This document shows, piece by piece, positions 1 to 64,000 of a stretch of 64,000 nucleotides of DNA (position 1 is the first letter of the stretch; every line of letters starts with the position of its first letter). The stretch is from NCBI GenBank assembly GCA_017463065.1, contig JAFTPX010000009.1, positions 13,256 through 77,255 of the forward strand, read 5' to 3'. The notes below the pieces were generated by a model that was not told the origin of the DNA, ran no database searches, and saw only the letters and a program-made list of their open reading frames with translations. The position numbers were made by a program, and so were the translations under genes. This DNA comes from Clostridia bacterium. GTDB lineage: Bacteria > Bacillota > Clostridia > Oscillospirales > CAG-272.

Positions 1-83
1 GACATAAAGCCGCAAGGCAAATCTAAATCCGTATCTCTATTGTATCACAAAAATTTTGAAAATGCAATAGGAGGCATGAAAAA

Positions 84-1058
84 ATGAACAACAATTCCAA
101 TTCTTTGGTTATCACCCAACAGTACCCCGTTGAAAAATACAATTTGCTTGTATCTATGCAGACCGTCGCGGAGATCTCGGACATCCAAAAGCCCGTGATG
201 AACGTCGTTTCGATCAGCACGAACCTCAACGACAAAGAGATCTACGAGCAGGAGAAGGGCTACGGGCCTAACCCGGCGAAATACGCCATCACCAAAAAGG
301 GCCTTACGAAGCTCATGAGAGCGGCAGGGATCAAGATCGTTTCCTCCCGCCCGGTCATTCCTTCGACGTGCCAAAAGTGCGCACAGATCAACGCAAGCAT
401 CGGCAAACCCGTCAACTGCGGAGCTTGCTCCAATAAAGACGTCAAGTATGAGGTGAGAATCAGCGTACCACAGCTTACGGGCGAGAATATCGAAATCGTC
501 GCTCATAAGGAAATTTTCGTCGCAGACGTTGTAAAAGGAATGTCGGACAAGCAGGCGGCGGAATTCATCAAATTCAGAAACGAAATGTGCGAGAGCAAAG
601 CCCTCAACCGCGCATTGAGAACCGCGATGCAGATCAAGGGGACTTACCTCCTCGAAGAATTCAAAAAGCCTTTTGTGGTCGCATACCTCGTTCCCAACCT
701 CGACAACGACGCAGTAAAGGAAAGAGCAATCGATAGCTTCTTTGCTTCCAAAAACGAGCTCTACGGCGGGAACAACGATGCCGCCCGCAGAACCGTTTAC
801 GTGGAAGACGACCCGGAGGATCTCGACGGAGGCGCATACGAAGCGCATCAGACCCCGATTGAGCCCGCCGCGGCACCGGAGATCGCAGAACCTACACCCG
901 CCCCTGCACCCGTAAAGCAGAACGGACCGGCAGACCCGAACATCTGCGTAAAATGCGGCGCGAAGATCTCCAACGGCGTTTCCAACTACTCCATCGAGAA
1001 CTACGGACAGCCTTACTGCATGACCTGCCAACGCTCTATGGGAGGTGAAAAACAATGA
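84..1058 (+). CDS. Recombination-module protein with two zinc ribbons; possible Rad52/Sak-type single-strand annealing protein
   Basis: ATG preceded by AGGAGG. Cys pairs STCQKC..CGAC and CVKC..CMTC. The ESKALNRALRTA segment weakly resembles the Rad52-type SSAP motif. Lies directly upstream of the SbcCD-like nuclease. Confidence 0.45.
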   Translation: MNNNSNSLVITQQYPVEKYNLLVSMQTVAEISDIQKPVMNVVSISTNLNDKEIYEQEKGYGPNPAKYAITKKGLTKLMRAAGIKIVSSRPVIPSTCQKCAQINASIGKPVNCGACSNKDVKYEVRISVPQLTGENIEIVAHKEIFVADVVKGMSDKQAAEFIKFRNEMCESKALNRALRTAMQIKGTYLLEEFKKPFVVAYLVPNLDNDAVKERAIDSFFASKNELYGGNNDAARRTVYVEDDPEDLDGGAYEAHQTPIEPAAAPEIAEPTPAPAPVKQNGPADPNICVKCGAKISNGVSNYSIENYGQPYCMTCQRSMGGEKQ

Positions 1059-1414
1059 TTGCTATCTTATCACAGGACAGAAAGAACATCCTCAACGCCG
1101 ACTCGGTGGAGCGGATCTACGTTGATGGAAACACGATCTACGCGAAAACCCTCACCGGGACCGTTACGGAACTCGGCACATACGAGAAGACTGAAAACAT
1201 CGCAAAGGTGATGCTCTACATCGGATTCGCAAGCGCGGCGGCGAAGGACGGCGGCAAGCTCGTCGTCGTTCCCTCCGAGGAAACCGTCGGAAACGAAAAA
1301 GAGATCGCCGCGAAAGCACTTGCGGCCATGTGCAAAGATGGGACGGTCGATGTTAAGATCGCCCCGGAACTCAAAGCCTACCTCGACAAAATGAAAGGCG
1401 GTGAGGGTAAATGA
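1055..1414 (+). CDS. Hypothetical phage protein
   Basis: ATGA start/stop overlap with the upstream gene. GGAGGTG RBS 7 nt upstream. No recognisable motif. Confidence 0.6.
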   Translation: MIAILSQDRKNILNADSVERIYVDGNTIYAKTLTGTVTELGTYEKTENIAKVMLYIGFASAAAKDGGKLVVVPSEETVGNEKEIAAKALAAMCKDGTVDVKIAPELKAYLDKMKGGEGK

Positions 1415-4400
1415 GTATTAAGGTTCTTCATTCGGGGGATTGGCACATCGGGACCTACCCCGGCCCGGAAAAGAACGGCGAAAACGTGAGATTCCTCGAC
1501 ATCTGCCATTGCCTCGACGCCCTTGTAAAAAGGGCGGGCGAGGAAAACCCCGACATCATCGTTATCGCAGGTGACATATTCCACCAAGCAAAGGTTTGGG
1601 CAGATCGCGGACTCCGTGAAAACAGGACAGCGACGCACTACGTCAGACAGCTTTCAATGATCGCGCCGGTAGTGATCGTCAGAGGCACTCCAAACCATGA
1701 CTCGGAGCAACAGTTTCAGAGCCTCGAAAACACGTTCCTACACGACGACAGCGTTCACATCATCACCGAGCCGCAAGTGAAAAAGATTTATACCTACCAC
1801 GGCGGCGCGGTACAGATCGCAGGGCTTCCCGGCTTCGACAGAGGCTTCTACAGAGCAAAGCATCCGGGACTCTCCAAAGAGGAGGAAAACGAGGTATTCA
1901 CCGAGGAACTTGCCAACCTCATTCTCGGTTTGAAAGCGTCTTGCGAGGTAGGCACACCTACGATCCTCGTTTCCCACTTCACGATCCCCGGCTGTAATAT
2001 GGAAAGCGGGCAGACCCAATTCTTCTCACAGTTTGAGCCCGTTGTTTACCCCGACACCCTTATGGCGGCGGGCTTCGACCTTAACTGCTTCGGCCATATC
2101 CACAGACCCCAACAGATCAAGGAGGCGGGAAACACCTTCTACTGCGGCGCGGTATCGGCGATGAACTTCAATGACGAGGGGCAGGAACGCGGATTCTATA
2201 TCCATTTCATTGACGAAGAAAAGGACAGAGCGGTATATAGCCATTTTTATACTCTCCCTACAAGAAAATTTAAGACAATCAGCCTCGAAGATGAAGACGT
2301 GGCGGCGATAAACGAGGGAAACGCGGTCATTGCCGAGGACGTTTGCGAAAAGATCGTTCGAGTGCTTTACAACTGCACTGACGAACATAACAAGGCGTTC
2401 AACAAAGCCGCGCTCGAACAACAGCTTTACAGCGCGGGAGCGTTTTGGGTACAGGAGATCACCCCGCAGAAAATCACCGTTTCCGTGAATAAGGACAGCC
2501 TATCCGACGAAAGCGGCCCGGAAGAAAACCTCCGTCAGTATTTCGAGGAGAAGGGCTACGAACCGGCAAAGATCGCAGAGATCATCGAGGCGGCCCGCCC
2601 CTACATTTCGGAGGCTACCGAGAATACCAAGGGCGGCGCAAAAAGCGGATTGTTCACCCCGTTGCGAATCGAAGTGAAGAACTACCGCAACTACCGGGAG
2701 GAGTCTTTCGACTTCGACGGCATCCGCTTCTGCACGATCAACGGCGAAAACGGCGCGGGGAAGTCAAGCCTGTTCATGGACGCAATGCTCGACGCGCTTT
2801 ACGAAGAACCCCGAGAAGGAGATCTCACCGGGTGGATCTGCAACGATCCCGAGGTAAGAAGCGGCGCGATTCAATTTACGTTCAGCATCGGAGACAGCAC
2901 CTACCGCGTCACGAGAACCCGCCAAAAGAGCGGCAAGGCAACGTTGAACCTATCCGAACTTGTAGACGGCGAATGGCAGGACCGTTCCGCAGAGCGCTAC
3001 AAGGACACGCAGAACATCATCACGCAGACCATCGGAATGGATAGCCTCACCTTTAAGGCTTGCGCCCTTATCATGCAGGATCAGTACGGTTTATTCCTGC
3101 AGGCTGACAAAGAGGCGCGAATGACGATTCTCGGGAACATTCTCGGCCTCGGCGTTTACGAGAAAATGGAGGATCTTGCGGCCGATTCCCTAACCAAGAG
3201 AAACCGTGAGATCAGAGCTTTGCAGGACAGGGTGACGGACGTCACCGCAAAACTTCCCGACGCGGATGCCCTCGCCGCCGAAATCGAGGATGCGGAGTCA
3301 TACATCGCTCACTTTCAAGGCGCCGTAAAAGAAAAGGCGGCAGAGATCGACAGCACAAAGGTACGACTCAACACGAAGGTAGAAGCCGCGCAAAGGGCGG
3401 TCAGAATTCAAACGAACATCGCCTCCCTTTCCCAAAAGCTCGCAGGAGCGACCGCCAACAAGACATCGCAGACGCTTATAGCTAACGGGGCCATGGCAGT
3501 ATTGAGCGAGGAGGCGGCGATCAAGGCAGGCGTGGCGGAATATGAAGCCCTGCTCGAAAAGGAAAAGGCCCTCATCTCTGCAAGGGACCGCCGGGACGAT
3601 CTACGAAAGCAAAAGGACAAGCTCGCCGCAGAAATGCAAGCCCTCGACGGGGACCTGACGAAAATTGTATCGGATATGTCGGAGGCCGTAAGAGCCTTCA
3701 ACAGAATCGAAGACCTCCTCGCCGGTGAAGAATTCCTCAAAATGAAACACGACGAATACCACGAGGCGTCCGACAAGTTGGAGGAGCTTCAAGCGGCATT
3801 CCCCGAATACACCGATCTCGTTAGCAAGCACAACGCCGCTATGATGGCATTTGCAGACTTGGACAGCAAGACAGCCGCAGAGCGCAAAGCTCGCCTCGCT
3901 GAGATCAAGGCGCTCACGCAGAGAGTGGAGCTCCTCGAAAACAGCGGGTGCCCGATCTCGGAGAAAGCGTCTTGCAGATTCCTTGCAGATGCACTCGAAG
4001 CAAAGGCCATCCTCCCCGAAAAGCACAAAGAGTACGATCAATTCGAGGCAGACGCCGCGCAAAGCGTCGCAAGAGCGCGCGAGAGCGTTGATTTGACGCT
4101 GAAAGCGGTACAGGCAAACAAGTACACCCCGGAGGGGGTTGCGCGTTTGCAGAGCCTTGTGGAGCGTTTGAGAGCGCATGAGGATAAATACCTCGCCCTC
4201 GACCGGGAAAAGGAAAAGGCGGCAGAGCTGAAAAAGAAGATCGAAGATCTCAAGGAACGGGCAAGCACCACCGACGGAAAGATGAAAGCGGTGGAGACGG
4301 AGTACGTTGCGGCTTGTGAAAGCCTCGCCACGGCGGAAACAGCCGCAGAGGGATATGACCTCCTCGCCGTTCAGATCAAGAACGCCCGTGTGTGGCTCGA

Positions 4401-5256
4401 CAAAGAAAAGGATCTTCCCGTCGCCCGTGAAAGACTTACGGCGGCTACGGCCCGAATCAACGAACTCGATGCCGAAATCGCACAGATCGAAGCGGAAATC
4501 GCCGAAAAGAAAGCGGAACACGCCCACGAGAAGCAAACCTCGGAGGGCGCAGAGGAATTGAGGGGTTATGTATCGCAGGAAGAAACCGCTATCGCCTATT
4601 GGCAGGAAGAAATCAGAAAACAATCCATGAAGCTCGGCGCATTGCGAAAGCAGGAGGAAAACGCCGCCGCCGACAGAGCGACGGTTGCGGAGCTTATGGA
4701 GCAGACCGAAAGTATCGGCAAGCTTGCCGCGATTGACGACGACCTCAAAAAAGCATTCTCGCAGGACGGCATCCCGCACAACGTGATCCGCTCCATCATC
4801 CCGATCTTCGAGGCAACGGCAACGGGCATCCTCGGGCAGATGAGCGGCGGTAAAATGAGCGTTGAATTTGTTACCGAAAAAGTCTTGAAGTCCAACAACA
4901 AGAAAGAGGTAACGACCCTTGACATCATCATCAACGACTGCAACACCGGGCGACTGCCTTACATGAGCAGGAGCGGCGGCGAAAGAGTGAAATCCGCGCT
5001 TTCAGTTATCCTTGCACTCTCGGAGATCAAAAGCACAAAAGCCGGAGTACAACTCGGATTCTTATTCGTGGATGAACCTCCGTTCTTAGACGGGCAAGGC
5101 GTACAGGCATACTGCGACGCATTGGAAGCGATTCAGAACCGCTACTCGACGTTGAAGATCATGGCGATCACTCACGACCCGACCATGAAATCGAGATTCC
5201 CGCAGAGCGTAACGATCTACAAAGACGCGAATAGCAGTCACGTTATGATGGATTAA
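1411..5256 (+). CDS. Fused SbcD/Mre11-type nuclease and SbcC/Rad50-type ATPase (single 1281-aa polypeptide)
   Basis: N-terminal phosphoesterase motifs GDWHIG, GDIFH, GTPNHD, GHIHRP. From ~aa 405: Walker A NGENGAGKSS, a long coiled coil, signature SRSGGER, Walker B FLFVDEPP and H-loop ITHDP. Confidence 0.85.
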   Translation: MSIKVLHSGDWHIGTYPGPEKNGENVRFLDICHCLDALVKRAGEENPDIIVIAGDIFHQAKVWADRGLRENRTATHYVRQLSMIAPVVIVRGTPNHDSEQQFQSLENTFLHDDSVHIITEPQVKKIYTYHGGAVQIAGLPGFDRGFYRAKHPGLSKEEENEVFTEELANLILGLKASCEVGTPTILVSHFTIPGCNMESGQTQFFSQFEPVVYPDTLMAAGFDLNCFGHIHRPQQIKEAGNTFYCGAVSAMNFNDEGQERGFYIHFIDEEKDRAVYSHFYTLPTRKFKTISLEDEDVAAINEGNAVIAEDVCEKIVRVLYNCTDEHNKAFNKAALEQQLYSAGAFWVQEITPQKITVSVNKDSLSDESGPEENLRQYFEEKGYEPAKIAEIIEAARPYISEATENTKGGAKSGLFTPLRIEVKNYRNYREESFDFDGIRFCTINGENGAGKSSLFMDAMLDALYEEPREGDLTGWICNDPEVRSGAIQFTFSIGDSTYRVTRTRQKSGKATLNLSELVDGEWQDRSAERYKDTQNIITQTIGMDSLTFKACALIMQDQYGLFLQADKEARMTILGNILGLGVYEKMEDLAADSLTKRNREIRALQDRVTDVTAKLPDADALAAEIEDAESYIAHFQGAVKEKAAEIDSTKVRLNTKVEAAQRAVRIQTNIASLSQKLAGATANKTSQTLIANGAMAVLSEEAAIKAGVAEYEALLEKEKALISARDRRDDLRKQKDKLAAEMQALDGDLTKIVSDMSEAVRAFNRIEDLLAGEEFLKMKHDEYHEASDKLEELQAAFPEYTDLVSKHNAAMMAFADLDSKTAAERKARLAEIKALTQRVELLENSGCPISEKASCRFLADALEAKAILPEKHKEYDQFEADAAQSVARARESVDLTLKAVQANKYTPEGVARLQSLVERLRAHEDKYLALDREKEKAAELKKKIEDLKERASTTDGKMKAVETEYVAACESLATAETAAEGYDLLAVQIKNARVWLDKEKDLPVARERLTAATARINELDAEIAQIEAEIAEKKAEHAHEKQTSEGAEELRGYVSQEETAIAYWQEEIRKQSMKLGALRKQEENAAADRATVAELMEQTESIGKLAAIDDDLKKAFSQDGIPHNVIRSIIPIFEATATGILGQMSGGKMSVEFVTEKVLKSNNKKEVTTLDIIINDCNTGRLPYMSRSGGERVKSALSVILALSEIKSTKAGVQLGFLFVDEPPFLDGQGVQAYCDALEAIQNRYSTLKIMAITHDPTMKSRFPQSVTIYKDANSSHVMMD

Positions 5257-5322
5257 AACAAAAGCAAAAACGGTCCGCCGGGGAGAGTCCCTCCCCGGCA
5301 ACCGAGAAACGGAGGTGAAGCA

Positions 5323-6201
5323 ATGGGACGACCAAAAAAACAAACGGTTGATTACTTCCCGCATTTTGTGGAAGGAACGCGCCGGACTCTTTTCGTTTTG
5401 GAAGAGGAATGGAGAAACGACGGCTACGCTTTTTGGTTCAAGCTGTTGGAGCTGTTGTGCAAGAGCGACGGCCACTATTTCGACATATCTTCCCCGGCAG
5501 ATCAAAAATACCTATGCGCCTTTGCAAAGGTCCCGCAGGACACAGCGACGGAAATACTCAACACCCTTGCAGAGCTCGGTAAAATTGACCGGGAGTTATG
5601 GGAGAACCGAAAGATCATTTGGTGTCAATCCTTGGTTGACAATTTGAAAGGGCTTTACGACAAACGCACCACGCAGATGCCTACAAAGCCCGTTTTCGAG
5701 GAGATAAAACCCGAAAACGAAACAAAAAATTCCGAAACGGAAATTTCCGACACGGAAACACCGCCGAAGCCCGCAGAACCGCCGGAGCCCGCAGAGCCGC
5801 CGAAACCGAAAGGTCCAAAGCAATCCGTTTCGAAAGCAGACATAGACGCATTCTTTGAACACCTTTGGAAACTATACCCCGTAAAAAAAGGCAAAGGGCA
5901 AGTTTCCGATGCGGCCAAAAAAAGACTCTTCTCCATAGGCAAAGAAGAAATGGAAAGAGCGATTGAGCGATATTTGAAAGAGCTGAAAAAGGACAGCGAA
6001 TGGCGCAAGCCTCAAAACGGAAGCACATTCTTTAACTCGGGATATATAGACTACCTTGATGCCAATTTTACACCGCAAGAAGAGGCGGGAAAGAACGGAG
6101 GTGCAGGCGATCATGGGCAAACTGAAACACCTACGGGTAATAATGGATCAACAGCATACGGAGGATTCAAGCCGTCAACAGGATTCAAGCCGAAATTCTA
6201 A
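5323..6201 (+). CDS. Replisome organizer / replication initiator (DUF4373-like N-terminus, DnaD-like C-terminus)
   Basis: The N-terminal GRPKK..DYFPH..FWFKLLELL pattern is typical of Lin1244/DUF4373 phage replication proteins. The C-terminal FFEHLWKLYPVKKGKG..TFFNSGYIDYL is organizer/DnaD-like. GGAGGTG RBS. Followed by a DnaC-like loader. Confidence 0.6.
   Translation: MGRPKKQTVDYFPHFVEGTRRTLFVLEEEWRNDGYAFWFKLLELLCKSDGHYFDISSPADQKYLCAFAKVPQDTATEILNTLAELGKIDRELWENRKIIWCQSLVDNLKGLYDKRTTQMPTKPVFEEIKPENETKNSETEISDTETPPKPAEPPEPAEPPKPKGPKQSVSKADIDAFFEHLWKLYPVKKGKGQVSDAAKKRLFSIGKEEMERAIERYLKELKKDSEWRKPQNGSTFFNSGYIDYLDANFTPQEEAGKNGGAGDHGQTETPTGNNGSTAYGGFKPSTGFKPKF
5691..5805 (+). repeat. Cluster of short repeats inside the organizer gene: GTTTTCG/CCGAAAAC inverted pair, 12-bp palindrome CGGAAATTTCCG, and an 18-nt tandem x2.5
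   Basis: cgttttcg at 5691-5698 and ccgaaaac at 5711-5718. Perfect palindrome cggaaatttccg at 5738-5749. ccgccgRagcccgcagaR tandem at 5761-5796 plus a partial third copy. Confidence 0.6.
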
Positions 6202-6250
6202 TAACGACGGTTTCATATCCTCTGTTGATGCGATCAGACGCGGAGTCCCG

Positions 6251-7075
6251 ATGAAAACAGAGCCCCCGCCTCCCGATGTATGTCAGTTTTGCGGGAAAGA
6301 ACACCCGCGAAACGGCGTATTGCTTTGGGGTTGCGTCGTATCTTGGCAACCGTTCCCGGAACGCTGTAACTGCCCGGAGGCCGTGAAGTATTGGGAGCAA
6401 TACGACGCGGATCAGCAAGAGGCAGAAAAGGCAGAACGGGAAGAAAACGAACGCAAGGCAAAGCGGGAGAAGATCGAGAAGCTACTCGGCAAGAGCGGCA
6501 TCAAAAAGCGATTCCGGGGCAGGACCTTCGAGAACTTTATAACAGACACACCGGGACGCACCCGGGCATACAAGATCGCCCGCCGATACGCGGAAACATT
6601 CTCGGAGCGGTACGCAAACGGCGACGGGCTTTACATCGAGGGGACGAACGGGACCGGCAAGACTCACCTTGCAGGAGCTATCGCGCTCCACCTCATAAAC
6701 AAGGGCATCCCCGTCGTATGCAAGACTGCGGATGATTTACTGCACGACATCAAGAAAGCATACGAAGACGAACACACCAAAGAGAGCGCGGTGCTCGACG
6801 CATACAAAAGCGTTGATTTGCTTATCATCGACGATCTCGGAAAAGAGCAATGCTCCGATTGGGGAATAACGAACCTATACACGATCATAAACGACCGCTA
6901 CGAAGACATGAAGCCCACGATCATCACGACGAATTACAGCACCGAGGATCTCAAAAGAGCCTTGACACCCAAGGGCTTTGACAGCGGGAAAATCGCGGCG
7001 ATCATCAGCCGGTTGTGGGAAACCTCGACCGTTATCACAATGGCGTGGGAAGATGCAAGACTCACGCAGAAATAG
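6251..7075 (+). CDS. DnaC/IstB-like helicase-loader AAA+ ATPase
   Basis: Walker A GTNGTGKTH and Walker B LLIIDDLG. N-terminal Cys cluster CQFC..CNC. Start chosen at ATG 6251 (GGAG upstream). The track ORF extends to 6056 across the upstream gene. Confidence 0.8.
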   Translation: MKTEPPPPDVCQFCGKEHPRNGVLLWGCVVSWQPFPERCNCPEAVKYWEQYDADQQEAEKAEREENERKAKREKIEKLLGKSGIKKRFRGRTFENFITDTPGRTRAYKIARRYAETFSERYANGDGLYIEGTNGTGKTHLAGAIALHLINKGIPVVCKTADDLLHDIKKAYEDEHTKESAVLDAYKSVDLLIIDDLGKEQCSDWGITNLYTIINDRYEDMKPTIITTNYSTEDLKRALTPKGFDSGKIAAIISRLWETSTVITMAWEDARLTQK

Positions 7076-7086
7076 GAGGAACGCAA

Positions 7087-7404
7087 ATGTTCAAGAATTT
7101 AACGCAACTAAAGAAAGCACTTGTCCCCGGCGCAAAGTTTGAGATCATCGCCCATTGCCGCCCCGAGTGCGTAGGACAGCACCGCATGGTGAACATCGCA
7201 AATACAATGGGCTTTTACAGCATCATTCCCGACGAACCCCAAAGCAAGGTCACGAACGCGAATTGCGGGAAGGGATCTTGGCTTGGTTGGAGCAAATCCG
7301 CGTATTGGGAATTCGACGGCGATACCGCCACCCTGTACGACAACGACGAACTCCACACCGAGGACCGCTTGATCATCAAGATCAGAGTGGAGGGCGCGGC
7401 ATGA
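7087..7404 (+). CDS. Hypothetical phage protein
   Basis: ATG 7087 with AGGAGG RBS. No recognisable motif. Confidence 0.55.
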   Translation: MFKNLTQLKKALVPGAKFEIIAHCRPECVGQHRMVNIANTMGFYSIIPDEPQSKVTNANCGKGSWLGWSKSAYWEFDGDTATLYDNDELHTEDRLIIKIRVEGAA

Positions 7405-7754
7405 CACCCGAAGCCCTAACATACAGTCAGCGAATACACAAAGAATACTGCGAAGAGCACCCGAATTATTTCGCTTGCGGATCGCGTAGCGTCCCAACGT
7501 TGGTAAAAAAAGCAGAAGAGGAAGCGGCGCAAATACTCAAAGAGTTTTCAGTCTTTTACCGCGGGGATATTGGCATAAAGATAGAGCCAAAATTCCATGA
7601 ATTGTGTTACAGCATCACGGCTACGCTCACAGTCAACGGAGAGCCGGTAATGACGGAAGACCCCTGCGACCTTTTGTTTCTGCATTTGAACGAAATCATG
7701 CTGAACCGAATGATACAGTTAGGATTCACTCGGCAAAAAGGAGGCAACACATGA
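7401..7754 (+). CDS. Hypothetical phage protein
   Basis: ATGA overlap with the upstream stop. The in-frame upstream extension in the track overlaps the previous gene. Confidence 0.5.
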   Translation: MTPEALTYSQRIHKEYCEEHPNYFACGSRSVPTLVKKAEEEAAQILKEFSVFYRGDIGIKIEPKFHELCYSITATLTVNGEPVMTEDPCDLLFLHLNEIMLNRMIQLGFTRQKGGNT

Positions 7755-8326
7755 ACCACAGATACCTCAAAGGATCAGAAAACAGCGTAGAGCGCGTGGA
7801 GCTCGATATCGAGAAGCCGAACGGCGACACCGTCGCATGTACGGTCAACGTCGATTTGCTTCTTTGCGGCGTTTACATCTTCCCTTGCGAGGATGGGACG
7901 GACGCAAAACTGACGCTCGAACAGAAGCGGGATATCCTCGTTCTCGTTACCGAGGAGCGGGAGAAGATCATCAACGAGGTCACGATTAAATCACGACAGA
8001 GTTGGCACGACAGCGGCCTCGGGACCTTCAATGAATATTTCTTACCGGGAGACACGGTTGCGGAAGATGTTGTTGACTATTTCATGGACATCGTTCCCCC
8101 GGTAGTTTTGAGAAAAAACCTCCTGCAAGTCGGGGAAGCACACAACTACGAGTTTGACCCCGAAAAAGGCAAGATGCGAAGCACCTTTGCGACGTTCTAC
8201 AAGGCGGAGGGCGAATGGAAATTTGCAGGGTACTGTTTCCTTGGCGAAACGAAAAACAGGGTTACAAGGCCCGGTAGGATCGCCGAGAAGCTCGCAGAGG
8301 TGGAACACCTCATTCAAAAGAAATAA
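7751..8326 (+). CDS. Hypothetical phage protein
   Basis: ATGA overlap with the upstream stop. 191 aa. No recognisable motif. Confidence 0.55.
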   Translation: MNHRYLKGSENSVERVELDIEKPNGDTVACTVNVDLLLCGVYIFPCEDGTDAKLTLEQKRDILVLVTEEREKIINEVTIKSRQSWHDSGLGTFNEYFLPGDTVAEDVVDYFMDIVPPVVLRKNLLQVGEAHNYEFDPEKGKMRSTFATFYKAEGEWKFAGYCFLGETKNRVTRPGRIAEKLAEVEHLIQKK

Positions 8327-8351
8327 AAAAGACATCGTAAGGAGAACAACC

Positions 8352-9404
8352 ATGAGATTATTTTCCACAGAACAAGTATCAAAGTACCATCCCGATAAGT
8401 ACGCGGATCAGATCAGCGACGCGATCCTCACCGCTTGCTTGCAGGAAGACCCGGACAGCCGTGTAGCCTGCGAGTGCATGGTGAAAGGCAAAACCGTCAT
8501 TCTCGCCGGAGAGATCACCACCAACGCAAAGATCAATTACGGCGACATTGCTTGCCGCGTCGGAAGCAAGCTCCGTTACCCCGTCCGCCAAGTGCTGACC
8601 TACATCGAAACGCAGTCACCCGAAATCGCAGGCGGCGTGAAGAGCGGAGAAGATCTCCGCGCCGGGGATCAAGGCATCATGTTCGGCTACGCTTGCAATC
8701 AGACCGAAAGCGGCTTACCGTATGCGTTCGATTTGGCGAACAAGATCATCGCCCTCATCGAAAACGATTCAGAGCAACCGAGATCAGCCCTCAAAGGCGA
8801 CGCAAAATGCCAAGTGACCGTTGACCTCGACAAGCCCGCAGACAACCGTAGCCTCGTGGAAATCCTTATCAGCGTATGCCACAAAGAGGAATACAGCCTC
8901 GAGGAGATCCGCAAATACGTTGAGGGGCTTGTGGTATTCAGCGGCACCGGCATCGGAGAAGCAACGCTCAACATCAACCCGGCAGGAAGATGGACCATCG
9001 GCGGTCCGACGGCAGACTGCGGACTCACGGGAAGAAAGATCGTGTGCGATCAGTACGGCGGCTTTTGCCCCGTAGGCGGCGGAGCGTTTTCGGGCAAAGA
9101 CCCCTCAAAGGTTGACCGCTCGGCGGCTTACATGGCAAACGTGATCGCCCGCGACCTCGTGGAGAACCACGACCTCGAATGGTGCGAAGTACAGCTCGCT
9201 TACGCCATCGGGGAAGCACAGCCCATGAGCGTAACCGTCAAGAGCAACAGACCGCGCATCGACAGCAAGCTCGCAGAGGCCGTGAGAGAAACCTACGACC
9301 TCACTCCCTACGGGATCATCACTTACCTCGATCTCCTCAACGTGGACTACGAGAAGCTCGCAGAGGGCTGTCACTACCGCATGGAGCTCCCGAAAAGAGG
9401 GTAG
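8352..9404 (+). CDS. metK: S-adenosylmethionine synthetase (methionine adenosyltransferase), phage-encoded, ~350 aa
   Basis: MetK hallmarks HPDKYADQISDAIL, AGDQGIMFGYA, GGPTADCGLTGRKIV and GGGAFSGKDPSKVDRSAAY. ATG 8352 with GGAGAA RBS. Confidence 0.9.
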   Translation: MRLFSTEQVSKYHPDKYADQISDAILTACLQEDPDSRVACECMVKGKTVILAGEITTNAKINYGDIACRVGSKLRYPVRQVLTYIETQSPEIAGGVKSGEDLRAGDQGIMFGYACNQTESGLPYAFDLANKIIALIENDSEQPRSALKGDAKCQVTVDLDKPADNRSLVEILISVCHKEEYSLEEIRKYVEGLVVFSGTGIGEATLNINPAGRWTIGGPTADCGLTGRKIVCDQYGGFCPVGGGAFSGKDPSKVDRSAAYMANVIARDLVENHDLEWCEVQLAYAIGEAQPMSVTVKSNRPRIDSKLAEAVRETYDLTPYGIITYLDLLNVDYEKLAEGCHYRMELPKRG

Positions 9405-9408
9405 GCAC

Positions 9409-10287
9409 ATGAGAATAGGATTGATCGATGTAGACAGCCACAATTTCCCCAACCTCGCACTCATGAAGTTGTCCGCACATCATAAAGCCAACGGAGACAC
9501 GGTTGAATGGTACGATCACAAAAAGCATTACGACATCGTATATCAGTCAAAAGTCTTTGATAGCACCTACAGCAAAGACATTACATTCACACCAAACGCG
9601 GACACAGTAATAAAGGGCGGCACCGGCTATGGGTTAGATAACGCCCTCCCGGACGCAGTAGAACACATCATGCCCGATTACTCGCTATATGGGATCACAG
9701 ACACGGCATACGGATTTTTGACACGCGGTTGTCCGCGGCATTGCGAATTTTGCATCGTCGGGGACAAAGAGGGCTTGCGAAGCGTAAAGGTTGCGGATCT
9801 TTCTGAATTTTGGAACGGACAGCAAAAAATCGAACTACTCGACCCAAACCTCTTGGCTTGCAAAGACCGCATGGAGCTTTTGGATCAGCTCATCGAAAGC
9901 CGCGCAATCGTAAACGTCAACCAAGGATTCGACATTCGCCTCGCCAACGAAGAAATCGCAGAAAAACTCGGTAGAATGCGGATCAAGCGCGTTCACTTCG
10001 CGTGGGACAATCCACATCAGGACTTGACGGAGCATTTCCGCCGATTCGCAACGGCTTACAGGCGCAAGGCTGTCAGCACCAAGGTGGTATACATACTCGT
10101 CAATTTCAATTCCACGATGGAGGAAAACCTACACCGCATTTACACGGTACGAGACCTCGGCTACGACCCGTATGTTATGGTTTACGACAAACCAAACGCC
10201 CCGCGCGAAATAAGAAAATTGCAACGGTGGGTGAATAACAAAATCATATTCCGAAAATGCCACCGATTCGAAGATTACGAGGTATAA
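9409..10287 (+). CDS. Radical SAM enzyme 1 (Rossmann/B12-binding-like N-terminal domain)
   Basis: CPRHCEFC (CxxxCxxC) cluster motif. The N-terminal RIGLIDVDSHNFPNLALMKLSAHHKANGDTV resembles the N-domain of class B radical SAM enzymes. Starts 4 nt after the metK stop. Confidence 0.8.
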   Translation: MRIGLIDVDSHNFPNLALMKLSAHHKANGDTVEWYDHKKHYDIVYQSKVFDSTYSKDITFTPNADTVIKGGTGYGLDNALPDAVEHIMPDYSLYGITDTAYGFLTRGCPRHCEFCIVGDKEGLRSVKVADLSEFWNGQQKIELLDPNLLACKDRMELLDQLIESRAIVNVNQGFDIRLANEEIAEKLGRMRIKRVHFAWDNPHQDLTEHFRRFATAYRRKAVSTKVVYILVNFNSTMEENLHRIYTVRDLGYDPYVMVYDKPNAPREIRKLQRWVNNKIIFRKCHRFEDYEV

Positions 10288-10288
10288 A

Positions 10289-11302
10289 ATGGAACACGCT
10301 AAAATCATTCACGGCGATAGTCTCGAAGTCTTGAAAACCCTCCCCGACTGTTCGATCGATTGTTGCGTTACCTCTCCTCCTTACTACGGACTGAGAAACT
10401 ACGGGAGCGACGGGCAAATCGGTTTAGAGGAAACCCCGGAGGAGTACATACAGAAACTTGTTGAGATATTCAGAGAGGTACGACGCGTTCTTAAGGACGA
10501 CGGCACGCTATGGGTTAACATCGGCGACAGTTACGCAGGAAGCAGAAAAGGGTTGATGAAAAACGGGACTCATTCCGCAGGACCATCGAAGTCAGACAAA
10601 CACCTCGCGAAAATAACCGGACTGCAACCGTGCAAAACACCGGGGATAAAAAGAAAAGACCTCATCGGTATACCGTGGCTTCTCGCATTCGCTTTACGGC
10701 AAGACGGTTGGTATTTACGGCAGGACATTATTTGGAACAAGCCCAACGCGATGCCGGAAAGCGTCAAGGACCGTTGCACAAAGAGCCACGAATACATTTT
10801 CCTTTTTAGCAAATCGGGACGGTATTTTTTCGACCACGAGGCAATAAAAGAACCTTGCGTAGGATACGACAATAGACCGCCTGCAGGAAGCAACGGGACG
10901 TTGAAACCCAATTCTCGAAAGAGGAAAGGCAATGCAAAGTCATTCCGAGGGGGAGGCGCATATACGTGCGGCAGATCCTTCGAAAACAGCGCAAACGTCG
11001 AAAGACAGACACACGGTAACACCCCCAATGAAAAGGGAACGCGGAACAAGCGGAGCGTTTGGAGCGTAGCTACACAGGGGTACAAAGGAGCGCATTTTGC
11101 AACTTTCCCCGAAAAGCTTGTTGAGCCTTGTATATTGGCAGGATCAAAACCGGGCGGAACGATCATCGACCCGTTTTCGGGGAGTGGGACAACGGGCGCA
11201 GTCGCAATAAGAAACAGCCGCAAATACATCGGGATTGAAATAAATCCCGAATATGTAGAACTATCATCAGACAGACTCGCAAAGGAGGAGGAGAAAAAAT
11301 GA
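10289..11302 (+). CDS. DNA methyltransferase, beta-class N4-C/N6-A (SPPY type)
   Basis: Motif IV SPPY lies near the N-terminus (CCVTSPPYYGLRNY) and motif I FSGSGTTG near the C-terminus. Starts 1 nt after the upstream stop. Confidence 0.85.
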   Translation: MEHAKIIHGDSLEVLKTLPDCSIDCCVTSPPYYGLRNYGSDGQIGLEETPEEYIQKLVEIFREVRRVLKDDGTLWVNIGDSYAGSRKGLMKNGTHSAGPSKSDKHLAKITGLQPCKTPGIKRKDLIGIPWLLAFALRQDGWYLRQDIIWNKPNAMPESVKDRCTKSHEYIFLFSKSGRYFFDHEAIKEPCVGYDNRPPAGSNGTLKPNSRKRKGNAKSFRGGGAYTCGRSFENSANVERQTHGNTPNEKGTRNKRSVWSVATQGYKGAHFATFPEKLVEPCILAGSKPGGTIIDPFSGSGTTGAVAIRNSRKYIGIEINPEYVELSSDRLAKEEEKK

Positions 11303-12003
11303 AACCGATCTACGTTCCGAAAGGCAAAGCCAAAGAATACGGAGATTACGCCCTCAACATCTATACGGGCTGTCCTCACCGATGTTTTTACTGCTTTGCA
11401 CCGAATGTTTTGCGCCGGGAAAAGGAACAGTTTCACGCGGTTGTAAAACCCCGGGAGAACATCGTTGAGGAAACGAGAAAGCAGATCGAGAAAGAGGGCA
11501 TCACGGGGAAGCTCATTCACCTGTGTTTCACATGCGATCCATACCCCCTCGGCCACGACACAACGGTTACGCGAGAGATTATATCCCTGCTCAAAAGCAC
11601 CGGGAACAACGTGCAAATCCTTACCAAAGGCAATGGCCGCCGCGACTTCGATTTGCTCGGACCGGAAGATTGGTACGGCATAACCCTCGACGGCGGGCTC
11701 ACCTTCAAACATGAAGTTGCTTCTTTCCCCGTTACAAGAGCGGAGACGCTACGAGAGGCTCACGCAAGAGGGATAAAAACTTGGGTGTCGTTTGAGCCTG
11801 TTCTTAACGCAGAAACCGTGCTGAAAAACATCAAATACGTCGCAGAATTTGTAGATAAGGTGAAAATCGGCAAACTCAACTACCACCCATCGGATATTGA
11901 TTGGGCGGAATTTGGAAGGAAAGCCGAAAGCCTATGTCAGAAACTCGGACTCGACTACTACATCAAAGAGTCTCTCCGGGCGGAAATGGAGGCGGCAAAA
12001 TGA
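11299..12003 (+). CDS. Radical SAM enzyme 2 (small, SplB/COG1533-like)
   Basis: CPHRCFYC CxxxCxxC motif close to the N-terminus. ATGA overlap with the methyltransferase stop. Confidence 0.75.
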   Translation: MKPIYVPKGKAKEYGDYALNIYTGCPHRCFYCFAPNVLRREKEQFHAVVKPRENIVEETRKQIEKEGITGKLIHLCFTCDPYPLGHDTTVTREIISLLKSTGNNVQILTKGNGRRDFDLLGPEDWYGITLDGGLTFKHEVASFPVTRAETLREAHARGIKTWVSFEPVLNAETVLKNIKYVAEFVDKVKIGKLNYHPSDIDWAEFGRKAESLCQKLGLDYYIKESLRAEMEAAK

Positions 12004-12404
12004 GCAGAGAGATTTTATTCCGGGGGAAGCGAACCGACAAAGACGAGTTTGCCGAAGGATATTTCGGAGTGTTCAAAGGTGTGCCACAAATTTATGTTCC
12101 TTTTACAGAGAAAGAGGAAAAAGAAAACGAGGGGCACATCTTCTCTGCGATAGGCGGCCTTTGGCACAAAGTTGTCCCCGAAACCGTGGGCCAGTACACG
12201 AACCGGGACGCGGCGAACGGAAAGATCTTCGAGGGGGACATCTTGCAGAGTCCCAAGGGAGAGATATTGGTAGCCGCATACGCCGGCACTCAATTCACCT
12301 TGCGACAGCTTAACGGCAGGGCGAAAACATGGCTACACGCAAATTCCTATAGGATCATCGGGAATAAATTCGATAACCCGGAGCTTTTGGAGGTCCGCAG
12401 ATGA
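12000..12404 (+). CDS. YopX-family protein (copy 1)
   Basis: N-terminal ILFRGKR and C-terminal IIGNKFDNPELLE are typical of YopX. ATGA overlap with the upstream stop. Confidence 0.7.
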   Translation: MSREILFRGKRTDKDEFAEGYFGVFKGVPQIYVPFTEKEEKENEGHIFSAIGGLWHKVVPETVGQYTNRDAANGKIFEGDILQSPKGEILVAAYAGTQFTLRQLNGRAKTWLHANSYRIIGNKFDNPELLEVRR

Positions 12405-13003
12405 AAATTACTGAATCAGCACCCATTATTTGCGCGACGTGCGAAAAGGTGTTTTACGGAAAATATGCTTCTTATTGCCCCGAATGCCTGCGGAAGTTAT
12501 CAAGCGAAAGAGCAAAACGGATTGGACTCAATAAGTTGGGAAACGAAGCATATTCAAAGAAAACAAGCGGAAAGGAGCAAAGGATGAGCAAGATTGATTG
12601 GGACATCATAGACAGGCTCACACGAGCGTTTCCGAACGGCTTTATAAACGGACAGGGCGAATTCGTCGCCCACAGGACAGGCGAGTATTTCATTCTCCGA
12701 AACTGCGAAACAGAACTCGACATCAAGTGCAAGGTTTTGGAGTGGTTTTCGCGGGCGGCGTATAAGACCGAGCCGTACGGAAGCAAGGAGAAAAACGACG
12801 AATTCCACGCATTTATGCTCCGCGGCATAAATTTATTCCTCGGGACGCGCTTTACGCAGGGGGATATGGAGTACATATACACCTACCTCGGAAACGCCAT
12901 AAATCACGAAAAAACGGTTGAATTCATTACCGAGGCTCAATACAATATGGGATTTTTCCAACAGTTTGAAAACAGGAGGGCTACCGATGGAAAAGCAGAT
13001 TGA
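12401..13003 (+). CDS. Hypothetical protein with N-terminal zinc ribbon
   Basis: CATC..CPEC at the N-terminus. ATGA overlap with the upstream stop. Confidence 0.55.
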   Translation: MKITESAPIICATCEKVFYGKYASYCPECLRKLSSERAKRIGLNKLGNEAYSKKTSGKEQRMSKIDWDIIDRLTRAFPNGFINGQGEFVAHRTGEYFILRNCETELDIKCKVLEWFSRAAYKTEPYGSKEKNDEFHAFMLRGINLFLGTRFTQGDMEYIYTYLGNAINHEKTVEFITEAQYNMGFFQQFENRRATDGKAD

Positions 13004-13292
13004 GGAAATGGCTTGGGATTTGTGCGATATTCCGAGACACCCGAGCATCAAATCGTGTGAACAATGTGGCAACAAACATTGTCACGCTATGTATTATGCA
13101 GAACGGGCTTGCAACGCAGGCTACCGCAAGCAGAAAGAAGGGCATTGGATAACACGTGCCGCTTCTTACGAGTGTTCGGAATGTGGCGAAGAGATTGATG
13201 TAGACAATCCCGAAGATTACGACCCTGTCAGCGATTATGATTTGCGTTTCTGCTCCAGTTGCGGGGCGAAGATGAAAGGCGGTGCGGAGTGA
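12987..13292 (+). CDS. Hypothetical zinc-ribbon protein
   Basis: ATG 12987 with AGGAGGG RBS. CEQC..C.., CSEC and CSSC motifs. Confidence 0.55.
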   Translation: MEKQIEEMAWDLCDIPRHPSIKSCEQCGNKHCHAMYYAERACNAGYRKQKEGHWITRAASYECSECGEEIDVDNPEDYDPVSDYDLRFCSSCGAKMKGGAE

Positions 13293-13591
13293 TGGCACGA
13301 TACATTAGTGCCAATGAATTAACTGCATTGATACAAGAAAAGTTAAACGAAAACCAAGAACTCAAGGGGACCTTCGGGTATTATGCAGTTGAGACATTTA
13401 AGGAAATTCTTGAGAAAGCGCCCGCCGCCGATGTTGTTCCCGTCGTCCGCTGTAAGGATTGCAGAAACTGTGAGCTCATATACCCCGAAAAGAAAATCGG
13501 GGAAGAGCCCGTGGTTGTTTATTATTGCGAAGCCATCAAAGGAAGCAGAACGCCGACAGATTTTTGCAGTTACGGGGTGAAGAAAGAATGA
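13292..13591 (+). CDS. Hypothetical Cys-rich phage protein
   Basis: ATG overlaps the upstream TGA. CKDCRNC motif. Confidence 0.55.
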   Translation: MARYISANELTALIQEKLNENQELKGTFGYYAVETFKEILEKAPAADVVPVVRCKDCRNCELIYPEKKIGEEPVVVYYCEAIKGSRTPTDFCSYGVKKE

Positions 13592-13707
13592 CAGAAGCAA
13601 CAGAGTTAGCTCTCCAATTGGCAAGTTTCGGAGCCTGTGCGATTGCGCTTAGTGCAGTCAGCGCATTCCTTGCGGTATTACTTTTAGAGGTTTGGAGAGG
13701 ACGGTAA
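13588..13707 (+). CDS. Small (39 aa) hydrophobic protein
   Basis: ATGA overlap with the upstream stop. One predicted TM helix (FGACAIALSAVSAFLAVLLL). Confidence 0.4.
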   Translation: MTEATELALQLASFGACAIALSAVSAFLAVLLLEVWRGR

Positions 13708-13712
13708 CAGCT

Positions 13713-14432
13713 ATGACATACGATCAGATCATTAAGGCATTGCATTGTTGTTCAGAGTATGAAGAATGTTGCAGATGCCCGTGTAAAAACGAATGCGGTG
13801 ATTTAGGGGTGCTGACGGGCAATGCCCTTGACCTCATCACCCGCCAAAAGGCAGAGATCGAGCGGTTGACCGCAGAGCTCAAAGGCAAAGACATCACAAA
13901 AGAATTACGGAGGGACACCATGGCAAAGGTAAAAATTGAAGCAAAAGACGTACCCGGCTTCGGGGGGATCTGTTTCGAGGCAGAGGGCCAAGAAAGTTTC
14001 GTTGCAAGAGAGCAGAACGATTTCTTTTTGATCCTCGACTCGATCCAAGAGGCTGTAACGGGGCCCACGATTATCCTGCGCCCCGTGAGCAAAAAAACAG
14101 ACGATAGGCGGGCAAGAGGGCAAGTCCCCGAAATCAAGCGCACAGACGTCCTCAGAGACGCTCTTGCCACCCTTGGGTTAATGTATCAAAGCGACAGGGC
14201 AATCGAGGAAATGAGCGAGCTCACAAAGGCGATCTGCAAGGAACGCCGGGCGATTACCGAAAGCGAAATCTCAAAGGCACGAGAGAACATCATCGAGGAA
14301 CTCGCAGACGTTTACATCACGCTACGGCAGTTGTTCATCGTTTACGGCGGAGACGCGCTTCAGAGAGCCGTAGATGAAAAGATCGGCCGCCTCGCACAGA
14401 CGTTACAGAAAGCACACAAGGAGGGAAAATGA
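13713..14432 (+). CDS. Cys-rich N-terminal domain fused to a MazG-like NTP pyrophosphohydrolase domain
   Basis: N-terminal CCSEYEECCRCPCKNEC plus a coiled coil. The C-terminal AIEEMSELTKA...IIEELADVYITL matches the EExxE / E..D metal-binding helices of MazG-type enzymes. Confidence 0.65.
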   Translation: MTYDQIIKALHCCSEYEECCRCPCKNECGDLGVLTGNALDLITRQKAEIERLTAELKGKDITKELRRDTMAKVKIEAKDVPGFGGICFEAEGQESFVAREQNDFFLILDSIQEAVTGPTIILRPVSKKTDDRRARGQVPEIKRTDVLRDALATLGLMYQSDRAIEEMSELTKAICKERRAITESEISKARENIIEELADVYITLRQLFIVYGGDALQRAVDEKIGRLAQTLQKAHKEGK

Positions 14433-14435
14433 ACC

Positions 14436-14843
14436 ATGAATGAGTGTAATTTCACAGGAAGAATTTGCGACGATTTGGAGCTGAAAAAGACCCAAAACGG
14501 AGTCAGCGTATTATCGTTTACCCTTGCTGTAAAGCGACGCCGTGTGAAGGACGTTACGGACTTCATTCCGTGTGTAGTTTGGCGGCAGAGCGCGGAATAC
14601 CTTTCCATGTATGCCCGCAAGGGAGACATGATAGAAGTTACGGGATCTCTCGAAAGCCGCAAGTGGGAAGACCGGGACGGAAACAAACGGACCGCGTGGG
14701 AGATCCAATGCGAAAAGGTAGGGTTCCTCGCTTCCAAGGGTGCAAAGCAGGAAGCGCAGGACACCGCTCCCTCGTACAGTAACGCGGGCGCTCCGGGCTG
14801 TTTTGAGGATCTCGGCTACGACGACGAATTACCGTTCAATTAA
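14436..14843 (+). CDS. ssb: Single-stranded DNA-binding protein
   Basis: OB-fold pattern (NFTGRICDDLELKKTQNGVSVLSFTLAV...WEDRDGNKR) and an acidic C-terminal tip DDELPF. Confidence 0.9.
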   Translation: MNECNFTGRICDDLELKKTQNGVSVLSFTLAVKRRRVKDVTDFIPCVVWRQSAEYLSMYARKGDMIEVTGSLESRKWEDRDGNKRTAWEIQCEKVGFLASKGAKQEAQDTAPSYSNAGAPGCFEDLGYDDELPFN

Positions 14844-14854
14844 GGAGGGACGAC

Positions 14855-15034
14855 ATGAAAAATATTCTTTGCAAACTCGGATTCCACAGACAGGAAAAGG
14901 ACTTCTATTTGAGAGTCACCCGCCACCACAAGAATGGCATGGCGTACCACAGAAACTATGTTGTGTGTAAGAGGTGCGGGAAACGCCTCGCCACTTTAGC
15001 AAAGCAGAAGACAGGAGGGAAGAACGATGGCTAA
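14855..15034 (+). CDS. Small (59 aa) basic protein, below the ORF-track cutoff
   Basis: Read by hand: MKNILCKLGFHRQEK...VVCKRCGKRLATLAKQK. Fills an otherwise empty gap. Its stop overlaps the next ATG. Confidence 0.35.
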   Translation: MKNILCKLGFHRQEKDFYLRVTRHHKNGMAYHRNYVVCKRCGKRLATLAKQKTGGKNDG

Positions 15035-15299
15035 AAAGAGAAAATGCAGATACACCCCGGAGGAGCTTGCGATCCACGACGAAGCGGTTAGACTTCGCAA
15101 GATGACCGACGCACAGCTCGTGCAGGCGTTCAGAGAGGCCGCAGAGCCTCCCTGCGCCGCTTTTGAGGAAAGCCCTACCGAGAAGACCAACCCCGTGAAA
15201 AAGCTGATTGAGGGGCTTTCAAGAGGCGATTGCAAGGGGGTCAAGGGCGCAACCGTCTACAAGATCGAACAGTACGCCGCGGAGGTGGGGCTGATTTGA
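15027..15299 (+). CDS. Hypothetical phage protein
   Basis: ATG with GGAGGGAAG upstream. 90 aa. No motif recognised. Confidence 0.5.
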   Translation: MAKKRKCRYTPEELAIHDEAVRLRKMTDAQLVQAFREAAEPPCAAFEESPTEKTNPVKKLIEGLSRGDCKGVKGATVYKIEQYAAEVGLI

Positions 15300-15808
15300 G
15301 GGACAATGCGCAACACTACAAAGCCGTTATTAGCGGGAGGAGAAGCAGGGAGGCCGGGGAGTTTTGGGAAAACGTTATAGACGCGACCTGCGAATATTAC
15401 AGCCGCATCGGGATAGCGGAAATCCAAAAGACACCGGAGCCCATGAAGCCGATCAGACCGCTCGGCAACGGCAAATTTATTGCTCACTACGAGAAAAGAG
15501 CACAGCCGGATTACAAAGGCACCTGTGCCGGAGGCAGATCAATTGTATTCGAGGCAAAGCACACAGATGCCGACAGGCTTTTACAGAGCGTTGTTTCGAG
15601 TGAGCAGGAGAAACGACTCAACAAGCACGAAAAGCTCGGCGCGGATTGCTTTGTGTTGGTTTCCTTTGGATTCAAGGAGTTTTTCAAGGTCCCGTGGGCG
15701 GTCTTTCGGTCCATGAAAGAGATCTACGGGCGCAAGTACATCAAGCCGGAGGATCTTCGGGAATACCAAATCCGCTACACGGGAGGCGTACTTAAATTTT
15801 TAGACTAA
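15296..15808 (+). CDS. RecU-like Holliday junction resolvase
   Basis: PDYKGTCAGGRSIVFEAKHT matches the RecU D..(G)..FEAK nuclease core. Start assigned to TTG 15296, which overlaps the upstream TGA; this start is uncertain. Confidence 0.65.
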   Translation: MRDNAQHYKAVISGRRSREAGEFWENVIDATCEYYSRIGIAEIQKTPEPMKPIRPLGNGKFIAHYEKRAQPDYKGTCAGGRSIVFEAKHTDADRLLQSVVSSEQEKRLNKHEKLGADCFVLVSFGFKEFFKVPWAVFRSMKEIYGRKYIKPEDLREYQIRYTGGVLKFLD

Positions 15809-15833
15809 TTCTATACTTACGGGAGGACACAGG

Positions 15834-16082
15834 ATGAAGATATTTCAAAAATGGCGGGCATCGAAACACCGCGACGAAGTCGAAGCGACGATTGAGAACT
15901 ATAACGAGGCAGTCACGAACCTCGGGGAAGCGGCAGATCAGCTTGGAGCGATGCTGAAAAAGTGCGGGATCGAGTCGGAAAACATCACCGCATCGATTGA
16001 GCGCATGAAAGAATTGGCGGATATCGCACTTATCACCCCGGAGGATTTGCAGAGAGGAGGAAACAGCAATGGGAAAAGGTAA
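15834..16082 (+). CDS. Hypothetical phage protein
   Basis: ATG after GGAGGACACAGG. 82 aa. Confidence 0.45.
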   Translation: MKIFQKWRASKHRDEVEATIENYNEAVTNLGEAADQLGAMLKKCGIESENITASIERMKELADIALITPEDLQRGGNSNGKR

Positions 16083-16731
16083 AGGTGAGGACTTACAAGC
16101 GATCATACAAGCGGCGGTTACAGCGGCTTTTGAGGTCGCAGAGAAGAACATCGAGGAGAAACTGCAAGCGGCGGTAGAACTCGGGACGAAGATCGGCGCG
16201 GCCATCGGTGCGGAGATCGGAGCGAAATCGGCGGTGAAAGCCGTTGAGCGCGAAAAAAAGAAGTTTCGGGAGCAACAGTACGACCGGAGATTCCACAACA
16301 CCAAGCTCCTTTTGCAGAACTACCGACACCTCAACGAGCATTTCAAGAACGCTATTTTTGAGATCGAACAGGCGGAGGAATACGACGAAACCTTTGTTGA
16401 CATCATGGAGCTTATGTCAAGCAGAGGCTACGGCGACAATTTATGCGTGGAAAGCATCAAGAAATCCACCGTCCACACCAAGATCATCATGACCCATGTA
16501 AACCGCATGATCGACGTATACGGGATCATGTGCGAGAGGTCGTCCCGGGCAGACGACAAGAGGCACTACCGCATACTGAAAGCGATGTACCTCGACGAAC
16601 AGCCAACGTCCGCGCTTGCCATCGCAGAGCGCGAACACATCGACAAACGCACCGTTTACAAGGATCTCGACGCGGCGGCCACGTGCTTGACCATGCTTCT
16701 CTACGGAATTAGCGGAATCGAAAAGATGTGA
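16069..16731 (+). CDS. Putative late-gene transcription regulator (sigma-70 region-4 / ArpU-like HTH)
   Basis: The C-terminal ILKAMYLDEQPTSALAIAEREHIDKRTVYKDL looks like a sigma region 4 HTH. It sits immediately before the packaging/late genes. Confidence 0.45.
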   Translation: MGKGKGEDLQAIIQAAVTAAFEVAEKNIEEKLQAAVELGTKIGAAIGAEIGAKSAVKAVEREKKKFREQQYDRRFHNTKLLLQNYRHLNEHFKNAIFEIEQAEEYDETFVDIMELMSSRGYGDNLCVESIKKSTVHTKIIMTHVNRMIDVYGIMCERSSRADDKRHYRILKAMYLDEQPTSALAIAEREHIDKRTVYKDLDAAATCLTMLLYGISGIEKM

Positions 16732-16756
16732 CGCGTTTCGGGGCAAAAAGAGGGCA

Positions 16757-16785
16757 TTTACAAGGCGATAAGAAAAATGTATAAT
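16757..16785 (+). promoter_or_regulatory. Sigma-A-type promoter (TTTACA - 17 nt - TATAAT)
   Basis: tttaca at 16757-16762 and tataat at 16780-16785, with exactly 17-nt spacing, in a 190-nt non-coding gap. Confidence 0.6.
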
Positions 16786-16835
16786 ATAGGCTGTAAAATC
16801 GTGTACCACCTTAACGGATTTTGCATAACAAGCAG

Positions 16836-16877
16836 AAGCAGGCCGCCTTATCGAAAGATCGAGGCGGCTTGCTTTTT
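16836..16877 (+). terminator. Intrinsic terminator about 50 nt downstream of the promoter and upstream of the next gene
   Basis: aagcaggccgcct (16836-16848) pairs with aggcggcttgctt (16862-16874; 13 bp, one G-U). An inner atc-GAAA-gat extension follows, then a T run (gctttttgc). Confidence 0.7.
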
Positions 16878-16921
16878 GCACACCAACGACCCAAAACGGG
16901 GCATTTTGAGAAGGAGGCGTT

Positions 16922-17428
16922 ATGTTTTACATAATCATCGGACAAAGCGGATCGGGGAAAACCACATTCGCAAAAACGAATTTCCTTTCCGAGCCGATTG
17001 AGATCATAGAGGACATCATCCCTTACAGCAAATGCTCAAACGGGATCATCGCCCTCGGCAGATACGGAATCGGCAAGCGCACCGAGGGGACGGACACGCT
17101 CTCTTACAGCGCAAAGAACAACATCAAGAAGCTCCTTCGGAAGCTCAAACACGAAAACGTCCTCCTCGAAGGCGACAGGATCAACAACAAAGAGATATTC
17201 GACTTCATAGCCTCCCTCGGGGTTGGCGTTAAACTTTACCTCGTGACCTGCAGTTTGAACACGTCCATGAGACGGTTAAGAGCCGCGGGAAGCACGATTA
17301 CACCGTCGTTCGTGAAAATGACAAAGACAAAATCGAAGAGAATGTTTTTGGAATACGGACAGCGATTCAATGGAGAAATCATAAACACGGAGGAACAGGA
17401 CAATGCAAACAGCCATAATGAAACTTAA
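16922..17428 (+). CDS. P-loop NTPase / small kinase-like protein
   Basis: Walker A GQSGSGKT at residues 7-14. 168 aa, the size of a nucleotide-kinase fold. GGAGG RBS. Confidence 0.65.
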   Translation: MFYIIIGQSGSGKTTFAKTNFLSEPIEIIEDIIPYSKCSNGIIALGRYGIGKRTEGTDTLSYSAKNNIKKLLRKLKHENVLLEGDRINNKEIFDFIASLGVGVKLYLVTCSLNTSMRRLRAAGSTITPSFVKMTKTKSKRMFLEYGQRFNGEIINTEEQDNANSHNET

Positions 17429-18050
17429 AGACATTCGCCCGGCGGCATACAATCCACGTGTAGTATTAAAGCCGGGTGACGCAGAGTGGGAGTCACTCAA
17501 AAACAGCCTCGGGAAATTCGGGCTTGTAGAGCCTTTGGTCTTTAACAAGACAACGGGGAACCTCGTCAGCGGCCACCAACGCCTCAATGTATTGAAAACA
17601 AGCGGCGCAGAGGAGGCAGAGGTCGTTATCATCGAAGTTGACGAGGAGAAAGAAAAGCTCCTTAACATCGCTTTGAACAAGATCGACGGCGATTGGGACT
17701 ACAAAAAGTTGGAAGCCCTTTTCGATGAAATCGACTCCGAAGACATCAAATTCACGGGCTTTACACCGGATGAATTATACAACCTTTTCGACGGCGAAAT
17801 TCCGGAAGACGAGGACGACGACGAAGAGGAAAGTAACGGATCTACCGACAGCGGCGAGAAAGACAGCAAAGAGGCAGACCCGGAGAACCCTCCCGAGCTT
17901 TTGAAGGAGTTTCACATCTTTTTGTCATTCCCGACGAAGGATCTTGCGGAGAAATGGCTGAAAGACAGAGGCGTAGAGGCCGAATACCAAGGAATGGCCC
18001 GCAACATCACGATCAGAATGGAGGGAATCGACTATGGTACAGGAAATTAA
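17403..18050 (+). CDS. ParB N-terminal-domain (ParB/Srx-like) protein, paralogue 1
   Basis: LKDIRPAAYNPR...LVEPLVFNKTTGNLVSGHQRLNVL has the ParB-N GxxR-type core. An acidic DEDDDEEE linker and a small C-terminal domain follow. Confidence 0.75.
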   Translation: MQTAIMKLKDIRPAAYNPRVVLKPGDAEWESLKNSLGKFGLVEPLVFNKTTGNLVSGHQRLNVLKTSGAEEAEVVIIEVDEEKEKLLNIALNKIDGDWDYKKLEALFDEIDSEDIKFTGFTPDELYNLFDGEIPEDEDDDEEESNGSTDSGEKDSKEADPENPPELLKEFHIFLSFPTKDLAEKWLKDRGVEAEYQGMARNITIRMEGIDYGTGN

Positions 18051-18618
18051 GGTTGAACTGCTCAATGCGGCACCGTACAACCCCCGTATTACGTTAGAGC
18101 CGGGAATGCCCGAATGGGAAAAGCTGAAAAACAGCATCGAGATCTTCGGCAACGTAGAGCCGATTGTTTGGAACAAGCGGACCGGCAACGTCGTAGGCGG
18201 CCATCAGAGACTCTCCGTGCTGAAAAGCATGGGTTACGACACCGTACCGTGTTCCGTCGTAGACCTCGACGACAACGACGAAAAGCTGTTGAACATCGCC
18301 CTCAATAAGATCAAGGGCCAATGGGACTACGACAAACTCGAAGACATTTTGAAAGACTTCGACCACGAAGTAGCGACGGCATCCGGCTTCTCTGCGGAGG
18401 AGATCGCCGTCATTCTCGCAAACAACAACGAACTGCTCGACGACGATGATTTCAGCGATTGGGACGACGATCCCGAGGAGATCACGGTAGGCGGCAGTTT
18501 TGTCGTTACACTCGTATTCCAAAGCGAGGGGCTTGCGCAGGAGTGGGCCGAAAACGAAGGATACAAAGACCAAATCCGCGAGGGATCAAGCTCGACAGTC
18601 ATACGAATCGAAGAATAG
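18034..18618 (+). CDS. ParB N-terminal-domain (ParB/Srx-like) protein, paralogue 2
   Basis: NAAPYNPR...VEPIVWNKRTGNVVGGHQRLSVL...LLNIALNKIKGQWDY aligns along its whole length with the upstream gene. Confidence 0.75.
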   Translation: MVQEIKVELLNAAPYNPRITLEPGMPEWEKLKNSIEIFGNVEPIVWNKRTGNVVGGHQRLSVLKSMGYDTVPCSVVDLDDNDEKLLNIALNKIKGQWDYDKLEDILKDFDHEVATASGFSAEEIAVILANNNELLDDDDFSDWDDDPEEITVGGSFVVTLVFQSEGLAQEWAENEGYKDQIREGSSSTVIRIEE

Positions 18619-18629
18619 GGGGCGGCAAA

Positions 18630-19943
18630 ATGGAAAAAGACACATTGAAACAGGATTACCAATCACCCCGTTGGAGCATGGAGATCCCCGACTGTTCAAT
18701 GCCCATGACAATGGACACTTACAGCAAGTGTGCATACAACTGCCTTTACTGCTTTTCGTATTTCCAAAAGAGCCACACGCTCGACGGGTACATAGGCGGC
18801 GGACAGCCTCGGTGCGTCAACCCGCAAAAGGTTATCGACCTCTTTGAAAGCGCGATGAAGAACGACACCGCGGCAGTCACGAAATATTATTTGCAGTTCT
18901 TCCCATACATTCAGAACCGACGCATCATGCAATGGGGAGGCCTCGCAGACGAATTCGACGAATGGGAACGCAGACACGGCGTAACGCTCGAACTGCTCAA
19001 ATATTTCGATAAGATCGACTACCCGCTGTCATTCAGCACAAAAGCCGCATGGTGGACGCAGGACGAAAGATATATGTCATTGTTCCGCAAGCACGCCCAT
19101 AATTGGCACGTCAAGATCTCCATCATCACGGCAGACAAAGAGAAAGCCCGCAAGATCGAAAAAGGCGTACCGTCGCCGGAGGAGCGCATCGCGGCAATCA
19201 AGCGGTTGGCGGACATGGGCATCCACGTTACCCTCCGTTTGAGACCGTTCATCATTGGCGTTTCTTCCGACTTCAAGCAACTAATCAGCATGGCATACAA
19301 AGCCGGAGCGGACAGCGTAACGACGGAATTCTTCTGCATGGAATCAAGAGCGGACGAAAACCTCAAAAAGCGATATGCCGAAATGAGCAAGATCGCAGGG
19401 TTCGACATCCACAAGTATTACATGGAGAACAGCAAGCAACACGGCTACAAGCGGTTGAGCAGAGGCGTAAAAGCACCGATCATTCACGAAATGAGGGACT
19501 ACGTTCACAGCCTCGGTATGCGTTTCCACGTCAGCGACGCTTTTTGCCGGGAATGCAACGACGCTTGCAACTGTTGCGGCGTTCCACCGGAGTGGGGCGT
19601 AAGTCAGCAGGGCAACATCGGACAGGCGATCATCACCGCCCGCGAAAAAGGGCAGGTGCACTTCTCCGACATTTCGGAGGGCATCAACAAGTATTTCTCG
19701 TTCCCGTGGTGCGGCGCGGCAGGGTACAACACAGGTAGCAACAAAGCCCGAGCACTCAACTACGACACGACAATGGCGCAGTTCCTACGGGAGAATTGGA
19801 ACACCCCAAGCAAGGGAACAAGCCCCGCCAAAGGCTACGGAGGAATCCTACGGCCCATCGGAAGGGACAGCAACGGCGACATAGTTTATAAATATGCACT
19901 CAAAGGAGAGGAGGAAAATGGCAGGAAGGAGCAAAAGCATTAA
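18630..19943 (+). CDS. Radical SAM enzyme 3 (437 aa, SplB/COG1533-like)
   Basis: CAYNCLYCF CxxxCxxC motif ~35 aa from the start. ATG 18630 follows GGGGGCGG. The track ORF extends upstream in frame. Confidence 0.75.
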   Translation: MEKDTLKQDYQSPRWSMEIPDCSMPMTMDTYSKCAYNCLYCFSYFQKSHTLDGYIGGGQPRCVNPQKVIDLFESAMKNDTAAVTKYYLQFFPYIQNRRIMQWGGLADEFDEWERRHGVTLELLKYFDKIDYPLSFSTKAAWWTQDERYMSLFRKHAHNWHVKISIITADKEKARKIEKGVPSPEERIAAIKRLADMGIHVTLRLRPFIIGVSSDFKQLISMAYKAGADSVTTEFFCMESRADENLKKRYAEMSKIAGFDIHKYYMENSKQHGYKRLSRGVKAPIIHEMRDYVHSLGMRFHVSDAFCRECNDACNCCGVPPEWGVSQQGNIGQAIITAREKGQVHFSDISEGINKYFSFPWCGAAGYNTGSNKARALNYDTTMAQFLRENWNTPSKGTSPAKGYGGILRPIGRDSNGDIVYKYALKGEEENGRKEQKH

Positions 19944-20418
19944 GTCTTGGGAACGTCAACCCAAGGAAAGTGTGCAAGCCTACGAAGCCTTTTCCCTCTA
20001 CCTCGAATTGGGGTACAAACGCACTGTGCGAAAAGTGGCACAGGACTTGAACAAATCCCTGTCGCTCATAGGCGGATGGAGTAGCACGTGGAATTGGCAA
20101 CAAAGAAGCGCGGACTACGACGCAGAATTGAAGCGGCAGGAGTTTGAGGAAGCCAAAAAAGCGATCAAGAAAATGCAGGAGCGGCACATACAAACGGCCA
20201 TGCTCCTGCAAAAGAAAGCGTTGCAGGCCCTCGAAAAGAAAGACATCGAATCTTTCACCCCGCAAGAGATCCTACGCTTCATAACCGAGGGCGCGAAACT
20301 CGAAAAAGCGACCCGAGAGGAAGCCAACCCCGCAACGGAGAACGCCAACGGCCCGGGCAGTCTTGCCGACACGATCATAGCGGCGTATGAGAAACGGAGA
20401 GGAGGCGGCGGTGAATGA
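19918..20418 (+). CDS. terS: Terminase small subunit (putative)
   Basis: Lies directly upstream of terL with an ATGA overlap. N-terminal HTH-like YEAFSLYLELGYKRTVRKVAQDL. GGAGAGGAGG RBS. Confidence 0.65.
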   Translation: MAGRSKSIKSWERQPKESVQAYEAFSLYLELGYKRTVRKVAQDLNKSLSLIGGWSSTWNWQQRSADYDAELKRQEFEEAKKAIKKMQERHIQTAMLLQKKALQALEKKDIESFTPQEILRFITEGAKLEKATREEANPATENANGPGSLADTIIAAYEKRRGGGGE

Positions 20419-21830
20419 GTTTAAGTCAAGAAGCCATCCTCTATTACGCAGATCACCCCGTCCACTTTGTTGAGGATCTCATAGGGGCAACGCCGGATGA
20501 AAAGCAAGCGCAGATCTTGCAGAGCGTTGCGGACAACCCCATGACCTCAGTACGCTCGGGACACGGTATCGGAAAGAGCACGGTTGAGGCTTGGACGATC
20601 ATTTGGTTTATGGCGACAAGGCCGTTCCCGAAGATCGCTTGCACCGCACCGACACAGCATCAGTTGTTCGATATCCTTTGGGCGGAGATTAGCAAGTGGT
20701 TGAGAAGCGCCCCCGCCCTCGAAAAAGAGTTCGTTTGGACGAAAGAGAAGGTGTACCTCAAAGGCTACCCGGAGGAATGGTTCGCGGTAGCACGAACGGC
20801 CACAAAGCCGGACGCATTGCAGGGCTTCCACGCTGACGACATTCTATACATCATCGACGAAGCAAGCGGCGTTAAGGACAACATCTTTGAACCCGTCCTC
20901 GGTGCGCTGTCAACACCGGGCGCAAGGCTTTTGATGTGCGGAAACCCGACACAGCTTAGCGGATTCTTTTACGAGAGCCACACGAAGAACAAAGCGTCGT
21001 ACAGCGCATTCCACGTAGACGGGAGATCAAGCAAGCGCGTCTCGCAGGATTTCATCAATACGATCATCCGAATGTACGGTGAAGACAGCGACGTATTCCG
21101 TGTTCGTGTTGCAGGGGAGTTTCCAAAGGCGGAGGCGGACGTATTCATTCAGCTTTCCCTCGTGGAGAGCTCTATTATGACAGAGTTTTACCCGCGAAAG
21201 ATACCTGCGTCAATCCGCATCGGTTGCGACGTGGCACGCTTTGGCGACGATAAGACCGTAATAGGCTCGAAGGTGGACGAAAAGGTTACGCTCGAAAAGA
21301 AGCGCAACGGGCAGGACACCATGAAGACGGCGGATGACATCGTTCTCCTTTACTACGATCTGCTGAGGAAATACCCAGACTACAAAGACGATATAACCGT
21401 CTGCGTAGACGACGGCGGCGTGGGCGGCGGCGTAGTGGACCGTTTGCGTCAAATGAAGAAAAACGCGCCGGAGCGGCTTGGGCAGATGAACATCGTGCCG
21501 ATCACCTTCGGACAGCGGATCAAGCATAAGTATTACCACGACTCAACCACGTACATGATGGCAACGGTCAAGGCCTTGCTATCACCATTCGACGAAGACG
21601 GAAACCCGAAACCCGTCGAACTGATACTCCCGAACGACGACGACCTCGTAGCACAGCTTTCGGGCAGAAAGTACGGCTTGACGGACAACAGCAAGATCAA
21701 GGTCGAGAGCAAAAAAGACATGAAGGAACGCGACCTCCCCTCCCCCGACGAGGCGGACTGCGTTTTGCTTTTATGCGTCCCGATCAGACAGAAGAAAAAG
21801 AGCGGAAACGAAAAGAAGCAGGGCAGATAA
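20415..21830 (+). CDS. terL: Terminase large subunit
   Basis: Walker A SGHGIGKST and Walker B ILYIIDEASG. C-terminal nuclease-type acidic residues. 471 aa. Confidence 0.9.
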   Translation: MSLSQEAILYYADHPVHFVEDLIGATPDEKQAQILQSVADNPMTSVRSGHGIGKSTVEAWTIIWFMATRPFPKIACTAPTQHQLFDILWAEISKWLRSAPALEKEFVWTKEKVYLKGYPEEWFAVARTATKPDALQGFHADDILYIIDEASGVKDNIFEPVLGALSTPGARLLMCGNPTQLSGFFYESHTKNKASYSAFHVDGRSSKRVSQDFINTIIRMYGEDSDVFRVRVAGEFPKAEADVFIQLSLVESSIMTEFYPRKIPASIRIGCDVARFGDDKTVIGSKVDEKVTLEKKRNGQDTMKTADDIVLLYYDLLRKYPDYKDDITVCVDDGGVGGGVVDRLRQMKKNAPERLGQMNIVPITFGQRIKHKYYHDSTTYMMATVKALLSPFDEDGNPKPVELILPNDDDLVAQLSGRKYGLTDNSKIKVESKKDMKERDLPSPDEADCVLLLCVPIRQKKKSGNEKKQGR

Positions 21831-21999
21831 CCCCACGGACATTCGCTTACGCTCTATTTCGGCGTTTTAAGGCTCTTTTTCGGCAAAGGGCAAGCAAGTA
21901 TACCCCAAAGGCAGAAAAAGCCGTCAGAGAGGCTTTGAGAACGCCACACGGTCACATTATCGCCATCGGAGGCGATCACAACACAAAGGAGAGTCAAAA

Positions 22000-23559
22000 A
22001 TGGCAAAGAAATCACAGGGATACAGAGCGCGGATCATCAAAGCATCCACGCCCAAGCCTGTCAGCAAGTCGGACAAAAGCGAACAGCTCGACGCACGGGA
22101 GGATCTCGCCGTAGCGGAATGGATCTCGCCGCCTCTTGATATGCGGGGCCTCGAAGAGCTCGTATCGCATTCCTCGATCCTGCCGCAATGTATCAGAGCC
22201 TACAAGAACAACATCGCGGGCTTTGGCATTGGCATCAGATACAGGGAGGACATCGACGAAACCCCGGAAATGGCCGCAGAGTACACCCGCGCGGAGGAGA
22301 TCCTCGAGCTTCTCTCTTTCGATCAAGACACGAAAGAGATATTCGAGGACGTTATCGAGGCCCGCGAGACTTACGGCATCGCATACATCGAAGTCATGCG
22401 CAACGTCGGCGGCGAAGTCGTTGAGATCAAGTTCGTAAAGGACACGTACACCATAGAAAAGACGCGGGAGTTGGAGCCGCACGTAGAGGCAAAGTTCTTC
22501 CACAAAGGGAAGGAGCACGAGCGAAAGAAGAAATTCCGTAAGTACCGGCAGACCATCGCAGGGCAAACGGTATATTTCAAGGAGTTTGGCGATCCCCGCG
22601 TTATGGATAAGCGGGACGGCAGATACGCCGGTGAAGGAGATACGATTGACCTCGATAACCAAGCAAACGAGATCTTGGAATTCGCCATCGGTACGAAGCC
22701 TTACGGTGAAGTACGGTGGAGTGGTCAGATCCTCGGCGTAGATGGAAGCCGCAGGGCAGAAACCCTCAACAACAACTATTTCAGAAACGGCAGACATACG
22801 CCGCTGATGATCATTGTTAAGGGCGGAACGCTCACGGATGACTCTTACAACAAGCTCACGCAGTACATGGACGGCATCAAGGGCGAAGCCGGGCAACACG
22901 CTTTTATCGTGTTGGAATCCGAAACCGCCGACAATACCGCCGCATTCGAGGGAGAGAAAAAGGCAGACATCGAGATCAAGGATCTCGCATCCGTATTGCA
23001 ACGGGACGAACTCTTCCAAGACTACCTCGACAACAACCGCCGCAGGGTTCAATCCTCTTTCCAGTTACCCGACCTTTACGTCGGCTATACGACGGACTTC
23101 AACAGAGCAACGGCGCAGACGGCGCAGGAAGTCACGGAGGAGCAGGTATTTCAGCCGGAGCGTAAGAGCCTCGCATGGGCGATCAACAACCGCCTGCTCA
23201 ACGAGTACAATTTCAAGTACGTTGAGGTTTACTTCAAGGAGCCGGACATCAACAACCCGGACGACGTTGCGAAGATCCTCAACATCGTAGAGAGAGCCGG
23301 CGGCCTCACGCCGAACAAGGCGAAAGAGGTTGCGTACACAGCCCTCGGTGATAGCTACGAGCCGTTTGAGGGCGAATGGGCGGAAACACCCCTTGTCTAC
23401 GCAAAACTCATGCAGACCCCGGCCCCGAACGTTCCCGACCTCACGGCACAGCTTGAAAAGCAGATCACCAAAGCCGCCGGAGCAAAGGACGATGCGGTGG
23501 TGGCGGTCATGAAAGAGGTTCGCTCCTTGCTACTGAAAATGAGCAAGGAGGGCGAATGA
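22000..23559 (+). CDS. Portal protein
   Basis: 519 aa, immediately after terL. The composition and order are those of PBSX/XkdE-type portals. Confidence 0.8.
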   Translation: MAKKSQGYRARIIKASTPKPVSKSDKSEQLDAREDLAVAEWISPPLDMRGLEELVSHSSILPQCIRAYKNNIAGFGIGIRYREDIDETPEMAAEYTRAEEILELLSFDQDTKEIFEDVIEARETYGIAYIEVMRNVGGEVVEIKFVKDTYTIEKTRELEPHVEAKFFHKGKEHERKKKFRKYRQTIAGQTVYFKEFGDPRVMDKRDGRYAGEGDTIDLDNQANEILEFAIGTKPYGEVRWSGQILGVDGSRRAETLNNNYFRNGRHTPLMIIVKGGTLTDDSYNKLTQYMDGIKGEAGQHAFIVLESETADNTAAFEGEKKADIEIKDLASVLQRDELFQDYLDNNRRRVQSSFQLPDLYVGYTTDFNRATAQTAQEVTEEQVFQPERKSLAWAINNRLLNEYNFKYVEVYFKEPDINNPDDVAKILNIVERAGGLTPNKAKEVAYTALGDSYEPFEGEWAETPLVYAKLMQTPAPNVPDLTAQLEKQITKAAGAKDDAVVAVMKEVRSLLLKMSKEGE

Positions 23560-23560
23560 T

Positions 23561-24520
23561 ATGCACGACTGCACAAAACTTCTTGAAGCCATCGAACGCT
23601 ACATCGCCAAGGCAGACGACGACCTTGCGGACGTTCTCGCGGAGGAGGGCTTCTTAGAGCCGGAAAAGACGGTCAAGTGGGCTTCCAAGATCGAAGACGC
23701 GATCACCGAGGCGTTGGAGGAGGAAACGGAGCTGTTCATCACGACCGCCGAAACCGCTTTTGACGTTCAAGAGTTTGCGGACCGTATATGGCCCGGAGTC
23801 AAGATCGACGACCAAACCGCGGAAAAGCTCAAAGAGATCTTCCAAGAGAAATTTCAAGAGCTCATGCCGGAGCTTATAGAGCCTTACCTGCAACAGACGG
23901 ATAAGGATCTCACCCTCACCTCCGTATCGAAGAAAACCACGGCGTGGGTGGAGAGTTGGAGCGGACAGCTCGGATCCTTGATGAAGCTCACCTCCCACAC
24001 GACGTTGGAGAACATTCTAAAAAAGAACCTCGAAGCCGGGAACGGCATACAGTCGTTTATCCTCGACATTCAAGACAGCGGCATACGTTCGGAACGCTAC
24101 CGCGCCCGCATGACCGCGATCACCGAGGCACTACGCGCTCACAGCGTAGCGCAGGAGGAGTCCATACAGCAATCCCCGTCGGTTGAGGATAAAGAATGGG
24201 TACACACGGGAGCGTACAGAAACGACCCCCGCCCGAATCACCAAGCGATCAGCGGGCAGATCGTGAAGAAAAACGAGCCGTTCGTGCTGATCGGCGCCGA
24301 CGGTAGCACCTACTACCCGCAATACCCCCGCGATCCCTCCCTCCCCGCAGGAGAAAGCATCCATTGCCATTGCATACACCGGGGAATCGTATCAGAGAAG
24401 ATCCTCGGACTCCCCCTCGAAGAGCGGAAGCGCCTGCAGGCAGAGGCAGTCGCCGCAATGGACGACGCTTGGGAAGCGGAACTGAACGCCCAAAACAGGG
24501 CAAAAGCCGGGATTGAGTAA
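23561..24520 (+). CDS. Head morphogenesis protein (SPP1 gp7 / Mu F-like)
   Basis: The C-terminal NHQAISGQIV...PAGESIHCHCIH is typical of the gp7/F family. Lies after the portal gene. Confidence 0.8.
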   Translation: MHDCTKLLEAIERYIAKADDDLADVLAEEGFLEPEKTVKWASKIEDAITEALEEETELFITTAETAFDVQEFADRIWPGVKIDDQTAEKLKEIFQEKFQELMPELIEPYLQQTDKDLTLTSVSKKTTAWVESWSGQLGSLMKLTSHTTLENILKKNLEAGNGIQSFILDIQDSGIRSERYRARMTAITEALRAHSVAQEESIQQSPSVEDKEWVHTGAYRNDPRPNHQAISGQIVKKNEPFVLIGADGSTYYPQYPRDPSLPAGESIHCHCIHRGIVSEKILGLPLEERKRLQAEAVAAMDDAWEAELNAQNRAKAGIE

Positions 24521-24542
24521 ATCCCACGAACAACTAAAAAAC

Positions 24543-24558
24543 AAGTGAAATTTCACTT
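24543..24558. repeat. Perfect 16-bp palindrome AAGTGAAATTTCACTT nested inside a longer AT-rich inverted repeat (24529-24587)
   Basis: Read directly from the sequence. The outer arms are aacaactaaaaaa / ttttttaagttgtt (one bulge). CACTT is repeated three times next to it. Confidence 0.6.
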
Positions 24559-24659
24559 CACTTATTGCACTTATTTTTTAAGTTGTTGAATCACGGAAAA
24601 GCGGCGCGGAAATGCGCCTCTTTTTATACCTCATTATGCACTTGAAAGGAGGTGAAAAA

Positions 24660-25919
24660 GTGAAAAACGTGCAAAAATCTTACGCAATTACCGACGCGAA
24701 AATCTCGTTTGTTTCTCTTGTTGACAAGGCCGCAAACAAACGTCAATTCCTCATTACGAAAGCGGAAGACGGTCAAGCACAATTCGCCACCTACGGACGG
24801 ATTTTGAAGACCGACGCAGAACATCATTTCGTCACGGGCGTAGTATACGAGCCTATGACCGAGGACGCACACGGCAACCACATGAGCGAGGAGGAGATCA
24901 CCAAGGCCGCCTATTGGTTCGCAAAGAACGGGGACGGCGTGGATCTCCAACACAGTTTTGAGACGCTTGAAAAGGCGGCTGTCGTGGAGAGTTGGGTCGC
25001 AAAGGCTGATTTCGAGCTTGGCGGCGAAACCGTTAAGAAGGGATCTTGGCTTATGACCGTTGAGATCACCGACGAAGCGGTATGGGACGCTGTTCAGAAG
25101 GGAGAGCTCACCGGCTTCTCTATGGGCGGCGTAGGGCTTTACAGTACGGAGGACGAAGACTTGACCGAAGTTAAGAAGAACGACACCCCCAACAAACAGA
25201 CCGAGCACAAGGGGATCTTGAAGAAGCTTGCCGAGATGTTCGGCTTTGACGTAGTTGAAAAGGGCGCGGTGGCTGACAGGTACGCAGAAAGCTCCAAAGT
25301 ATCGAACTTTTGGAACGCCTTCTACGCCTTGGAAGACACCCTCTACCGATACAACTACGCCACGGGCACTTGGGATTACGAGAACGACGAAACCGTGATC
25401 AGAGAGGCTTTGACGGACTTCTCCAACATCATCACCGATATTCTCGCGGGCTCGGAAATTGCGAAATCCCTTGCTGTCGAAAAATCCGGCAAAACATTGA
25501 GCGCAAAGAACAAGGAATCGCTCACCAACATTTACAACAACCTCGGCGCATTCCTTGCTGAGGTAGAAGACGAAAAGGAGGAAAAGGACATGACCAAATC
25601 CGAAATCGAAAAGATCGTAGCCGATGCCGTCGCAAAGGCTATGGCACCCGCGCAGGAGGAAGCTCCCGCCGCACCCGACGCTCCTGCGGAGATCACCGTA
25701 GAGGGCGTACAGAAGATGGTTGAAGATGCCGTCGCAAAGGCCCTCGCACCCAAGGAGGAAGCAGTCACCCCCGAGAATGTCAATGACATCGTGGAAAAGG
25801 CGGTCAAGAAGGCCATCGAGCCTATTTTGAAGTCCCGCGCTCTTTCCACCGCTCTCGGTGACGGCGATGCTGAACCCGTGGAAAAGGGTGAGGCTCACTA
25901 CCTCACCGGAATCCTTTAA
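24660..25919 (+). CDS. XkdF-like prohead protease domain fused to a scaffolding-like C-terminus
   Basis: ISFVSLVDKAANKRQFLITK is typical of the XkdF/S78-like family. The C-terminus is Ala/Glu/Lys-rich and helical. GTG 24660 follows AAAGGAGGTG. Confidence 0.7.
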   Translation: MKNVQKSYAITDAKISFVSLVDKAANKRQFLITKAEDGQAQFATYGRILKTDAEHHFVTGVVYEPMTEDAHGNHMSEEEITKAAYWFAKNGDGVDLQHSFETLEKAAVVESWVAKADFELGGETVKKGSWLMTVEITDEAVWDAVQKGELTGFSMGGVGLYSTEDEDLTEVKKNDTPNKQTEHKGILKKLAEMFGFDVVEKGAVADRYAESSKVSNFWNAFYALEDTLYRYNYATGTWDYENDETVIREALTDFSNIITDILAGSEIAKSLAVEKSGKTLSAKNKESLTNIYNNLGAFLAEVEDEKEEKDMTKSEIEKIVADAVAKAMAPAQEEAPAAPDAPAEITVEGVQKMVEDAVAKALAPKEEAVTPENVNDIVEKAVKKAIEPILKSRALSTALGDGDAEPVEKGEAHYLTGIL

Positions 25920-25947
25920 TCAATAATCAAAACAGGAGGAAAAAACT

Positions 25948-26871
25948 ATGCCTACCAACAGACAGATTGTGAAAGACACGATCACTACCGCAACCGTAAC
26001 CAACGGCTTGCTGAAACCCGAACAGTCTCGCCGCTTCTTGCAACAGACTTTCGACGCTACCCCTTTGCAGGGCCTCATTCGCCATGAGCTCCGCACTTCC
26101 ACCACCGGCGAGATCGACAAGATCGGTATCGCTTCCCGTATTCTGCGTAAGAAGACCGAAAACGCAGACGACGGCTACCGTGCAAAGCCCAACTACGGCG
26201 CGGTTGAGTACGCTTGTACTCCCGTTCGCTTGCCTTGGGAAATCACTGAGGAAACCCTGCGTCAGAACATCGAGGGTCAGAGCCACGAAGAAACCATCGC
26301 CAACCTCATGACGAGACAGGTTGGTATTGACACCGAAGACCTGTACCTCAACGGCGACGTTGCCACCGCAGACACCGATCCCGATTATGCGTTCCTCTCC
26401 ATCAACGACGGTTGGATCAAGCAGATCAAGAACGGCGGTCACATCTTCGACGCGTTGGCCAAGAACGCCGGCGCAATGACCCTCGACACCTTCTACGGCG
26501 CGTTGAAGGCCATCCCCAACAAGTACAACAACGGCAGACTCCGTTGGCTCATGTCCCCCGCAAGAGCGCAGGAGTGGGAACTGTACTTGATGAACAAGGT
26601 CATCGACGCAGGCGGCGCTGTTCCCGACAACGTCTACACCTCCCCCGCCCGCATTCCTACCGTCGAAGTGCCTAACATGCCCGACGACTGCATCCTGCTC
26701 ACCGACCCCAAGAACCTCATCGCGGTCAACTCTTATAACATGGTTATCAGAAAGACCACCGAGGGCAAAGAGGCGGTCATGCAGGACAAGCGTTTCTACG
26801 TCGTGCATTTCGACTTCGACGCGATCATCGAAGAGCTCGACGCAACCGCGGCAATTACCGGCCTTGCATAA
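25948..26871 (+). CDS. Major capsid protein
   Basis: 307 aa, after the protease/scaffold gene. Strong AGGAGGA RBS and a hairpin directly downstream. Confidence 0.8.
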   Translation: MPTNRQIVKDTITTATVTNGLLKPEQSRRFLQQTFDATPLQGLIRHELRTSTTGEIDKIGIASRILRKKTENADDGYRAKPNYGAVEYACTPVRLPWEITEETLRQNIEGQSHEETIANLMTRQVGIDTEDLYLNGDVATADTDPDYAFLSINDGWIKQIKNGGHIFDALAKNAGAMTLDTFYGALKAIPNKYNNGRLRWLMSPARAQEWELYLMNKVIDAGGAVPDNVYTSPARIPTVEVPNMPDDCILLTDPKNLIAVNSYNMVIRKTTEGKEAVMQDKRFYVVHFDFDAIIEELDATAAITGLA

Positions 26872-26876
26872 GAAAA

Positions 26877-26895
26877 AAGGGGCTTCTCGCCCCTT
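26877..26895 (+). terminator. Hairpin after the capsid gene (possible partial terminator)
   Basis: aaggggc-ttctc-gcccctt forms a 7-bp stem. The downstream T tract is poor (tcccgtctt). Confidence 0.4.
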
Positions 26896-26930
26896 TCCCG
26901 TCTTGCAAACCAACAAGGAGGTGAAAGGAT

Positions 26931-27635
26931 TTGTATAAGATCCTAATTTGGAAAGACCATTATACCAACATGGAGAACACCTATGTTGCAAGGCAAAACA
27001 ACAACGGGACGATCACCCTCACCCCTGCGGGTCAAGTCATTCAGCAAGGCACGAGCATGAGCGCGGAGAACTTCAACAACATGGAGTGCGGAATCCTCGA
27101 TGCCGATCTTGCGAACCGGCTCCTCCTTTTACTCACGAGGAACAACGCCACCGAAATCGCCAAGATCAAAACGTCCACGGGCCAAGCAGTCGGCGTTGTA
27201 ACGTACATGAACGGGGCGCAAACCGGGTCAATCGAAGCGGCAGAACCCCTTATGATCGAAGCCGGTAACGGCATCGGCGCGACGGTCCAAAACGGCAGAG
27301 TTATCCTTGGCGTTGATGTAACCACCGCCCCCGAGTCGATGAAAGGCGGTTCGAATTTCATTGCTGACACCGTCACTTTGGAAACCGCCAAATGGACGCA
27401 AACAACCGCAGACGGCTTGATGTACGAAATGCCTTTCGAGGGCGTTTTGGCAGACCCCACGAAGTGCCTTGTTTTTTGCGCCGTCGTTCCCAATGATGCC
27501 GCAATGGAGGCAGAGTGGGCGCGGTGCGATATCCGTTGTGTTACGCAAGGGGACGGCTACATTAGGTTCAGATCACGGAGCGGAGAGACACCCACCATCG
27601 ACATCAACGTTTCCGTAGCCGTATTTACGAAGTAG
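26931..27635 (+). CDS. Fibre-like protein; its N-terminal domain is paralogous to the product of 45283..45552
   Basis: TTG start after AGGAGGTG. In YKILIWKDH...QQGTSMSAENFNNMECGILDADLANRLLLL, 44 of 67 residues are identical to the start of the tail-fibre-adjacent protein. Confidence 0.5.
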   Translation: MYKILIWKDHYTNMENTYVARQNNNGTITLTPAGQVIQQGTSMSAENFNNMECGILDADLANRLLLLLTRNNATEIAKIKTSTGQAVGVVTYMNGAQTGSIEAAEPLMIEAGNGIGATVQNGRVILGVDVTTAPESMKGGSNFIADTVTLETAKWTQTTADGLMYEMPFEGVLADPTKCLVFCAVVPNDAAMEAEWARCDIRCVTQGDGYIRFRSRSGETPTIDINVSVAVFTK

Positions 27636-27647
27636 GAGGGAAAGCGT

Positions 27648-28007
27648 ATGCCAATCATCAATATCAACCCTACGAAGAAAGATGATTCCACCGCCGCCAC
27701 CGTTTACGTGGTCGGGAATCCCGTAGAATTCGTCCTGTCGAAGGACCTTTGGAACGGGACGATCTACACGATCACGACAACCGAATACGGCGAGGTGGGC
27801 GCTCTGCAACTCGGAATCCCACCTACATCAAGCATGGCCAACGCCAACCGCCTCATTCGGTGCGCTTTGACGATCCCGCAGATCACAAACACGAGGATCG
27901 ACACGGACGGCGACGACGTAAAAGAGACCAACCAAGCTACGATCACCATTTCCGCAGTAACAGCCCCCGACGAAGACGTGACCGTGGCGATTTGGGGGCT
28001 GATCTAA
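27648..28007 (+). CDS. Hypothetical structural-module protein
   Basis: AGGAGGG RBS. 119 aa. No motif recognised. Confidence 0.5.
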   Translation: MPIININPTKKDDSTAATVYVVGNPVEFVLSKDLWNGTIYTITTTEYGEVGALQLGIPPTSSMANANRLIRCALTIPQITNTRIDTDGDDVKETNQATITISAVTAPDEDVTVAIWGLI

Positions 28008-28684
28008 TGAATCAGTTGACCCACCTTGCAGTCATCGCGGACGGGAACGGCCGTTGGGCGGAAAAGCGGGGGCTTACCCGTTCAGAGGGCCACGAACACG
28101 GTCTGCATAAGATCGACGATCTGCTTCATTGGTGCGTGGATCTCGGCATCCCTTTTCTTTCCGTTTACGTTTTCTCTACCGAGAATTGGAACAGACCGAA
28201 AGAGGAGGTTGACGCCTTGGGAGAGCTTGCGGACAAATATTTCGACCGTCACCGGGAATTCAAGGAAAGCAATGTGCGTGTACTCATTTCCGGGTGCGCG
28301 GACAATTTGAAGCAAACAAGCCTCGATAAAATCGCACATCTGCAAGAGGAAACAAAGGACTGCACCGGGCTGACGTTGAACCTCTGCGCCAACTACGGAG
28401 GGCGCAGGGAGATTGTGGACGCCATCGCCAAAGGCGCAAGGACGGAGGAGGAGATCACAGCCGCTCTCTATCACCGATTACCGCCGCCGGACCTCATTCT
28501 ACGGACGGGCGGGCATCAACGGCTCTCCAACTTTCTCTTGTGGCAATCAGCTTATGCGGAGCTCCACTTCACCCACACGCTTTTCCCGGATCTTTCCTTC
28601 GGGGAAGTCAAACACATCAAAAGCGCATTCGAGCGCGAAACCCGAAAATTTGGAGGTGTGATCATTGACAAGCGGACAGTATAG
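28007..28684 (+). CDS. uppS: Undecaprenyl-diphosphate synthase homologue (cis-prenyltransferase), 225 aa
   Basis: All family hallmarks are present: VIADGNGRWA, FSTENWNRP, ANYGGRREI, LRTGGHQRLSNFLLWQSAYAELHF and RKFGG. The ATG shares its A with the upstream TAA. Confidence 0.9.
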   Translation: MNQLTHLAVIADGNGRWAEKRGLTRSEGHEHGLHKIDDLLHWCVDLGIPFLSVYVFSTENWNRPKEEVDALGELADKYFDRHREFKESNVRVLISGCADNLKQTSLDKIAHLQEETKDCTGLTLNLCANYGGRREIVDAIAKGARTEEEITAALYHRLPPPDLILRTGGHQRLSNFLLWQSAYAELHFTHTLFPDLSFGEVKHIKSAFERETRKFGGVIIDKRTV

Positions 28685-29564
28685 TTATTTGCTTCTCAAA
28701 CATATGCAAAAGTACGTTTCTTGTTCCGAGCCGTGGGTACGCGTATATCTCTACAACTTCTACGGGAGCATTTTCAACGACCCCTCCGTGGTGGTTGACG
28801 AGGCAAGCTATTTGCGGTTCAAAGAGCTCATGGACGCAGAAATGGAATATTGCGCTCAAAAGGGATTGCACAGCATGGAAGACGTTTACTACGACGAAAA
28901 CTTCGGCGAGTCCTACACCCTTTTGGAAGATGCATTTGGGACGCTTGGGATCACTATGGAGATCACGAAAAACTCGGACGGCCACCCGCAAACGCTCATA
29001 TTCACCTTGCCTTCCGGGGAGCAAAAGATTCTCGAGTGTTACAACATGTGCTTTAACGGCTGTACGCCGTATGTGCGGGCGCGATTGGGCGTGACAGACA
29101 CCTACCTCGAACAGATCCGCTCCTATTACCAACTCGAAGAAATCGAGAGGTGCGACTTGGAGGAAGACGGTTGCAACGTGGCGGGGAACGGCACCTGGTG
29201 GACGCATGACGAAGCGACAGGAACGCTTGAAATCACAGGCGAAGGATCTCTCGTAGAATCCATCGTGTGGGGCTACGTCGGGATCGAATTGGAAACGGTC
29301 TCGACGATGATCGTCGGCGCCGGGGTGAAGGTTTTCGACGACTACTCTCTGAGCTTTGAAAATGTACCTACGGTGAACATCGTCACGCTTCACGGAGAAG
29401 CTGACGAACTGACGCTTGGCGAGACGGTTTTCGGATCCTTCAAATCAGAAAGAACCGTCATTCTCTACACGGATAACACGGCTTTGATGGATTACTTGGC
29501 GGCAAACTACGCGGGGACAATCGACTACTTCGAGATCCACAGCCTTGCGGAATGGGAGGGATAA
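28665..29564 (+). CDS. BspA-type leucine-rich-repeat-like protein
   Basis: The C-terminal GTWWTHDEATGTLEITGEGSL...MIVGAGVKVFDDYSLSFENV...LGETVFGSF resembles LRR_5/BspA repeats. TTG start after GGAGGTG. Overlaps the uppS end by 20 nt. Confidence 0.5.
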   Translation: MTSGQYSYLLLKHMQKYVSCSEPWVRVYLYNFYGSIFNDPSVVVDEASYLRFKELMDAEMEYCAQKGLHSMEDVYYDENFGESYTLLEDAFGTLGITMEITKNSDGHPQTLIFTLPSGEQKILECYNMCFNGCTPYVRARLGVTDTYLEQIRSYYQLEEIERCDLEEDGCNVAGNGTWWTHDEATGTLEITGEGSLVESIVWGYVGIELETVSTMIVGAGVKVFDDYSLSFENVPTVNIVTLHGEADELTLGETVFGSFKSERTVILYTDNTALMDYLAANYAGTIDYFEIHSLAEWEG

Positions 29565-29565
29565 C

Positions 29566-30132
29566 ATGAAGGTATACGAGATCGGCTTCTCGCAGGTAGC
29601 CGACGCAATGAAAGAGATCACGCAGACCGGCGGGGAGGGGCTGATCGTTGAGATCGCCGCAGACCCTTGGCTTGCGACGGGAAGGATCGACGGCACCTAC
29701 TCGGAAGAGGCGCGGCAAGATCTTGGCATTCCCCTTTTCCACGCAAAGCACTACGGAGGCACCTGCGTCGTATTTCCCGGAGACCTATCTCTTTGCGAAA
29801 TGCGCTTGACACAGAGCGACTTCGGCAAACGTGCAATCCACGCCGTGAAAGAGTTTTTGAAAAGCCTCGGGCTTCACGTTGCGCTTGACGGAAACGACCT
29901 TATGCTTTACTCCCCGGAAGAAAACGAAAAATTCAAAGTTGCGTCCTACGGTTCGGGGAGCTTCGGCGGCGGGCATTACCAAACGGTTGTGCACGTTTCC
30001 ATTGGCATGGACGAAGAACTCGTAAAGCGCCTATGCACAAAGAATCAAAAAAAGAAACCGAGAGGGCTTGACCGTTACGGCGTGACCGCGCAGGCGGTTT
30101 ATGAAGTTATAAAACCCCTTATAACAGTTTGA
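29566..30132 (+). CDS. Lipoate/biotin-protein-ligase-fold (LplA-like) protein, divergent
   Basis: HAKHYGGTCVVFPGDLSL aligns with the LplA RRSSGGGAVFHDLGN. DGNDLML....KFKVASYGS aligns with GRNDLVV...RKVSGSA, so the lysine is retained. HYQTVVHVSIGMD aligns with HHGTLLLNADL. Confidence 0.5.
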   Translation: MKVYEIGFSQVADAMKEITQTGGEGLIVEIAADPWLATGRIDGTYSEEARQDLGIPLFHAKHYGGTCVVFPGDLSLCEMRLTQSDFGKRAIHAVKEFLKSLGLHVALDGNDLMLYSPEENEKFKVASYGSGSFGGGHYQTVVHVSIGMDEELVKRLCTKNQKKKPRGLDRYGVTAQAVYEVIKPLITV

Positions 30133-30143
30133 GAGGCTAAAAA

Positions 30144-30449
30144 ATGAAACTTCGGCTTATTTTACTCTACGTGTTCAACATCATCGACACGATCACCACG
30201 CTGTACTTGACGCAGATCATCGGCTTGGAGGAGGCGAACCCCGTGTGCCGTTTCCTTTTGTCCGTTGGTCCCGTTCTTTTCGTGGTAGTAAAGCTCGCAG
30301 TCGTCACCTTCTGTTGTTGGGATCTTTGGCGGCTCCGGGACGAAAAGCTCGCCCAAATTGCAACGTGGATCCCCTTCACCGCATACGGGCTTTTGGTGGC
30401 GTACCACGGCTTTATTTTTTACATTTTATTTCGTTTGAATTTGATTTAA
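30144..30449 (+). CDS. Small integral membrane protein (3-4 TM, DUF5658-like EANP motif)
   Basis: Hydrophobic throughout. LEEANPVCRF motif. Confidence 0.55.
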   Translation: MKLRLILLYVFNIIDTITTLYLTQIIGLEEANPVCRFLLSVGPVLFVVVKLAVVTFCCWDLWRLRDEKLAQIATWIPFTAYGLLVAYHGFIFYILFRLNLI

Positions 30450-30465
30450 GAAAGAAGGTGAGAAA

Positions 30466-31911
30466 ATGGAAATTCAATATTTGAGCATTAGAGACGCGGC
30501 AGGCGAAATCGTCTTCACAAAGATCCCCATTAGGCAACCCGGACAGGAGGGCGAATTTGTAAAAGTAAGAGACGCCTACGGGGATATCGTCGAAATCGAA
30601 GCGTGTATGTGCGGGCCCCACCTGCACACGATCAGCGACATCAACGCTTTGCAAGAAACGCTCGACAAAAAGCCAGATGCTTACCACGCCGTTCTGCAAC
30701 CCTTTGATTGGGTATTCGACGGCACTCTCGAAGGGAAAGAAACTATTCCTATCGGTGGAACTCCGGAATTAATGGCCTACCTTGTGAAAATCACAGATCT
30801 CGTCCCGACGATAGAGGAGTTTAAGGCAGGAACTGCCACAATAAGACCTTTAGGCACCGATGAAACTATGACTTTCGCCATTTCCGAGAATGTGATTAAC
30901 GTTATTCATGGAGGGTACTATTTTGGAATTGTTCATGTCGACCAAATCAACTATATTGCGCTCGTCACGAACAATACAAACGCCGGGTACCTTTCAGGCA
31001 GTTCTCCCATTGATGGGAAGGATGTTTCTACGGGCGTATGGGCTACTGTTTTTTGTCTCAAAGACGACAGCGAGAAAATAATCTTCGGGCCTAAAGAGAT
31101 ATATTTCCCTTCCATTGCAAAAGCCCCGGCAAAGAAACTCGACCCCGCTCTTGTGGACGCCGAGTGGATGCCTCGGAGGGAAAAGGGCGCCGGCCCGCTG
31201 ACCGTCTCCTTCGACGGGGATTTGAGCAGGCATCCGCACACCTGGATAAGTGGATTTGATCAAATCGTTTGGATTAAACTTTCCGATCTTATACCTACGA
31301 ATGAGCAAATTAACGCAGGAAAGGGAACCTATACCACTATCGACGGTTCTGTCCACGAATTTACAGATGCCGGACGTTTTAACGGTTGGGAGAATGAGGC
31401 CTTGGGCTCCCCTGGGTTATATTTTGCCTTTGACGCCTACCATGAAGAGCTATCCCCTTGGAAATTCACCTTCCAAATACCCGACGTAGATGGGGCAGGC
31501 ACGCCCGTGAAAATTCCGGAAGAGTTCCTGCCCGACTACGTTGCGGATCTTCCGGCTGAGGTTGAAATGGCCAAAGACGAGGCATACCAAAACAAGATCG
31601 TTCGTTTTTTATTTAATCCAACCAATAATACCGGTTCATACTATTTACAAAATTCATTCTCCTCAACTATTGTTACCGCCGCCGAATTGGAAGCACTGGG
31701 TTATGTAAGAAAAAACGACACCATGGACTACCGCATGGTTAGAGGCCCCTTAATTATATCCGTCGGTGGGGGGCCGGAGTTCCTCACCGCTGTTGCGGTT
31801 AAACAAATGGATGACCTCGCGGGCTCCCCGTTCTGCGTAACTGTTATCAACAGCGAGGGGGAACCGATCAAGCTCTACACCGCCGAATACACACTCGAAG
31901 CAACTGAATAA
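30466..31911 (+). CDS. Fibre-like structural protein
   Basis: HLHTISDINALQETLDKK matches the H-x-H..D(I/V)xGLQxxLxxK motif common in phage fibres. 481 aa. Confidence 0.45.
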   Translation: MEIQYLSIRDAAGEIVFTKIPIRQPGQEGEFVKVRDAYGDIVEIEACMCGPHLHTISDINALQETLDKKPDAYHAVLQPFDWVFDGTLEGKETIPIGGTPELMAYLVKITDLVPTIEEFKAGTATIRPLGTDETMTFAISENVINVIHGGYYFGIVHVDQINYIALVTNNTNAGYLSGSSPIDGKDVSTGVWATVFCLKDDSEKIIFGPKEIYFPSIAKAPAKKLDPALVDAEWMPRREKGAGPLTVSFDGDLSRHPHTWISGFDQIVWIKLSDLIPTNEQINAGKGTYTTIDGSVHEFTDAGRFNGWENEALGSPGLYFAFDAYHEELSPWKFTFQIPDVDGAGTPVKIPEEFLPDYVADLPAEVEMAKDEAYQNKIVRFLFNPTNNTGSYYLQNSFSSTIVTAAELEALGYVRKNDTMDYRMVRGPLIISVGGGPEFLTAVAVKQMDDLAGSPFCVTVINSEGEPIKLYTAEYTLEATE

Positions 31912-32008
31912 AACCATAAACGTGCATTTTTGGTTACAAGATGCACGTTAGCCCCCGAAAAATCAAAATTAAAACCAAATACAAAACCAAAAGAAGGAGG
32001 ATTCCAAA

Positions 32009-32389
32009 ATGTTTAAGGTCAAACTTATCAAGGGTCTTTCGTACAACGGCGCGGTCCGAGTCACGAAAGCAAACCCCTACGCAGAGGTCGAGACAAAGGA
32101 AGCCGCAGACGCGCTCGTAGCTACCGGCTACTTTGAACTCGTCGAAGTCGTAGAGCCCGCCGCACCCGCCGGAGAGCCCGCAGAAGGCAATAAGAACGAC
32201 GAAACCGCCGCACCCGAGGCAGAAGCCGTAGTGCCCGAAGCACCCAAAGCAGAGGAACAGGCGGCTTCCAAGCCGGCCAAGAAGGCAAAGGGCAAAAAGG
32301 CAGAGACCGCCGCAAAGGTCGATGAAGCCGCTCCCGCCGCTGAACCCGAACCCGCCGAAGGCGAAGCTGACTACGGCGAGGGTGAGTAA
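32009..32389 (+). CDS. Hypothetical head-associated protein with an Ala/Pro/Glu-rich tail
   Basis: AGGAGG RBS. Globular ~45-aa N-terminus followed by a low-complexity AEP-rich region. Confidence 0.5.
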   Translation: MFKVKLIKGLSYNGAVRVTKANPYAEVETKEAADALVATGYFELVEVVEPAAPAGEPAEGNKNDETAAPEAEAVVPEAPKAEEQAASKPAKKAKGKKAETAAKVDEAAPAAEPEPAEGEADYGEGE

Positions 32390-32391
32390 CC

Positions 32392-32778
32392 ATGCCGGCG
32401 AGACCTTGGGTAAGGCCCGCAGACGTTCAAGCCTACTCCGAGTATAAGTCCGTCAAGGAACGAAGCGAAGCAAAGCTCGTGGTGGATATCCTGCGGGCAG
32501 AGAACTACGTTATTTCGTACACCAACAACGATTTCAAGGATCTTGAAGAGATCCCGGAAAGCGTCAAGACCGCGATCATCATCGTAGCGGAGGCTTACGG
32601 GTACAACGCTTGCCTCGCCGCAAGGGAAATGAAGTCGGAGCAGTTCGACGATTATTCCTATACGGCGGCAGACGCGCATCCGATTGACATCGGATCTCTT
32701 GACATCGCTTCCCTGCTCGACGAGTACGCGAAGCCGGAGGCGCGGAACGGCGTTACCCTGCGCATGAGAAAACTTTGA
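32392..32778 (+). CDS. Head-tail connector (gp6-like DNA-packaging/connector protein)
   Basis: The N-terminal pattern VRPADVQAYSEY...AKLVVDILRAENYVISYTNNDF is typical of gp6-like connectors. Position is as expected. Confidence 0.6.
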   Translation: MPARPWVRPADVQAYSEYKSVKERSEAKLVVDILRAENYVISYTNNDFKDLEEIPESVKTAIIIVAEAYGYNACLAAREMKSEQFDDYSYTAADAHPIDIGSLDIASLLDEYAKPEARNGVTLRMRKL

Positions 32779-32791
32779 GGAGGGACAGGCT

Positions 32792-33163
32792 ATGAGCATT
32801 GCGGAATTCTTCGACCACTCTTGCGACATCTACCATTTGACCGAGGACAGCAAAAGCCCCGGTTTCAACTTGCCCTCCTCCCCCACCCACGACTACCCCG
32901 CAGAAGCCTCTCTGAAAGGCGTTGAGTGCCATTTTACCGTGAGGGTAGGCAACAATACCAACCTCACCCAAAACGAGCCTCAGAACGATTACGCGGCGCG
33001 AACAAAGCTGAACTTACCCGTTGGGACAGAAATCGGTCTGAACGATAAAGTCGTTGACTGCGATACAGGGCTTTCGTATACCGCCGTAACCCCGCCCCGG
33101 AACATTCGCGGGCATCACATCATCGTTTACGTGGAGCGTACAAGGGAGCAAAAGGCACTATGA
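32792..33163 (+). CDS. Head closure / head-tail joining protein (putative)
   Basis: Position between the connector and the gp10-like gene. Size 123 aa. Confidence 0.45.
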   Translation: MSIAEFFDHSCDIYHLTEDSKSPGFNLPSSPTHDYPAEASLKGVECHFTVRVGNNTNLTQNEPQNDYAARTKLNLPVGTEIGLNDKVVDCDTGLSYTAVTPPRNIRGHHIIVYVERTREQKAL

Positions 33164-33672
33164 AGCACGTAGAGATCGACACATCGGAGGCAAGGCGTTT
33201 CTTTGACGCAGTAGAAGCCGCCGCAAAAGGCGGGTTGCGCAAGGAAATGGAGCTTTGGTTGGAGGCGTTGGGCGTTGAGTTTTTGCGGATCGTTCAAGAC
33301 GAGATCATACGCCGCAAGGTTATGGATACCCGCCTTTTGCTTGCGTCCTTTCATAAGGGGAACGACAACAGCGTGTGGGAGCTTTCCGACGGCGGGCTGA
33401 CGCTCGAAGTGGGATCTACGCTTAACTACGCATCATACGTCAACGACGGGCATTGGACGAACCCCAAAGGCGTAGAGAGGCGTTTCGTTCCCGGGTATTG
33501 GGAAGGTGACCGCTTCATCTATGATCCGTCCGCAGAGGGCGGCATGGTTCTGAAACAGAAATGGGTGGACGGCAAGCCCTATTTCGAGTCTGCGCTCCGC
33601 ATCCTCGAAAAGATGATGCCCGGCTTCCTCGACGCAAAAATGCAAGAGTGGATCGACAACTATTTTCAGTAA
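33160..33672 (+). CDS. HK97 gp10-family tail-component protein
   Basis: The N-terminal ...FFDAVEAAAKGGLRKEMELWLEALG... pattern is typical of the gp10 family. ATGA overlap with the upstream stop. Confidence 0.6.
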   Translation: MKHVEIDTSEARRFFDAVEAAAKGGLRKEMELWLEALGVEFLRIVQDEIIRRKVMDTRLLLASFHKGNDNSVWELSDGGLTLEVGSTLNYASYVNDGHWTNPKGVERRFVPGYWEGDRFIYDPSAEGGMVLKQKWVDGKPYFESALRILEKMMPGFLDAKMQEWIDNYFQ

Positions 33673-33687
33673 AGCGGAGGTGCGACA

Positions 33688-34239
33688 ATGCTTGAACAGG
33701 AGATCGCAAGTATTATCAAATTCACCCTCGACACGGCAGGAAACCCCGCGCCGTACTATTGGGAGGTGAAAGAGAATTTCGTTGTGCCGTCCTGCTATTT
33801 TCCCTCGCCGGAGATAGACACCGACGGCGAAACATTCTCTACCTACCGTTTGCGGTACAGTTGGTTTATCAAATTCTTTCACAATACCACGGAGGGCGCG
33901 TATGCTTTGGCACAACGCGTCCTCTTGGCGTTGAAGGGATTGAGAAACTGCGTACCGCTTATCGGTGAAGACGGCAAGCCCACGGGCGAAAAACTGCGGT
34001 TGCGCGACCCGTCGATCAAGAAGATCGACAGCGGCGTGTATCAGCTCGTTTTAGAGTGGGACAGCCGCAGGCCGTACAACGACCCGGAATATCTGCTCGC
34101 GCAGAATTTCACAATAGAGAGTTGGAGCAAATCGGAGCTTTACCGAATGAAAGAGTTTTCCGCAGATGTGCTGTCGCAAGTCGAACAGTATGTAGGAGAT
34201 CTTTCGGAGGAGGGCCCCGAGGAAGCGTCAACCGAATAA
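33688..34239 (+). CDS. Tail completion / sheath-terminator-like protein (XkdJ position)
   Basis: Gene order only; it precedes the sheath gene. Confidence 0.4.
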   Translation: MLEQEIASIIKFTLDTAGNPAPYYWEVKENFVVPSCYFPSPEIDTDGETFSTYRLRYSWFIKFFHNTTEGAYALAQRVLLALKGLRNCVPLIGEDGKPTGEKLRLRDPSIKKIDSGVYQLVLEWDSRRPYNDPEYLLAQNFTIESWSKSELYRMKEFSADVLSQVEQYVGDLSEEGPEEASTE

Positions 34240-34257
34240 AAACAAGGAGGCTTCTCT

Positions 34258-34476
34258 ATGGCAACCAAGGAAAAGAAAACCGTCGAACCCACGGGTGCGC
34301 CCGTGTTCGGCATCGAGAAGCTCCGGGCAAACTGCGTTACGCTTTTCGGCGTGACTACCAGCACGTTTGACGGGGCGACTCACGGTCTCGAAGGGGAATT
34401 CACCGTTGAGGCCATGAAGCAGACCATTGAAGAATGGAAAAACAAAAAGATCAGCAACAAAAAGGAGGCTAATTAA
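34258..34476 (+). CDS. Small hypothetical protein
   Basis: AGGAGG RBS. 72 aa. Confidence 0.45.
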   Translation: MATKEKKTVEPTGAPVFGIEKLRANCVTLFGVTTSTFDGATHGLEGEFTVEAMKQTIEEWKNKKISNKKEAN

Positions 34477-34478
34477 CA

Positions 34479-35810
34479 ATGGCAAGCGGAAGATTTGACA
34501 AACTTGCAGGCAAGGTTCGCCCCGGTACTTACGTCAACTTCGAGAGCACCAAGGTCGGTACTGTTGGTGTTGGCGAAAGAGGCATCGTTGTGATCCCCTT
34601 CATCGGGCATTCCTACGGTCCTGCAAAGGAATTCATCACCATCACCAACGCCGCACCCGACGCGGCCCGCGCAAAGCTCGGTTTCAGCGTGTTCGACGAC
34701 AATCAGAATATGCTGTTGGTCCGTGAGGCTTTGAAAGAAGCGGCAACCGTGATCGTATACATCACGGCAAGCGGCACCACCGCAAAGGGCACCGGCGGCG
34801 GCCTTACCGCAGAGGCGGTATACGGCGGCCTGCGCGGTAACGATCTCGCATACTCCGTTGTGGCGAACCCCCTCGGCGGCTTCGACGTTACCGTTACCCT
34901 CGGCGGCGTGACCGTCGGCTTCTACGAGGGCATGAAGACCGCGGCAGAGGTTATCGCAATGAATAACCCCTACATCAAGTTCGCGGCATCCGGTGACGCG
35001 CTCACCGCTGTTGCAGGCGTGAACCTCACCGGCGCAACCGCAACCGAGAACACCAACTCCGACGTTACCGACTTCCTCGACGCGGTGGAGGGCGTGAAGT
35101 TCAACGCTTTGTGCTTCCCCGTTTCCGACGAAACCTTGAAGACCGCGTTCGTGAGCAAGATCAAGTATCTGCGCGAGAACGTCGGCAAGTGCGTGGTCGG
35201 TGTTGCGGCAGACCTCGACGCGGACTACGAGGGCATCACCAACGTCACCAACTCCGTTATCGTGGGTGACAAGGAGCTCACCAAAGAACAGGCAACCGCA
35301 TGGGCGGCAGGCGCATCCGCGGGCGCGTCCAACGTCCAGTCCAACACCTATAAGACCTACGAAGGCGCAACGGGCATCGTAGGCGTGAAGACCCATGAGC
35401 AGGCTGTCGCCGCCATCAAGAACGGCGAATTCTTCTTCTCTGTTTCCGAGGAGGGCAACGTCATTGTAGAATATGACATCAACAGCCTTGTGACCGTTCC
35501 CGCCGGGAAGGACGCAAGCTACAAGAAGAACCGCGTGATCCGCGTGTTCGACACCTTCAGCGAGAGCCTGCAACTCAATTTCCCGCCCAACAAGTACCCC
35601 AACAACACCACCGGGTGGAACATCATGGAGGGCGTTGGCCGCTCCATTCTGAAAGCGTTTGAGGACGCGGGCGCGATCAAGAACGTGGACTACGAGGCGG
35701 ATTTCGTGGTGGACCGCGAGGCTTCCACCGGCGATCAGACGTTCTTCAACGTCGGTCTCGAACCCGTAGACTCCGCAGAAAAGCTCTACTTCACCGTAGC
35801 AACGAGATAA
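34479..35810 (+). CDS. Contractile tail sheath protein (XkdK-like)
   Basis: 443 aa. N-terminal GRFDKLAGKVRPGTYVNFES... is typical of sheath proteins. Followed by the tube gene. Confidence 0.85.
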   Translation: MASGRFDKLAGKVRPGTYVNFESTKVGTVGVGERGIVVIPFIGHSYGPAKEFITITNAAPDAARAKLGFSVFDDNQNMLLVREALKEAATVIVYITASGTTAKGTGGGLTAEAVYGGLRGNDLAYSVVANPLGGFDVTVTLGGVTVGFYEGMKTAAEVIAMNNPYIKFAASGDALTAVAGVNLTGATATENTNSDVTDFLDAVEGVKFNALCFPVSDETLKTAFVSKIKYLRENVGKCVVGVAADLDADYEGITNVTNSVIVGDKELTKEQATAWAAGASAGASNVQSNTYKTYEGATGIVGVKTHEQAVAAIKNGEFFFSVSEEGNVIVEYDINSLVTVPAGKDASYKKNRVIRVFDTFSESLQLNFPPNKYPNNTTGWNIMEGVGRSILKAFEDAGAIKNVDYEADFVVDREASTGDQTFFNVGLEPVDSAEKLYFTVATR

Positions 35811-35826
35811 GAAGGAGGCGTGAACC

Positions 35827-36255
35827 ATGGAATACAACAAGAGTCCTATTTCCTTGCGTGAAGGCAAGGTATTCATCGACGGCGTAGAGGTCATGGACAG
35901 CGTGAAGTGCAACATCAAGTTCACTCCCGAAGTTTGGTCCGGCAAGCAACTCGGCGAAAAAACCCCGAGTAGCCGCTACCTCGGCTACACCATCACGGGT
36001 AGCATCACCCGCCGCCGTTCTACCCCTTGGCTGAAAGAGAAGATCGCCGCGTACATCAAGACCGGCAAGACCCCCGAGTTCACCATCCAAGGCGTCATGA
36101 ACGACGAGAACTCCGACTACTACGCGGCAAACGGTGAAGACACCTGCACCTGCGTAGGATGCGTTCTCACCGGCGATATGAATTTGATCGACCTCGACAG
36201 CGCAGGCGACGTTGTTGACGACGTTATCAACTTCAACGCAAAAGACATCGTATAA
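35827..36255 (+). CDS. Tail tube protein (XkdM-like)
   Basis: 142 aa. REGKVFIDGVEV...KFTPEVW... has the XkdM-type pattern. Lies after the sheath gene. Confidence 0.8.
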   Translation: MEYNKSPISLREGKVFIDGVEVMDSVKCNIKFTPEVWSGKQLGEKTPSSRYLGYTITGSITRRRSTPWLKEKIAAYIKTGKTPEFTIQGVMNDENSDYYAANGEDTCTCVGCVLTGDMNLIDLDSAGDVVDDVINFNAKDIV

Positions 36256-36262
36256 CTAACCG

Positions 36263-36303
36263 GCCCCTCTGCCAAAAGCGGAGGGGCAAATTATTTATTT
36301 TTT
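36263..36303 (+). terminator. Intrinsic terminator-like hairpin after the tube gene
   Basis: gcccctc (36263-36269) pairs with gaggggc (36281-36287). The T-rich tract aaattatttattttttc follows. Confidence 0.6.
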
Positions 36304-36322
36304 CAGAAAAGGAGATACCACA

Positions 36323-36796
36323 ATGGCAAAAGATTTGAGCTATTTTATGCGCGAACAGAAAGAGGAGATCATCACCGTTCCCGGCCCCGCGTCCTTCAAG
36401 GACAAAGACGGCAACGTGATCGAATTCGAGATCCGCGTCCTCGATAATGCAACCATTCAGAAGATCAACGACAGCTACCGCAAGCGCGTCATGGCCGTCG
36501 ACAAAAAGGGTCAGCCCTATATCTCAAACGGCTTCGTCGTGCTCAAAGAGGAAAACGACAGCAAGAGAGCAGTCCGCCACATCATCGCGGAGGCGTTGGT
36601 ATATCCCAACCTCAAAGACGAAAAGCTCATGGAATACTACGGCTGTCACGACATCACCGAAATGCCTAACAAGGTATTCCGCAAGGCAGACGAATTCGCG
36701 CACGTTTCCCGAATCGTATTCGCCGCGCTTGGGATCGGCTCTTTCGCCGATGAAGACGGCGGCGCAGACTCCGACGTAGAAGATGCAAAAAAATAA
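36323..36796 (+). CDS. Tail assembly chaperone (XkdN-like, gpG equivalent)
   Basis: Lies between the tube and tape-measure genes. Ends in the slippery run GCA AAA AAA TAA. Confidence 0.7.
   Translation: MAKDLSYFMREQKEEIITVPGPASFKDKDGNVIEFEIRVLDNATIQKINDSYRKRVMAVDKKGQPYISNGFVVLKEENDSKRAVRHIIAEALVYPNLKDEKLMEYYGCHDITEMPNKVFRKADEFAHVSRIVFAALGIGSFADEDGGADSDVEDAKK
36787..36793 (+). other. Candidate -1 programmed frameshift site (A AAA AAA)
   Basis: A heptanucleotide A-run occupies the last two sense codons of the chaperone gene. The -1 frame is open for 52 further codons. Confidence 0.5.
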
Positions 36797-36951
36797 TTTC
36801 CTGCAAGGGATCCGCGGCGCATTGGGCGCACGTTCTTTGGCAAAGGCACAACCTCCGCCCGGAGGAATTCGAGGCTATGCCGTTGCGCAAAAAGGCGTTT
36901 TTCATAGCCTCGGAACTCAAAGAAGCCGAAGAACCTTGCAGGAGATTTTAA
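36793..36951 (+). CDS. -1 frame extension of the chaperone (gpGT-like product)
   Basis: Hand translation: IISCKGSAAHWAHVLWQRHNLRPEEFEAMPLRKKAFFIASELKEAEEPCRRF, stop at 36949-36951, just before the tape-measure RBS. Confidence 0.45.
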   Translation: MISCKGSAAHWAHVLWQRHNLRPEEFEAMPLRKKAFFIASELKEAEEPCRRF

Positions 36952-36969
36952 GATAGGAGGCGGGCACGA

Positions 36970-39900
36970 TTGGCTACACTTTCAGCGAAATTTAGGCTCA
37001 TTGATGAAATGAGCGCAAAGCTCGACCACATCGCGCAGAGTGGTCAAAACGCCCTATCGCAATGGGAAAACGCGGGAGCCGCGATAGACACCGCCTTTGG
37101 CAACGCGGGAGTTACCACGGCGCAAACGCTCGATAAGATCGACACCGCAACAGATCAAGCGGCAAGTGCCCTTGACGACTTCGACAACGCGGCAAAAAAG
37201 GCGGAAAACGGCGTTGACGACCTCGGTGACACCATCGACAGAACCCGCAGGGAAACCGAGGACTACGACGAACAGAACCGAGAGACGACCGATGGCTTAC
37301 GGGATCTCGAAGAACTTCTCGTCGCCGCCGGGATCGTAAGAGGGCTCGAAGAGATTGGCAGGGCCTTAGTTTCCACCGTTGAGGACGCTATCGAATTTGA
37401 GAGCGCGATCACAGGTGTTTACAAGACCGTTGACGGAACGCCGGAACAGCTTGCCGCCATTTCGGACGGGGTAAAGGATCTATCGTTGGTGATCCCGTCA
37501 ACCACAACGGAGATCGCCGCCGTTGCGGAGGCCGCAGGTCAGTTAGGTATCGCCACAGAGAACATCATGGGATTTACGGAGGTTATGATAAACCTCGGAG
37601 AATCCACCAACCTAACCTCCGATGAAGCGGCATCCTCTCTTGCGAAATTCGCCAACATCACGAAGATGAACGCCGCCGAATACGAGAATTTAGGTTCGAC
37701 AATCGTTGCTTTGGGTAACAACTTTGCGACGACGGAGGCGGACATCGTCGCCATGGCAACGCGCATGGCTTCTGCGGGATCTCTCGCAGGGCTTACCGAG
37801 GCGGAGATCCTTGCACTCGCGGCAAGCGTTTCGTCCGTCGGCATCGAAGCTGACGCGGGTGGTTCTTCTATGTCTACCCTTATGTCGAAAATCACGCTTG
37901 CGGTAGAGACCGGGAACGAAAGCCTCGAACAGTACGCCTCTGTAGCGAATATGACCGCAGAGGAATTCCAACGCGCATGGGGCGAAAGCGCGGTAGACGC
38001 TCTTTACGCCTTTATTGCAGGTTTGAACGACACGGAGCGAAACGGCGCGTCTGCAACCGCGATCCTCGACGAAATGGGGATCACGGAAATCAGACTTTCC
38101 AACGCCGTAAAAGCCCTTTCTGCAAACCACGAAGGATTGCGGGACGCGGTAGACCTCGCAAGCGGCGCATGGGACGAAAACAATGCCCTCGCAACGGAGG
38201 CAGAAAAGCGATACGCCACCCTCGAAAGCAAGCTCGCCATGACGGAGAACGCCTCCAAAAACCTCTCTACGGCCATCGGTGAAGTGTTCACGCCTACCGT
38301 ATCGGCAGGTTCGGACGTTCTTTACGACCTCTTGAACGGCCTTACAGGGTTCGTGAAAGAAAACCCCGCCGTAGTAAAGGGACTCGCGGCGCTCACCGTT
38401 GGCTTGGGCACTTTCGTCGCCGGCATAACGGCATACGTAGCGATCACGAAGGTTGCGACAATCGCTACGACGGCGCTTAAAGCGACTTTTGCGTCGCACC
38501 CCTTGATGTTGTTCGTAACGGCTGTTACGAGTGTTGTTGTTGCTCTTGGCACATTGGCAGTTACCTTGAATGACACTGAGGACGAAATGGAAAGCCTCAC
38601 CGCGACTTCAAGGAAGCAAGCGAAAGAGCTTGAAGCCCTCGAAGCAGAGTACGACAGGGTGTGCGATGCTTACGGAGAGAACTCATACGAAGCGTGGGTT
38701 TTGAAGCAGGAAGTGGACGAAGCAACCGCGTCGTTCGAAGCCAACAGGCAGACCGCAGATGAACTCCAAGCAGAGTTAGACGGAGTAACGAACTCCTTAA
38801 TCGAAGCACGAGAGGCGTATGAGGAAGCAACCACCGAAATCGAAAACGAATACGAGAGCTCGATTTCGCTTATTGCAAAGCTCGAAGAATTAAGCTCCTC
38901 CTCGGAAAAAGCGGCAACAAATCAAGCGTTAATAATCCCCATTGTCGATGAATTGAACAGCCGTTATGAGGATCTCGACCTCACTTTCGATAAACTCACG
39001 GGCAAGTTTAATTTAACTGCCGCGGAAATTCGAGAAATAGCAAAGGCAGAGGCGGAGTTAAAACAAGCGGGAATAGACTACGATAGGTACGTTGAAGCGA
39101 TTGGCGGCGAAAGCTCTTCTAAAACCAAGCTCGACAAAGCCAAGGCGGAATTGGAGTTAAGGGAAAAAGAATTAGAGGCGGCAACACTTGCTTATAACGA
39201 CGCGGTTGAGCTTTATCAATATTCCGATCCTTTAACACAGGCGTTCATGCTGTGGGAGCCGGGGGATGCACTAACCGAAGCGGAAGACGCCTACGAGACG
39301 GCAAAAGCCAACGTAGGTGAATTGCAAACCGAATACGATGACCTCATCAACACTATACAAACGTTTGAGAAGGCTTACGGCTATACGGGAGACACGGTCG
39401 AAGATACAACCGACGGCATGATCACGTATAAGGACGCTGTATCGAACGCACTTTCTTCCGTTCAAGAGGAAGTCAACGAACTTTGCGCCACCTACGACGA
39501 AGCCTACGCCGCCGCGAGAGACAGCATCGACGGACAGATCGGGCTGTTTGACAAAATGGTCGTCGAAGCAGAGCTTTCCGTTGAGGAAATGCAGGGCGCG
39601 TGGGAGAGTCAGATCCAATACCTTATCACGTACAAAGAAAACCTCGAAAAAGCGATGGAGTACGGACTCGACAAAGATCTGATTTCCCAACTGTCCGACG
39701 GTAGCGAGGAGAGCATGGCAAACCTCGACACCATCATCGGCAAGGTTGAGGAGCTCGGCGGCACTACCGAGGAAGCAAAGAAATTTGTAGACGGTTTCAA
39801 TGCCAAATTCCAAGAGGTCGAAACTGCGAAAGATCAATTTGCCGGGACCGTAGCCGACATGGAAACGGACTTCACGGAAAAGATGCTCGAAATGGAAAAG

Positions 39901-40485
39901 CAACTCGGCAAGAGCATCGACAACATGAACATGGAGGACGATGCGGCGAAAGCGGCAAAGGACACCATGAGCGCGTATGTGCAGGAGATCATCGCCGGAG
40001 GCAATTCTGCTGTCACGGCGGCAGAGAACGCGGCGGCGAAAGTCGCGGCGGCGCTCAACGGCGAGAAGGCCGGAACGGCAAAAACCGGCAGAGGCGGCGG
40101 ACTGTCCTCCGGCAGAGGATTGGCCGGCATTTCTGTTGCTTTGGACGCATACGCAAGCGGCACGGAATACGCCGCACCCGGTGTTGCAGTCGTCGGCGAA
40201 GACGGTCCCGAGCTCATTCAATTTGGCGGCGGCGAAAGAGTATACCCAGCAGACGAAACCTCCCGTATTCTTGCGAACGCTCCCGAGAACTTCGGCAACA
40301 CCGGAGGAAAGAGCGACAGCAAGACAATCCACATCGACATCAACGGTAGCGGCGCAATCGCTGTTGACGGCTCCATGGATGAAGAAACCGTCGTCGGCAT
40401 CCTCTACAACCACATCAAACCTGTTCTCACAAGCATCGTGAAACAGGAGATCTTCGAGGAAGGGGACCTTGCCTATGACTACTAA
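36970..40485 (+). CDS. Tail tape measure protein
   Basis: 1171 aa, helical and Ala/Glu-rich, with central hydrophobic segments. Lies after the chaperone gene. TTG start after AGGAGG. Confidence 0.85.
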   Translation: MATLSAKFRLIDEMSAKLDHIAQSGQNALSQWENAGAAIDTAFGNAGVTTAQTLDKIDTATDQAASALDDFDNAAKKAENGVDDLGDTIDRTRRETEDYDEQNRETTDGLRDLEELLVAAGIVRGLEEIGRALVSTVEDAIEFESAITGVYKTVDGTPEQLAAISDGVKDLSLVIPSTTTEIAAVAEAAGQLGIATENIMGFTEVMINLGESTNLTSDEAASSLAKFANITKMNAAEYENLGSTIVALGNNFATTEADIVAMATRMASAGSLAGLTEAEILALAASVSSVGIEADAGGSSMSTLMSKITLAVETGNESLEQYASVANMTAEEFQRAWGESAVDALYAFIAGLNDTERNGASATAILDEMGITEIRLSNAVKALSANHEGLRDAVDLASGAWDENNALATEAEKRYATLESKLAMTENASKNLSTAIGEVFTPTVSAGSDVLYDLLNGLTGFVKENPAVVKGLAALTVGLGTFVAGITAYVAITKVATIATTALKATFASHPLMLFVTAVTSVVVALGTLAVTLNDTEDEMESLTATSRKQAKELEALEAEYDRVCDAYGENSYEAWVLKQEVDEATASFEANRQTADELQAELDGVTNSLIEAREAYEEATTEIENEYESSISLIAKLEELSSSSEKAATNQALIIPIVDELNSRYEDLDLTFDKLTGKFNLTAAEIREIAKAEAELKQAGIDYDRYVEAIGGESSSKTKLDKAKAELELREKELEAATLAYNDAVELYQYSDPLTQAFMLWEPGDALTEAEDAYETAKANVGELQTEYDDLINTIQTFEKAYGYTGDTVEDTTDGMITYKDAVSNALSSVQEEVNELCATYDEAYAAARDSIDGQIGLFDKMVVEAELSVEEMQGAWESQIQYLITYKENLEKAMEYGLDKDLISQLSDGSEESMANLDTIIGKVEELGGTTEEAKKFVDGFNAKFQEVETAKDQFAGTVADMETDFTEKMLEMEKQLGKSIDNMNMEDDAAKAAKDTMSAYVQEIIAGGNSAVTAAENAAAKVAAALNGEKAGTAKTGRGGGLSSGRGLAGISVALDAYASGTEYAAPGVAVVGEDGPELIQFGGGERVYPADETSRILANAPENFGNTGGKSDSKTIHIDINGSGAIAVDGSMDEETVVGILYNHIKPVLTSIVKQEIFEEGDLAYDY

Positions 40486-41137
40486 AAACAAGTACCAAAT
40501 TTGGATCACGTTCAACGGGGAGAAAGAGAAACTCCGCCTCCCCGTTCTCCCCGAGACAATCAAGGTCTCGATGGGTACGAACGATCAGAGCGTCGATATA
40601 GCGGGGCTTGGTGAGATCCTTGTAGCCCAAAGCCGCCCGGCAACCGAATTCAGCTTTTCGTCTTTCTTTCCGAAAGCGGCATTCCCCGGTATTGCGGTCA
40701 AAACGATCACCAATCCGACCACGTTGAAGAACCGCCTCACGAAATGGAAGAACAGCGACAAGCCTGTTCATTTCATCGTCACCGGCGCGGGCATCGACGT
40801 GTATTGCCGCATTACGAAGTTTGACCCGAGCGAAAGCGGCGGCGATGTCGGGACCATTGCTTACGACATCACGCTCAAAGAGTACAGAGAACCGAAGGTG
40901 CGCAAGGTGAACGTGAAAAACGGAAAAGCTACCGTATCAAGCAACAACTCCCGCGTCGATAACACCACGGCACCGCAAACCTACACCGTCAAAAAGGGAG
41001 ATTGCCTTTGGAGCATCGCGAAACGGTTCTACGGTAGCGGCTCGAAGTACAAGATCATCAAAGAGGCAAACAAGAGCATTATCGGCAATTCCAACTACAT
41101 CTACCCCGGGCAGGTGTTTGTTATCCCGAAAATATAA
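40475..41137 (+). CDS. LysM-domain tail protein (XkdP-like)
   Basis: C-terminal LysM domain: YTVKKGDCLWSIAKRFYGSGSKYKIIKEAN...IYPGQVFVIP. ATG 40475 preferred over the track TTG 40469. Confidence 0.8.
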   Translation: MTTKNKYQIWITFNGEKEKLRLPVLPETIKVSMGTNDQSVDIAGLGEILVAQSRPATEFSFSSFFPKAAFPGIAVKTITNPTTLKNRLTKWKNSDKPVHFIVTGAGIDVYCRITKFDPSESGGDVGTIAYDITLKEYREPKVRKVNVKNGKATVSSNNSRVDNTTAPQTYTVKKGDCLWSIAKRFYGSGSKYKIIKEANKSIIGNSNYIYPGQVFVIPKI

Positions 41138-41149
41138 GGAGGTTGCGAC

Positions 41150-42439
41150 ATGGCAAAAGGCATCGAACTGATTCTCTTTAAGGGAACGCAGGGCTATGAC
41201 ATCAGCGATCTCGTTATTCAGATCAAGTGGGCCGGGAGGAAAGGATCTTCCTCCCGTACCGTCGAAGCGACCTTGCTTGACGACGAAGCGCGGGCAAGCT
41301 CCCGGGCCGGGATCAACGTGGAGGAAGGCCAGCAGATCATTTTCAGCCTCGACGGCCAAGAGCTTCACCAAGGGATCATCATGTCTCAAAAGCATACGGA
41401 GAAAAAACAGCTCACTTTCAAAGCCTACGACAACGGGATCTACCTTGCAAACAACAAAGACACCTTTGTTTACAGCAACAAGAGCGCGTCCCACATCTTC
41501 CGCGACATTTGCAAGCGGTTCGGATTGCCGACTTCGACGGTTACGGAGACGGTTTACAAGATCCCGGAGCTCGTGAAGCCAAAGACAACGGCATTCGACG
41601 CGCTCTGTGACGCTCTGAGCCAAACTTTCCGTGCCAAGGGACACAGATACTACATCGACTCCAAAAAAGGCAAACTGCGCCTTCTGAAGCGCAAAGAGAA
41701 TATTCTGCAATGGGTGTTGGAGATCGGTCAGAACATTATTTCCTACAACAGCACCGTCAGCATCGAAAAGGTGAAGACGCGGATCAAGTTGCTGTCCGAC
41801 GAAGGGACCGTGTTGGCCGAAAAGAAAGATACGGAGCTCGAAAAGAAAATCGGCATCATGCAGGACGTTGACGAGCCGGACGAAACCCTCAACAGCGCAC
41901 AGCTTGACGAACTCGTGGCGGCCATGCTCGACGAGAGCAAACAGCCGGAGAGATCGCTCAAATTGACGACCCTCGGAATCCCCGACGTTGTTTCGGGGGT
42001 TGGCGTGGTTGTCATTATTCCCGCGCTTGGGATCTCCAAGACCTTTTACGTGGACGAAGACACGCACATCTTCAAGGACAACTACCACACGATGTCGCTC
42101 ACCCTCAACTACGCTTTCGACGCGGAAGACGCTTTCACGCAAAAGGAAAAGTCAAAGTCTACGGGAAGCGGAAGCGGGAGCACCGATAGCAAGGGCGACT
42201 CCTACGGCGGCTTTTCTGTTGGCGATACCGTCTATTTCAACGGCGGCGATCAGTACGCTACGTCGGGATCTTATTCTCCCGTCGGGAGCAAAAGGACAGC
42301 CGGCCCCGCAAAGATCACCCGCATAGCGAAGGACGCAAAACACCCGTATCACCTTGTGGGTGGAAAATACAACAGCTTGGGCGGCGACTGCAACGCATAC
42401 GGTTGGTTCGACGCAGGCACATTCACGAAGGAGGGATAA
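41150..42439 (+). CDS. XkdQ/YqbQ-like baseplate hub-associated protein
   Basis: The N-terminal pattern ...ISDLVIQIKWAGRKGSSSRTVEATLLDD... is typical of the XkdQ family. Gene order agrees. Confidence 0.6.
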   Translation: MAKGIELILFKGTQGYDISDLVIQIKWAGRKGSSSRTVEATLLDDEARASSRAGINVEEGQQIIFSLDGQELHQGIIMSQKHTEKKQLTFKAYDNGIYLANNKDTFVYSNKSASHIFRDICKRFGLPTSTVTETVYKIPELVKPKTTAFDALCDALSQTFRAKGHRYYIDSKKGKLRLLKRKENILQWVLEIGQNIISYNSTVSIEKVKTRIKLLSDEGTVLAEKKDTELEKKIGIMQDVDEPDETLNSAQLDELVAAMLDESKQPERSLKLTTLGIPDVVSGVGVVVIIPALGISKTFYVDEDTHIFKDNYHTMSLTLNYAFDAEDAFTQKEKSKSTGSGSGSTDSKGDSYGGFSVGDTVYFNGGDQYATSGSYSPVGSKRTAGPAKITRIAKDAKHPYHLVGGKYNSLGGDCNAYGWFDAGTFTKEG

Positions 42440-42442
42440 AGC

Positions 42443-42760
42443 ATGGGAGATCCGAACAGCTTAAAGGCGCTTATTCAAGAGCTTATTCCCGATCCTTGCG
42501 GGATTTTCCAAGGGCGGGTCGTTTCCACTTCCCCGTTGAAAATACAGGCTTTGAACGACGAAAAACTCATTATCTCTGCTTTATCGATGATCGTGCCGAA
42601 ACACCTCACGGACTACACCGCGGAGGCAGAGTTTTCGACGGGCGATTCCGTCACGGGCGGGACGATCACGATCCGCAACGGGCTGAAAGCCGGAGAGAAG
42701 GTACACCTGCTTTCCCTCAACCACGGAAAAAAATACTACGTTTTGGATAGGGTGGTGTAA
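42443..42760 (+). CDS. XkdR-like (DUF2577) baseplate protein
   Basis: Size, gene order and the G.V.S.SPLKIQ pattern. Confidence 0.55.
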   Translation: MGDPNSLKALIQELIPDPCGIFQGRVVSTSPLKIQALNDEKLIISALSMIVPKHLTDYTAEAEFSTGDSVTGGTITIRNGLKAGEKVHLLSLNHGKKYYVLDRVV

Positions 42761-42762
42761 TC

Positions 42763-43170
42763 ATGGATTCAGTATTTATTCCGTTACCCGTCAGCGAGGT
42801 AACGGAGGAACAGGAACAGCCGTCCCGCACCTACAAGCTCGATCTTGAAAAAGGCAGAATCGTAGGGACCGTGGACGGCATCGAAGCAGTAAACCAAGCC
42901 ATTCACAAAGCGATCATCACTCCCCGCTTTAAGTGCTTGATTTACGACAATCAATACGGTAGCGAGATACAGGAGGCGATCATAGCGCAGGACGCTACGC
43001 CGGAGTATACCGAGGCCGTAATCCCCGGCTTTATAGAAGACGCGCTGAAACCCGATACCCGCATATTGAGTGTTTACGACTTTCAATTCGAGTTTAGGGA
43101 AGACGGCGCGTACATCTTTTTCAGAGCCGATACCATTTTCGGCGAAACGGTATTTGAGGAGGTGATTTAA
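42763..43170 (+). CDS. XkdS-like (DUF2634 / gp25-like) baseplate wedge protein
   Basis: SRTYKLDLEKGRIVGTVDGIEAVNQAIHKAIITPRFKCLIYDNQYGSE is typical of the family. Confidence 0.6.
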   Translation: MDSVFIPLPVSEVTEEQEQPSRTYKLDLEKGRIVGTVDGIEAVNQAIHKAIITPRFKCLIYDNQYGSEIQEAIIAQDATPEYTEAVIPGFIEDALKPDTRILSVYDFQFEFREDGAYIFFRADTIFGETVFEEVI

Positions 43171-44261
43171 TGTTTTCCGAAGAATACACATACGAAAAAC
43201 TGTTGGAGGACGTGTTGGAGAACGCCCCGCCGGGCATCGACACCCGCCCCGGCAGTATTTATTACGACGCGATCTCGGGCGTATTGTTCAGAATCGCGCA
43301 ACTCTACGCAGACATCGACATGGTAGGCGATCTGATTGCGATTGACACCGCAACGGGTGAATACCTCGAACAGAAAGCCGCCGAAAAGTCCATTTACCGC
43401 TTGCCCGCCACGAACGCCTGCTATTACGTCACGTTTGAGGGCACTCAGCCGGAGGTCGGAGAACGATTCTACCACGACGGCCACTATTTTGTGCTCCGGA
43501 AGGACTCAGACGGAGATCTGTATCTCGAAGCGGAGGAAGCGGGAACGGTCGCGAACGGCATTTACAGCGGCACACCCGCGATCCCCGTCAATAACATTCC
43601 CGATCTGACCGCCGCCACCTTTGGCGAGGTTATGGAAGCGGGCGCGGAGGAGGAAAGCGACGACGACCTGCGGGAAAGACTGCGAGAGAAAATGTCGGGC
43701 CCCGCAGAGAACGGAAACAAACAGCACTACCGCACATGGTGCGAGGAGGTTGAGGGCGTAGGCAGAGCGCGGATCATTCCCCTTTGGAACGGCCCGAACA
43801 CCGTCAAGGGGATCATCATTGACCCCAACGGCATTCCCGCAGGGGACGCGGTTATTGAGCGCGTACAAGAATACGTTGACCCGGACACGGATGGAGACGG
43901 GGAGGGCGACGGACTCGGCGAAGGGGCCGCAAACCTCGGAGCGCATTTTACCGCCGCCGCGCCGGAAAGCCTTGCTGTCAACGTCTCGTTCAACGCCGTC
44001 TTGAAGGTAGGAGCAACAGAGGCGCAGGCAGTAGAGGAAACCACCGCGGCGGTCACGGCGTATTTGAAAAAGCTCACGCTCGACACCCCGGACGGCGAAG
44101 ACATCGTTGTGAGAATTTCGGCTGTCGGCGCGATCATCAACGCGCTTCCCTCTATCCTCGACTATAACAGCCTTGCATTCAACGGCGAATCCGCAAACAT
44201 TCAGCCGGGCAACGAGGCTGTCGCAGTTTTGGGGGAGGTAACGGTCAATGTTTCACAATAA
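43170..44261 (+). CDS. Baseplate J-like protein (XkdT-like)
   Basis: N-terminal YEKLLEDVLENAPPGIDTRPGSIYYDAISG...YLEQKAAEKSIYRLPAT has the baseplate J pattern. 363 aa. Confidence 0.8.
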   Translation: MFSEEYTYEKLLEDVLENAPPGIDTRPGSIYYDAISGVLFRIAQLYADIDMVGDLIAIDTATGEYLEQKAAEKSIYRLPATNACYYVTFEGTQPEVGERFYHDGHYFVLRKDSDGDLYLEAEEAGTVANGIYSGTPAIPVNNIPDLTAATFGEVMEAGAEEESDDDLRERLREKMSGPAENGNKQHYRTWCEEVEGVGRARIIPLWNGPNTVKGIIIDPNGIPAGDAVIERVQEYVDPDTDGDGEGDGLGEGAANLGAHFTAAAPESLAVNVSFNAVLKVGATEAQAVEETTAAVTAYLKKLTLDTPDGEDIVVRISAVGAIINALPSILDYNSLAFNGESANIQPGNEAVAVLGEVTVNVSQ

Positions 44262-44937
44262 TGGCTTTGAAAACAGCTACGAAGAGTTGATCTCCTACTA
44301 CCCTGCGTTTTACCGGGACGTTCTCGAAATGAGAGCGATCCTCGAAGCAGAGGGAAGATTGCTTGACGGGTGCATCGGCGCGGCCAACGCTATGTTGGGG
44401 AACGCTTTCGTTATGACCGCCAATGAGGAGATGATAGCAAGGCTCGAAGCATTCCTCGGAATCGAAAAGGACGATAACCGTACTTTAGAGGAGCGCAGAA
44501 GCCTTGTATACTCGTTTTACGTTGGGTTCGGGAAGTTATCAGCCTCCAAGCTAAGAGCCTCCATAGGGGCTTTCACGGACGAAGCGGTCAGCATCAAGCT
44601 CGAACGGATAGACGCAGAGGGGAACAACGCCCTCGTCGTTCGCATTCCCCGAGGGAAGAAAAACGTGTTCAATTTCAAGGACACGTTGACCGTCTTGGAG
44701 AAAATGATCCCCGCCCACATCGCCTACGCTGTATATTTCACGTACAGCATTCCCGTTGCGGTGTCGTGCAAACACGCGAACCACATTTACGACATGAAAC
44801 TCTGCGGGTTGGAGCCGGAGGCCGCAACGGTATGTAGCTTGCAAGAGGCGGACACCGTAACAGAGACCGACGAAGCCGCAACGAACTACGTTAAGAGCTT
44901 TACCCCCTGCGGCACCGCCGTAGCGGGTGCTCTGTAA
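44248..44937 (+). CDS. XkdU-like (DUF2313) tail protein
   Basis: The YYPAFYRDVLEMRAILEAEGRLLD pattern. Lies after the baseplate J gene. Confidence 0.6.
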   Translation: MFHNNGFENSYEELISYYPAFYRDVLEMRAILEAEGRLLDGCIGAANAMLGNAFVMTANEEMIARLEAFLGIEKDDNRTLEERRSLVYSFYVGFGKLSASKLRASIGAFTDEAVSIKLERIDAEGNNALVVRIPRGKKNVFNFKDTLTVLEKMIPAHIAYAVYFTYSIPVAVSCKHANHIYDMKLCGLEPEAATVCSLQEADTVTETDEAATNYVKSFTPCGTAVAGAL

Positions 44938-44966
44938 GAACCACCACTACGACAGGAGGTAACACA

Positions 44967-45269
44967 ATGTTTTGGCAAGAAACATTTCTCGCAAAGCGGC
45001 GTTCCGAATGGCTGAAAAGCATCGTCAAATTCCAGTATTTCAGCAACGGATCATGGAAAGACGCGGTTATCACCGAAAAGACCGTTGACGGGAACGCCCT
45101 CAAAATCAAAACCACCATGGCAGACGACGGGACCACGGAAACCATTGCCGCCGTCAGAATCCTCGACAGAGACGGCGACGTAGCCGGGCAGATGTCTGAG
45201 CGAATCGTAAAAAAAGCTACGCAAGGGCTGTTGACCTTGTGGGAATTTCCTTTATACGAAGTAACATAA
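44967..45269 (+). CDS. Hypothetical tail-module protein
   Basis: AGGAGG RBS. 100 aa. Confidence 0.45.
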   Translation: MFWQETFLAKRRSEWLKSIVKFQYFSNGSWKDAVITEKTVDGNALKIKTTMADDGTTETIAAVRILDRDGDVAGQMSERIVKKATQGLLTLWEFPLYEVT

Positions 45270-45282
45270 GGGGGAACAGAAC

Positions 45283-45552
45283 GTGTACAACATCCTCATT
45301 TGGAAGGACCATTGCGTAGAGCCGGGCAACACTTACATTGCCAAGAACAACGCAGATGGAACTGTTACCCTTACCCCCACGGGGAAGATCTTGCAACAGG
45401 GAACGAACCAAAGCGCGACCAATTTCAACAATATGGAGGCAGGCATCCTCGACGCACATCTCGCAAATTCCCTGCTCCTCCTTGCGTTAAGAGATCTTTC
45501 CTCCCGGCTTGAAGCCGCAGAGAAAGCAATCGCAACGCTCCAAAGCACATAG
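45283..45552 (+). CDS. Short fibre-anchor-like protein (paralogue of the N-terminus of 26931..27635) with a coiled-coil tail
   Basis: GTG start after AAGGGGGAA. YNILIWKDH...QQGTNQSATNFNNMEAGILDAHLANSLLLL. Confidence 0.5.
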   Translation: MYNILIWKDHCVEPGNTYIAKNNADGTVTLTPTGKILQQGTNQSATNFNNMEAGILDAHLANSLLLLALRDLSSRLEAAEKAIATLQST

Positions 45553-45574
45553 TAAACGATAAAGGAGAATGAAC

Positions 45575-46636
45575 ATGAGCAAATTTAACCTTACGAGCCT
45601 TGCGCTCGAATCTGCATTTTCCCCCAACACCCTCATTTACGACGATCTAGGGCTTCCGTCGGTTATGGTGTACGTCCCCAAATTCAAGATCAGCGACGTA
45701 ATCCCCGGCGGGAGCGACAGCACTCACCCGGCGTTCATCGTTGACGGTGTGGAAAGAGACGGCATCTATATTTCAAAGTATCAGAACGTAGTCCTCAACG
45801 GCAGAGCTTATTCCATTCCCTGCGAAGATCCTGCCGTTAGCGTAAGTTTCACGGCGGCGGTTGATTATTGCGCGGCAAAAGGCGAGGGGTGGCACATCAT
45901 GACCGCCGCAGAATGGGCGGCAATCGCTCTTTGGTGCAAAAAGAACGGGTTCCTGCCCTACGGAAACAACAACTACGGCAAGGACACAAGGGAAACCGAT
46001 TACAAGGCGATCCCGACAGCAAAAGATGCCGACGGCAGGACGCTTCGCGTAGCAACAGGCACAGGACCTCTTACGTGGAGCCACAACAATATGCTCGACG
46101 GCATTTACGACCTCAACGGTAACGTATGGGAGTGGAACGGCGGTATGAGGCTTGTTTACGGCGAACTCCAGATCCTCGAAAACAACAACGCCGCCAACAG
46201 CGATGCCTCGCAGGCGGCCTCTTCCGCGCAATGGAAGGCAATCGACGGCACCACAGGAGAGCTTATCACCCCGGATGGAAACGGCAAGACGAAGAACAGC
46301 CTCAAACTCGACCTTTTGAACTCCGTTTGGACGTGGATCACCGGGACTGTCACAGCAACCGCGACGTTCACTTCGAGATTTAAGGAAGTCACCACCGACG
46401 GAACCGTCAGCGACGCGGCAAAGGCGATCCTGCAGGCTCTCGCCATGCTCCCCCATGACACCGGCGATTACGGAGACGACGACTTCTACATCGACCCCAC
46501 GAAAGCGGACTTTATCCTCTATTCCGGAGGGGCACAAAGCACCGGCGTTAGCGCCGGAGTTTTCCGCAAGGCTTTTTCCGCATTGAGAGCTTTTGCGGCA
46601 TCGACAGTCGGTTTCCGCGCCGCTTACTACGAGTAA
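45575..46636 (+). CDS. Tail fibre / receptor-binding protein with an FGE-sulfatase (SUMF1, C-type-lectin-fold) domain
   Basis: GEGWHIMTAAEWAAIALWC and LNGNVWEWNGG match the FGE-domain signatures GWRLPTEAEWE and GNVWEW. ATG 45575 preferred because of its spacing to AAAGGAG. Confidence 0.65.
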   Translation: MSKFNLTSLALESAFSPNTLIYDDLGLPSVMVYVPKFKISDVIPGGSDSTHPAFIVDGVERDGIYISKYQNVVLNGRAYSIPCEDPAVSVSFTAAVDYCAAKGEGWHIMTAAEWAAIALWCKKNGFLPYGNNNYGKDTRETDYKAIPTAKDADGRTLRVATGTGPLTWSHNNMLDGIYDLNGNVWEWNGGMRLVYGELQILENNNAANSDASQAASSAQWKAIDGTTGELITPDGNGKTKNSLKLDLLNSVWTWITGTVTATATFTSRFKEVTTDGTVSDAAKAILQALAMLPHDTGDYGDDDFYIDPTKADFILYSGGAQSTGVSAGVFRKAFSALRAFAASTVGFRAAYYE

Positions 46637-46655
46637 CCGAAAGGGGGACACCGCA

Positions 46656-47057
46656 TTGGAAGCATTAGAAGCGATCAAGACCGTAGCAACCACCATCACC
46701 GCCTTATTGGCGGTTTTGGCGGTTGTCTACGCTGTTATCAAATGGTTTCAAAAGCAGGGACAGCAAACTGTTGACATCGAAGCGCTGAGGAAACAGCACG
46801 ATGAAGACATCAAGCGACTTGAAGAAACTCACAAAAAGGACATCGAGGAATTGCGGAGTTATCACGACAAGGACATCAAGACGATCCGCGATGAACATTC
46901 CAAGGCGTTAAGAGAGATCAACGAGGAATTGTGCATTTTGAGCTACGCTATGCTTGCAACCCTAAACGGCCTGCAACAGCTTCACTGCAACGGCGACGTT
47001 ACGAAAGTATACGACAGATTGGAGAAGCACCTCAACCAAAAAGCACACGGGCAATAA
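46656..47057 (+). CDS. BhlA/UviB-like holin-type protein (N-terminal TM helix plus coiled coil)
   Basis: TTG 46656 follows AAGGGGGA. TM segment TTITALLAVLAVVYAVI, then a charged heptad region. Lies before the holin and endolysin genes. Confidence 0.5.
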   Translation: MEALEAIKTVATTITALLAVLAVVYAVIKWFQKQGQQTVDIEALRKQHDEDIKRLEETHKKDIEELRSYHDKDIKTIRDEHSKALREINEELCILSYAMLATLNGLQQLHCNGDVTKVYDRLEKHLNQKAHGQ

Positions 47058-47077
47058 CCGATAGGAGGCGATCTACC

Positions 47078-47338
47078 GTGAAAAAACCCGGAGTAATGGA
47101 TATTGTCCTCATTTTCATTGCCGTTTCTCTCGTTGTTTTTACGGTGGTTATGATACGGACCTTTTGGCTTTACGGAGCGATCCCGGACACCCTATGCACC
47201 TGCGTGTTCGGTGTACTCGGGACGGAGTGCGGCGCAATGGCGTGGATCAAAACCACAAAAGAGCGCCGCCGGGAACGCAAGTGGGAGCTCGAAGACCGCG
47301 ACCACGAAGAAAAACGAGAGGATAACAAAAAACAGTAA
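47078..47338 (+). CDS. Holin (two TM helices, highly charged C-terminus)
   Basis: GTG 47078 follows AGGAGG (alternative ATG at 47096). C-terminal tail KERRRERKWELEDRDHEEKREDNKKQ. Directly upstream of the endolysin gene. Confidence 0.6.
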   Translation: MKKPGVMDIVLIFIAVSLVVFTVVMIRTFWLYGAIPDTLCTCVFGVLGTECGAMAWIKTTKERRRERKWELEDRDHEEKREDNKKQ

Positions 47339-47350
47339 AGGAGAGATATT

Positions 47351-48208
47351 ATGGCAGGAAAGATCACTACCGCCGCTCAACTCGCCCAAAGAGCGAAAGA
47401 AGTGGCACTTTACTACAAGACATTGTACGTCAAAGGGTGCTTCGGCTCACCTATGACGAGTGAAAACAAAGACCGCTACACACGAAACCACGAATACAAT
47501 ATGCAGACCGTCAGAACCGCGATGATCAAGGACGCAAGCTCCAATACCTTCGGCTTCGACTGCGTTTGCCTTATCAAAGCCTTGTTGTGGGGTTGGATCG
47601 GCGACAAATCCGCAAGATACGGCGGCGCTACCTACAAGAGCAACGGCGTTCCCGACATCAACGCAGACGCTATGATCAAGGTGTGCAAGGACATCAGCAC
47701 CGATTTCTCCTCCATCGAGGTCGGTGAAGCGTTATGGAAGCCGGGCCACATCGGCATTTACATCGGCAACGGCCTTGCCGTCGAATGCACTCCCGCATGG
47801 AAGAACGGCGTACAGATCACCGCTTGCAACTGCACCAAGAGCGGCTACAAGCGTCAGAATTGGACGAAACACGGGAAGCTACCCTATGTAGAATACAGCG
47901 TTCCTGCGTCCTCTGACGCGCCCACAGCCGCCGCAAAGACGGTTGAGGAGATCGCAAAGGAAGTCCTCGCCGGAAAGTGGGGCAACGGATCTGACAGGAC
48001 CAAGAGGCTGACCGCCGCAGGGTACGACCCGAAGGAGATCCAAAAGGCCGTCAACGCAATGTGCAAGCCCACCCAAAAGAGCAACACCGAGATCGCCAAA
48101 GAGGTGATCGCCGGAAAGTGGGGCAACGGATCTGACAGGACCAAGAGGCTGACCGCCGCAGGGTACGACCCGAAGGAGATCCAAAAGCTCGTAAACAAAC
48201 TGCTGTAA
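47351..48208 (+). CDS. Endolysin: NlpC/P60-like cysteine peptidase domain plus two CW_7 (Cpl-7-type) cell-wall-binding repeats
   Basis: FGFDCVCLIK (Cys) and GHIGIYIG (His) in the catalytic domain. Two copies of IAKEV.AGKWGNGSDRTKRLTAAGYDPKEIQK.VN. Confidence 0.85.
   Translation: MAGKITTAAQLAQRAKEVALYYKTLYVKGCFGSPMTSENKDRYTRNHEYNMQTVRTAMIKDASSNTFGFDCVCLIKALLWGWIGDKSARYGGATYKSNGVPDINADAMIKVCKDISTDFSSIEVGEALWKPGHIGIYIGNGLAVECTPAWKNGVQITACNCTKSGYKRQNWTKHGKLPYVEYSVPASSDAPTAAAKTVEEIAKEVLAGKWGNGSDRTKRLTAAGYDPKEIQKAVNAMCKPTQKSNTEIAKEVIAGKWGNGSDRTKRLTAAGYDPKEIQKLVNKLL
47967..48187 (+). repeat. 80-nt perfect direct repeat, period 141 nt (47967-48046 = 48108-48187)
   Basis: Base-by-base comparison of the two CW_7-encoding segments. 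Confidence 0.9.
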
Positions 48209-48220
48209 AGGAGATCACCC

Positions 48221-48679
48221 ATGAAAGAAATGATTTTCGACGCACTCCAACTCATCATCACCGCCGCCGTTTCCGTCGGGACCGCTTACCTCGTAGCCTT
48301 CCTCAAAAAGAAGGCGGCACAGGCGGCGGTACAGACCGAGAACGAAACCGCAAAGCGTTATATCGAAGAGATCGAAAACGCCGTCACCACGGCTGTCATT
48401 GCGACCTCGCAGACCTACGTAGACGCGCTGAAAAAGGAAAACGCATTTACCCCCGAAGCACAGAGCACAGCATTGAAGAAGGCGTACAACACGGCCCTCG
48501 CAATGCTTTCCGCTTCGGCGATGGATTTCGTGAAGAACGTTTACGGCGATCTTGACGAATTCTTGACGGCAAAGATCGAAGAAGCCGTCCGCGTACAAAA
48601 GCAGAGCGAACCCCTCTTGCTTTCCGAAGTACCCGCATTGCCTTGGGCGATCTTTGAATCATCCGAGGAAGCAGAATAA
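48221..48679 (+). CDS. LL-H-family-like holin / membrane protein (putative)
   Basis: An N-terminal TM helix (LQLIITAAVSVGTAYLVAFL) is followed by a long helical tail ending in ..IEEAV, as in LL-H holins. Position after the endolysin gene. Confidence 0.45.
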   Translation: MKEMIFDALQLIITAAVSVGTAYLVAFLKKKAAQAAVQTENETAKRYIEEIENAVTTAVIATSQTYVDALKKENAFTPEAQSTALKKAYNTALAMLSASAMDFVKNVYGDLDEFLTAKIEEAVRVQKQSEPLLLSEVPALPWAIFESSEEAE

Positions 48680-48684
48680 CGCAA

Positions 48685-48723
48685 GCCCCTCTATCATCAC
48701 GGTAGAGGGGCTTTTCTTTTTTT
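48685..48723 (+). terminator. Intrinsic terminator ending the late operon
   Basis: gcccctcta pairs with tagaggggc (9 bp), followed by ttttcttttttt. Confidence 0.85.
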
Positions 48724-48950
48724 GCCTAAAACGCAGAACACGCACGACGCGCTGAAACGCCCTGCAAGCGATTTTTGTTTCCAACGGACAAGTTTAAGGG
48801 CAGACCTCGAAACGCGCCGCAGACACGCCCAAGCGACGCAAGGCGGGGCAGAGCAGGCGCAAGAGAGACCTCGATGCCGATTTTCGTGATATTTTGCGCC
48901 GAAAATGAATCTTTGTGGTAGATTATTGGCAGTATACTTGGAGGTTAAGC

Positions 48951-49349
48951 ATGAAAAGATTATTTTTCCTTTTTACAATCGCCCTTTTGTTGGTTTCGCT
49001 ATGCTCCTGCGGAGGAAAGCCGGAGAACACGAGCGACGCCATGTATCAGATCGGACTGAACGCCCTTTCCGTCGCAGACGAATACATCAACGGAAAGATC
49101 ACAGCAGACGAGGCTCACAGCCGGTTGAAAGATATAGAAGAACTTGCGGACGCGCAGTACGAGAGGTGGTGCGAGGAATTCGGGACAGAAACCCTCGTCG
49201 GAACGAAGTACGAAAACGACTCCGGCATATATTTTGAAATAGCGATACTCGAATTAAAAATCATGGGGGCCAAGCACTCGTTCGACACTACCCCATTATC
49301 CGAAATCATCGAAGCCCGCGACGATCTCGAAGAGCAACTCGGGAAGTAA
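48951..49349 (+). CDS. Putative secreted lipoprotein (moron-like)
   Basis: Signal peptide MKRLFFLFTIALLLVSLCSCGG with a lipobox-like Cys. Bracketed by its own terminators. Confidence 0.65.
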   Translation: MKRLFFLFTIALLLVSLCSCGGKPENTSDAMYQIGLNALSVADEYINGKITADEAHSRLKDIEELADAQYERWCEEFGTETLVGTKYENDSGIYFEIAILELKIMGAKHSFDTTPLSEIIEARDDLEEQLGK

Positions 49350-49397
49350 GAGCACCCGGGACGCGCCTTAGGAACAAACAATACCATAAATGCCCCC

Positions 49398-49431
49398 AAC
49401 CGCCCCACATAAACGGGCGGTTTTCTTTTTT
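49398..49431 (+). terminator. Intrinsic terminator
   Basis: aaccgccc (49398-49405) pairs with gggcggtt (49415-49422), followed by ttcttttttg. Confidence 0.85.
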
Positions 49432-49538
49432 GCTCCGATCCGCGTCACACAAAAGCAACATATTTTCGTATTTGCGGGGTTATTTACCATTTTTCGGCAA
49501 AAAGTTTGAAAAAAGTTGAAAAATTTTTCCAAAAGGGG

Positions 49539-49567
49539 TTGACATTGCCCCAAAAAGGGGCTATAAT
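49539..49567 (+). promoter_or_regulatory. Consensus sigma-A promoter (TTGACA - 17 nt - TATAAT) with an A/T-rich upstream tandem AGTT(T)GAAAAA x2
   Basis: ttgaca at 49539-49544 and tataat at 49562-49567. The -35 element is flanked by the repeated element aaaagggg. Confidence 0.8.
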
Positions 49568-49622
49568 ATAGTCAAGAAAACAGAAACGACCCAATACGTG
49601 ACACACGAAAGGAACACAAAAG

Positions 49623-49787
49623 ATGAAAAAGAATGCGAAAAAGATGGGTTACAAGGTAATTGATGAATTCGGTATTGATATTGCTTCGATGGTATACGTC
49701 GAATGCGAAAACAATGAAGTGGTACGGGTTATCGACGAATTTGATATCGACATTACAAGACGTGTTCGTATCGAACGTGCATATTAA
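49623..49787 (+). CDS. Small (54 aa) protein with an internal duplication (VIDEFGIDI / VIDEFDIDI), below the track cutoff
   Basis: Hand translation: MKKNAKKMGYKVIDEFGIDIASMVYVECENNEVVRVIDEFDIDITRRVRIERAY. First ORF after the consensus promoter. GAAAGGAA RBS. Confidence 0.4.
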   Translation: MKKNAKKMGYKVIDEFGIDIASMVYVECENNEVVRVIDEFDIDITRRVRIERAY

Positions 49788-49816
49788 GCCAACCGACGAA
49801 GAAAGGAACAACGGAA

Positions 49817-50113
49817 ATGAAAAGAGAAATCAGAAACGCAATCGCAAAGGCAATCAAGGACAGCGAGCTCAACGGCTACAAGTGGACGATCACCGAGAAC
49901 GGACTCCGTTGGTCTTACCTTTCGGAGAACGACGGGGAGTTCACCTTCGACGAAAATTATGAGGCCGAGTTCTTGGTCGTTCACGGACCCTATTGCAAAA
50001 TGGCCATGATTTGGTTCAGCGAAAACGACCGCTTCGCAGACTGCAAGACACTTACCGACGCTTACTACTTGGCAACCAAAGCCACCATTCGCAAAGCCAA
50101 CAGCATTTATTGA
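49817..50113 (+). CDS. Hypothetical protein
   Basis: 98 aa. AAGGAACAACGGAA upstream. Confidence 0.5.
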   Translation: MKREIRNAIAKAIKDSELNGYKWTITENGLRWSYLSENDGEFTFDENYEAEFLVVHGPYCKMAMIWFSENDRFADCKTLTDAYYLATKATIRKANSIY

Positions 50114-50125
50114 GGAGGCGCAAAG

Positions 50126-50446
50126 ATGAAATACGAAATCAATTTTGACAACAACGCGGCAGAAAAAACGTTCCTTGACTTGTACCACAGCATCGCGTGG
50201 TCAGAGCGCAACTTCGAGGACGGCGATCTCGTTAGGAACGTCGGGTGCACCGCAACCTTCGAGGCTCACGTACAATTCCTTAGAGCATACGGAGCAAAAA
50301 CAGAAACCGGCACGTACAATGACAACGGCTTCCTTAGAATCGGTTACGCAAGCATCAACGGACACGAGTTCGTGAAGAACGGCAAGCTCAACGCAAAGGA
50401 ATTAAAGGACGCGCTTTGGGAAATCGCACACCCCGAGGGCAACTAA
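50126..50446 (+). CDS. Hypothetical protein
   Basis: GAGGAGG RBS. 106 aa. Confidence 0.5.
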   Translation: MKYEINFDNNAAEKTFLDLYHSIAWSERNFEDGDLVRNVGCTATFEAHVQFLRAYGAKTETGTYNDNGFLRIGYASINGHEFVKNGKLNAKELKDALWEIAHPEGN

Positions 50447-50463
50447 AAGAAAGGAAACGGGAA

Positions 50464-50985
50464 ATGGAACTTCAATTCATCAAGATCGATAAGAACGGCA
50501 CGAAGATTTACCACGATTGGACTTGCCCCCGCTGTGGAGGCGCCGGGGAAAGCGAAGCGTGGGCGCACACGGGCCGCACTTGCTACGAGTGCGAAGGAAG
50601 CGGCAGACGTCACAAGCCCGCAATCGTTAAGCATTACACCCCCGAACACGAAGCGAAATTGAATGCCAAGAGAGAAAAGCGGATTGCCGAAAGAATCGAA
50701 AAGGCAAAAGTCGAGGACTACCCCAAAGCGTTGAAGAGAAACGGCTTTGGCGAGGACGGAGTCGGATATGTCTACACGGGCAACACATTCGCTATCAAAG
50801 ACGAATTGAAGGCGGGTGGCGCAAGATTCAGTTTCGCCCTCCATTGGGTAAGCCCGAAACCGATTGCCGATTTCCCTTGCATTGAGATCCGGGCAACAGA
50901 TGTTATAGATTGGTTTCACAGCCGTTACGATTTGAGCAATCCGAAGTGCGAAGCGTGGCTCGCGGAACACGGCATTGAATTTTAA
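50464..50985 (+). CDS. Protein with a DnaJ-type CxxCxGxG zinc-finger pair
   Basis: CPRCGGAG and CYECEGSG in the first 55 residues. ATG 50464 follows GGAAACGGGAA. Confidence 0.55.
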   Translation: MELQFIKIDKNGTKIYHDWTCPRCGGAGESEAWAHTGRTCYECEGSGRRHKPAIVKHYTPEHEAKLNAKREKRIAERIEKAKVEDYPKALKRNGFGEDGVGYVYTGNTFAIKDELKAGGARFSFALHWVSPKPIADFPCIEIRATDVIDWFHSRYDLSNPKCEAWLAEHGIEF

Positions 50986-51042
50986 GCAGGAAAAGAAAAA
51001 GGGGCGGGGAAACCCGCCCACAATGAAGAAAGGCACGTTGAC

Positions 51043-51273
51043 ATGAAAATCGAAATTTACAATGTGCACTTTTGGGCGACGCAAAGGCAAGGAAACGGCA
51101 AGGAGCGCAGAACGCTCCAAACGGTACACATGCCGCGGTTCGACGCGGTAACCCGCAAGCACATCACGGAAGAACAACGCATCGAGAAAGGCACGCAGGC
51201 GCTCACAGCCGAAGGCTTCTACGACATCGAATACGGAAGCACAGTAGCAGACGAATTGATCGTCACTCATTGA
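51043..51273 (+). CDS. Hypothetical protein
   Basis: 76 aa ORF. Confidence 0.45.
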   Translation: MKIEIYNVHFWATQRQGNGKERRTLQTVHMPRFDAVTRKHITEEQRIEKGTQALTAEGFYDIEYGSTVADELIVTH

Positions 51274-51299
51274 AAAGAAAGGAAGGAGAGGTAAGCAAA

Positions 51300-51521
51300 A
51301 TGGAAAATAAACTCAAAGCACTTGAAGGTAATTGGTACGGCAAGCTGAAGGACATCTTTGCAGAGCTCAACGAAATGGGAGTTGACTTTTACGAAGTAAA
51401 CAGCGAATACATAACAGCCGGATATAACGACGGCGACGAAGCGGTGCGACTGCTGATCAGACTCGGCGGCACTCCGAACACGATCATCATCAACTCGGTA
51501 GAGGAAGTTTACAGAGGGTAA
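51300..51521 (+). CDS. Hypothetical protein
   Basis: ATG 51300 follows GGAAGGAGAGG. 73 aa. Confidence 0.45.
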   Translation: MENKLKALEGNWYGKLKDIFAELNEMGVDFYEVNSEYITAGYNDGDEAVRLLIRLGGTPNTIIINSVEEVYRG

Positions 51522-51532
51522 GGAGGCACACC

Positions 51533-51934
51533 ATGACCTACATGGAAATTCAAAACGAGGTCGTTAAGAAGTACCGCATCGACCTCTGCGACGGGACAAG
51601 ATGCAAAGACGGAGATTGGAGCAGAACGCACGCACACGTCAAGAAGCGCAGAGTTTGCAAATGGAAACAGGCGAACAGCATTCAATCCACGTTTACCCTG
51701 TTTCATGAGATCGGGCACATCGAAGCAAACATGTCGTGGATGCGGCGGGCGGAGCAAGAGTACAGCGCAACCGCTTGGGCGATTGAGGAGTGCAAGAAAT
51801 ACGGCATCGAAGTCCCCGATAAAATCATCGAAGCGTACCAACGTTACATCGACGATGAAAAGGCAAGAGGCATACGCCGCGGAGGTAGCGGCTACGCAAA
51901 ATTGAACCTCAGAACATATTACGCAAAAAAATAA
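51533..51934 (+). CDS. Small HExxH zinc-metallopeptidase-like protein (ImmA/IrrE-like?)
   Basis: LFHEIGHIE motif with downstream Glu residues (AEQEYSA). AAGGAGG RBS. Confidence 0.5.
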   Translation: MTYMEIQNEVVKKYRIDLCDGTRCKDGDWSRTHAHVKKRRVCKWKQANSIQSTFTLFHEIGHIEANMSWMRRAEQEYSATAWAIEECKKYGIEVPDKIIEAYQRYIDDEKARGIRRGGSGYAKLNLRTYYAKK

Positions 51935-52022
51935 CGGCGATTCTTCCCCTACCACAGATCGGAATCGCCGTTATACCACAACGCTCACGCCCGGACGCTA
52001 TGTCCGGCAGAGCTTTATTGCG
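51925..52022 (-). ncRNA. Candidate ~95-nt minus-strand small RNA, the only convincing minus-strand transcription unit in the prophage
   Basis: A minus-strand promoter TTGACG-17-TATAAT, an internal hairpin ccggac/gtccgg, an 11-bp terminator stem aacggcgattc/gaatcgccgtt and A+T7. No ATG-initiated ORF lies inside. The ends are approximate. Confidence 0.5.
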
Positions 52023-52028
52023 ATCTGC

Positions 52029-52057
52029 ATTATACCGCAAAACGGAGATCCCGTCAA
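52029..52057 (-). promoter_or_regulatory. Sigma-A-type promoter on the minus strand (TTGACG - 17 nt - TATAAT)
   Basis: The complement of cgtcaa at 52052-52057 and of attata at 52029-52034. The spacer is exactly 17 nt. Confidence 0.6.
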
Positions 52058-52137
52058 GCAAGAATTTGGGAAATCGCAAAATATCGTCAGTTTGCACAAA
52101 ACCGATAACGATATCGAAAAAATATTCGGCACAATTA

Positions 52138-52166
52138 TTGACATTCGCCCGTACAATAGTTATAAT
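52138..52166 (+). promoter_or_regulatory. Consensus sigma-A promoter (TTGACA - 17 nt - TATAAT), divergent from the minus-strand promoter
   Basis: ttgaca at 52138-52143 and tataat at 52161-52166. Confidence 0.8.
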
Positions 52167-52184
52167 TAACTCACGCTCGAGTGA

Positions 52185-52400
52185 ATGAAGCCTACACAGA
52201 GAGGAGGTGCGATCATAGAAGCAAAAAAGAAAATGGGACGACCTACAGAGAACCCCAAGACCCGCCGTTTGGAAATCAGACTTTCGGAGAGCGAAAACAA
52301 GATGCTCGACGAATGCGCCGAAAGAGCCGAAAAGAGCCGGACGGAGATCATCGTTCTGGGCATCGAGTTAGTCCACAAAGAAGTACATAAAACGAAATAA
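52185..52400 (+). CDS. Ribbon-helix-helix (CopG/MobC-like) DNA-binding protein
   Basis: GRPTENPKTRRLEIRLSESENKMLDECAERAEKSRTEIIVLGIE has the RHH pattern. The alternative start is ATG 52233; the start is uncertain because the transcript start is predicted at ~52173. Confidence 0.55.
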   Translation: MKPTQRGGAIIEAKKKMGRPTENPKTRRLEIRLSESENKMLDECAERAEKSRTEIIVLGIELVHKEVHKTK

Positions 52401-52542
52401 CGGATAACCCCGCGCTCCCAAAGCAAAGATTATCCGTTCCACCGGAACGCTCGGATGAGCGTCACCAATTTCATCATATCTCAAAACGGATCGTTTTTCA
52501 AGAGCGACCGTTACATCTTGTAACATCGAAAGGAGTATCCCT

Positions 52543-52815
52543 ATGCAAAGAAACAACGACGTTATCATCAAAGCAAGCGAAAGAGAGGCACACGCCATCG
52601 CAGACAGCCCGCAGGCTGAAACAATCAAGGATCAGATTGACATTTCGTCTTTAGACGAAGCGGAAACAGAATTTGCGGATCTGCTGAAACAGATCCCGGA
52701 CGCGGACCTTCGCCATAAATTCGATATGGCCGTAGGGAGAATTTCATTCGCATACGAAAGACTTGGATTTGTGCAAGGATATATTTCAAATCGCTTGCTC
52801 AACTGCAATACATAA
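52543..52815 (+). CDS. Hypothetical protein
   Basis: AAAGGAG RBS. 90 aa. Confidence 0.45.
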   Translation: MQRNNDVIIKASEREAHAIADSPQAETIKDQIDISSLDEAETEFADLLKQIPDADLRHKFDMAVGRISFAYERLGFVQGYISNRLLNCNT

Positions 52816-52917
52816 TTTTTTTACGCAAACGCGACGCAAGGCGGGTCAATCCCGTTCCACGTGAAACGCAATTTGACCCGTATCGAAACCAAACCACACC
52901 TACAAGGAGGAATAACA

Positions 52918-53349
52918 ATGAACAGCTACACCACGATGAAAAAGAAGCACCAAGAGGAGGTCAACGCTTTCCCAATGTTCTTTGCATTCAGCAAGGAACA
53001 GCTTTACGAGGGAATGGAAAAACTCGGCCTCGACAAAAAGGATACCGACAAACTCGGTAGCATCGGCGCAGGCGGTTACATTCGCAAGGCCGATAAGGAA
53101 AGCTTCAAAGCAATGTTCGCCCGCCACGAGGAAGAACGCCAAGCCGCAATTCAAGCAGACAGCACCGGGGACGGGTTCATCTTCGATATGTTCCTATGCG
53201 AGCTTGACGATCACGAATACGGGTACATAGGCGACATCGAGGACACCCTCAACGCGCTTGGAATCACGGAAGAGGATTTCGTGAACAACCCGAGGCTCGT
53301 CCACGGGCTCGAAGCCGCCGCGACAGCAATCGATAGCAGGAGGTATTGA
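52918..53349 (+). CDS. Hypothetical protein
   Basis: ATG 52918 follows CAAGGAGG. 143 aa. Confidence 0.5.
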   Translation: MNSYTTMKKKHQEEVNAFPMFFAFSKEQLYEGMEKLGLDKKDTDKLGSIGAGGYIRKADKESFKAMFARHEEERQAAIQADSTGDGFIFDMFLCELDDHEYGYIGDIEDTLNALGITEEDFVNNPRLVHGLEAAATAIDSRRY

Positions 53350-53350
53350 C

Positions 53351-54019
53351 ATGGAGATCAAGATCACAGTAGAACGCCGCAGAGCGTCCGTCACGCAGGG
53401 AGAGGCGGTAGTCCTTATAAACGGGACACCCGCCGCCACCTTCGGCGATACAATCGAAATGGTTGCGCCCGGCGAAAAATACTACGGGGAGCTCATTGGC
53501 AATTGGGCGAGTAAAACGCCCGACACGCAATTCATTCTCGGCCTTCTCGCTCACCCTTACGAAGAGATCTACAAGCTGTGCGAAAAGGCCCATGAGATTA
53601 TCGAAGACGAAAAGAAATGGGAGGAAGCGGGCGCAAAGGTCGCCCCTACCCCGCTTGAAGCGATTGCACAGAAACACGGGTGGCCCATGAAGATCAAGGC
53701 CCGCGGAGAGATCGCATACCTCTTCGGCGTTCAGCCGCTCGTGGACGGGCTCGAAGATCCGATCTACCGCTTCCCCGGTGGCGACAGCATTGTGGGCAGA
53801 GACGAAATGATACCGTACACGGGACAGGAGAAGAAACCGGCCGTAACAAACTACGAAAAAATTGCGTCTTTCAGCCTCGACGAAATGCACGAATTCCTTG
53901 TATCGATTTACGCAAGATTGAGCACGCGAGGAGAAATACTGAATTTACCCTGCGTACACGGGCTTTCTTACAATGAAACGATCAAAGTGTGGCTCGAAAG
54001 CGAGGCGACGCAGGAATGA
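53351..54019 (+). CDS. Hypothetical protein
   Basis: 222 aa. Starts 1 nt after the upstream stop. Confidence 0.5.
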   Translation: MEIKITVERRRASVTQGEAVVLINGTPAATFGDTIEMVAPGEKYYGELIGNWASKTPDTQFILGLLAHPYEEIYKLCEKAHEIIEDEKKWEEAGAKVAPTPLEAIAQKHGWPMKIKARGEIAYLFGVQPLVDGLEDPIYRFPGGDSIVGRDEMIPYTGQEKKPAVTNYEKIASFSLDEMHEFLVSIYARLSTRGEILNLPCVHGLSYNETIKVWLESEATQE

Positions 54020-54165
54020 AAAAATATGCAGTATACGGGAAAGACTCGGCCGGGGAAATGGTCCTCCTCGCAAGGGATCTTACGACCGTTGAAGCGAAAA
54101 GAACAGCCGCGGCGCATTGGGTGAACACCGGGCGCACCGCCGTCATAGTAGAACAGGAGGAATGA
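54016..54165 (+). CDS. Small (49 aa) hypothetical protein, below the track cutoff
   Basis: Hand translation: MKKYAVYGKDSAGEMVLLARDLTTVEAKRTAAAHWVNTGRTAVIVEQEE. ATGA overlap with the upstream stop. Confidence 0.35.
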   Translation: MKKYAVYGKDSAGEMVLLARDLTTVEAKRTAAAHWVNTGRTAVIVEQEE

Positions 54166-54167
54166 GC

Positions 54168-54323
54168 ATGGTAATAGGAGAAGTAGTTGAAATTTTAATC
54201 GGTATGCGGAAACGCCGGGACGTACTGAGCCGGGAGGAGGAAGCGATCATCGAGGCTTGCAACCTCCTCGACCGCCTCCCACGTTTGGCAGAGGCTACGA
54301 CCTACGAACCGCGGCAGAAATAG
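54168..54323 (+). CDS. Small (51 aa) hypothetical protein
   Basis: ATG 54168 lies 7 nt after AGGAGG. Confidence 0.35.
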   Translation: MVIGEVVEILIGMRKRRDVLSREEEAIIEACNLLDRLPRLAEATTYEPRQK

Positions 54324-54580
54324 TTTCCGAGGATTTCCGGGGAGAAAAGGTTGGTTTTCGGGGAGAAAAAGACCGAAAACGATTTTTAGAGCAAAAACCG
54401 CACGTCATTTTCACCATCATGCGCATCATCAATGACATCATTTCACTCAAAAAGACGTTATGCAGAAATTTCGTTTTCGACCCGAAAACCCCTCCTCTGC
54501 GGGATTTCCGACCCGAAAACCCATGTTTCCGGAGAGAAAAAACCCGAAAACTCCACGTCAACGGGATTTCCGGGGAGAAC
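54322..54580. repeat. Iteron-like array: 6 copies of CCGAAAAC (either orientation) and 5 copies of TTTCCG (3 within GGATTTCCG)
   Basis: CCGAAAAC or its complement occurs at 54354, 54373, 54473 (7/8), 54482, 54513 and 54544. GGATTTCCG occurs at 54331, 54502 and 54564. TTTCCG also occurs at 54324 and 54526. Inverted pair gttttcg-acc-cgaaaac at 54473-54489. Confidence 0.75.
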
Positions 54581-54585
54581 CGGCC

Positions 54586-54655
54586 GTAAAGTAAAATAAT
54601 AGTAATAGTAATAGTAAATAATAAAAAGAAAAATGTAAAAAGAAAAAGGATCACG
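54586..54655. repeat. AT-rich tract with (TAATAG)x3 directly after the iteron-like array
   Basis: taaagtaaaataatagtaatagtaatagtaaataataaaaagaaaaatgtaaaaagaaaaagg. Confidence 0.7.
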
Positions 54656-54659
54656 AAAG

Positions 54660-56396
54660 ATGAGCAATTTGACAGTTTCCAAAATTACCGAGCAGGACAA
54701 CCAATTCTACCCGACCCCCGACTCTTTTTTGGAGAAGATCGGTATAGACTTCAACAGCCAAATCAAAAGCTTCTGCAAAGAGCACCGATACGATATCCGC
54801 GTCCTTGAACCGAGCGCAGGAAAAGGAAACATCGCAGATCACCTCAAAACATGGGGCGGGTACAGTTTCAGCACCACGCCGCGGTGCAAAGTGGAGTGTG
54901 TGGAACTCGACCCCAATTTGAGAATGATCTTGAAGGGGAAGAACTACCCCGTCGTGCACGATGATTTCCTCACCTTCGACACGTACACGAATTACGATCT
55001 GATCTTTATGAACCCGCCGTTCGAATCCGCAGATAAGCACCTTTTGAAAGCGATCTCCATGCAGGAACGGTACGGCGGGAGAATCCTCTGTATTTTGAAC
55101 GCAGAGACCTTACGAAACCAGTACACGAGAAGCAGAACGGAGCTTGTCGAAAAGCTACACTTCTACAACGCCGTCGTGAAGTTTTATTCCGATGCGTTTG
55201 CCGCAGAGGACAGCGAAAGAAAAACCAACGTCGAGGCCGCAGTCGTTTGGATCGACGTTCCCGCCCCGGCGAGCCTTTACAATTCCGCGATCTTCGACGA
55301 ACTCGACAAGGCAGAGCAAGCCCAATTTGAGGAAGTGCATCAGACCGAGGAACAGCAAGCCTTGATCAACATGGGCCTCGATTGGGTACACGCCTACGTA
55401 AAGGACTACAACGACCAAGTGAAGTCAGCCGTAGCATTCCTCCGAGAATACACCGCCTTTGTAACCGAATACGATGCAAGGTTCGGAAGCATCGAGGGGG
55501 AAGCAAGTACATACAACAGAGCATTTTCCCTCGAAGTCAGAGGAGAGAAGAACGGGAGCATAAATCATTTCCTTTTGGTCACGAGAAGACTCTATTGGAA
55601 AGCCCTTTTCGCAAACCCGAAATTCACCGGCAAGCTCACAAACCGGCTACAAGATGAATTGCGGTCCCGATTGGACGACATGGCGAACATCGAGTTCAAC
55701 GCGAAAAATATCCTGCTTCTCATGGAGGAAAACATGAGAGCAACGGCAAAGGGCATCGAAGCGGAGATCCTCGACCTTTTCGACGATCTGACAAAACATG
55801 CGCAGTATGACGGGTGCGACAACGTCCACTACTACAACGGGTGGAAAACGAACAGCGCACACAAGCTGAACAGAAAGATCATCATTCCGTTCTACGGGGT
55901 ATGGAAGCAAGAAACGCGCTATAAGTGTCGCGGGACATATTGTTACCGCGACGGCTACGAGTACCGCCTCGACAAATACGGGTCGATCAGAAAGCTCACC
56001 GACATTTCCAAAACCTTGAACTACCTTGCAAAAGGGATCTGCGGCTTGGAAGACATGGAGCACTTGGGGGCGGTTATCGAACGGAATTTCGACGCCGGGA
56101 ACGCAAAGAACATCGAGACCGAGCATCTGATCTTGACGTTCTACAAAAAAGGCACTTGCCATTTGAAATTCAAGAACGAGGATCTGTTGGAAAAATTCAA
56201 TCTGTTCGCCTCGCAAAGAAAAGGTTGGTTACCGCCTTCCTACGGAACCAAGGACTACAAGAACATGACCCAAGAGGAACAGATCGCCATCGACGAATTC
56301 CAAGGGGAGGCGGCTTACAACAGGATCATGGAAAACAAGGCGGCATTCATCGTGGGCGCTCCCGATCTGTTGATGCTTGGAGGAGCGAGAGAATGA
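54660..56396 (+). CDS. N6-adenine-type DNA methyltransferase (NPPF) with a DUF4942-like C-terminal domain
   Basis: Motif I VLEPSAGKGNI and motif IV IFMNPPF. The C-terminal YYNGWKTNSAHKLNRKIIIP ... FYKKGTCHLKF ... KGWLPPSYG is typical of DUF4942. Confidence 0.8.
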   Translation: MSNLTVSKITEQDNQFYPTPDSFLEKIGIDFNSQIKSFCKEHRYDIRVLEPSAGKGNIADHLKTWGGYSFSTTPRCKVECVELDPNLRMILKGKNYPVVHDDFLTFDTYTNYDLIFMNPPFESADKHLLKAISMQERYGGRILCILNAETLRNQYTRSRTELVEKLHFYNAVVKFYSDAFAAEDSERKTNVEAAVVWIDVPAPASLYNSAIFDELDKAEQAQFEEVHQTEEQQALINMGLDWVHAYVKDYNDQVKSAVAFLREYTAFVTEYDARFGSIEGEASTYNRAFSLEVRGEKNGSINHFLLVTRRLYWKALFANPKFTGKLTNRLQDELRSRLDDMANIEFNAKNILLLMEENMRATAKGIEAEILDLFDDLTKHAQYDGCDNVHYYNGWKTNSAHKLNRKIIIPFYGVWKQETRYKCRGTYCYRDGYEYRLDKYGSIRKLTDISKTLNYLAKGICGLEDMEHLGAVIERNFDAGNAKNIETEHLILTFYKKGTCHLKFKNEDLLEKFNLFASQRKGWLPPSYGTKDYKNMTQEEQIAIDEFQGEAAYNRIMENKAAFIVGAPDLLMLGGARE

Positions 56397-56929
56397 GAAA
56401 ACACAGATTCAAAGGATTCCATCGGGACGAAAACGGTCAAGATCAAATTTTCCTCAACGGAGAATGGATCTTCGGGCGATGGGTAGAGGGGTATTATACT
56501 TGTTTCAACGGGACGGAGCACAGGATCTATTCGGGATATGCGGAAATCGATTGCGGGGATTATTACCCCGATTATTGGACGGTCATTCCTGAAACGGTCT
56601 GCGAATGCACAGGCATCTTCGACCGAAACGGCAAGGAGATTTTCGAGGGAGATATATTAAAGGCGTCGTTTAAGATTGCGGGGCACGAAAACGGCTGTTA
56701 TGCAAAAGGAGTTGTCATTTACGAAGGGGACGGCTTCAAGGTGCGAGTGACGGTTTCCCATAATGCAAAAAAGCACGCCGAATATACAGACAAAGAACAG
56801 ACGGCGTATTATATCGTTCATAATTTCGTGGAACGCAATTACTCGATTGAAGTCGTCGGCACCACCTACGACAACCCGGAACTGCTGAAATGTGAGACGA
56901 AAAGAAAAAAGGCACAAAACAAGGCATAG
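56393..56929 (+). CDS. YopX-family protein (copy 2)
   Basis: C-terminal VVGTTYDNPELLK and central TGIFDRNGKEIFEGDIL are typical of YopX. ATGA overlap with the upstream stop. Confidence 0.7.
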   Translation: MRKHRFKGFHRDENGQDQIFLNGEWIFGRWVEGYYTCFNGTEHRIYSGYAEIDCGDYYPDYWTVIPETVCECTGIFDRNGKEIFEGDILKASFKIAGHENGCYAKGVVIYEGDGFKVRVTVSHNAKKHAEYTDKEQTAYYIVHNFVERNYSIEVVGTTYDNPELLKCETKRKKAQNKA

Positions 56930-56961
56930 AAAAAGCCAAAAACCGGAAATTTGACCGATAA

Positions 56962-57384
56962 CATAGTGGAACGAAAGAGCTGGCGCATTTGGAAATGATC
57001 GGTGCCATCGTTTACCAGCTCACCCGCAACCTCACCACGGAGGAGATCCAAAAGTCCGGTTTTGACGCCTATTTCGTGGATCACACCACGGGGATCTACC
57101 CCGTTTCTGCCGCAGGCGTGCCCTTCACCGCGGCCTATCTCCAATCCAAGGGCGACCCCATCACCGACATCTCCGAGGACATGGGGGCGGAGCAGAAGGC
57201 CCGCACCACCTACGACAACATCCTGCGCTTCTGCGATGATGCCGACGTCCGTGATCCCATCCGCTTCTTAAGAGAGCGTGAGATCGTCCACTTCCAGCGC
57301 TTTGGGGAATGTATGCGCATGATCCAGGACGACCTGGACTACAAGAATTTCTACGCCTATAACCCCAGTTTTGACAAGAGATAA
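56962..57384 (+). pseudogene. 5'-truncated manganese catalase (CotJC-type); the N-terminal ~65-70 codons are missing
   Basis: GTKELAHLEMIGAIVYQL...AAGVPFTAAYLQSKGDPITD...FLREREIVHFQRF aligns with the CotJC/Mn-catalase region from ..GTEEFAHLEMI.. onward. An in-frame TAA lies at 56959-56961. No start or RBS. Confidence 0.8.
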
Positions 57385-57397
57385 ACGCACAAAAGAG

Positions 57398-57427
57398 AGA
57401 GCAGGTGGGTTCCCCATCTGCTCTTTT
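57398..57427 (+). terminator. Intrinsic terminator after the catalase fragment
   Basis: A ~12-bp stem (57398-57409 / 57413-57424), followed by tttt. Confidence 0.6.
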
Positions 57428-57471
57428 GACGCTTTCGCAACTGTTATGAGCTGTAAAGCACCAAAAAGCCC

Positions 57472-57500
57472 TTGACTATCCCGCGGGAAACGGTTATAAT
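57472..57500 (+). promoter_or_regulatory. Sigma-A promoter (TTGACT - 17 nt - TATAAT) for the YD-repeat gene
   Basis: ttgact at 57472-57477 and tataat at 57495-57500. Confidence 0.7.
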
Positions 57501-57535
57501 GAAAATACCAAAATCGGAGTTAAGGAGGATTTTCT

Positions 57536-58720
57536 ATGAAAAAGAAGCTCTTGATCGCCCTGATCGCCCTTGTGTTAGCCGTGGTCCTTATCGTTGCGGC
57601 GGCGGTGCTCCTGCTTCCGCAGTATCATTATTCCCGCGCGCTTTCGCTGATGGAAGAAAAGAACTACAACGAAGCATACGTACATTTGAAAAAATGCGAG
57701 AATTTCAAGGACAGCAAAGAGCTCCTTGAGAACTTCGTGACCATTTACGACGCCTACACCGTTACCAACGGCGCCGGGGAGATTCAATCCAAAAAGGAAT
57801 ACACCTACGACGAAAACGATAACCTGATCCTTGAGCAAAGTTTCGGAAAAGACGGTGCCGCCGGATCCAAAATCGAATATGCGTATGACGAAAACGGCAA
57901 CGAGATCCTTTTGATCATCTACGATAAAAACGGGAATATTACCACCAAATCCGAACGGGAATACGACGAATACGGAAATATGATCCTGTCAAAAGGCTTT
58001 AAAACCATCGATCATGTTGTCACCAATTCCACCTCCAAACACGAATACGAATACGATTCAAACGGCAACGTGCTTCAAGAAACCACTTATGATGAAAAGG
58101 ATCGGTTCAAGAGCCGCTACAGATGCGAGTACGACGAGAATAACAACAAAACCCTTGTGATCTACTACGACGAAGAGGGAGAAGCTGAGTCCCGCACCGT
58201 ATACGAATATGACGAAAACGGCAACGTGACCTTTGAAATCCACTATAACAAAAACGATGCAGTGACCACCAGCCACGAATGGGAATACGACGCAAAAGGA
58301 AATCTCACCCTTCGCGTGAGCTATGACAAAAACGGAAAGATCACGAGCAAAACCGAATACACGTACACCGAAGACGGCTGGGAGTCCTTCTCCATCACTT
58401 ACGCCGATGCCCCCCAGTATGACGATCTTACGCTCGAACAAAAGTACGACAAAAACGGCAACGAGATCCTTTCGATCAGCCGTAACGACGGCAACCTTAT
58501 GTTCCACGGCGAGTACGAATACGACGAACACGGCAACATGACCCTTGAAACCGGCTATGATGAAAACGGTAACGTTGGATATCAGTTTAAATTCGAGTAC
58601 GAATACGACGAATACGGTAACATGACCCTTAAGATCGAATACGACAACGACGGCAACGTGAAGGCCAAAACCGAATTCACCAACCCGAGATTTACTTACA
58701 GGCCCCAAGAAGACGAATAA
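57536..58720 (+). CDS. Membrane-anchored YD-repeat (RHS-type repeat) protein
   Basis: An N-terminal TM helix, then about 15 copies of the YxYDxxGN motif. Confidence 0.75.
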   Translation: MKKKLLIALIALVLAVVLIVAAAVLLLPQYHYSRALSLMEEKNYNEAYVHLKKCENFKDSKELLENFVTIYDAYTVTNGAGEIQSKKEYTYDENDNLILEQSFGKDGAAGSKIEYAYDENGNEILLIIYDKNGNITTKSEREYDEYGNMILSKGFKTIDHVVTNSTSKHEYEYDSNGNVLQETTYDEKDRFKSRYRCEYDENNNKTLVIYYDEEGEAESRTVYEYDENGNVTFEIHYNKNDAVTTSHEWEYDAKGNLTLRVSYDKNGKITSKTEYTYTEDGWESFSITYADAPQYDDLTLEQKYDKNGNEILSISRNDGNLMFHGEYEYDEHGNMTLETGYDENGNVGYQFKFEYEYDEYGNMTLKIEYDNDGNVKAKTEFTNPRFTYRPQEDE

Positions 58721-58745
58721 GCGCTTTCGGCACAACATAAAAAGC

Positions 58746-58779
58746 AACCAAAAAAAGACCCGAGGGTCTTTTTTTGGTT
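58746..58779. terminator. Bidirectional intrinsic terminator between convergent genes
   Basis: aaccaaaaaaagacc-cgag-ggtctttttttggtt forms a 15-bp stem with A/T runs on both sides. Confidence 0.8.
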
Positions 58780-58929
58780 TGGGGTTTTGGGGGGATTATC
58801 ATTACGGAGAAAAAGGGGGAGAAATCTCCGCAATGTGTAAAATCAGGGAGGATCCATGCGGAAAAACCGCAGACTCTTGCATCCTCTACCTTAGATTTTA
58901 CACACGAACCTTAATTCAACCTTAAAAAA

Positions 58930-59754
58930 TCAAAGGCAGGATTCGATCAAAGTTTTCGCCTTATTGATGTCTTCGATCTGACGGTCGCCGGAGATCTCAC
59001 GCTCGATGACGTAAGCGCCTTCGTAGTTCAGCTCCTTCAGCTTGGCGATGATGCCGGGCACGTTTGCCTTGCCGTCGCCCAGAGCAACCTCGTGACCCAG
59101 CTCGTTGCCGCAGGTGGGATACAGGCCGTCCTTGAAGTGGGTGTTACGGACGTACTTGCCGAACACCTCCAAAGCGTCCACGCTGTTTGCCTTGCCGTAA
59201 AGGATCAGGTTTGCGGTGTCGAAGTTGATGCCCAGGTTGCCGGTGCCTACGGTCTCGATGTAGCGGAGCATAGCAACGGGGGTCTCCTGGCCGGTCTCGA
59301 ACAGGAACCACAATCCTCTTGCCTTGTAGGCCTCGGCGATCTCCTTGATGGCGTCTGCCACAGGCCGGAAATTGGGATCACAGGGGGATTCGGGCAGGAA
59401 GCCTGCGTGGGTGATGATGTCGGTAACCCCCAGCCATTCTGCGAAGTCAGCCGCCTTGATAAGCTGGCGGACACGCATTTCACGGTATTCTGCGGGGACG
59501 ATGCCCAGGGTTGCGGGGCCTTCGGTGAAGTTCCATGCGGCGGGACCTGTCCAGCCTGCCCAAAGGGCGGTGATCTCAATGCCGTACTTGGCGGAAGCAG
59601 CCTTTGCCTCCTCTGCTTTTTCGGGGGTGAACATATTCTCCACGTCCCATACGGAAAGCTGACAGCAGTTCAAGCCCAGTGCCTTAAATTTAGAAAATGC
59701 TGCGTCGATGTCTGTTTGGGTTCCGTAACCCAGAAGTGCGCCGATTTTTGCCAT
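58930..59754 (-). CDS. Sugar phosphate isomerase/epimerase (xylose-isomerase-like TIM barrel)
   Basis: Family-typical segments: DIITHAGF, LFETGQE and GINFDTANLILYG. Confidence 0.75.
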   Translation of the reverse strand: MAKIGALLGYGTQTDIDAAFSKFKALGLNCCQLSVWDVENMFTPEKAEEAKAASAKYGIEITALWAGWTGPAAWNFTEGPATLGIVPAEYREMRVRQLIKAADFAEWLGVTDIITHAGFLPESPCDPNFRPVADAIKEIAEAYKARGLWFLFETGQETPVAMLRYIETVGTGNLGINFDTANLILYGKANSVDALEVFGKYVRNTHFKDGLYPTCGNELGHEVALGDGKANVPGIIAKLKELNYEGAYVIEREISGDRQIEDINKAKTLIESCL

Positions 59755-59770
59755 GATGTGTATTCCTTTC

Positions 59771-60568
59771 TTATTCGTATATAAATCTCGTTGCTAAGTC
59801 TACCCATTCCGCCACGGGAAGGGGGTTGCCGAAGGGCATGGCCTGGGTGACGTGATCTCCCAAGCACAGTCCGTGATCCCCGTCTCTCCAGATATGGAGC
59901 TCGTAGGGGATACCCTGCTTCGCCAACGCAGAGGCGAAATCCAGGGAGCAGGTTGCGGGAACGGCTCCGTCTGCGGAGGTAGCCCACAGGAAGGCAGGGG
60001 GCGTTTCCCCGTCCACCTTGGGAGGCAGGTTGAACCTTTCCAGGAAGTCCTCGGGAACCTCCGTATTGCCGTAAAGGTTCTGCAGGCTGCCGTGGTTGCC
60101 ATCCTTGCCCCCCCGCATCACGGGGTAGCAAAGGATCAGCTTGTCCGGGCGGTGGTAAGCGGGGTCGCCTTCAAAGAAGCCCTCTCCCTTGTTCCAAAGG
60201 ACGCCCGTGCAGGCGCACAGATGTCCGCCCGCAGAAAAGCCGCAGGTGGAAACGTTGTGAGGGTCGATGCCCCATTCCTCTGCGTGGTCTCGCACGTAGG
60301 CGATGGAGGCGAAGGCCTGCTTTTGGGCGTGGGGATAGGCGGAATCCGCCGTGTCCGTGCAGGTGTAGTCCAGCACGAAGGCACAGATCCCCCGGGCGGC
60401 AAACCGCAAAGCGATGGGCTCCCCCTCTCCCTCGTAGGTGAAGTAGTAGCCCCCGCCGGGGAAAATGATCACCGCAGGGCGCTTGCCCTTATAGTAAGCT
60501 CTCTCCGTTCCGTCGGGGATGTACCCGCGGAAGGGTCTGCCCATAAGCTCCGTCGTGATATATTTCAT
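59771..60568 (-). CDS. Alpha/beta hydrolase (esterase/lipase-type)
   Basis: IFPGGGY oxyanion region and the GFSAGGHL nucleophile elbow. ATG at 60568 (MKYITT) follows GGGGGAG. Confidence 0.75.
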   Translation of the reverse strand: MKYITTELMGRPFRGYIPDGTERAYYKGKRPAVIIFPGGGYYFTYEGEGEPIALRFAARGICAFVLDYTCTDTADSAYPHAQKQAFASIAYVRDHAEEWGIDPHNVSTCGFSAGGHLCACTGVLWNKGEGFFEGDPAYHRPDKLILCYPVMRGGKDGNHGSLQNLYGNTEVPEDFLERFNLPPKVDGETPPAFLWATSADGAVPATCSLDFASALAKQGIPYELHIWRDGDHGLCLGDHVTQAMPFGNPLPVAEWVDLATRFIYE

Positions 60569-60581
60569 AGCCGCTCCCCCA

Positions 60582-61619
60582 TCATTCCGGGATCTGGGAG
60601 AACAGTCTGATCTGGGTCCTTGCACGGATCAGATTGTGCCCGGGGAACAGGGTCTTGTAATAGGTGTCCCCGTTTAAGTAATCCGTCAGGAAGCGCATAG
60701 CCTGCTCGTACACGATGACACGGGCGCCCAGCATCAGGTTATCCACCTCTGCGGGGATCAGGATCCCGCCGCAGGCTTCCACGAAGCCCTCCTTGAAGGC
60801 CTTGCAGTTTTCGGAAACGAAGTTCATTCTGTCCAGCTTGGGCTCGTCCTCCGCCGCAGACGCCGCACCGCTTCTGATGGCGTCGCCGAAGTCGTACAGC
60901 ACCGTACCGGGCATGACGGTATCCAGGTCGATGACGCACACCGCTTCTCCCGTCTCGTCGTCCAACAGCACGTTGGAAAGCTTGGTGTCGTTGTGGGTCA
61001 CACGCAAGGGCAATTTCCCGGATTCCAGCATGGCCACGATACTGCCCGCCAGCTCTTCCCGCTCCTTGAGGTATTGGATCTCACGATCCACCTCGCGGGC
61101 CCTCCCTGCGGCGTCCTTTTCCACCGCCTCCAAAAAGGCTTCAAAGCGTTTTTTGGTGTTGTGGAAGTTGGGAAGCACCTCCGCAAGGGAGGATGCGGGG
61201 AACCCGTCCGTCAGACGGACGAACTCGCCGTAGCCCTTTCCCGCATGGTAAAGAAGCTTGGGATCCGTGACGTGGACGTGAGCGGTAGCCCCTTCGATGA
61301 GCTTACTGCAACGCCAATAGCCGCCGTCCTCTCCTTGGTAGAGGTAGCCTCCCTCCGTGGTCTGCAGGAACAGGGGAACGCATCTGTCGGAGCACTTTCC
61401 CTCCTCTGCCAAACGCTTCCGCATCCAATCGGTGACGGACACGGTGTTGTCCATCACCGCAAAGGGATCGGGGAACACGTTGGTATTCACCTTTTGCAGG
61501 ACGTACCGCTTACCGTCTTCATCTCTGACGGAAAAGGTGGTATTGATGATTCCTTCCCCCAAAGGGGCAAGGCTTGCGAGATCCCCATGGGGGAGAAACG
61601 CACGTAAGATCTTTTCCAT
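60582..61619 (-). CDS. APH-fold phosphotransferase (NahK / N-acetylhexosamine-kinase-like)
   Basis: LGEGIINTTF nucleotide loop, catalytic HNDTKLSNVLLD and IDLDTV. Confidence 0.65.
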   Translation of the reverse strand: MEKILRAFLPHGDLASLAPLGEGIINTTFSVRDEDGKRYVLQKVNTNVFPDPFAVMDNTVSVTDWMRKRLAEEGKCSDRCVPLFLQTTEGGYLYQGEDGGYWRCSKLIEGATAHVHVTDPKLLYHAGKGYGEFVRLTDGFPASSLAEVLPNFHNTKKRFEAFLEAVEKDAAGRAREVDREIQYLKEREELAGSIVAMLESGKLPLRVTHNDTKLSNVLLDDETGEAVCVIDLDTVMPGTVLYDFGDAIRSGAASAAEDEPKLDRMNFVSENCKAFKEGFVEACGGILIPAEVDNLMLGARVIVYEQAMRFLTDYLNGDTYYKTLFPGHNLIRARTQIRLFSQIPE

Positions 61620-61638
61620 AAAAAGTCTCCTGTTTGTT

Positions 61639-62508
61639 TTACAGCAATTCCCGCAGTCTCACCGCCGCGTCGTAAAGTTCCCGCTTGGGCAACACCTTTT
61701 CCGACGCCAGGAGGGCAACCGCTTCCTTGGCGGAGATGCCGTCCTTCACCATACGGTCCACCAAAAGGGCCTCGGGAGAGAGCTTTTCCTCTTGGGCTTC
61801 CGTTTCCGATCTGCGGTTTTCCAGCAAAAGGACGTATTCCCCTTTGCCTGCGTTGGGATTGCTTTTCAATTGTGAGAGCACCCGTTCGGGGGTTCCCCGA
61901 TAGATGCGCTCAAATTTCTTGGTCAGGTCGTTGCAGACGCAAACTCTGCATCCGGGGAGCACCTCCCCTACCAGCTCCACCGTATCTATAATACGGTTTG
62001 GCGACTCGTAAAACACGGAAAGGGGGGAATACTCCTTCTCCACACGGCGAAGCACCTTGCGGATATCCCCTGCCGTGCGGGGCAAAAAGCCGTAGAAGGC
62101 GAAGGACAAAGCGTTGAAGCCGGAAACGGCCACCGCCGTCACCGCCGCACAGGGGCCGGGAACTGCCGTCACGGGGATCCCCGCCTCCACGGCGGCCTCC
62201 ACCAGCAGATACCCGGGGTCGGAGACGCAGGGCATCCCCGCATCCGTCACCAGTGCAATGTTTTTTCCCTCCAGCAGGTCTCGCACAAAGCCTGCCGCGG
62301 CGTTTTGCTCGTTGAATTTATGGTTGGGCAATACCTTTGCCCCCGTAATGCCGTATTTTTCCAGCAGCATGGCGGTGGTACGGGTATCCTCCGCCGCAAT
62401 GAGATCCGCATTCTGCAAGGTCTCCAGGGCGCGGGGGCTCATGTCCCCCAGGTTGCCGATGGGGGTTCCCACCAGGGACAGGGTTCCCTTTACTTCCGCC
62501 GATTCCAT
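61639..62508 (-). CDS. rsmI: 16S rRNA (cytidine1402-2'-O)-methyltransferase
   Basis: LSLVGTPIGNLGDMSPRALETLQNADLIAAEDTR and the overall size are typical of RsmI. Confidence 0.85.
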   Translation of the reverse strand: MESAEVKGTLSLVGTPIGNLGDMSPRALETLQNADLIAAEDTRTTAMLLEKYGITGAKVLPNHKFNEQNAAAGFVRDLLEGKNIALVTDAGMPCVSDPGYLLVEAAVEAGIPVTAVPGPCAAVTAVAVSGFNALSFAFYGFLPRTAGDIRKVLRRVEKEYSPLSVFYESPNRIIDTVELVGEVLPGCRVCVCNDLTKKFERIYRGTPERVLSQLKSNPNAGKGEYVLLLENRRSETEAQEEKLSPEALLVDRMVKDGISAKEAVALLASEKVLPKRELYDAAVRLRELL

Positions 62509-63983
62509 AAGCCCAAAAATCCTTTCTTCTTGGGGGCCTCTTCTGCTGCCTCTTCTTCCTCCTCGGGCTCACGGAGATCCTGCATAGCCGCCAGAGCGGA
62601 CAGCAGATACCGCCAGGTGCTTGCCACGGATTCCACGGAAAGTCTTTCCGCGGGGGTATGGATATCCGCCATATCGGGGCCGAAGGAAACGGCGTCCAGC
62701 CCGGGGATGCCGCCCGCAAACAGGCCGCATTCCAGCCCTGCGTGGATGGCCTCCACCTTCATCTCCTTGCCGAAGGAATCCTCGTACACCTTCACCATCA
62801 GGTCACGCAAGGGAGATTTCTTGCGGTATTCCCAGGCGGGGTATTCCCCTTCCGTCACCGCAGAACCGCCGAATGCGGTTGCAATCTCCGCAACGAGAGC
62901 GTTCAGCGCCGTTTTTTCCGCTTCCACGGAGCTTCTCACGGAATAGGTGGCAATAAAGGCGGATTCCTTAGTTTCCAGAATGCCGATGTTCAGAGAGGTC
63001 TGCACCAGACCCTCGATCTCGCAGCTCTCCGCCTGCACGCCGTAGGGGGCTTTTCTCAGATAGCCGCCCAGGTCGGCGGAAACCACCTCTCCCCCGTTTT
63101 CATGGAGGGTCTCCACGGTGAGGGTGATCTTCTCCTCGGGGTAGCGTGCGCGGAACTCCCCTTCACAGGCTTTGGCGGCCTCTTCTGCGCCCTCGCCCAA
63201 AACCTCCAAGGTCAAAGAGGACATGATGGCGTTGTCCGCACTGCCGCCCACGGCGGAGATCACCTTGCCGCCCCATTTACCCAGGAATTCTCCTGCCAGC
63301 ACGGCGGCGTTGGCACGGCCCTTGTGGATCTCTGCACCGGAGTGACCTCCCAAAAGGCCGGAGAAGGTGATGCGGGAGACCTTGCCCTGCTCAAAAGAAC
63401 GGGTGAAGGGCAACGTCACGGTGGTCATGGAGCCTCCTGCGCAGGAAACGGTCAAGATCCCTTCGCTTTCGGAGTCCAGGTTCAACAGGAATTTACCCTT
63501 GAGACGGCTCATATCCAGAGCCTTGGCGCCCAAAAGGCCGATCTCCTCGTCGGAGGTGAACACCACCTCCAGGGGTGGATGGTCAAGATCGTCGGAGGCG
63601 AGGATGGCCAGGCCGTAGGCCACGGCGATGCCGTTGTCTCCGCCTAAGGTGGTGCCGTTTGCGGAGATCCAGCCCTCCTCCAGGCGCAGATCCAATCCAT
63701 CCTTCTCAAAATCGTGGGTGCTTTCCGCCGTTTTGGCGCAAACCATGTCCGTATGTCCCTGGAGGATCACCGTTGCGGCGTCCTCGTAGCCGGGAGTGGC
63801 GGGCTTGCGGATGATCACGTTGTTGGCGTGGTCACGCTCCCATTCCAGCTGGCGCACCTTTGCGAAAAAGCAGAGGTAATCTGCGATCTTCTTCACGTTC
63901 CCCGAGCCCCGGGGAATGGCAGAGATCTGCTCAAAATAGTAAAATACCTTTTCGGGGTTCAAATCTGCAAGAATTCCGGGCAT
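62490..63983 (-). CDS. pepD: Aminoacyl-histidine dipeptidase (M20C, PepD-type)
   Basis: FEQISAIPRGSGN, LQGHTDMV and FTSDEEIGLLGA are PepD/M20 hallmarks. 497 aa. Confidence 0.85.
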   Translation of the reverse strand: MPGILADLNPEKVFYYFEQISAIPRGSGNVKKIADYLCFFAKVRQLEWERDHANNVIIRKPATPGYEDAATVILQGHTDMVCAKTAESTHDFEKDGLDLRLEEGWISANGTTLGGDNGIAVAYGLAILASDDLDHPPLEVVFTSDEEIGLLGAKALDMSRLKGKFLLNLDSESEGILTVSCAGGSMTTVTLPFTRSFEQGKVSRITFSGLLGGHSGAEIHKGRANAAVLAGEFLGKWGGKVISAVGGSADNAIMSSLTLEVLGEGAEEAAKACEGEFRARYPEEKITLTVETLHENGGEVVSADLGGYLRKAPYGVQAESCEIEGLVQTSLNIGILETKESAFIATYSVRSSVEAEKTALNALVAEIATAFGGSAVTEGEYPAWEYRKKSPLRDLMVKVYEDSFGKEMKVEAIHAGLECGLFAGGIPGLDAVSFGPDMADIHTPAERLSVESVASTWRYLLSALAAMQDLREPEEEEEAAEEAPKKKGFLGLWNRRK

Positions 63984-64000
63984 AAAAAGCCTCCTCGTTA

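Follow-up and report, generated by a model that had tools for sequence, protein, structure and literature searches.

The handling of the S-adenosylmethionine (SAM) pool by phages that face restriction and defence is exemplified by phage T3, whose SAM lyase (SAMase) destroys SAM. SAM synthetase (MetK) genes carried by phages are already known and are not new. MetK is present in 58.9 % of the genomes of the gut phages Ca. Heliusvirales, whose auxiliary genes are most often MetK and a C5 methylase (PMC11283538), and it has also been found in Streptococcus prophages (PMC8223999). No published work testing the role of a phage MetK was found in the literature. The only documented radical SAM enzyme that installs a DNA modification belongs to the thymidine-hypermodification cluster of Pseudomonas phage M6, which encodes an aGPT-Pplase (gp51), a PLP enzyme (gp52), an SPL-like radical SAM isomerase (gp53) and a 5-hydroxymethyluridine (5-hmdU) DNA kinase (gp54) (Lee et al. 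2021, PMC8989533).

The metK cluster and its products

The whole stretch of DNA analysed (64,000 nt, here called the window) includes five tightly packed genes, all on the forward strand, in the following order:

8352..9404, + strand: metK, S-adenosylmethionine synthetase, 350 aa, shorter than cellular MetK
9409..10287, + strand: rSAM1, radical SAM enzyme, 292 aa (phrog_9298, 366 bits)
10289..11302, + strand: orphan beta-class N4-cytosine/N6-adenine DNA methyltransferase, 337 aa (PF01555, 198.9 bits)
11299..12003, + strand: rSAM2, compact radical SAM enzyme, 234 aa (PF04055, 33.9 bits, above the gathering score)
12000..12404, + strand: YopX-family protein, a common phage gene (PF09643, 37.7 bits)

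From metK to the YopX gene the spacings are 4, 1, -4 and -4 nt, and the sequence and translations bear out the first-pass annotation, which had described this cluster from its motifs and gaps. An independent gene caller returned the same six products, and the identical cassette recurs in several metagenome assemblies, on 7 contigs in all, which rules out an assembly chimera. The phage carries an apparently intact SAM synthetase of its own beside enzymes that use SAM, as had been proposed. The tight coupling had also been taken as a sign of shared function. It is not diagnostic, because all genes in the first ~58 kb of the window are on one strand and close-packed, and the promoter and terminator scans found no enrichment. 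Our reading is of a mosaic island of accessory genes, set in the early/replication genes of a temperate phage from gut Clostridia, in which MetK fuels anti-restriction methylation and both radical SAM genes are independent cargo; we assign this explanation as a whole a probability of about 0.58.

The metK product scores 332.8 bits with TIGR01034 (cutoff 309.4), 351 bits with phrog_1569 and 257 bits against solved MetK structures in the PDB, matches all three Pfam S-AdoMet synthetase domains (PF00438, PF02772 and PF02773), and contains HPDKYADQISD, GDQGIMFGY and GGGAFSGKD. A ribosome-binding site, AAGGAG, lies 7 nt upstream of metK, and the gap to the preceding gene is 25 nt. No SAM riboswitch was found before metK, either with Rfam, which detected no family anywhere in the window, or on reading the 25-nt gap.

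In the methyltransferase, TSPPYY is close to the N-terminus and DPFSGSGTTG to the C-terminus, the motif order of the beta class. It matches PADLOC MTase_II (391 bits), its PDB relatives include CcrM, M.PvuII, an N4-cytosine MTase, MboIIA and RsrI, and neither a ParB domain nor an adjoining restriction enzyme was found. Both a third radical SAM gene (rSAM3, 18630-19943) and a second methyltransferase gene, previously noted elsewhere in the phage, are present. The latter is distant from the metK island:

54660..56396, + strand: second putative DNA methyltransferase, 578 aa (PF13708 DUF4942, 100.9 bits)

It has a weak Dam-like match, and its first ~200 aa match several DNA-MTase families in PHROG.

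The motif of rSAM1 is C108-x3-C112-x2-C115, and these three cysteines are conserved without exception in sets of 18 and 46 homologues. The PF04055 score (22.2 bits) is under the gathering score of 29.5, no NCBIfam or PADLOC model was matched, and the sole match in a profile search against the PDB is local, at the Cys motif, to MiaB/RimO. The AF2 model (pLDDT 89) has a Rossmann-like (B12-binding-like) N-terminal domain and a partial TIM-barrel core, and its top PDB fold match in Foldseek is AprD4 (6fd2; E 2e-5, TMq 0.59). The B12-domain-like N-terminus claimed earlier is therefore recovered at the level of the fold, whereas the Pfam B12-binding domain was not found in the sequence search.

The rSAM2 motif is C25-x3-C29-x2-C32. 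This protein matches phrog_13321 (74.7 bits), and its NCBIfam scores are 46 bits for PA0069 (cutoff 360), 37.8 for Rv2578c (430) and 21.2 for SPL (400). Foldseek with the AF2 model (pLDDT 81) returned generic radical SAM matches, namely SkfB, MgmA, SuiB and QueE, and SPL was absent from the top 50 structural matches. The earlier description of rSAM2 as SplB-like hence holds as a remote similarity only, and by sequence rSAM2 belongs distantly to the SPL/PA0069/Rv2578c (COG1533) group. Direct similarity between rSAM2 and M6 gp53 was not significant. In profile and structure searches, neither rSAM1 nor rSAM2 matched a characterised enzyme of the non-nucleic-acid kind, NrdG and PFL activase being examples. 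The YopX gene flanks rSAM2, on either side, in only 10/80 rSAM2 loci, and probably has no functional link with the SAM genes.

Gene neighbourhoods in related phages

The IMG/VR loci behind the neighbour counts are not phylogenetically independent, and the counts cover flanks of 6-8 kb, so that partners elsewhere in the genome fall outside them; within these bounds, a ParB-fused N6_N4 methylase was found in 50/74 metK loci and was directly adjacent in 33. After de-replication at 90 %, a DNA MTase lay within 6 kb of metK in 32 of 43 loci and was adjacent in 14. Of the 120 genes nearest to metK at 34 non-redundant loci, Pfam identified 22 as DNA methylases and just 2 as Radical_SAM proteins. The conserved partner of MetK is a DNA methyltransferase, and the pairing of the two in phages is a statistically robust theme.

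Relatives of rSAM1 are numerous (>8000) and are found in phages of anaerobes. Neither an rSAM2-like nor an rSAM3-like gene was present in any of 145 rSAM1 loci, of which 65 are viral and 80 come from bacterial genomes. A MetK-like gene was found in five of them, which form one close clade and carry a different, short type of MetK. In the closest rSAM1 clade (83-87 % identity), the island is different and includes two ParB-methylases and a short MetK-like gene that is not an orthologue, and in the C. tetani phage phiCT453B, the rSAM1 protein is 57 % identical and there is no methylase or MetK gene within 5 kb. The neighbours of rSAM1 include ParB-methylases, C5 methylases and PAPS reductases, at a site beside TerS. 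It has no fixed partner and is an uncharacterised radical SAM enzyme. For rSAM2, MetK was present in 5/80 loci, all from siblings of the present phage, and an rSAM1-like gene in one; this enzyme, too, is uncharacterised and has no constant partner.

The sibling phages share the backbone orf5323 > DnaC-like > orf7604 > metK. Around metK on this common backbone, at least four different gene contents were seen:

MTase > metK > ORF > rSAM1-like (409 aa)
C5-MTase > metK > ... > N6_N4 MTase > rSAM2
C5-MTase > metK > Dam > rSAM2
metK > PAPS reductase > rSAM2

Every island member has been lost or swapped one by one and metK has been kept; rSAM1, rSAM2 and the N6_N4 methylase are each mostly found apart from the other two. 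In this lineage, the present window included, metK time and again has a radical SAM gene close by, namely a very divergent rSAM1-family gene (loci L146 and L156), rSAM2 (L147-L150 and L186) or both rSAM2 and rSAM3 (L157). This recurrence could mirror a real functional tie between radical SAM enzymes and SAM supply that is diluted in the counts.

Favoured and alternative explanations

The first-pass annotation had proposed a single pathway, with MetK, rSAM1, the methylase and rSAM2 as its successive enzymes, that leads to an undescribed hypermodified base in phage DNA or RNA. The close packing of the four genes, a cassette identical across several assemblies and the failure of either radical SAM protein to resemble a characterised non-nucleic-acid enzyme are consistent with this, as is the match to phrog_13321 that rSAM2 has in common with M6 gp53, a proven DNA-modifying radical SAM enzyme (PMC8989533). 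However, it fails because the linkage, on which that annotation itself had made the proposal depend, is not conserved in related phages: rSAM2-like genes are in 0/145 rSAM1 loci and rSAM1-like genes in 1/80 rSAM2 loci, and siblings lose or substitute each member separately. The hydroxymethylase, kinase and amino acid:DNA transferase of known radical SAM-dependent hypermodification are also absent from the cluster, and we regard a single pathway as highly improbable. A different possibility is that rSAM1 and/or rSAM2 are self-sufficient, single-enzyme modifiers or repair enzymes for DNA or RNA that are retained in DNA-modification islands because they serve the same anti-defence purpose as the methylases, possibly by C-methylation, methylthiolation, lesion reversal or base isomerisation. 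The company of methylases and PAPS reductases around rSAM1 points this way, but the methylase association is partial and the counts have no proper background rate: a DNA MTase is within 6 kb of rSAM1 in 14 of 40 de-replicated (90 %) viral loci (adjacent in 3) and within 6-8 kb in 34/80 genome loci, and within 6 kb of rSAM2 in 10/35 de-replicated loci (adjacent in 2). Also in favour, metK and rSAM1 interchange as X in the slot TerS > X > ParB-MTase in one phage lineage, and rSAM2 is remotely related to SPL, PA0069 and Rv2578c and shares its PHROG with M6 gp53; regulation of PA0069 and Rv2578c in SOS/LexA regulons suggests DNA-related roles for these two. Against this, the fold matches are generic, with a sugar as the substrate of AprD4 and peptides as those of SkfB and SuiB, rSAM2 is well under all family cutoffs with SPL outside its structural top 50, and Pfam detected no nucleic-acid-binding domain (TRAM, HhH etc.). 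We consider this possible but unlikely.

MetK may instead be a lysogenic-conversion or metabolic gene that helps the host (methyl cycle, AI-2 or polyamines) and is unconnected with its neighbours. Such a benefit was proposed for the MetK of Streptococcus agalactiae prophage 12/111phiA (PMC8223999), and lists of gut-phage auxiliary metabolic genes include MetK (PMC11283538). Here, however, the gene is in the early lytic-cycle string and not in a moron position by the attachment site, and the conserved neighbours of MetK are overwhelmingly DNA methylases and the terminase, a setting that speaks for MetK acting while phage DNA is replicated and packaged; a host-benefit gene is rather improbable. 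In the mosaic island that we favour, the theme would be DNA methylation as anti-restriction. The orphan methyltransferase would methylate phage DNA, and MetK, made from the phage transcript with no preceding SAM riboswitch, would provide extra SAM, allowing methylation and other SAM-users to escape the limit of the feedback-controlled host pool. We infer that the role of MetK is to fuel methylation. The rSAM1 and rSAM2 genes would be unrelated cargo that landed in one hot spot and would gain from MetK only generically, one SAM usually being used per radical SAM turnover. As both families are normally found alone, each enzyme would have to complete its reaction unaided by the other three genes, on a ubiquitous substrate for which a nucleic acid is the likeliest candidate.

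Comparison with described systems

A separate module in the window includes the following genes:

16922..17428, + strand: P-loop kinase related to M6 gp54 (PF18751 Ploopntkinase3, 23.3 bits; gathering score 27)
17403-18050 and 18034-18618, + strand: two tandem ParB-like genes (phrog_620, ~139 bits each)
18630..19943, + strand: rSAM3, SPL-like radical SAM protein, 437 aa (NCBIfam PA0069, 66.8 bits)

The kinase has AAA_18 and AAA_33 matches, and both it and M6 gp54 match phrog_800; its family aligns with gp54 in hhalign with 93 % probability (E 3.5e-7). Both ParB-like genes also match the N-terminal region of phrog_498 (~134-138 bits), and are of a type usually fused to phage DNA methylases. The rSAM3 gene, directly 5′ of TerS and TerL, matches phrog_13321 (50 bits), and its product is similar to M6 gp53 by BLASTP (E 5e-6 over 244 aa) and hhalign (59 % probability, E 9e-5), which makes it a distant homologue of this DNA-modifying radical SAM isomerase. 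The ParB pair is 5′ of rSAM3 in 39/44 loci with at least 2.5 kb upstream, no DNA MTase lay within 6 kb of rSAM3 in 28 loci de-replicated at 90 %, and some rSAM3 relatives have a PF18724 amino acid:DNA transferase alongside. With its strongly conserved synteny and homology links to the M6 thymidine-hypermodification genes, this module is a better candidate for hypermodification than the metK cluster.

The likeness to M6, in which gp53 matches the PHROG common to rSAM2 and rSAM3, belongs to 16922-19943 and not to the metK cluster. Two ParB-like genes are found in place of the aGPT-Pplase, PLP enzyme and dUMP hydroxymethylase, none of which was detectable in the window. The best NCBIfam matches of rSAM2 and rSAM3 are in the SPL and PA0069/Rv2578c (COG1533) group, but they reach 5-18 % of the cutoffs set for these families and rSAM2 is ~100 residues shorter than SPL. 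In its model, rSAM1 has the same two-domain architecture as AprD4, a sugar diol-dehydratase of antibiotic biosynthesis; with 14 % identity, a length of 292 versus 454 aa and no family match at the sequence level, the AprD4 function is not transferable to rSAM1.

The metK island itself resembles those of Ca. Heliusvirales (PMC11283538) and of Streptococcus 12/111phiA and Javan phages (PMC8223999), which also have a phrog_1569 SAM synthetase in a methylase-rich island. It differs in that the methylase is without the usual ParB domain, the island is in the replication module rather than by TerS, and two radical SAM genes have been added. Set against the T3 SAMase, to which no homology is expected, the present phage goes the opposite way, with synthesis rather than destruction of SAM.

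The metK cluster and the phage that carries it

The five genes of the metK cluster, which the first-pass annotation described as a string with gaps of 4, 1, -4 and -4 nt, were recovered with exactly those gaps, all are co-directional, and an independent gene caller returned the same products. They are as follows.

8352-9404, + strand: metK (TIGR01034, three Pfam domains, catalytic motifs)
9409-10287, + strand: rSAM1, the first radical SAM gene (CxxxCxxC, radical SAM fold matches)
10289-11302, + strand: N6_N4 DNA methyltransferase, here MTase (PF01555)
11299-12003, + strand: rSAM2, the second radical SAM gene (CxxxCxxC, remote SPL/PA0069/Rv2578c matches)
12000-12404, + strand: YopX, last of the five co-directional genes

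The same metK cassette is present on 7 contigs from several metagenome assemblies. Promoter and terminator scans are uninformative on operon boundaries because they gave no enrichment relative to shuffled sequence. A 380 aa antisense ORF (10570-11712, - strand) lying across the methylase and rSAM2 is absent from the independent gene calls and is most likely spurious.

The window represents a temperate phage of siphovirus type, with genes for a DnaC-like loader, SSB, RecU, TerS, TerL and portal, then structural genes, on the + strand. The nearest relatives of the phage genes are found in gut Clostridia MAGs and isolates, and a nucleotide search against isolate phages matched the methylase alone and found no close relative. 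No integrase was identified among the scanned window ORFs. After approximately 59 kb, the GC content rises from about 0.50 to about 0.59 and coding flips to the - strand, and this change at the right end (60000-64000) probably marks where prophage gives way to host DNA. An RHS-repeat protein is encoded close to this end (57536-58720), and a single 1281 aa ORF at 1411-5256 encodes a calcineurin-like phosphoesterase (SbcD-like) fused to an SMC/RecF-type ATPase (SbcC-like). A 578 aa protein encoded towards the other end of the phage (54660-56396), with a DNA-methylase-like N-terminal region, a C-terminal DUF4942 and a weak PADLOC match to mad2, is a candidate second methylase unrelated to MTase. 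Using PADLOC, metK and the three radical SAM genes of the window did not match defence models; only the methylases matched (methyltransferase models). No description of this gene set was found in a literature search covering phage metK/radical SAM and ParB/radical SAM/terminase.

The MetK core motifs reported in the first-pass annotation (HPDK..D, GDQG and GGGAFSGKD) can all be read in the translated gene, and they line up with MetK proteins of solved structure. The full-length match to TIGR01034 (332.8 bits against an equivalog cutoff of 309.4), together with PF00438, PF02772 and PF02773, all above their gathering scores, identifies the product by sequence as a predicted methionine adenosyltransferase. 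The gene starts 25 nt past the upstream gene and has its own RBS. A SAM riboswitch ahead of metK was considered and rejected, given this 25 nt gap and the Rfam search, in which nothing in the window (1-64000) scored as high as a family's gathering threshold; there is therefore no S-box riboswitch at metK. Cellular metK genes of many Firmicutes are controlled by such S-box riboswitches, and the phage copy would thus escape SAM feedback.

MetK of phage origin is already on record. Of the Ca. Heliusvirales genomes, 58.9 % encode it and 67 % encode a C5 methylase (PMC11283538), and it is also encoded by Streptococcus prophages (PMC8223999). A short MetK-like protein (approximately 256-261 aa) was seen in several of the loci fetched for comparison (L365 8121-8906, L366 8148-8918, L367 8008-8790, L001 and L003-L006), where its gene is flanked by a PAPS reductase and a ParB-methylase. 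HPDK, GD(N/Q)G and GGG.HGKD are recognisable in it and it falls in the same phage protein family (PHROG) as the window MetK (218 bits on phrog_1569), yet it is too divergent to be detected by tblastn with the window MetK.

The MTase was described as an SPPY beta-class enzyme, and both the PF01555 score (198.9 bits, gathering score 26.7) and the motif order support this: motif IV (TSPPYY, residues ~29-34) is N-terminal to motif I (FxGxG, in DPFSGSGTTG at ~293-302). Its PDB matches include both N4-C and N6-A relatives and do not distinguish the target base.

The radical SAM enzymes of the cluster

All 46 sequences compared keep the cysteines of the rSAM1 CxxxCxxC motif (C108, C112 and C115), and the AF2 model (pLDDT 89, pTM 0.86) places a Rossmann-like N-domain beside a partial TIM barrel. 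With CxxxCxxC in a partial TIM barrel, rSAM1 belongs to the radical SAM superfamily, and its PF04055 score (22.2 bits) falls short of the gathering score, 29.5. Only AprD4 was matched below E 1e-3 among PDB folds (E 2e-5, TMq 0.59), followed by lipoyl synthase, SuiB, BlsE and Mmp10. The B12-domain-like N-terminus proposed earlier holds as a fold, the N-domain resembling that of AprD4, which is not known to use cobalamin, but not as a B12-binding domain, as PF02310 is not matched. A cobalamin-dependent class B methylase was rejected on the same ground and on the loss of D9-x-H11 in distant members. A MiaB/RimO methylthiotransferase was also rejected: there is no conserved Cys in residues 1-100, where those enzymes have a UPF0004 domain with three cysteines for an auxiliary cluster, no C-terminal TRAM domain, and the protein ends at residue 292. 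The likeness to MiaB/RimO is local, covering only the region of the Cys motif (E 0.005). A fold search of BFVD with rSAM1 returned only generic B12-like/MTTase-like viral radical SAM proteins.

Members of the rSAM1 family number more than 8000, a lower bound, and nearly all are unnamed or called 'radical SAM protein'. The family is confined to phages of anaerobes and recurs beside methylases. At least 577 loci were found in species-representative genomes; the best 80 of these all come from Clostridia, and a genome often carries more than one copy, which fits prophages. Isolated phages of strict anaerobes also encode homologues: C. tetani phiCT453B (57 % identity), Bacteroides/Phocaeicola phages (38-41 %), a Marinitoga virus (26 %) and viruses of Methanomassiliicoccales (30-34 %). 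The phiCT453B copy is solitary, neither a methylase nor MetK lying within 5 kb of it. The gene is often found amid methylases and PAPS reductases beside TerS, a context that weakly hints at a DNA-related role.

In rSAM2, as in rSAM1, CxxxCxxC is invariant. The best family is phrog_13321 (74.7 bits), and the model (pLDDT 81) gave generic radical SAM fold matches (SkfB, MgmA, SuiB, QueE and viperin). Remote similarity to NCBIfam models, which include 'mobile pair B' and were all matched far below cutoff, bears out part of the earlier 'SplB-like' label. However, the score for SPL (TIGR04070) was 21.2 against a cutoff of 400, the PDB SPL was matched at E 0.18, and SPL was outside the top 50 Foldseek matches. 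PA0069 (46 against 360) and Rv2578c (37.8 against 430) likewise scored far under their cutoffs, and membership of all three families was rejected. For both rSAM1 and rSAM2, sequence and profile searches against the PDB found nothing past the Cys motif. Neither protein matched NrdG or other glycyl-radical activases: rSAM1 had no NCBIfam match, the activase signal for rSAM2, to the CutC activase, was 19 bits against a cutoff of 360, and no activase stood among the top structural matches of either. Homologues of rSAM2 are found in Bacteroidales phages and Acidianus two-tailed virus. A DNA substrate for rSAM2 has indirect support: PA0069 and Rv2578c are SOS/LexA-regulated, and phrog_13321 is also matched by gp53 of Pseudomonas phage M6, an SPL-like radical SAM isomerase and the only enzyme of its superfamily demonstrated to introduce a DNA modification (PMC8989533). 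Orthology of rSAM2 with gp53 was rejected (BLASTP E 0.27, hhalign probability 0.3 %).

Gene linkage around metK and rSAM1

To assess linkage, IMG/VR was seeded with each protein and 5-6 kb was fetched on each side, and 80 further loci with rSAM1 homologues, with 8 kb flanks, were taken from species-representative bacterial genomes. Partner genes were scored by tblastn, then by HMMs on six-frame ORFs.

Partner genes detected in seeded loci
rSAM1 seed, 145 loci: rSAM2-like 0, rSAM3-like 0, MetK-like 5
rSAM2 seed, 80 loci: rSAM1-like 1, rSAM3-like 0, MetK-like 5
metK seed, 80 loci: rSAM1-like 2, rSAM2-like 7, rSAM3-like 1

Each of metK, rSAM1, MTase and rSAM2 is thus mostly found without the others. 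The two rSAM1-like matches in metK loci come from one phage sampled twice, and all MetK-positive rSAM2 loci and most radical SAM-positive metK loci belong to siblings of the window phage. For MetK in rSAM1 loci, tblastn (0/65) missed the divergent MetK-like protein of approximately 260 aa, and the HMM detected it in 5/65, all in the closest rSAM1 clade. In that clade (83-87 % identity), the order is TerS > rSAM1 > ParB-MTase > PAPS reductase > short MetK-like (~260 aa) > ParB-MTase. Overall, a MetK-like gene occurs close to rSAM1 in about 6 % of all loci, in two or three arrangements that are unrelated to one another; this rate is no higher than any plausible base rate for MetK in these phages. 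There is no conserved neighbour of rSAM2; an ASCH-like gene, methylases and YopX occur at varying positions around it.

The siblings share a backbone, orf5323 > DnaC-like > orf7604 > metK, and the genes around metK vary, with at least four different contents.

Arrangements around metK in siblings of the window phage
N6_N4 MTase > metK > ORF > 409 aa rSAM1-family member (28 % identical)
C5-MTase > metK > two ORFs > N6_N4 MTase > rSAM2
C5-MTase > metK > Dam MTase > rSAM2
metK > PAPS reductase > rSAM2

Co-location of metK with two radical SAM genes is found in one phage lineage only and is not conserved, and the surroundings of metK bear the signature of a cargo-collecting recombination hot spot rather than of a co-inherited pathway. 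One lineage has either rSAM1 (L001 1318-4091) or metK (L171 5441-8300) in the interval that separates a P27-type TerS from a ParB-N6_N4 methylase, and the two look like interchangeable cargo of a single insertion hot spot.

The recurrent partner of metK is a DNA methylase. A ParB-fused N6_N4 DNA methylase is the dominant neighbour (50 of 74 loci, directly adjacent in 33), and the small terminase subunit is the second commonest. Once loci were de-replicated at 90 % identity, 32/43 had a DNA methylase of any class within 6 kb of metK and 14/43 had one adjacent; the corresponding counts were 14/40 and 3/40 for rSAM1 and 10/35 and 2/35 for rSAM2, and for rSAM3, the third radical SAM gene, 0/28. 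Pfam annotation of the 120 genes closest to metK in 34 non-redundant loci gave N6_N4_Mtase 17, Terminase_4 14, ParB_N 9, HNH 8, C5 methylase 4, Radical_SAM 2 and Dam 1. The pairing of MetK with methylases is a known and common theme.

We consider the metK region to be best explained, with a probability of about 0.58, as a mosaic anti-restriction island in which MetK would supply SAM to an orphan methylase, other SAM consumers being served generically, and rSAM1 and rSAM2 would be independent cargo for which nucleic-acid substrates are plausible. The concerted four-gene pathway of the first-pass annotation has the tight co-directional string in its favour; with the linkage of metK, rSAM1, MTase and rSAM2 not conserved in related phages, it was not borne out and is now very improbable. 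It is also improbable, if slightly less so, that MetK is a host-directed metabolic gene; its prevailing neighbours are DNA methylases. A less likely alternative, compatible with the island, is that the radical SAM enzymes are self-sufficient nucleic-acid modifiers or repair enzymes; each is mostly found on its own, and rSAM1 recurs near methylases. If the island reading is correct, this locus would be a further example of a widespread putative phage strategy, a private SAM synthetase sustaining orphan methylases and, through them, restriction escape.

The rSAM3 module beside the packaging genes

The third radical SAM gene noted in the first-pass annotation at 18630 was confirmed. It lies outside the metK cluster in the string kinase > ParB > ParB > rSAM3 > TerS, which spans 16922-20418 and is followed by TerL.

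16922-17428, + strand: P-loop kinase, orf16922 (phrog_800, M6 gp54 alignment)
17403-18050, + strand: ParB-like, first of the pair
18034-18618, + strand: ParB-like, second of the pair
18630-19943, + strand: rSAM3, SPL-like (M6 gp53 alignment), then TerS > TerL

Among 52 rSAM3-seeded loci, TerS follows rSAM3 in 42, and the ParB pair is upstream in 39 of the 44 with at least 2.5 kb of upstream sequence. The kinase was found in 13/52, and a PF18724 amino acid:DNA transferase (aGPT-Pplase) in 6/52 (in L271 at 28 bits, gathering score 26.2). In the most complete loci the order is ParB > ParB > kinase > transferase > rSAM3 > TerS. Judged by comparative genomics, it is this module, not the metK cluster, that appears to bear the signature of a DNA-modification system, and 16922-20418 is possibly a novel module for ParB-associated DNA modification beside the packaging genes.

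We note that M6 gp54 (L364 16686-17249) is labelled 'terminase small subunit' in RefSeq, as is phrog_800, although gp54 is a P-loop 5-hmdU DNA kinase (Lee et al. 2021, PMC8989533). The phrog_800 label is probably a propagated mis-annotation, because orf16922, the L271 kinase and gp54, a demonstrated kinase, all match this one PHROG.

A more far-reaching reading would have radical SAM enzymes carry out a novel DNA modification, though not by way of the four-gene operon, with kinase > ParB > ParB > rSAM3 as a ParB-dependent, M6-type post-replicative variant acting around packaging, rSAM1 as a new single-enzyme nucleic-acid modifier and the MetK island as the SAM source for all. Taken as a whole we think this unlikely. 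The locus owes its value less to the operon as proposed than to two abundant families of radical SAM enzymes and to the ParB-ParB-rSAM3 lead. The families, phrog_9298 (rSAM1) and phrog_13321 (rSAM2), are large, abundant in gut phages, and without fixed partners or an assigned substrate. Either lead could expose new DNA chemistry, of relevance to sequencing artefacts, restriction evasion and gut-microbiome phage engineering.

Thymidine hypermodification systems, as defined by Lee et al. (2018, 2021), comprise a dUMP hydroxymethylase, a 5-hmdU DNA kinase and an aGPT-Pplase; an SPL-like radical SAM enzyme is an optional component. Unlike an M6-type system, the window has no hydroxymethylase, aGPT-Pplase/transferase or PLP enzyme homologue detectable by tblastn, which makes it at most a putative member of that pathway. 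It does carry a gp54-like kinase (hhalign probability 93 % for the orf16922 family) and a gp53-like radical SAM enzyme in rSAM3 (BLASTP E 5e-6 over 244 residues), both distant homologues. The strongly syntenic ParB-ParB-rSAM(-kinase/-amino acid:DNA transferase) module ties temperate Clostridia phages to the thymidine-hypermodification toolkit, whose known carriers to date are lytic phages of Pseudomonas and Salmonella.

Follow-up and report, generated by a model that had tools for sequence, protein, structure and literature searches.

A UppS-like cis-prenyltransferase of a phage-only clade, carried in an accessory gene cassette of an Oscillospiraceae prophage

The ORF at 28007-28684 on the forward strand of the window (the whole 64,000-nt stretch of Clostridia DNA analysed here) encodes a 225-aa cis-prenyl diphosphate synthase, UppS-like and hereafter cisPT, which belongs to a phage-only clade (clade A) and lies within a cassette of partner genes. 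Most likely, to judge from the sequence, cisPT serves envelope chemistry that depends on a carrier lipid, by making a polyprenyl diphosphate late in infection. We hold the explanation as a whole (an active UppS-type enzyme, an old phage lineage, a mobile cassette, its insertion and the carrier-lipid role) with moderate confidence. Peptidoglycan, teichoic acids and capsules depend on polyprenyl phosphate as their limiting carrier, and no description of phages encoding a synthase of this carrier as a conserved lineage was found in the literature. The new element is a phage-only cis-prenyltransferase clade, strongly selected and apparently coupled to uncharacterised partners, with a sister clade tied to a glycosyltransferase and, in most loci, a primer synthase. 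These results suggest that some gut phages control the supply of carrier lipid or make a lipid of their own during infection. They offer a handle on how phages of the poorly studied Oscillospiraceae treat the host envelope, a biochemical anchor for three orphan families (C1, C2 and DUF5658, described below) and compact UppS variants from nature, useful in studies of chain-length control and inhibitors.

Family, catalytic residues and phage lineage of cisPT

The Pfam profile PF01255 matches cisPT with 231.8 bits (cut-off 27) over profile positions 1-219 of 219, and TIGR00055 (uppS) with 217.8 bits (cut-off 109.55), while the protein stays under every NCBIfam PRK-type equivalog cut-off (e.g. 220 vs 325). 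The top solved structure is the Campylobacter UPPS 3UGS (E = 4e-48), and solved UPPS structures share about 40% identity with cisPT. Such matches, far past chance, confirm at the level of similarity that cisPT is a member of the cis-isoprenyl diphosphate synthase family. Since short-chain and non-canonical cis-prenyltransferases in the PDB score nearly as high as UPPS, the product is not fixed by similarity. All five motifs quoted in the first-pass annotation (DGNGRWA, FSTENWNRP, ANYGGR, RTGGHQRLSNFLLWQSAYAE and RKFGG) are present in the translation, and its description of the enzyme as catalytically intact agrees with the retention of every catalytic and substrate-binding residue of E. coli UppS.

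Using E. coli UppS numbering, and 40 clade members and 81 cellular UppS as comparison sets, we found that cisPT keeps D26, N28, R30, R39, H43, F70, S71, E73, N74, W75, R77 and E81, as well as R194, R200, S202, E213 and G244. The catalytic Asp and the binders of the allylic diphosphate (D26, N28, R30, R39, H43, N74, R77) are identical in cisPT and in 40/40 members, and R194, R200, S202, E213 and G244 are likewise kept by all 40; among the listed residues only E73 varies, being Asp in 6 members. The motif Arg R242 is Lys (34 members) or Asn (6) in the clade. Such replacements are tolerated in known active enzymes: Asn is present in some of them, and an R-to-H EcUPPS still supports growth (10.1101/139675). 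Together with M25A, E198 to F/H/Y and W221F, R242K/N belongs to the changes that the clade shows at positions near-invariant in the 81 cellular UppS. The tunnel lining is also remodelled (A47L, A69V/C, F89A, L93F), with five or six positions departing from the cellular consensus and the tunnel-floor L137 kept. The altered residues M25, E198, W221 and R242 and the remodelled tunnel may point to another primer, another acceptor or a product of different length. An attempt to read the chain length from the sequence was given up as unreliable.

A pattern-limited scan of 185,579 GTDB species genomes yielded cellular UppS with at best 46-48% identity to cisPT, the copies of Oscillospiraceae being about 41-42% identical. 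Identities of 67-88% are reached by more than 120 clusters from metagenome contigs, one of them named Caudoviricetes. In a neighbour-joining tree the phage-only clade has a bootstrap of 100%, or 91.5% once the sister viral clade is added. The comparison with cellular uppS that the first-pass annotation had proposed, as a way to tell a recent capture from a long-standing phage lineage, thus comes out for the latter, with 100% bootstrap and no more than 48% identity to any cellular UppS recovered in the scan. Judging from this divergence, the phage clade parted from cellular UppS long ago. cisPT is under strong purifying selection: in clade-A genome pairs, synonymous sites are close to saturation and pN reaches about 0.09-0.10 (dN/dS about 0.05), against a pN of about 0.4 for the adjacent gene C2 in these pairs.

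Cellular uppS loci have a conserved neighbour set of their own, exemplified by an annotated pyrH-frr-uppS-cdsA-dxr locus, whereas cisPT is flanked by phage genes; at 80 cellular loci none of the cassette partners was found near uppS. We rejected the identification of cisPT as a housekeeping UppS orthologue, given its separate clade, identity of at most 48% to the cellular copies found, scores below the PRK-type equivalog cut-offs and lack of the cellular neighbourhood.

The first-pass annotation had regarded the gene as unusual for a phage, and indeed cisPT has no PHROG family match. Within 50,697 deposited phage records, only two homologues look genuine: gp102 of Streptomyces phage Gilgamesh and, as a fragment, one in Flavobacterium phage 6H. 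The one further tblastn match inspected, the record H16 labelled as phage, was discarded as bacterial frr-uppS-cdsA DNA, and we infer that the other matched records, short or very large and unannotated, are bacterial DNA too. Compared by megablast with deposited phages, a 24-kb stretch gave no match. The literature search returned no paper on a phage-encoded UppS; its matches for 'uppS' as an auxiliary metabolic gene either referred to 'Uppsala' or did not contain the term. Gilgamesh gp102 and the 6H fragment resemble cisPT in being members of the same enzyme family in bona fide phage genomes, but they are 31-38% identical to it and stand without the C1/C2/DUF5658 cassette. The gene for gp102 adjoins two membrane proteins, the 6H homologue is a 135-aa fragment, and neither record gives a function.

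A 5.1-kb insertion between capsid and adaptor genes

The cassette is part of an inserted accessory block of seven genes at 26863-32008. On both sides of the block, up to 26862 and from 32009 onward, the closest relative (L139) is collinear with the window at about 77% nucleotide identity (blastn), and in 74/74 capsid-related viral contigs the gap between capsid and adaptor genes is only 240-1260 bp, with none of the seven genes of the block. Being absent from all these close relatives, cisPT is dispensable for this type of phage. All genes and hairpins described here and below are on the forward strand. The ancestral left flank is the major capsid gene (25948-26871; phrog_1623, E = 3.8e-83), with 80 relatives in IMG/VR at 52-84% identity. 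The right flank (32009-32778) comprises w126, a small head-region protein whose homologue directly follows the capsid gene in relatives, and the first head-tail adaptor (phrog_4931), with head-tail adaptors from 32392 onward. More widely, cisPT is surrounded by terminase, portal, capsid, sheath and tape-measure genes. Its placement inside the late structural operon, as first annotated, holds in so far as it stands between capsid and adaptor genes on the same strand, but the site is a 5.1-kb insert and not the ancestral operon. As a metabolic gene of cellular type found amid viral hallmark genes and missing in relatives, cisPT has the features of an auxiliary metabolic gene, or 'moron'. The gene came from other phages within the cassette.

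The two ends of the block carry hairpins. The left one, just past the capsid stop (26879-26893), reads GGGGC-TTCTC-GCCCC followed by TTT; any function for it would be conjectural, since the consensus terminator scan did not report it. The right one (31919-31949) reads AACGTGCAT-13 nt-ATGCACGTT. Promoter and terminator scans of the operon stayed at chance level, with no significant signal between the capsid and adaptor genes, and the interior of the block has no intergenic room. The fibre-like w234 (26931-27635) shares 62% identity over its N-terminal 55 aa with an ORF in the tail-fibre region (45283-45447), and phrog_9010 matches this N-terminus only; its C-terminal part resembles a protein upstream of the cassette in another phage (L111), and a PDB search with w234 gave no match. 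The last gene, w481 (30466-31911), has a weak phage-tail-repeat match below the cut-off (PF12789, 23.5 bits), no PDB or PHROG match, and is missing from capsid-related phages.

Cassette partners and the sister clade

The cassette has the order C1 domain, cisPT, C2, an optional LplA-like enzyme and a DUF5658 membrane protein, and the C1-cisPT-C2 order is constant among phages whose genes are otherwise unalignable. In other phages its usual site is between the tail-fibre and lysis genes. We conclude that it is a mobile accessory unit circulating among phages of gut Clostridia, with cisPT as its slowly evolving enzymatic core. The cisPT ATG and the upstream TAA have one A in common (TAATG, 28005-28009), and the following gene overlaps the cisPT end, both as first annotated; its start is TTG 28665, 20 nt before the cisPT stop. 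These start/stop overlaps and the Shine-Dalgarno sequences embedded in coding regions are conserved throughout clade A, and from such signals C1, cisPT and C2 are predicted to be translationally coupled.

C1 (27648-28007) is a conserved, fibre-like domain of about 100 aa, recognised by tblastn and alignment, whose stop overlaps the cisPT start. Its matches have 33-44% identity and lie directly upstream of cisPT in nearly all clade-A loci; in other phages, C1 is the C-terminal end of a larger protein of 255-397 aa, whose gene directly precedes cisPT. A PDB profile search for the C1 fold and searches of Pfam and PHROG gave no match. C2 (28665-29564) encodes 299 aa, with a helical N-terminal part and an LRR_5-like C-terminal part, and directly follows cisPT in nearly every clade-A locus examined. 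We take TTG 28665 as its real start, since the residues ahead of its first internal Met (T2, S3, Q5, Y6, L10) are invariant in homologues and a GGAGG (28652-28656) lies 8 nt upstream; this Shine-Dalgarno sequence is within the 'FGG' codons of cisPT. The AF2 model of C2 (pLDDT 78) has BspA-like or phage leucine-rich-repeat proteins as its top fold matches, all weak (probability 0.82-0.85). C2 as an enzyme or an NgBR-like subunit was considered and rejected, the model having no significant PDB or BFVD neighbour and the PDB profile search being empty. Both C1 and C2 look more like structural or binding proteins than pathway enzymes.

The next gene, C5 (29566-30132), encodes a truncated, lipoate-protein-ligase-like protein of 188 aa (LplA/LipB catalytic domain), with ATG 29566 as the likely start, to judge from homologues whose alignments begin at residue 8. 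Lipoate-protein ligases in the PDB are recovered by a profile built from 70 homologues (8CRI, E = 3.4e-9), 41 of the 70 match PF21948 (LplA-B_cat), and D118 and K131 are invariant. This result supersedes a weak match to a LysM-domain protein that a 5-sequence profile of C5 had given at first; the single-sequence structure prediction (pLDDT 39) was unusable. The small DUF5658 protein (30144-30449; PF18902, 57.5 bits) has an E-x-N-P motif and about three predicted transmembrane segments. The loci in which a DUF5658 gene comes after the cassette are L001-L012, L025 and L122-L125, and no literature on DUF5658 was found. Against PHROGs, the block proteins gave N-terminal or unknown-function matches only. 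None of the PADLOC-DB models matched, at E <= 0.01, the eight block proteins or the GT4 and trans-prenyltransferase of relatives.

A second phage cis-prenyltransferase clade (clade B) is 45% identical to clade A. It adjoins a GT4 glycosyltransferase in 11/11 loci and, in 8 of them, a trans-prenyltransferase similar to GGPP/FPP synthases. The A and B cassettes have the same downstream lysis flank; one locus (L025) holds both, and another (L110) combines A with the trans-prenyltransferase. The GT4 and trans-prenyltransferase of clade B, the common lysis flank and these two loci count in favour of a link with carrier lipids and glycans. Known families of glycosyltransferases, phosphatases and flippases are missing from the window cassette, and no glycosyltransferase or GtrA domain appears in the block or in the rest of the Pfam annotation of the window, so that the glycan link rests on a sister clade of 45% identity. 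The linkage within the cassette could also stem from the common ancestry of a recombination unit, which counts against a joint function.

Proposed role, related systems and rival explanations

We propose that the cassette, together with two fibre-like genes, entered this prophage of a gut Oscillospiraceae bacterium as the 5.1-kb insertion right behind the major capsid gene, a position from which cisPT would be read through with the late structural genes. The active enzyme would add isopentenyl diphosphate (IPP) to a short allylic primer (FPP or GGPP), giving a Z-polyprenyl diphosphate of carrier type late in infection. This lipid may feed a phage-directed envelope or glycan process that depends on a carrier lipid and is tied to the adsorption module. 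C2 and the DUF5658 protein may act with cisPT, for example by targeting the enzyme or handling its product in the membrane. Expression restricted to the late phase is poorly suited to altering surface polymers already displayed, which counts against the carrier role.

The bacterial UppS/IspU enzymes (E. coli 1JP3, C. jejuni 3UGS) share with cisPT the fold family, the catalytic and substrate-binding residues and about 40% identity, and the Campylobacter enzyme also its compact length. They differ from it in that cisPT falls in a phage-only clade below the PRK-type cut-offs, has no frr-uppS-cdsA context, carries the clade changes at M25, E198, W221, R242 and the tunnel, and appears coupled to two phage proteins. 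Mycobacteria use a two-enzyme route (Rv1086, a Z-FPP synthase, and Rv2361c, a decaprenyl-PP synthase), and DHDDS/NgBR are heteromeric cis-prenyltransferases. By analogy, the locus with two different cis-prenyltransferases and a primer synthase (L025) recalls such sequential or partnered enzymes, and cisPT with C2 as a seemingly obligatorily co-expressed partner recalls DHDDS/NgBR. However, the modelled C2 is without a cis-prenyltransferase fold, and cisPT keeps its own RxG glycine, so that the tail of a partner would not be needed.

Phage accessory genes that act on polyprenyl-phosphate-linked surface glycans include gtrABC of P22/SfV-type phages and the prophage TarP of S. aureus. They typically adjoin tail-spike, lysis or integrase genes, use the carrier lipid of the host and encode transferases rather than a lipid synthase. 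The sister cassette B, a cis-prenyltransferase with a GT4 at a comparable position, resembles them, whereas in the window cassette neither a glycosyltransferase nor a GtrA-family flippase is recognisable, and its genes lie in the late operon, with no promoter of their own detected. Serotype conversion of the bactoprenol-dependent Gtr type was discarded, as the set of GtrA flippase, GT2 and specific transferase was not found and the GT4 is only in the sister cassette B, on other contigs. An isoprenoid-pathway-type enzyme, encoded by an IspD-like gene, has also been reported from the gut phages 'Flandersviridae' by Benler et al. 2021 (PMC8008677), who describe the pathway as 'not known to be manipulated by phages'. 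The Flandersviridae enzyme differs in being a nucleotidyltransferase of another step, found in the replication module of phages with Bacteroides hosts.

Next to the carrier-lipid role we place a less probable reading, in which cisPT is neofunctionalised, making a product other than C55-PP (another length, a GGPP primer) or transferring prenyl groups to a non-IPP acceptor, and building with C2, the LplA-like enzyme and DUF5658 a phage-specific lipid or lipidated protein such as a modified fibre component. The clade-specific changes at near-invariant UppS positions and in the tunnel lining are in line with it, as are the tight predicted coupling to C1 and C2, the company of a homologue of acyl-AMP-type lysine-modifying enzymes and of a small membrane protein, and the nearly equal PDB scores that leave the product open. 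However, the IPP-binding residues are all conserved (R194, R200, S202, E213 and the RxG glycine), which argues for an ordinary head-to-tail IPP condensation, the tunnel-floor L137 is kept, and not every cassette includes the LplA-like gene; we know of no precedent for protein prenylation by the cis-prenyltransferase family.

A bolder reading, speculative and in our view rather doubtful, is that phages of gut Clostridia run an isoprenoid-lipid pathway of their own, with a primer synthase of GGPP/FPP type, one or two cis-prenyltransferases of the phage clades and, as partners, C2 and DUF5658 (A) or GT4 (B). Instead of merely adding to the host C55-P, such a pathway would yield a polyprenyl lipid or a lipid-linked glycan specific to the phage, and the genes would travel with receptor-binding genes because this product remodels or mimics the wall structure recognised by the fibres, or modifies the fibres themselves.

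We consider it unlikely that cisPT is a plain auxiliary metabolic gene, an extra UppS that sustains the limiting undecaprenyl-phosphate pool and wall upkeep as host expression falls, so that premature lysis is averted and burst size rises, with the neighbours being unrelated cargo of a hot spot. A passage of PMC12826051 describes undecaprenyl phosphate as a limiting shared pool in bacteria. The intact catalytic machinery fits this reading, the phage has a SAM synthetase and the LplA-like enzyme as further metabolic helpers, and some relatives have a primer synthase as well, which would fit selection for flux into polyprenyl diphosphate. Nevertheless, a pool booster would not call for an ancient lineage of its own in which near-invariant residues are altered, its absence from the 74 relatives makes it dispensable, and neither the invariant C1/C2 coupling across otherwise unrelated phages nor the placement in the adsorption module is explained.

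Very improbable is a non-catalytic use of the fold as a structural or ligand-binding fibre part, recognising for example polyprenyl-linked wall precursors, or a product that sets the time of lysis by poisoning the lipid II cycle. cisPT does lie amid fibre-like genes, often just upstream of holin/endolysin genes, and seems translationally coupled to putative structural proteins. Yet the near-complete conservation of catalytic and substrate-binding residues despite saturated synonymous divergence is unexpected for a protein that only binds, and holin-endolysin modules for lysis are already present in these phages. Moreover, IPP and FPP are cytosolic, so that a virion-borne cisPT would be without substrate.

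Passive recent capture of a host uppS with no phage role is scarcely credible and already contradicted: the first-pass annotation had taken absence from related phages joined with near-identity to the host copy as its mark, and the absence is found (all 74 capsid-related phages) but the near-identity is not (at most 48% with the cellular UppS found, and about 41-42% with those of Oscillospiraceae), while the clade is monophyletic and phage-only with full bootstrap, dN/dS is far below one at the value given above, and the same cassette recurs in many unrelated phages.

Identity and ancestry of the phage enzyme

The ORF at 28007-28684 (+) encodes a 225-aa cis-prenyl diphosphate synthase (cisPT), and the five motifs quoted for it in the first-pass annotation are all present in the translation. 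It matches the whole Pfam profile PF01255 with 231.8 bits (cut-off 27) and scores 217.8 against TIGR00055 uppS (cut-off 109.55), reaching none of the lineage-specific PRK equivalog cut-offs. Solved UPPS structures are about 40% identical, the best being 3UGS (E = 4e-48), a Campylobacter enzyme as compact as the phage protein, and short-chain plant enzymes score about as well as UPPS among the PDB matches. The sequence is no guide to product length. The predicted biochemical identity is well supported: cisPT belongs to the cis-isoprenyl diphosphate synthase family and is not the orthologue of housekeeping UppS. None of the PHROG families or defence-system models covers it.

The protein was aligned to E. 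coli UppS and 120 family members, with 40 members of its phage-only clade (clade A) sampled. In E. coli numbering it keeps D26, N28, R30, R39, H43, F70, S71, E73, N74, W75, R77 and E81, as well as D190, R194, R200, S202, E213 and G244. The same residues are kept throughout the 40 clade members, with the sole exception of E73, which is Asp in 6. The arginine of the RxG motif is replaced by Lys (34/40) or Asn (6/40); the glycine is the essential residue of this motif, Asn is found naturally in place of Arg, and cells with EcUPPS R242H can still grow (Grabinska et al., 10.1101/139675). As judged from the sequence, the earlier label "catalytically intact" is justified, since the active-site residues are retained and the RxG change is a tolerated one. 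Compared with E. coli UppS, the phage enzyme is shorter by 14 N-terminal residues, 1 residue in helix alpha-3 and about 13 in the 155-185 region.

Querying 5.8 billion proteins gave at least 120 clusters of relatives at 67-88% identity, all of 218-232 aa and nearly all unnamed metagenome proteins, one being named 'isoprenyl diphosphate synthase [Caudoviricetes sp.]'. Cellular relatives number at least 598 in a peptide-pattern-limited scan of one genome each of 185,579 species, and the best are just 46-48% identical; the closest (L029, L030 and L033) share a conserved neighbour set, different from the phage cassette. Oscillospiraceae UppS copies are 41-42% identical. The phylogenetic test called for in the first-pass annotation was run as an NJ tree of 126 sequences, where cisPT and all its close relatives form one clade (bootstrap 100%), with a second viral clade as sister (91.5%). 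Median identity is 72% inside the clade versus 41% to cellular UppS. For the window copy against the relatives nearest to it (aa identity 88% and 86%), pS is 0.69-0.94 and pN 0.09-0.10; with synonymous sites near saturation and low pN, dN/dS is therefore about 0.05. In the same genome pairs, the neighbouring gene C2 has a pN of about 0.4. The tree, the identities and dN/dS reveal an ancient, long-standing phage-only lineage under strong purifying selection. A recent capture of host uppS is rejected on the identity of 48% at most to any cellular copy in the pattern-limited scan, the clade bootstrap of 100% and the dN/dS of about 0.05.

A mobile cassette inserted in the late operon

The gene order C1 (27648-28007, +), cisPT, C2 (28665-29564, +), often C5 (29566-30132, +) and a DUF5658 membrane protein (30144-30449, +) recurs in contigs from IMG/VR and metagenomes that share no other alignable genes with the window. 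Across these loci cisPT is 67-88% identical to the window copy; C1, C2 and C5 are only 26-47% identical. This cassette A is conserved, translationally coupled and mobile between phages. Both overlaps reported at first pass hold: the ATG of cisPT shares one base with the upstream TAA (TAATG), and C2 begins at TTG 28665, 20 nt before the cisPT stop and with GGAGG 8 nt upstream, a genuine start, since residues 2-10 of C2 are invariant in its homologues. Such overlaps (TAATG, ATGA or 20 nt) are kept clade-wide, as are Shine-Dalgarno sites in the conserved final codons of the gene upstream, '...IWGL' in C1 and 'K-x-G-G' in the enzyme. In the window these sites lie at 27990-28009 (C1 IWGL, tgggggc) and 28647-28667 (catalytic FGG, ttt gga ggt), and embedded sites occupy the same positions in L001, L109, L112, L113 and other loci. 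One stretch thus serves as active-site codons and as Shine-Dalgarno sequence. None of 80 cellular uppS genes examined has a cassette partner within 10 kb.

C1 is a domain of about 100 aa, constituting a whole 119-aa ORF here and the end of a protein elsewhere, with no detected relative of known structure. The predicted structure of C2 (about 290 aa; pLDDT 78) joins a helical N-terminal part to a C-terminal part, and its only fold similarity, a weak one (probability 0.82-0.85), is to leucine-rich-repeat proteins of the BspA type or from phages; few of its polar residues are invariant, which suggests a binding or structural role. C5 (about 188 aa) is a frequent, not constant, cassette member. 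Its profile of 70 members matches LplA structures (8CRI, E = 3.4e-9), PF21948 (LplA-B_cat) is matched by 41 of the 70, and the family has an invariant Asp and an invariant Lys, the latter aligned to the LplA active-site lysine region. C5 is predicted to be a stand-alone, truncated lipoate-protein-ligase-like catalytic domain. The family comprises at least 209 clusters at 50% identity, nearly all of about 185 aa.

According to PHROG and Pfam matches, terminase (20415-21830), portal, Mu-F-like head protein, protease and major capsid (25948-26871) genes lie upstream of cisPT, and adaptors (from 32392), sheath, tube and tape measure downstream. This placement in the head gene cluster is exceptional, as other phages carry the cassette after tail, fibre or tail-spike genes, often before holin and endolysin or integrase. 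Related capsid proteins (52-84% identity) occur on 80 IMG/VR contigs, and in the 74 of these that have the adaptor as well the capsid-adaptor gap is 240-1260 bp throughout; C1, cisPT, C2, C5, DUF5658 and the window ORFs w234 and w481 are absent from every one (0/74). The closest relative is collinear (about 77% nt) up to 26862 and again from 32009, which marks 26863-32008 as an insertion of 5.1 kb, with a hairpin at each edge (26879-26893 and 31919-31949). The late operon of this phage has received an enzyme gene with an intact active site. Inside the block, promoter-like sites do not exceed chance and the genes leave no space between them, which makes read-through from the late operon the simplest reading of its expression. 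An identical cisPT protein occurs on nine contigs from several samples, and the arrangement is thus stable in nature.

The insertion opens with w234, whose N-terminal 55 residues (26931-27095, +) are 62% identical to a short ORF at 45283-45447 (+) in the prophage's own tail-fibre region; this fits w234 being a fibre protein and suggests a common anchor with interchangeable distal domains. Shortly after the latter ORF comes a tail-protein gene (45569-46636) whose product has an FGE-sulfatase domain. Just beyond the insertion, the N-terminal domain (about 64 aa) of w126 (32009-32389, +) is conserved and in many relatives follows the capsid gene directly; the C-terminal tail is of low complexity and rich in Ala, Glu, Pro and Lys. 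The first-pass observation is real and stronger than could be seen then: a phage-specific lineage, in a portable cassette with orphan partners, dropped into a head operon.

A sister cassette and the possible role of the enzyme

A profile scan of 2.9 million IMG/VR contigs found 27 loci, 14 of clade A, 11 of the sister clade B and 2 distant and giant-virus-like. Clade B enzymes are 42-46% identical to the window cisPT, and in some the allylic-binding R39 is changed to K/I and H43 to Y. A GT4 glycosyltransferase is immediately upstream or one gene off in 11/11 clade B loci, and in 8/11 a 256-aa trans-prenyl synthase, with GGPP and FPP synthases as best solved relatives, sits between GT4 and cisPT-B, its end overlapping the cisPT-B start. 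Cassette B, comprising a 434-aa protein, GT4, trans-prenyltransferase and cisPT-B, is found in L126-L135 and L138 (e.g. L131 4795-8648) and in L025 (11792-13438). Downstream of it, L131 shows 80-91% nt identity to the region following cassette A in L001, L002 and L007, so both cassettes are alternative cargo before one lysis module. L025 and L026 carry cassette A and then cassette B with GT4 cut down to an 80-aa remnant, and L110 has cassette A plus a trans-prenyl synthase. A phage with both a primer synthase and an elongating enzyme is under selection for the lipid product itself.

The reading we lean towards is that cisPT would be expressed late in infection and make a Z-polyprenyl diphosphate in the infected cell, and that this product would serve envelope or carrier-lipid chemistry connected to the adsorption module. 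A glycosyltransferase link for cassette A would be by analogy with clade B, its only source. Phage gtr and TarP-type systems, which modify wall glycans, are functionally related precedents; unlike cisPT, they use the host lipid and do not make it.

Less probable, though worth keeping in view, is a neofunctionalised enzyme with a phage-specific product, which is favoured by replacements in the phage clade (M25A, E198 to F/H/Y, W221F, R242K/N) at sites that hardly vary among 81 cellular enzymes and by reshaped tunnel-lining positions (A47L, A69V/C, F89A, L93F). The same changes, and the constant coupling of cisPT to C1 and C2, argue against a plain UppS enlarging the carrier pool next to unrelated neighbours, which we consider unlikely. 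Non-catalytic roles or passive capture are very improbable for a lineage so strongly conserved.

Phage precedents and other features of the prophage

Among phages, the closest precedents come from Streptomyces phage Gilgamesh and Flavobacterium phage 6H, whose homologues are unannotated or fragmentary. The H16 deposited-phage match was rejected as a phage uppS, being bacterial DNA with a pyrH-frr-uppS-cdsA-dxr context. CAKLQH020000012.1, deposited as phage, has uppS in the chromosomal setting of a bacterium (pyrH-frr-uppS-cdsA-dxr-rseP). The other short or very large records that lack annotation are presumably bacterial too, and AFYI01000001.1 (a 289-kb WGS contig of Salmonella enterica) and OR844988.1 (386 kb, unannotated) are likewise presumed to be host DNA. 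Such mislabelled bacterial records inflate apparent phage uppS counts. Full-text literature searches gave no paper on a phage-encoded UppS, and the isoprenoid pathway has been described as an unknown phage target (Benler et al. 2021, PMC8008677).

Elsewhere in the window, approximately 8352-12003 (+) encodes a phage S-adenosylmethionine synthetase with all three MetK domains, followed by an uncharacterised 292-aa protein, an N6/N4 DNA methyltransferase (10289-11302) and a radical-SAM protein (11299-12003, +); together they may serve DNA modification or anti-restriction. Shortly before the terminase genes, 17403-19943 (+) encodes two ParB_N-domain proteins and then a radical-SAM-like protein of about 437-494 aa. 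The 1281-aa protein at 1411-5256 (+), with a metallophosphatase domain and SMC_N/AAA_23, looks like an SbcCD-type fusion. No integrase is among the Pfam annotations obtained for the window. At the right end of the prophage (54660-64000), a DUF4942 protein (54660-56396) is encoded along with a fragment resembling Mn-catalase (56989-57384) and a protein with RHS repeats (57536-58720). The genes that follow from 58930 on the minus strand (GC 0.59) are ordinary cellular ones, whose 90% clusters are named Oscillospiraceae/Ruminococcaceae and whose proteins are also found on a 285-kb NCBI contig; the prophage host is a bacterium of Oscillospiraceae/Ruminococcaceae.

Follow-up and report, generated by a model that had tools for sequence, protein, structure and literature searches.

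The only role known to us for enzymes of the LplA, LipB and BirA type is cofactor attachment in central metabolism. Among them, it is the adenylating branch that typically keeps the N-D motif, and in Thermoplasma the accessory function of LplA is supplied by a separate protein, LplB. LipM and LipL of Bacillus subtilis, which are about 280 aa long, act on GcvH and on E2 lipoyl domains, and their cysteine is located before the lysine, not after it. LipL works through an acyl-cysteine mechanism at C150 in an LplA-like sequence (bioRxiv 10.1101/419234). In LipB of Mycobacterium tuberculosis the Cys/Lys dyad consists of K142 and C176, at a spacing of 34 residues; the roles of this dyad and of the other LplA and LipB residues discussed here are taken from PMC9307952. 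Here, we analyze a 64,000-nucleotide stretch of DNA from a Clostridia bacterium (the window), in which a prophage encodes a 188-aa protein with a single LplA/LipB-type catalytic domain, termed mini-LplA, next to a small membrane protein of the DUF5658 family. Literature searches found no paper on phage mini-LplA members and none on DUF5658.

Mini-LplA Is Encoded in an Accessory Block of a Prophage

The window contains a PBSX/XkdF-type myovirus prophage, transcribed from the + strand, with genes for a portal protein (PF04860), a Mu-F-like protein, an XkdF protease, tail sheath, tail tube, and baseplate J. An accessory block (26931-31911) separates the capsid gene from the connector genes; it includes mini-LplA and, directly upstream of it, a gene for a 299-aa protein (Table 1). 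The first 78 residues of the first product of the block are duplicated in an 89-aa ORF (45283-45552) found just before the tail-fiber gene. The last product, the 481-aa fiber-like protein, matches PF12789 with an E value of 5.9e-5, which is under the cut-off, and relatives of it were looked for in other mini-LplA loci but none was found. The ribosome-binding site of mini-LplA, GGGAGGG, is located inside the 3′ end of the 299-aa gene, and the two genes are predicted to be co-transcribed and translationally coupled. Promoter-like and terminator-like sites are no more frequent in the accessory block than in shuffled sequence, which, together with the position of this ribosome-binding site, suggests transcription of the block as part of the late operon.

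Table 1. The accessory block of the prophage and the capsid gene that precedes it
Product	Position in the window	Strand	Basis or remark
P2-family capsid protein	25948-26871	+	
234-aa protein, first gene of accessory block	26931..27635	+	
119-aa protein	27648..28007	+	domain shared with the protein preceding UppS in related cassettes
UppS, phage-lineage undecaprenyl-diphosphate synthase (cis-prenyltransferase)	28007..28684	+	PF01255, E 8.8e-69
299-aa partner protein, helical N-terminal half and predicted LRR-fold C-terminal half	28665..29564	+	models
Mini-LplA, 188 aa, single LplA/LipB-type catalytic domain (P0001)	29566..30132	+	
DUF5658 small polytopic membrane protein, 101 aa	30144..30449	+	PF18902
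481-aa fiber-like protein after the cassette	30466..31911	+	weak "Phage tail repeat like" match

Mini-LplA Is Homologous to the Catalytic Domain of LplA

An initial annotation, made from the DNA sequence by eye, had read the 188-aa product as a relative of the LplA catalytic domain and had proposed a fold search as a check. Structure searches, family profiles, and profile-profile alignment all agree with that reading. An AlphaFold2 model of mini-LplA, built from an alignment of the protein with 13 homologs of 37-70% identity, reached a pLDDT of 91.7 and a pTM of 0.88. Foldseek comparison of the model with the Protein Data Bank (PDB) recovered the BPL_LplA_LipB superfamily with LplA and LipB on top (E 1.6e-11, TMq 0.72-0.75). 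VIA-align, a structure search independent of Foldseek, gave a Z score of 17.8 to LplA (4tvw) and 16.4 to LipB (2qht), with 180 of the 188 residues aligned in each case, followed at lower ranks by biotin ligases (Z 9-12) and class II tRNA synthetases (Z 7-8). The bipartite archaeal LplA (3r07, 2ars) is among the best structural matches.

Taken alone, the mini-LplA sequence has no match in Pfam or PHROGs and no direct sequence match in the PDB. A profile of 125 family members, in turn, detects LplA chains in the PDB with an E value of 9.7e-11, 89 of these members match PF21948 (best E 6.2e-13), and hhalign aligns the family profile with an alignment of 29 LplAs at a probability of 98.4% and an E value of 6.8e-15. 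The similarity to LplA is genuine and much stronger than chance would give. Two NCBIfam LplA models are matched by 54 and 33 of the 125 members, whereas a LipB-specific model (TIGR00214/PRK14342) is matched by a single member, weakly (E 0.0023); by these sequence profiles the family is to be classed as LplA-like, not LipB-like. We also considered membership in DUF366, to which 15 of the 125 members give weak matches (best E 0.0038), with no match from the window protein or in the genome, but rejected it: DUF366 is a different family, and the LplA matches are far stronger.

Mini-LplA Keeps Catalytic Residues and Has Lost Ligase Features

Conservation was counted in the 125-member alignment, where mean column identity is 23%. 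D111 and K124 are kept in all 125 members, and high conservation extends to N110 (123/125), K159 and L168 (122/125 each), C157 (121/125, 97%), P165 (120/125), K163 (118/125), G65 (116/125), D73 and S145 (112/125 each), G64 (109/125), and H143 (104/125). The lysine that the initial annotation had described as retained is thus the invariant K124, which pairs with LplA K133 and LipB K135 in alignments, and its NDL motif is N110-D111-L112, paired with LplA N121-D122-L123. Its "GGT instead of GGG" does mark the glycine block, although one position off, as G64-G65-T66 pairs with LplA G74-G75-A76; in the profile alignment the real loss is the RR that precedes the glycines. Both arginines of this RRxxGGG lipoate loop are present in 29 of 29 LplAs compared, whereas the mini-LplA family keeps the two glycines (G64, G65) and is variable at the arginine positions, which are H59 and A60 in the window protein. 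The H...D block that had also been proposed is ambiguous in register, HMMER and hhalign disagreeing on it.

Further losses were judged against the 29 LplAs, in which the residues concerned are invariant or nearly so. R69, R70, H79, D80, R120, H149, and G150 of LplA are lost in the mini-LplA family, and a deletion of about 10 residues in the adenylate-binding loop accompanies the loss of S179, S182, R183, V184, and N186. The position of H79 is occupied by V/I/N/C/S and that of H149 by Y/Q/E/F in the hhalign register, the latter assignment being register-dependent since the conserved H143 is, depending on the alignment, a few positions off. As originally annotated, the C-terminal accessory domain is missing: the protein stops at residue 188, equivalent to about LplA residue 209, and Pfam scans of the neighboring genes across the scanned loci found no Lip_prot_lig_C-like domain. 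A family-specific gain is the nearly invariant cysteine together with the basic loop C-T-K-P-x-x-K-x-P-x-G-L. The suggestion that mini-LplA is an adenylating enzyme is not supported, given the disappearance of the lipoate-loop RR, H79/D80, H149, the K-G..S..SRV.N loop, and the accessory domain, and the opposite suggestion, a catalytically dead fold, has against it two residues that are 100% invariant at such a low mean identity. Together, the lost LplA residues and the invariant D111 and K124 make both canonical lipoate adenylation and a dead fold unlikely.

In the AlphaFold2 model, the strand that bears H143 leads into a helix, at whose end C157 is found. The spacing from lysine to cysteine is 32-34 residues in 113 of the 121 members that possess the cysteine; it is 34 in Escherichia coli LipB (K135/C169). 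Alignment with LipB by hhalign pairs K124 with K135 and C157 with C169, with statistics (E 8.6e-4, probability 23%) that are weak because the LipB profile is a shallow enterobacterial one, the E. coli LipB homolog search having returned only near-identical enterobacterial sequences; other alignments put C157 one to three residues off the LipB cysteine position. The LipB-like spacing and the precedent of LipL suggest, as an inference, thioester acyl transfer through C157 and K124. Since the family is LplA-like, the cysteine, if equivalent to that of LipB, would be a convergent gain.

Mini-LplA Belongs to a Phage Family Rare in the Bacterial Genomes Sampled

An exhaustive profile search (E ≤ 0.001) collected at least 373 mini-LplA clusters at 50% identity, with a median length of 186 aa and nearly all between 170 and 205 aa. 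The family is phage-specific, nearly all of its members being viral. A survey of 400 genomes from the host's family did not recover it, and about 800 further genomes of the host's order and class contained it in just one other case, a genome of the same order (G380); the matches in the class-level sample are ordinary 330-aa LplAs. The host genome itself (78% complete) was found to encode no other PF21948 match, no LplA or LipB, and no GcvH, and the one carrier domain found in it is biotinyl, with the EAMKM motif, and is encoded beside a decarboxylase beta subunit. A role of mini-LplA in host lipoylation is improbable.

Among public records, a profile of close mini-LplA homologs retrieved nothing from viral, genome, and metagenome collections, another alignment brought back just one group already known, tblastn of mini-LplA against GenBank phages gave no match, and PHROGs contains no family for it. 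The BFVD database holds a 187-aa relative (A0A8S5QKT7; 33% identity, TM 0.86) annotated as "Lipoate-protein ligase A [Siphoviridae sp.]", and in the ESM Atlas the nearest clusters are of viral origin, have lengths of 184-188 aa, and are recognized by PF21948 only in part.

A Cassette with UppS Recurs on an Unrelated Phage Backbone

A search of IMG/VR with the window UppS yielded 15 loci. Ten of them (L077-L084, L086, and L087) show the gene order of the window, namely a protein with the 119-aa domain, UppS, a relative of the 299-aa protein, mini-LplA, and DUF5658. Identities to the window proteins are 67-69% for UppS, 30-34% for the 299-aa relative, and 30-32% for mini-LplA, and the mini-LplAs of these loci match the family hidden Markov model with E values of 1e-34 to 1e-42. 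The 119-aa domain recurs at 38-42% identity inside a 249-397-aa protein preceding UppS. The portal of the ten cassette phages is P22-like, and no similarity to the window was seen in capsid, portal, or sheath; in L086, a phi29-type head-fiber-like gene and an amidase gene come after the cassette. Of the cassette genes, L085 has just UppS and the 299-aa relative, and more distant UppS loci had no mini-LplA within flanks of 6 kb on each side.

The initial annotation had seen in the ligase-like protein and the membrane protein, next to a prenyl-chain synthase, a possible attachment system and had proposed that uppS co-occurrence be examined in other phages. Recurrence of the order in ten IMG/VR contigs of a different backbone, and of DUF5658 after mini-LplA in a third lineage, supports part of that proposal. 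UppS, on the other hand, was found in none of 27 other viral records carrying mini-LplA, of which 16 are at least 90% complete, and is thus a lineage-specific addition. In the family tree, the UppS-linked mini-LplAs fall within one clade of 26 tips out of 155, with weak support (0.6). Given the constant order of the UppS-LRR-like-mini-LplA-DUF5658 core on unrelated backbones and this single clade, the core amounts to a mobile cassette carried by one branch of the family.

The membrane protein, which the initial annotation had noted with its EANP motif, begins 11 nt past the mini-LplA stop codon and could now be assigned to DUF5658 (PF18902; E 2.4e-15, 57.5 bits against a cut-off of 25.2). It has three hydrophobic segments. 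DUF5658 directly follows mini-LplA in three lineages: the window, the L037-L045 group, where UppS is absent, and the ten cassette loci. Among the viral contexts collected from the mini-LplA side, it follows only in the L037-L045 group. Copies from the two other lineages match PF18902 with E values of 2.2e-15 (L038) and 1.5e-13 (L078). Kept across all three lineages are N..D...TL in the first membrane segment, E-x-N-P, a lysine, and YG....H, a pattern that fits a holin less well than it fits a small membrane-bound enzyme or carrier.

LRR and Fiber-Type Proteins Are the General Partners of Mini-LplA

The genes neighboring mini-LplA were clustered and then scanned with Pfam in 16 independent contexts, comprising the window, the bacterial genome G380, and IMG/VR contigs L037-L068. 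Recurrent neighbors are BspA-type LRR_5 proteins, collagen-like fiber proteins, and Listeria-Bacteroides-repeat proteins. An LRR_5-type protein is encoded directly upstream of mini-LplA in G380, L048, L049, L056, L057, L066, and L068, with a Pfam LRR_5 (PF13306) match in the upstream genes of G380, L048, L049, and L066, and within 5 kb in L058, L061, and L063. One 605-aa protein (P0102) consists of an LRR-type N-terminal part fused to an LplA-like domain, and its N-terminal part is 39% identical to the upstream gene product of L056 over 97 residues. In several loci, mini-LplA is found at the junction of fiber and lysis genes. An LRR/fiber-type protein, encoded directly upstream, is the most general partner of mini-LplA across the family, and the initial annotation had missed it. 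Such neighborhoods may also arise because accessory genes commonly insert in fiber regions.

The 299-aa protein of the window has no Pfam match, but its residues 169-296 model as a short LRR, with BspA-type 4h09 as the best match (Z 7.5, Foldseek E 0.011) and nearly all lower-ranked structural matches of the C-terminal half being LRRs. When relatives of this protein are compared with close mini-LplA homologs, the longest contigs agree in size. The LRR partner family contains no invariant lysine, and so the partner may not be the acceptor. The C terminus of the 299-aa family is conserved (...SEWEG), from which the idea arose that the C-terminal carboxylate of the LRR partner is adenylated; we rejected it because distant upstream partners have unrelated C termini and the fused form has no free C terminus.

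Discussion

Mini-LplA is a real phage-specific offshoot of LplA and, judging from the residues that it conserves, is probably active. The reading that we favor, although tentatively and at somewhat less than even confidence, is that mini-LplA would be an active acyl-transfer enzyme, using Cys/Lys catalysis, that modifies or matures a component of the fiber or adhesin. A single LplA-derived catalytic domain would have kept the lysine, the N-D motif, and the GG while shedding the features for lipoate adenylation. The donor would probably be a thioester of the acyl-ACP or acyl-CoA type, whose activated acyl group would be loaded onto C157 and passed from there to an amine, in the manner of LipB, LipM, and LipL. 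The probable role would be covalent acylation or maturation of a virion fiber or adhesin component, with a step that may be membrane-associated in the lineages that have DUF5658 and UppS; in the window lineage, the UppS-LRR-like-mini-LplA-DUF5658 cassette lies in the head-gene region. A more specific version, in which the cassette is a phage lipidation system and mini-LplA, acting at the membrane together with DUF5658 and a polyprenyl carrier made by the phage, links a fatty-acyl or other lipid-like group covalently to a lysine of a head-fiber or LRR adhesin protein, we regard as decidedly unlikely; we know of no lipid-modified virion protein in tailed phages.

The same genes could instead form an envelope-directed module for lysogenic conversion or exclusion, producing, for example, an (amino)acylated polyprenyl-linked or teichoic-acid-type intermediate, with the fiber genes serving merely as an insertion site. 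UppS makes the carrier lipid of the envelope, the polar N, D, E, K, and H residues conserved in or beside the DUF5658 membrane segments are what a membrane enzyme or carrier would have, the four genes move jointly between unrelated backbones, and the fiber/lysis junction at which several mini-LplAs are located is a collecting place of accessory genes. This alternative is nonetheless unlikely, as most mini-LplA lineages have neither UppS nor DUF5658 and yet keep the LRR/fiber partner, one known form is fused to an LRR-type protein, and promoter and terminator signals not above chance give no indication of separate expression in the lysogen. Mini-LplA might also be noncatalytic: its LplA fold would help the LRR adhesin as a chaperone, dock to it, or supply it with a ligand- or receptor-binding domain, and the conserved residues of the pocket would hold a ligand but not convert it. 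Fiber chaperone genes are usually found directly downstream of fiber or adhesin genes, which is where mini-LplA is encoded, the fused form carries it at the C terminus of the LRR-type protein, and many of the substrate-contact residues invariant in LplA have been lost. That the invariant residues are exactly the catalytic lysine and the N-D motif of the superfamily, and that a cysteine is 97% conserved along with two lysines at 23% mean identity, would be needless in a scaffold, and we give a purely structural role only a minor share of the probability.

Two further explanations keep the protein closer to its relatives. Mini-LplA might still be, as the initial annotation had suggested, an adenylating ligase that activates an acid with ATP and receives its accessory function from a separate partner, comparable to LplB; the N-D...K motifs common to LplA and BirA are kept, the family matches LplA models and not LipB models, and the bipartite archaeal enzyme ranks among the top structural matches. 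The loss of the lipoate-loop RR, H79/D80, R120, H149, and the whole S..SRV.N segment, and the lack of a Lip_prot_lig_C-like partner in the Pfam scans of the neighbors, make this very unlikely. Least probable, to a degree that leaves it hardly any credence, is an auxiliary metabolic gene that lipoylates or octanoylates a 2-oxoacid dehydrogenase or GcvH of the host during infection. The public annotation of A0A8S5QKT7 says as much, and fold and lysine are common to true ligases, but mini-LplA has lost the residues that bind lipoate, its family is essentially viral and associated with fiber genes, it was recovered from none of the 400 host-family genomes and from one (G380) of the approximately 800 from the order and class, and the 78%-complete host genome, in which neither GcvH nor LplA/LipB was found, has a biotinyl domain as its sole carrier.

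The mini-LplA family is a large branch of LplA, comprising hundreds of clusters, nearly all from uncultured phages, and is tied to host-recognition proteins. If its members are active, they would represent a new post-translational step, either in the assembly or arming of the phage particle or in remodeling of the host envelope, and would provide the first functional handles on DUF5658 and on the phage-lineage UppS genes.

Comparison with Known Systems

LplA (E. coli 1x2g, 3a7a, and 4tvw; Listeria LplA1 8cri; PF21948, TIGR00545) is the closest family by profile and has the same fold over the 188 residues, and mini-LplA retains its essential lysine, the N-D-L motif, and the GG of the lipoate loop. 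Mini-LplA differs in being half the size, without the accessory domain, in having neither R69/R70, H79/D80, R120, and H149/G150 nor the K-G..S..SRV.N loop, and in having gained the nearly invariant cysteine and the C-T-K-P-x-x-K-x-P-x-G-L loop. It is also viral and linked to fiber and LRR genes, whereas LplA is linked to lipoyl-dependent enzymes. Among other structural matches are the biotin/lipoate A/B ligase family member 2p5i (Z 13.7) and PH0223 of DUF366 (PDB 2ddz), a BPL-fold protein of similar length, about 190 aa (Z 11.9).

LipB (E. coli; M. tuberculosis 1w66; T. thermophilus 2qht) is, like mini-LplA, a single domain of about 200 aa (Z 16.4) and functions without ATP or an accessory domain; in both, a conserved cysteine follows the lysine in the loop after the same helix, at 32-34 residues in most mini-LplA members, the alignment that pairs the two cysteines being weak. 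The arginine of the RGG loop, the PGQ motif, and H78/H150 of LipB are not kept in mini-LplA, which has no significant LipB-specific signal. LipM and LipL of B. subtilis differ in that their targets, GcvH and the E2 lipoyl domains, are apparently absent from the host here, and they provide the precedent for an LplA-like sequence that dispenses with adenylation and works through a cysteine thioester.

Apparent composite proteins with a mini-LplA or a UppS domain, and related loci

The database protein P0102 (605 aa), a member of the mini-LplA family, joins an LRR-type fibre/adhesin N-terminal part to a mini-LplA domain at residues 442-595. It is most likely a natural fusion of the two parts, though the joined reading frame may be an artefact of a frameshift or of gene calling.

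Relatives of the window UppS (37-38% identity) lie within proteins of 477-511 aa on two large viral contigs, L090 and L091, one of which bears the label GVMAG; the UppS domain in these proteins is thus joined to additional, different sequence. At L085, on a 214-kb viral contig, UppS and a relative of the 299-aa protein encoded directly upstream of mini-LplA in the window are present, and neither mini-LplA nor DUF5658 was found within the 6 kb fetched on either side.

In G380, a bacterial genome from the same order as the host, the two ORFs after the LplA-like gene have in common an N-terminal domain of ~60 residues (MAYAIT...YI.AVLD...), which looks like a repeated anchor module.

Coordinates of the genes and loci discussed
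Feature	Location	Domain or match	Context
Terminase-position gene	window:20415-21830		
234-aa protein	window:26931-27635		first in accessory block
89-aa ORF	window:45283-45552		immediately precedes tail-fibre gene
Tail-fibre-region protein	window:45569-46636	FGE-sulfatase / C-type-lectin-like, PF03781, E 2.6e-9	
394-aa protein	window:57536-58720	RHS repeats, sialidase-like carbohydrate-binding domain	far end of prophage region
G380 65-aa ORF	L005:10473-10670		immediately after LplA-like gene
G380 248-aa ORF	L005:11158-11904		immediately after LplA-like gene
UppS and 299-aa relative	L085:6001-7610		
UppS relative	L090:5956-7491		
UppS relative	L091:5941-7374		

Terminase position, accessory block and tail-fibre region of the prophage

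The domain scan returned no terminase family match for the gene in terminase position, which gave weak AAA_30/AAA_19 matches alone (E about 2e-4).

Residues 1-78 of the 234-aa protein are duplicated as the 89-aa ORF (jackhmmer E 2.8e-43), and this duplication suggests that the two share an anchoring domain, which would serve a second set of fibres. The fold predicted for the tail-fibre-region protein is typical of the variable proteins of diversity-generating retroelements.
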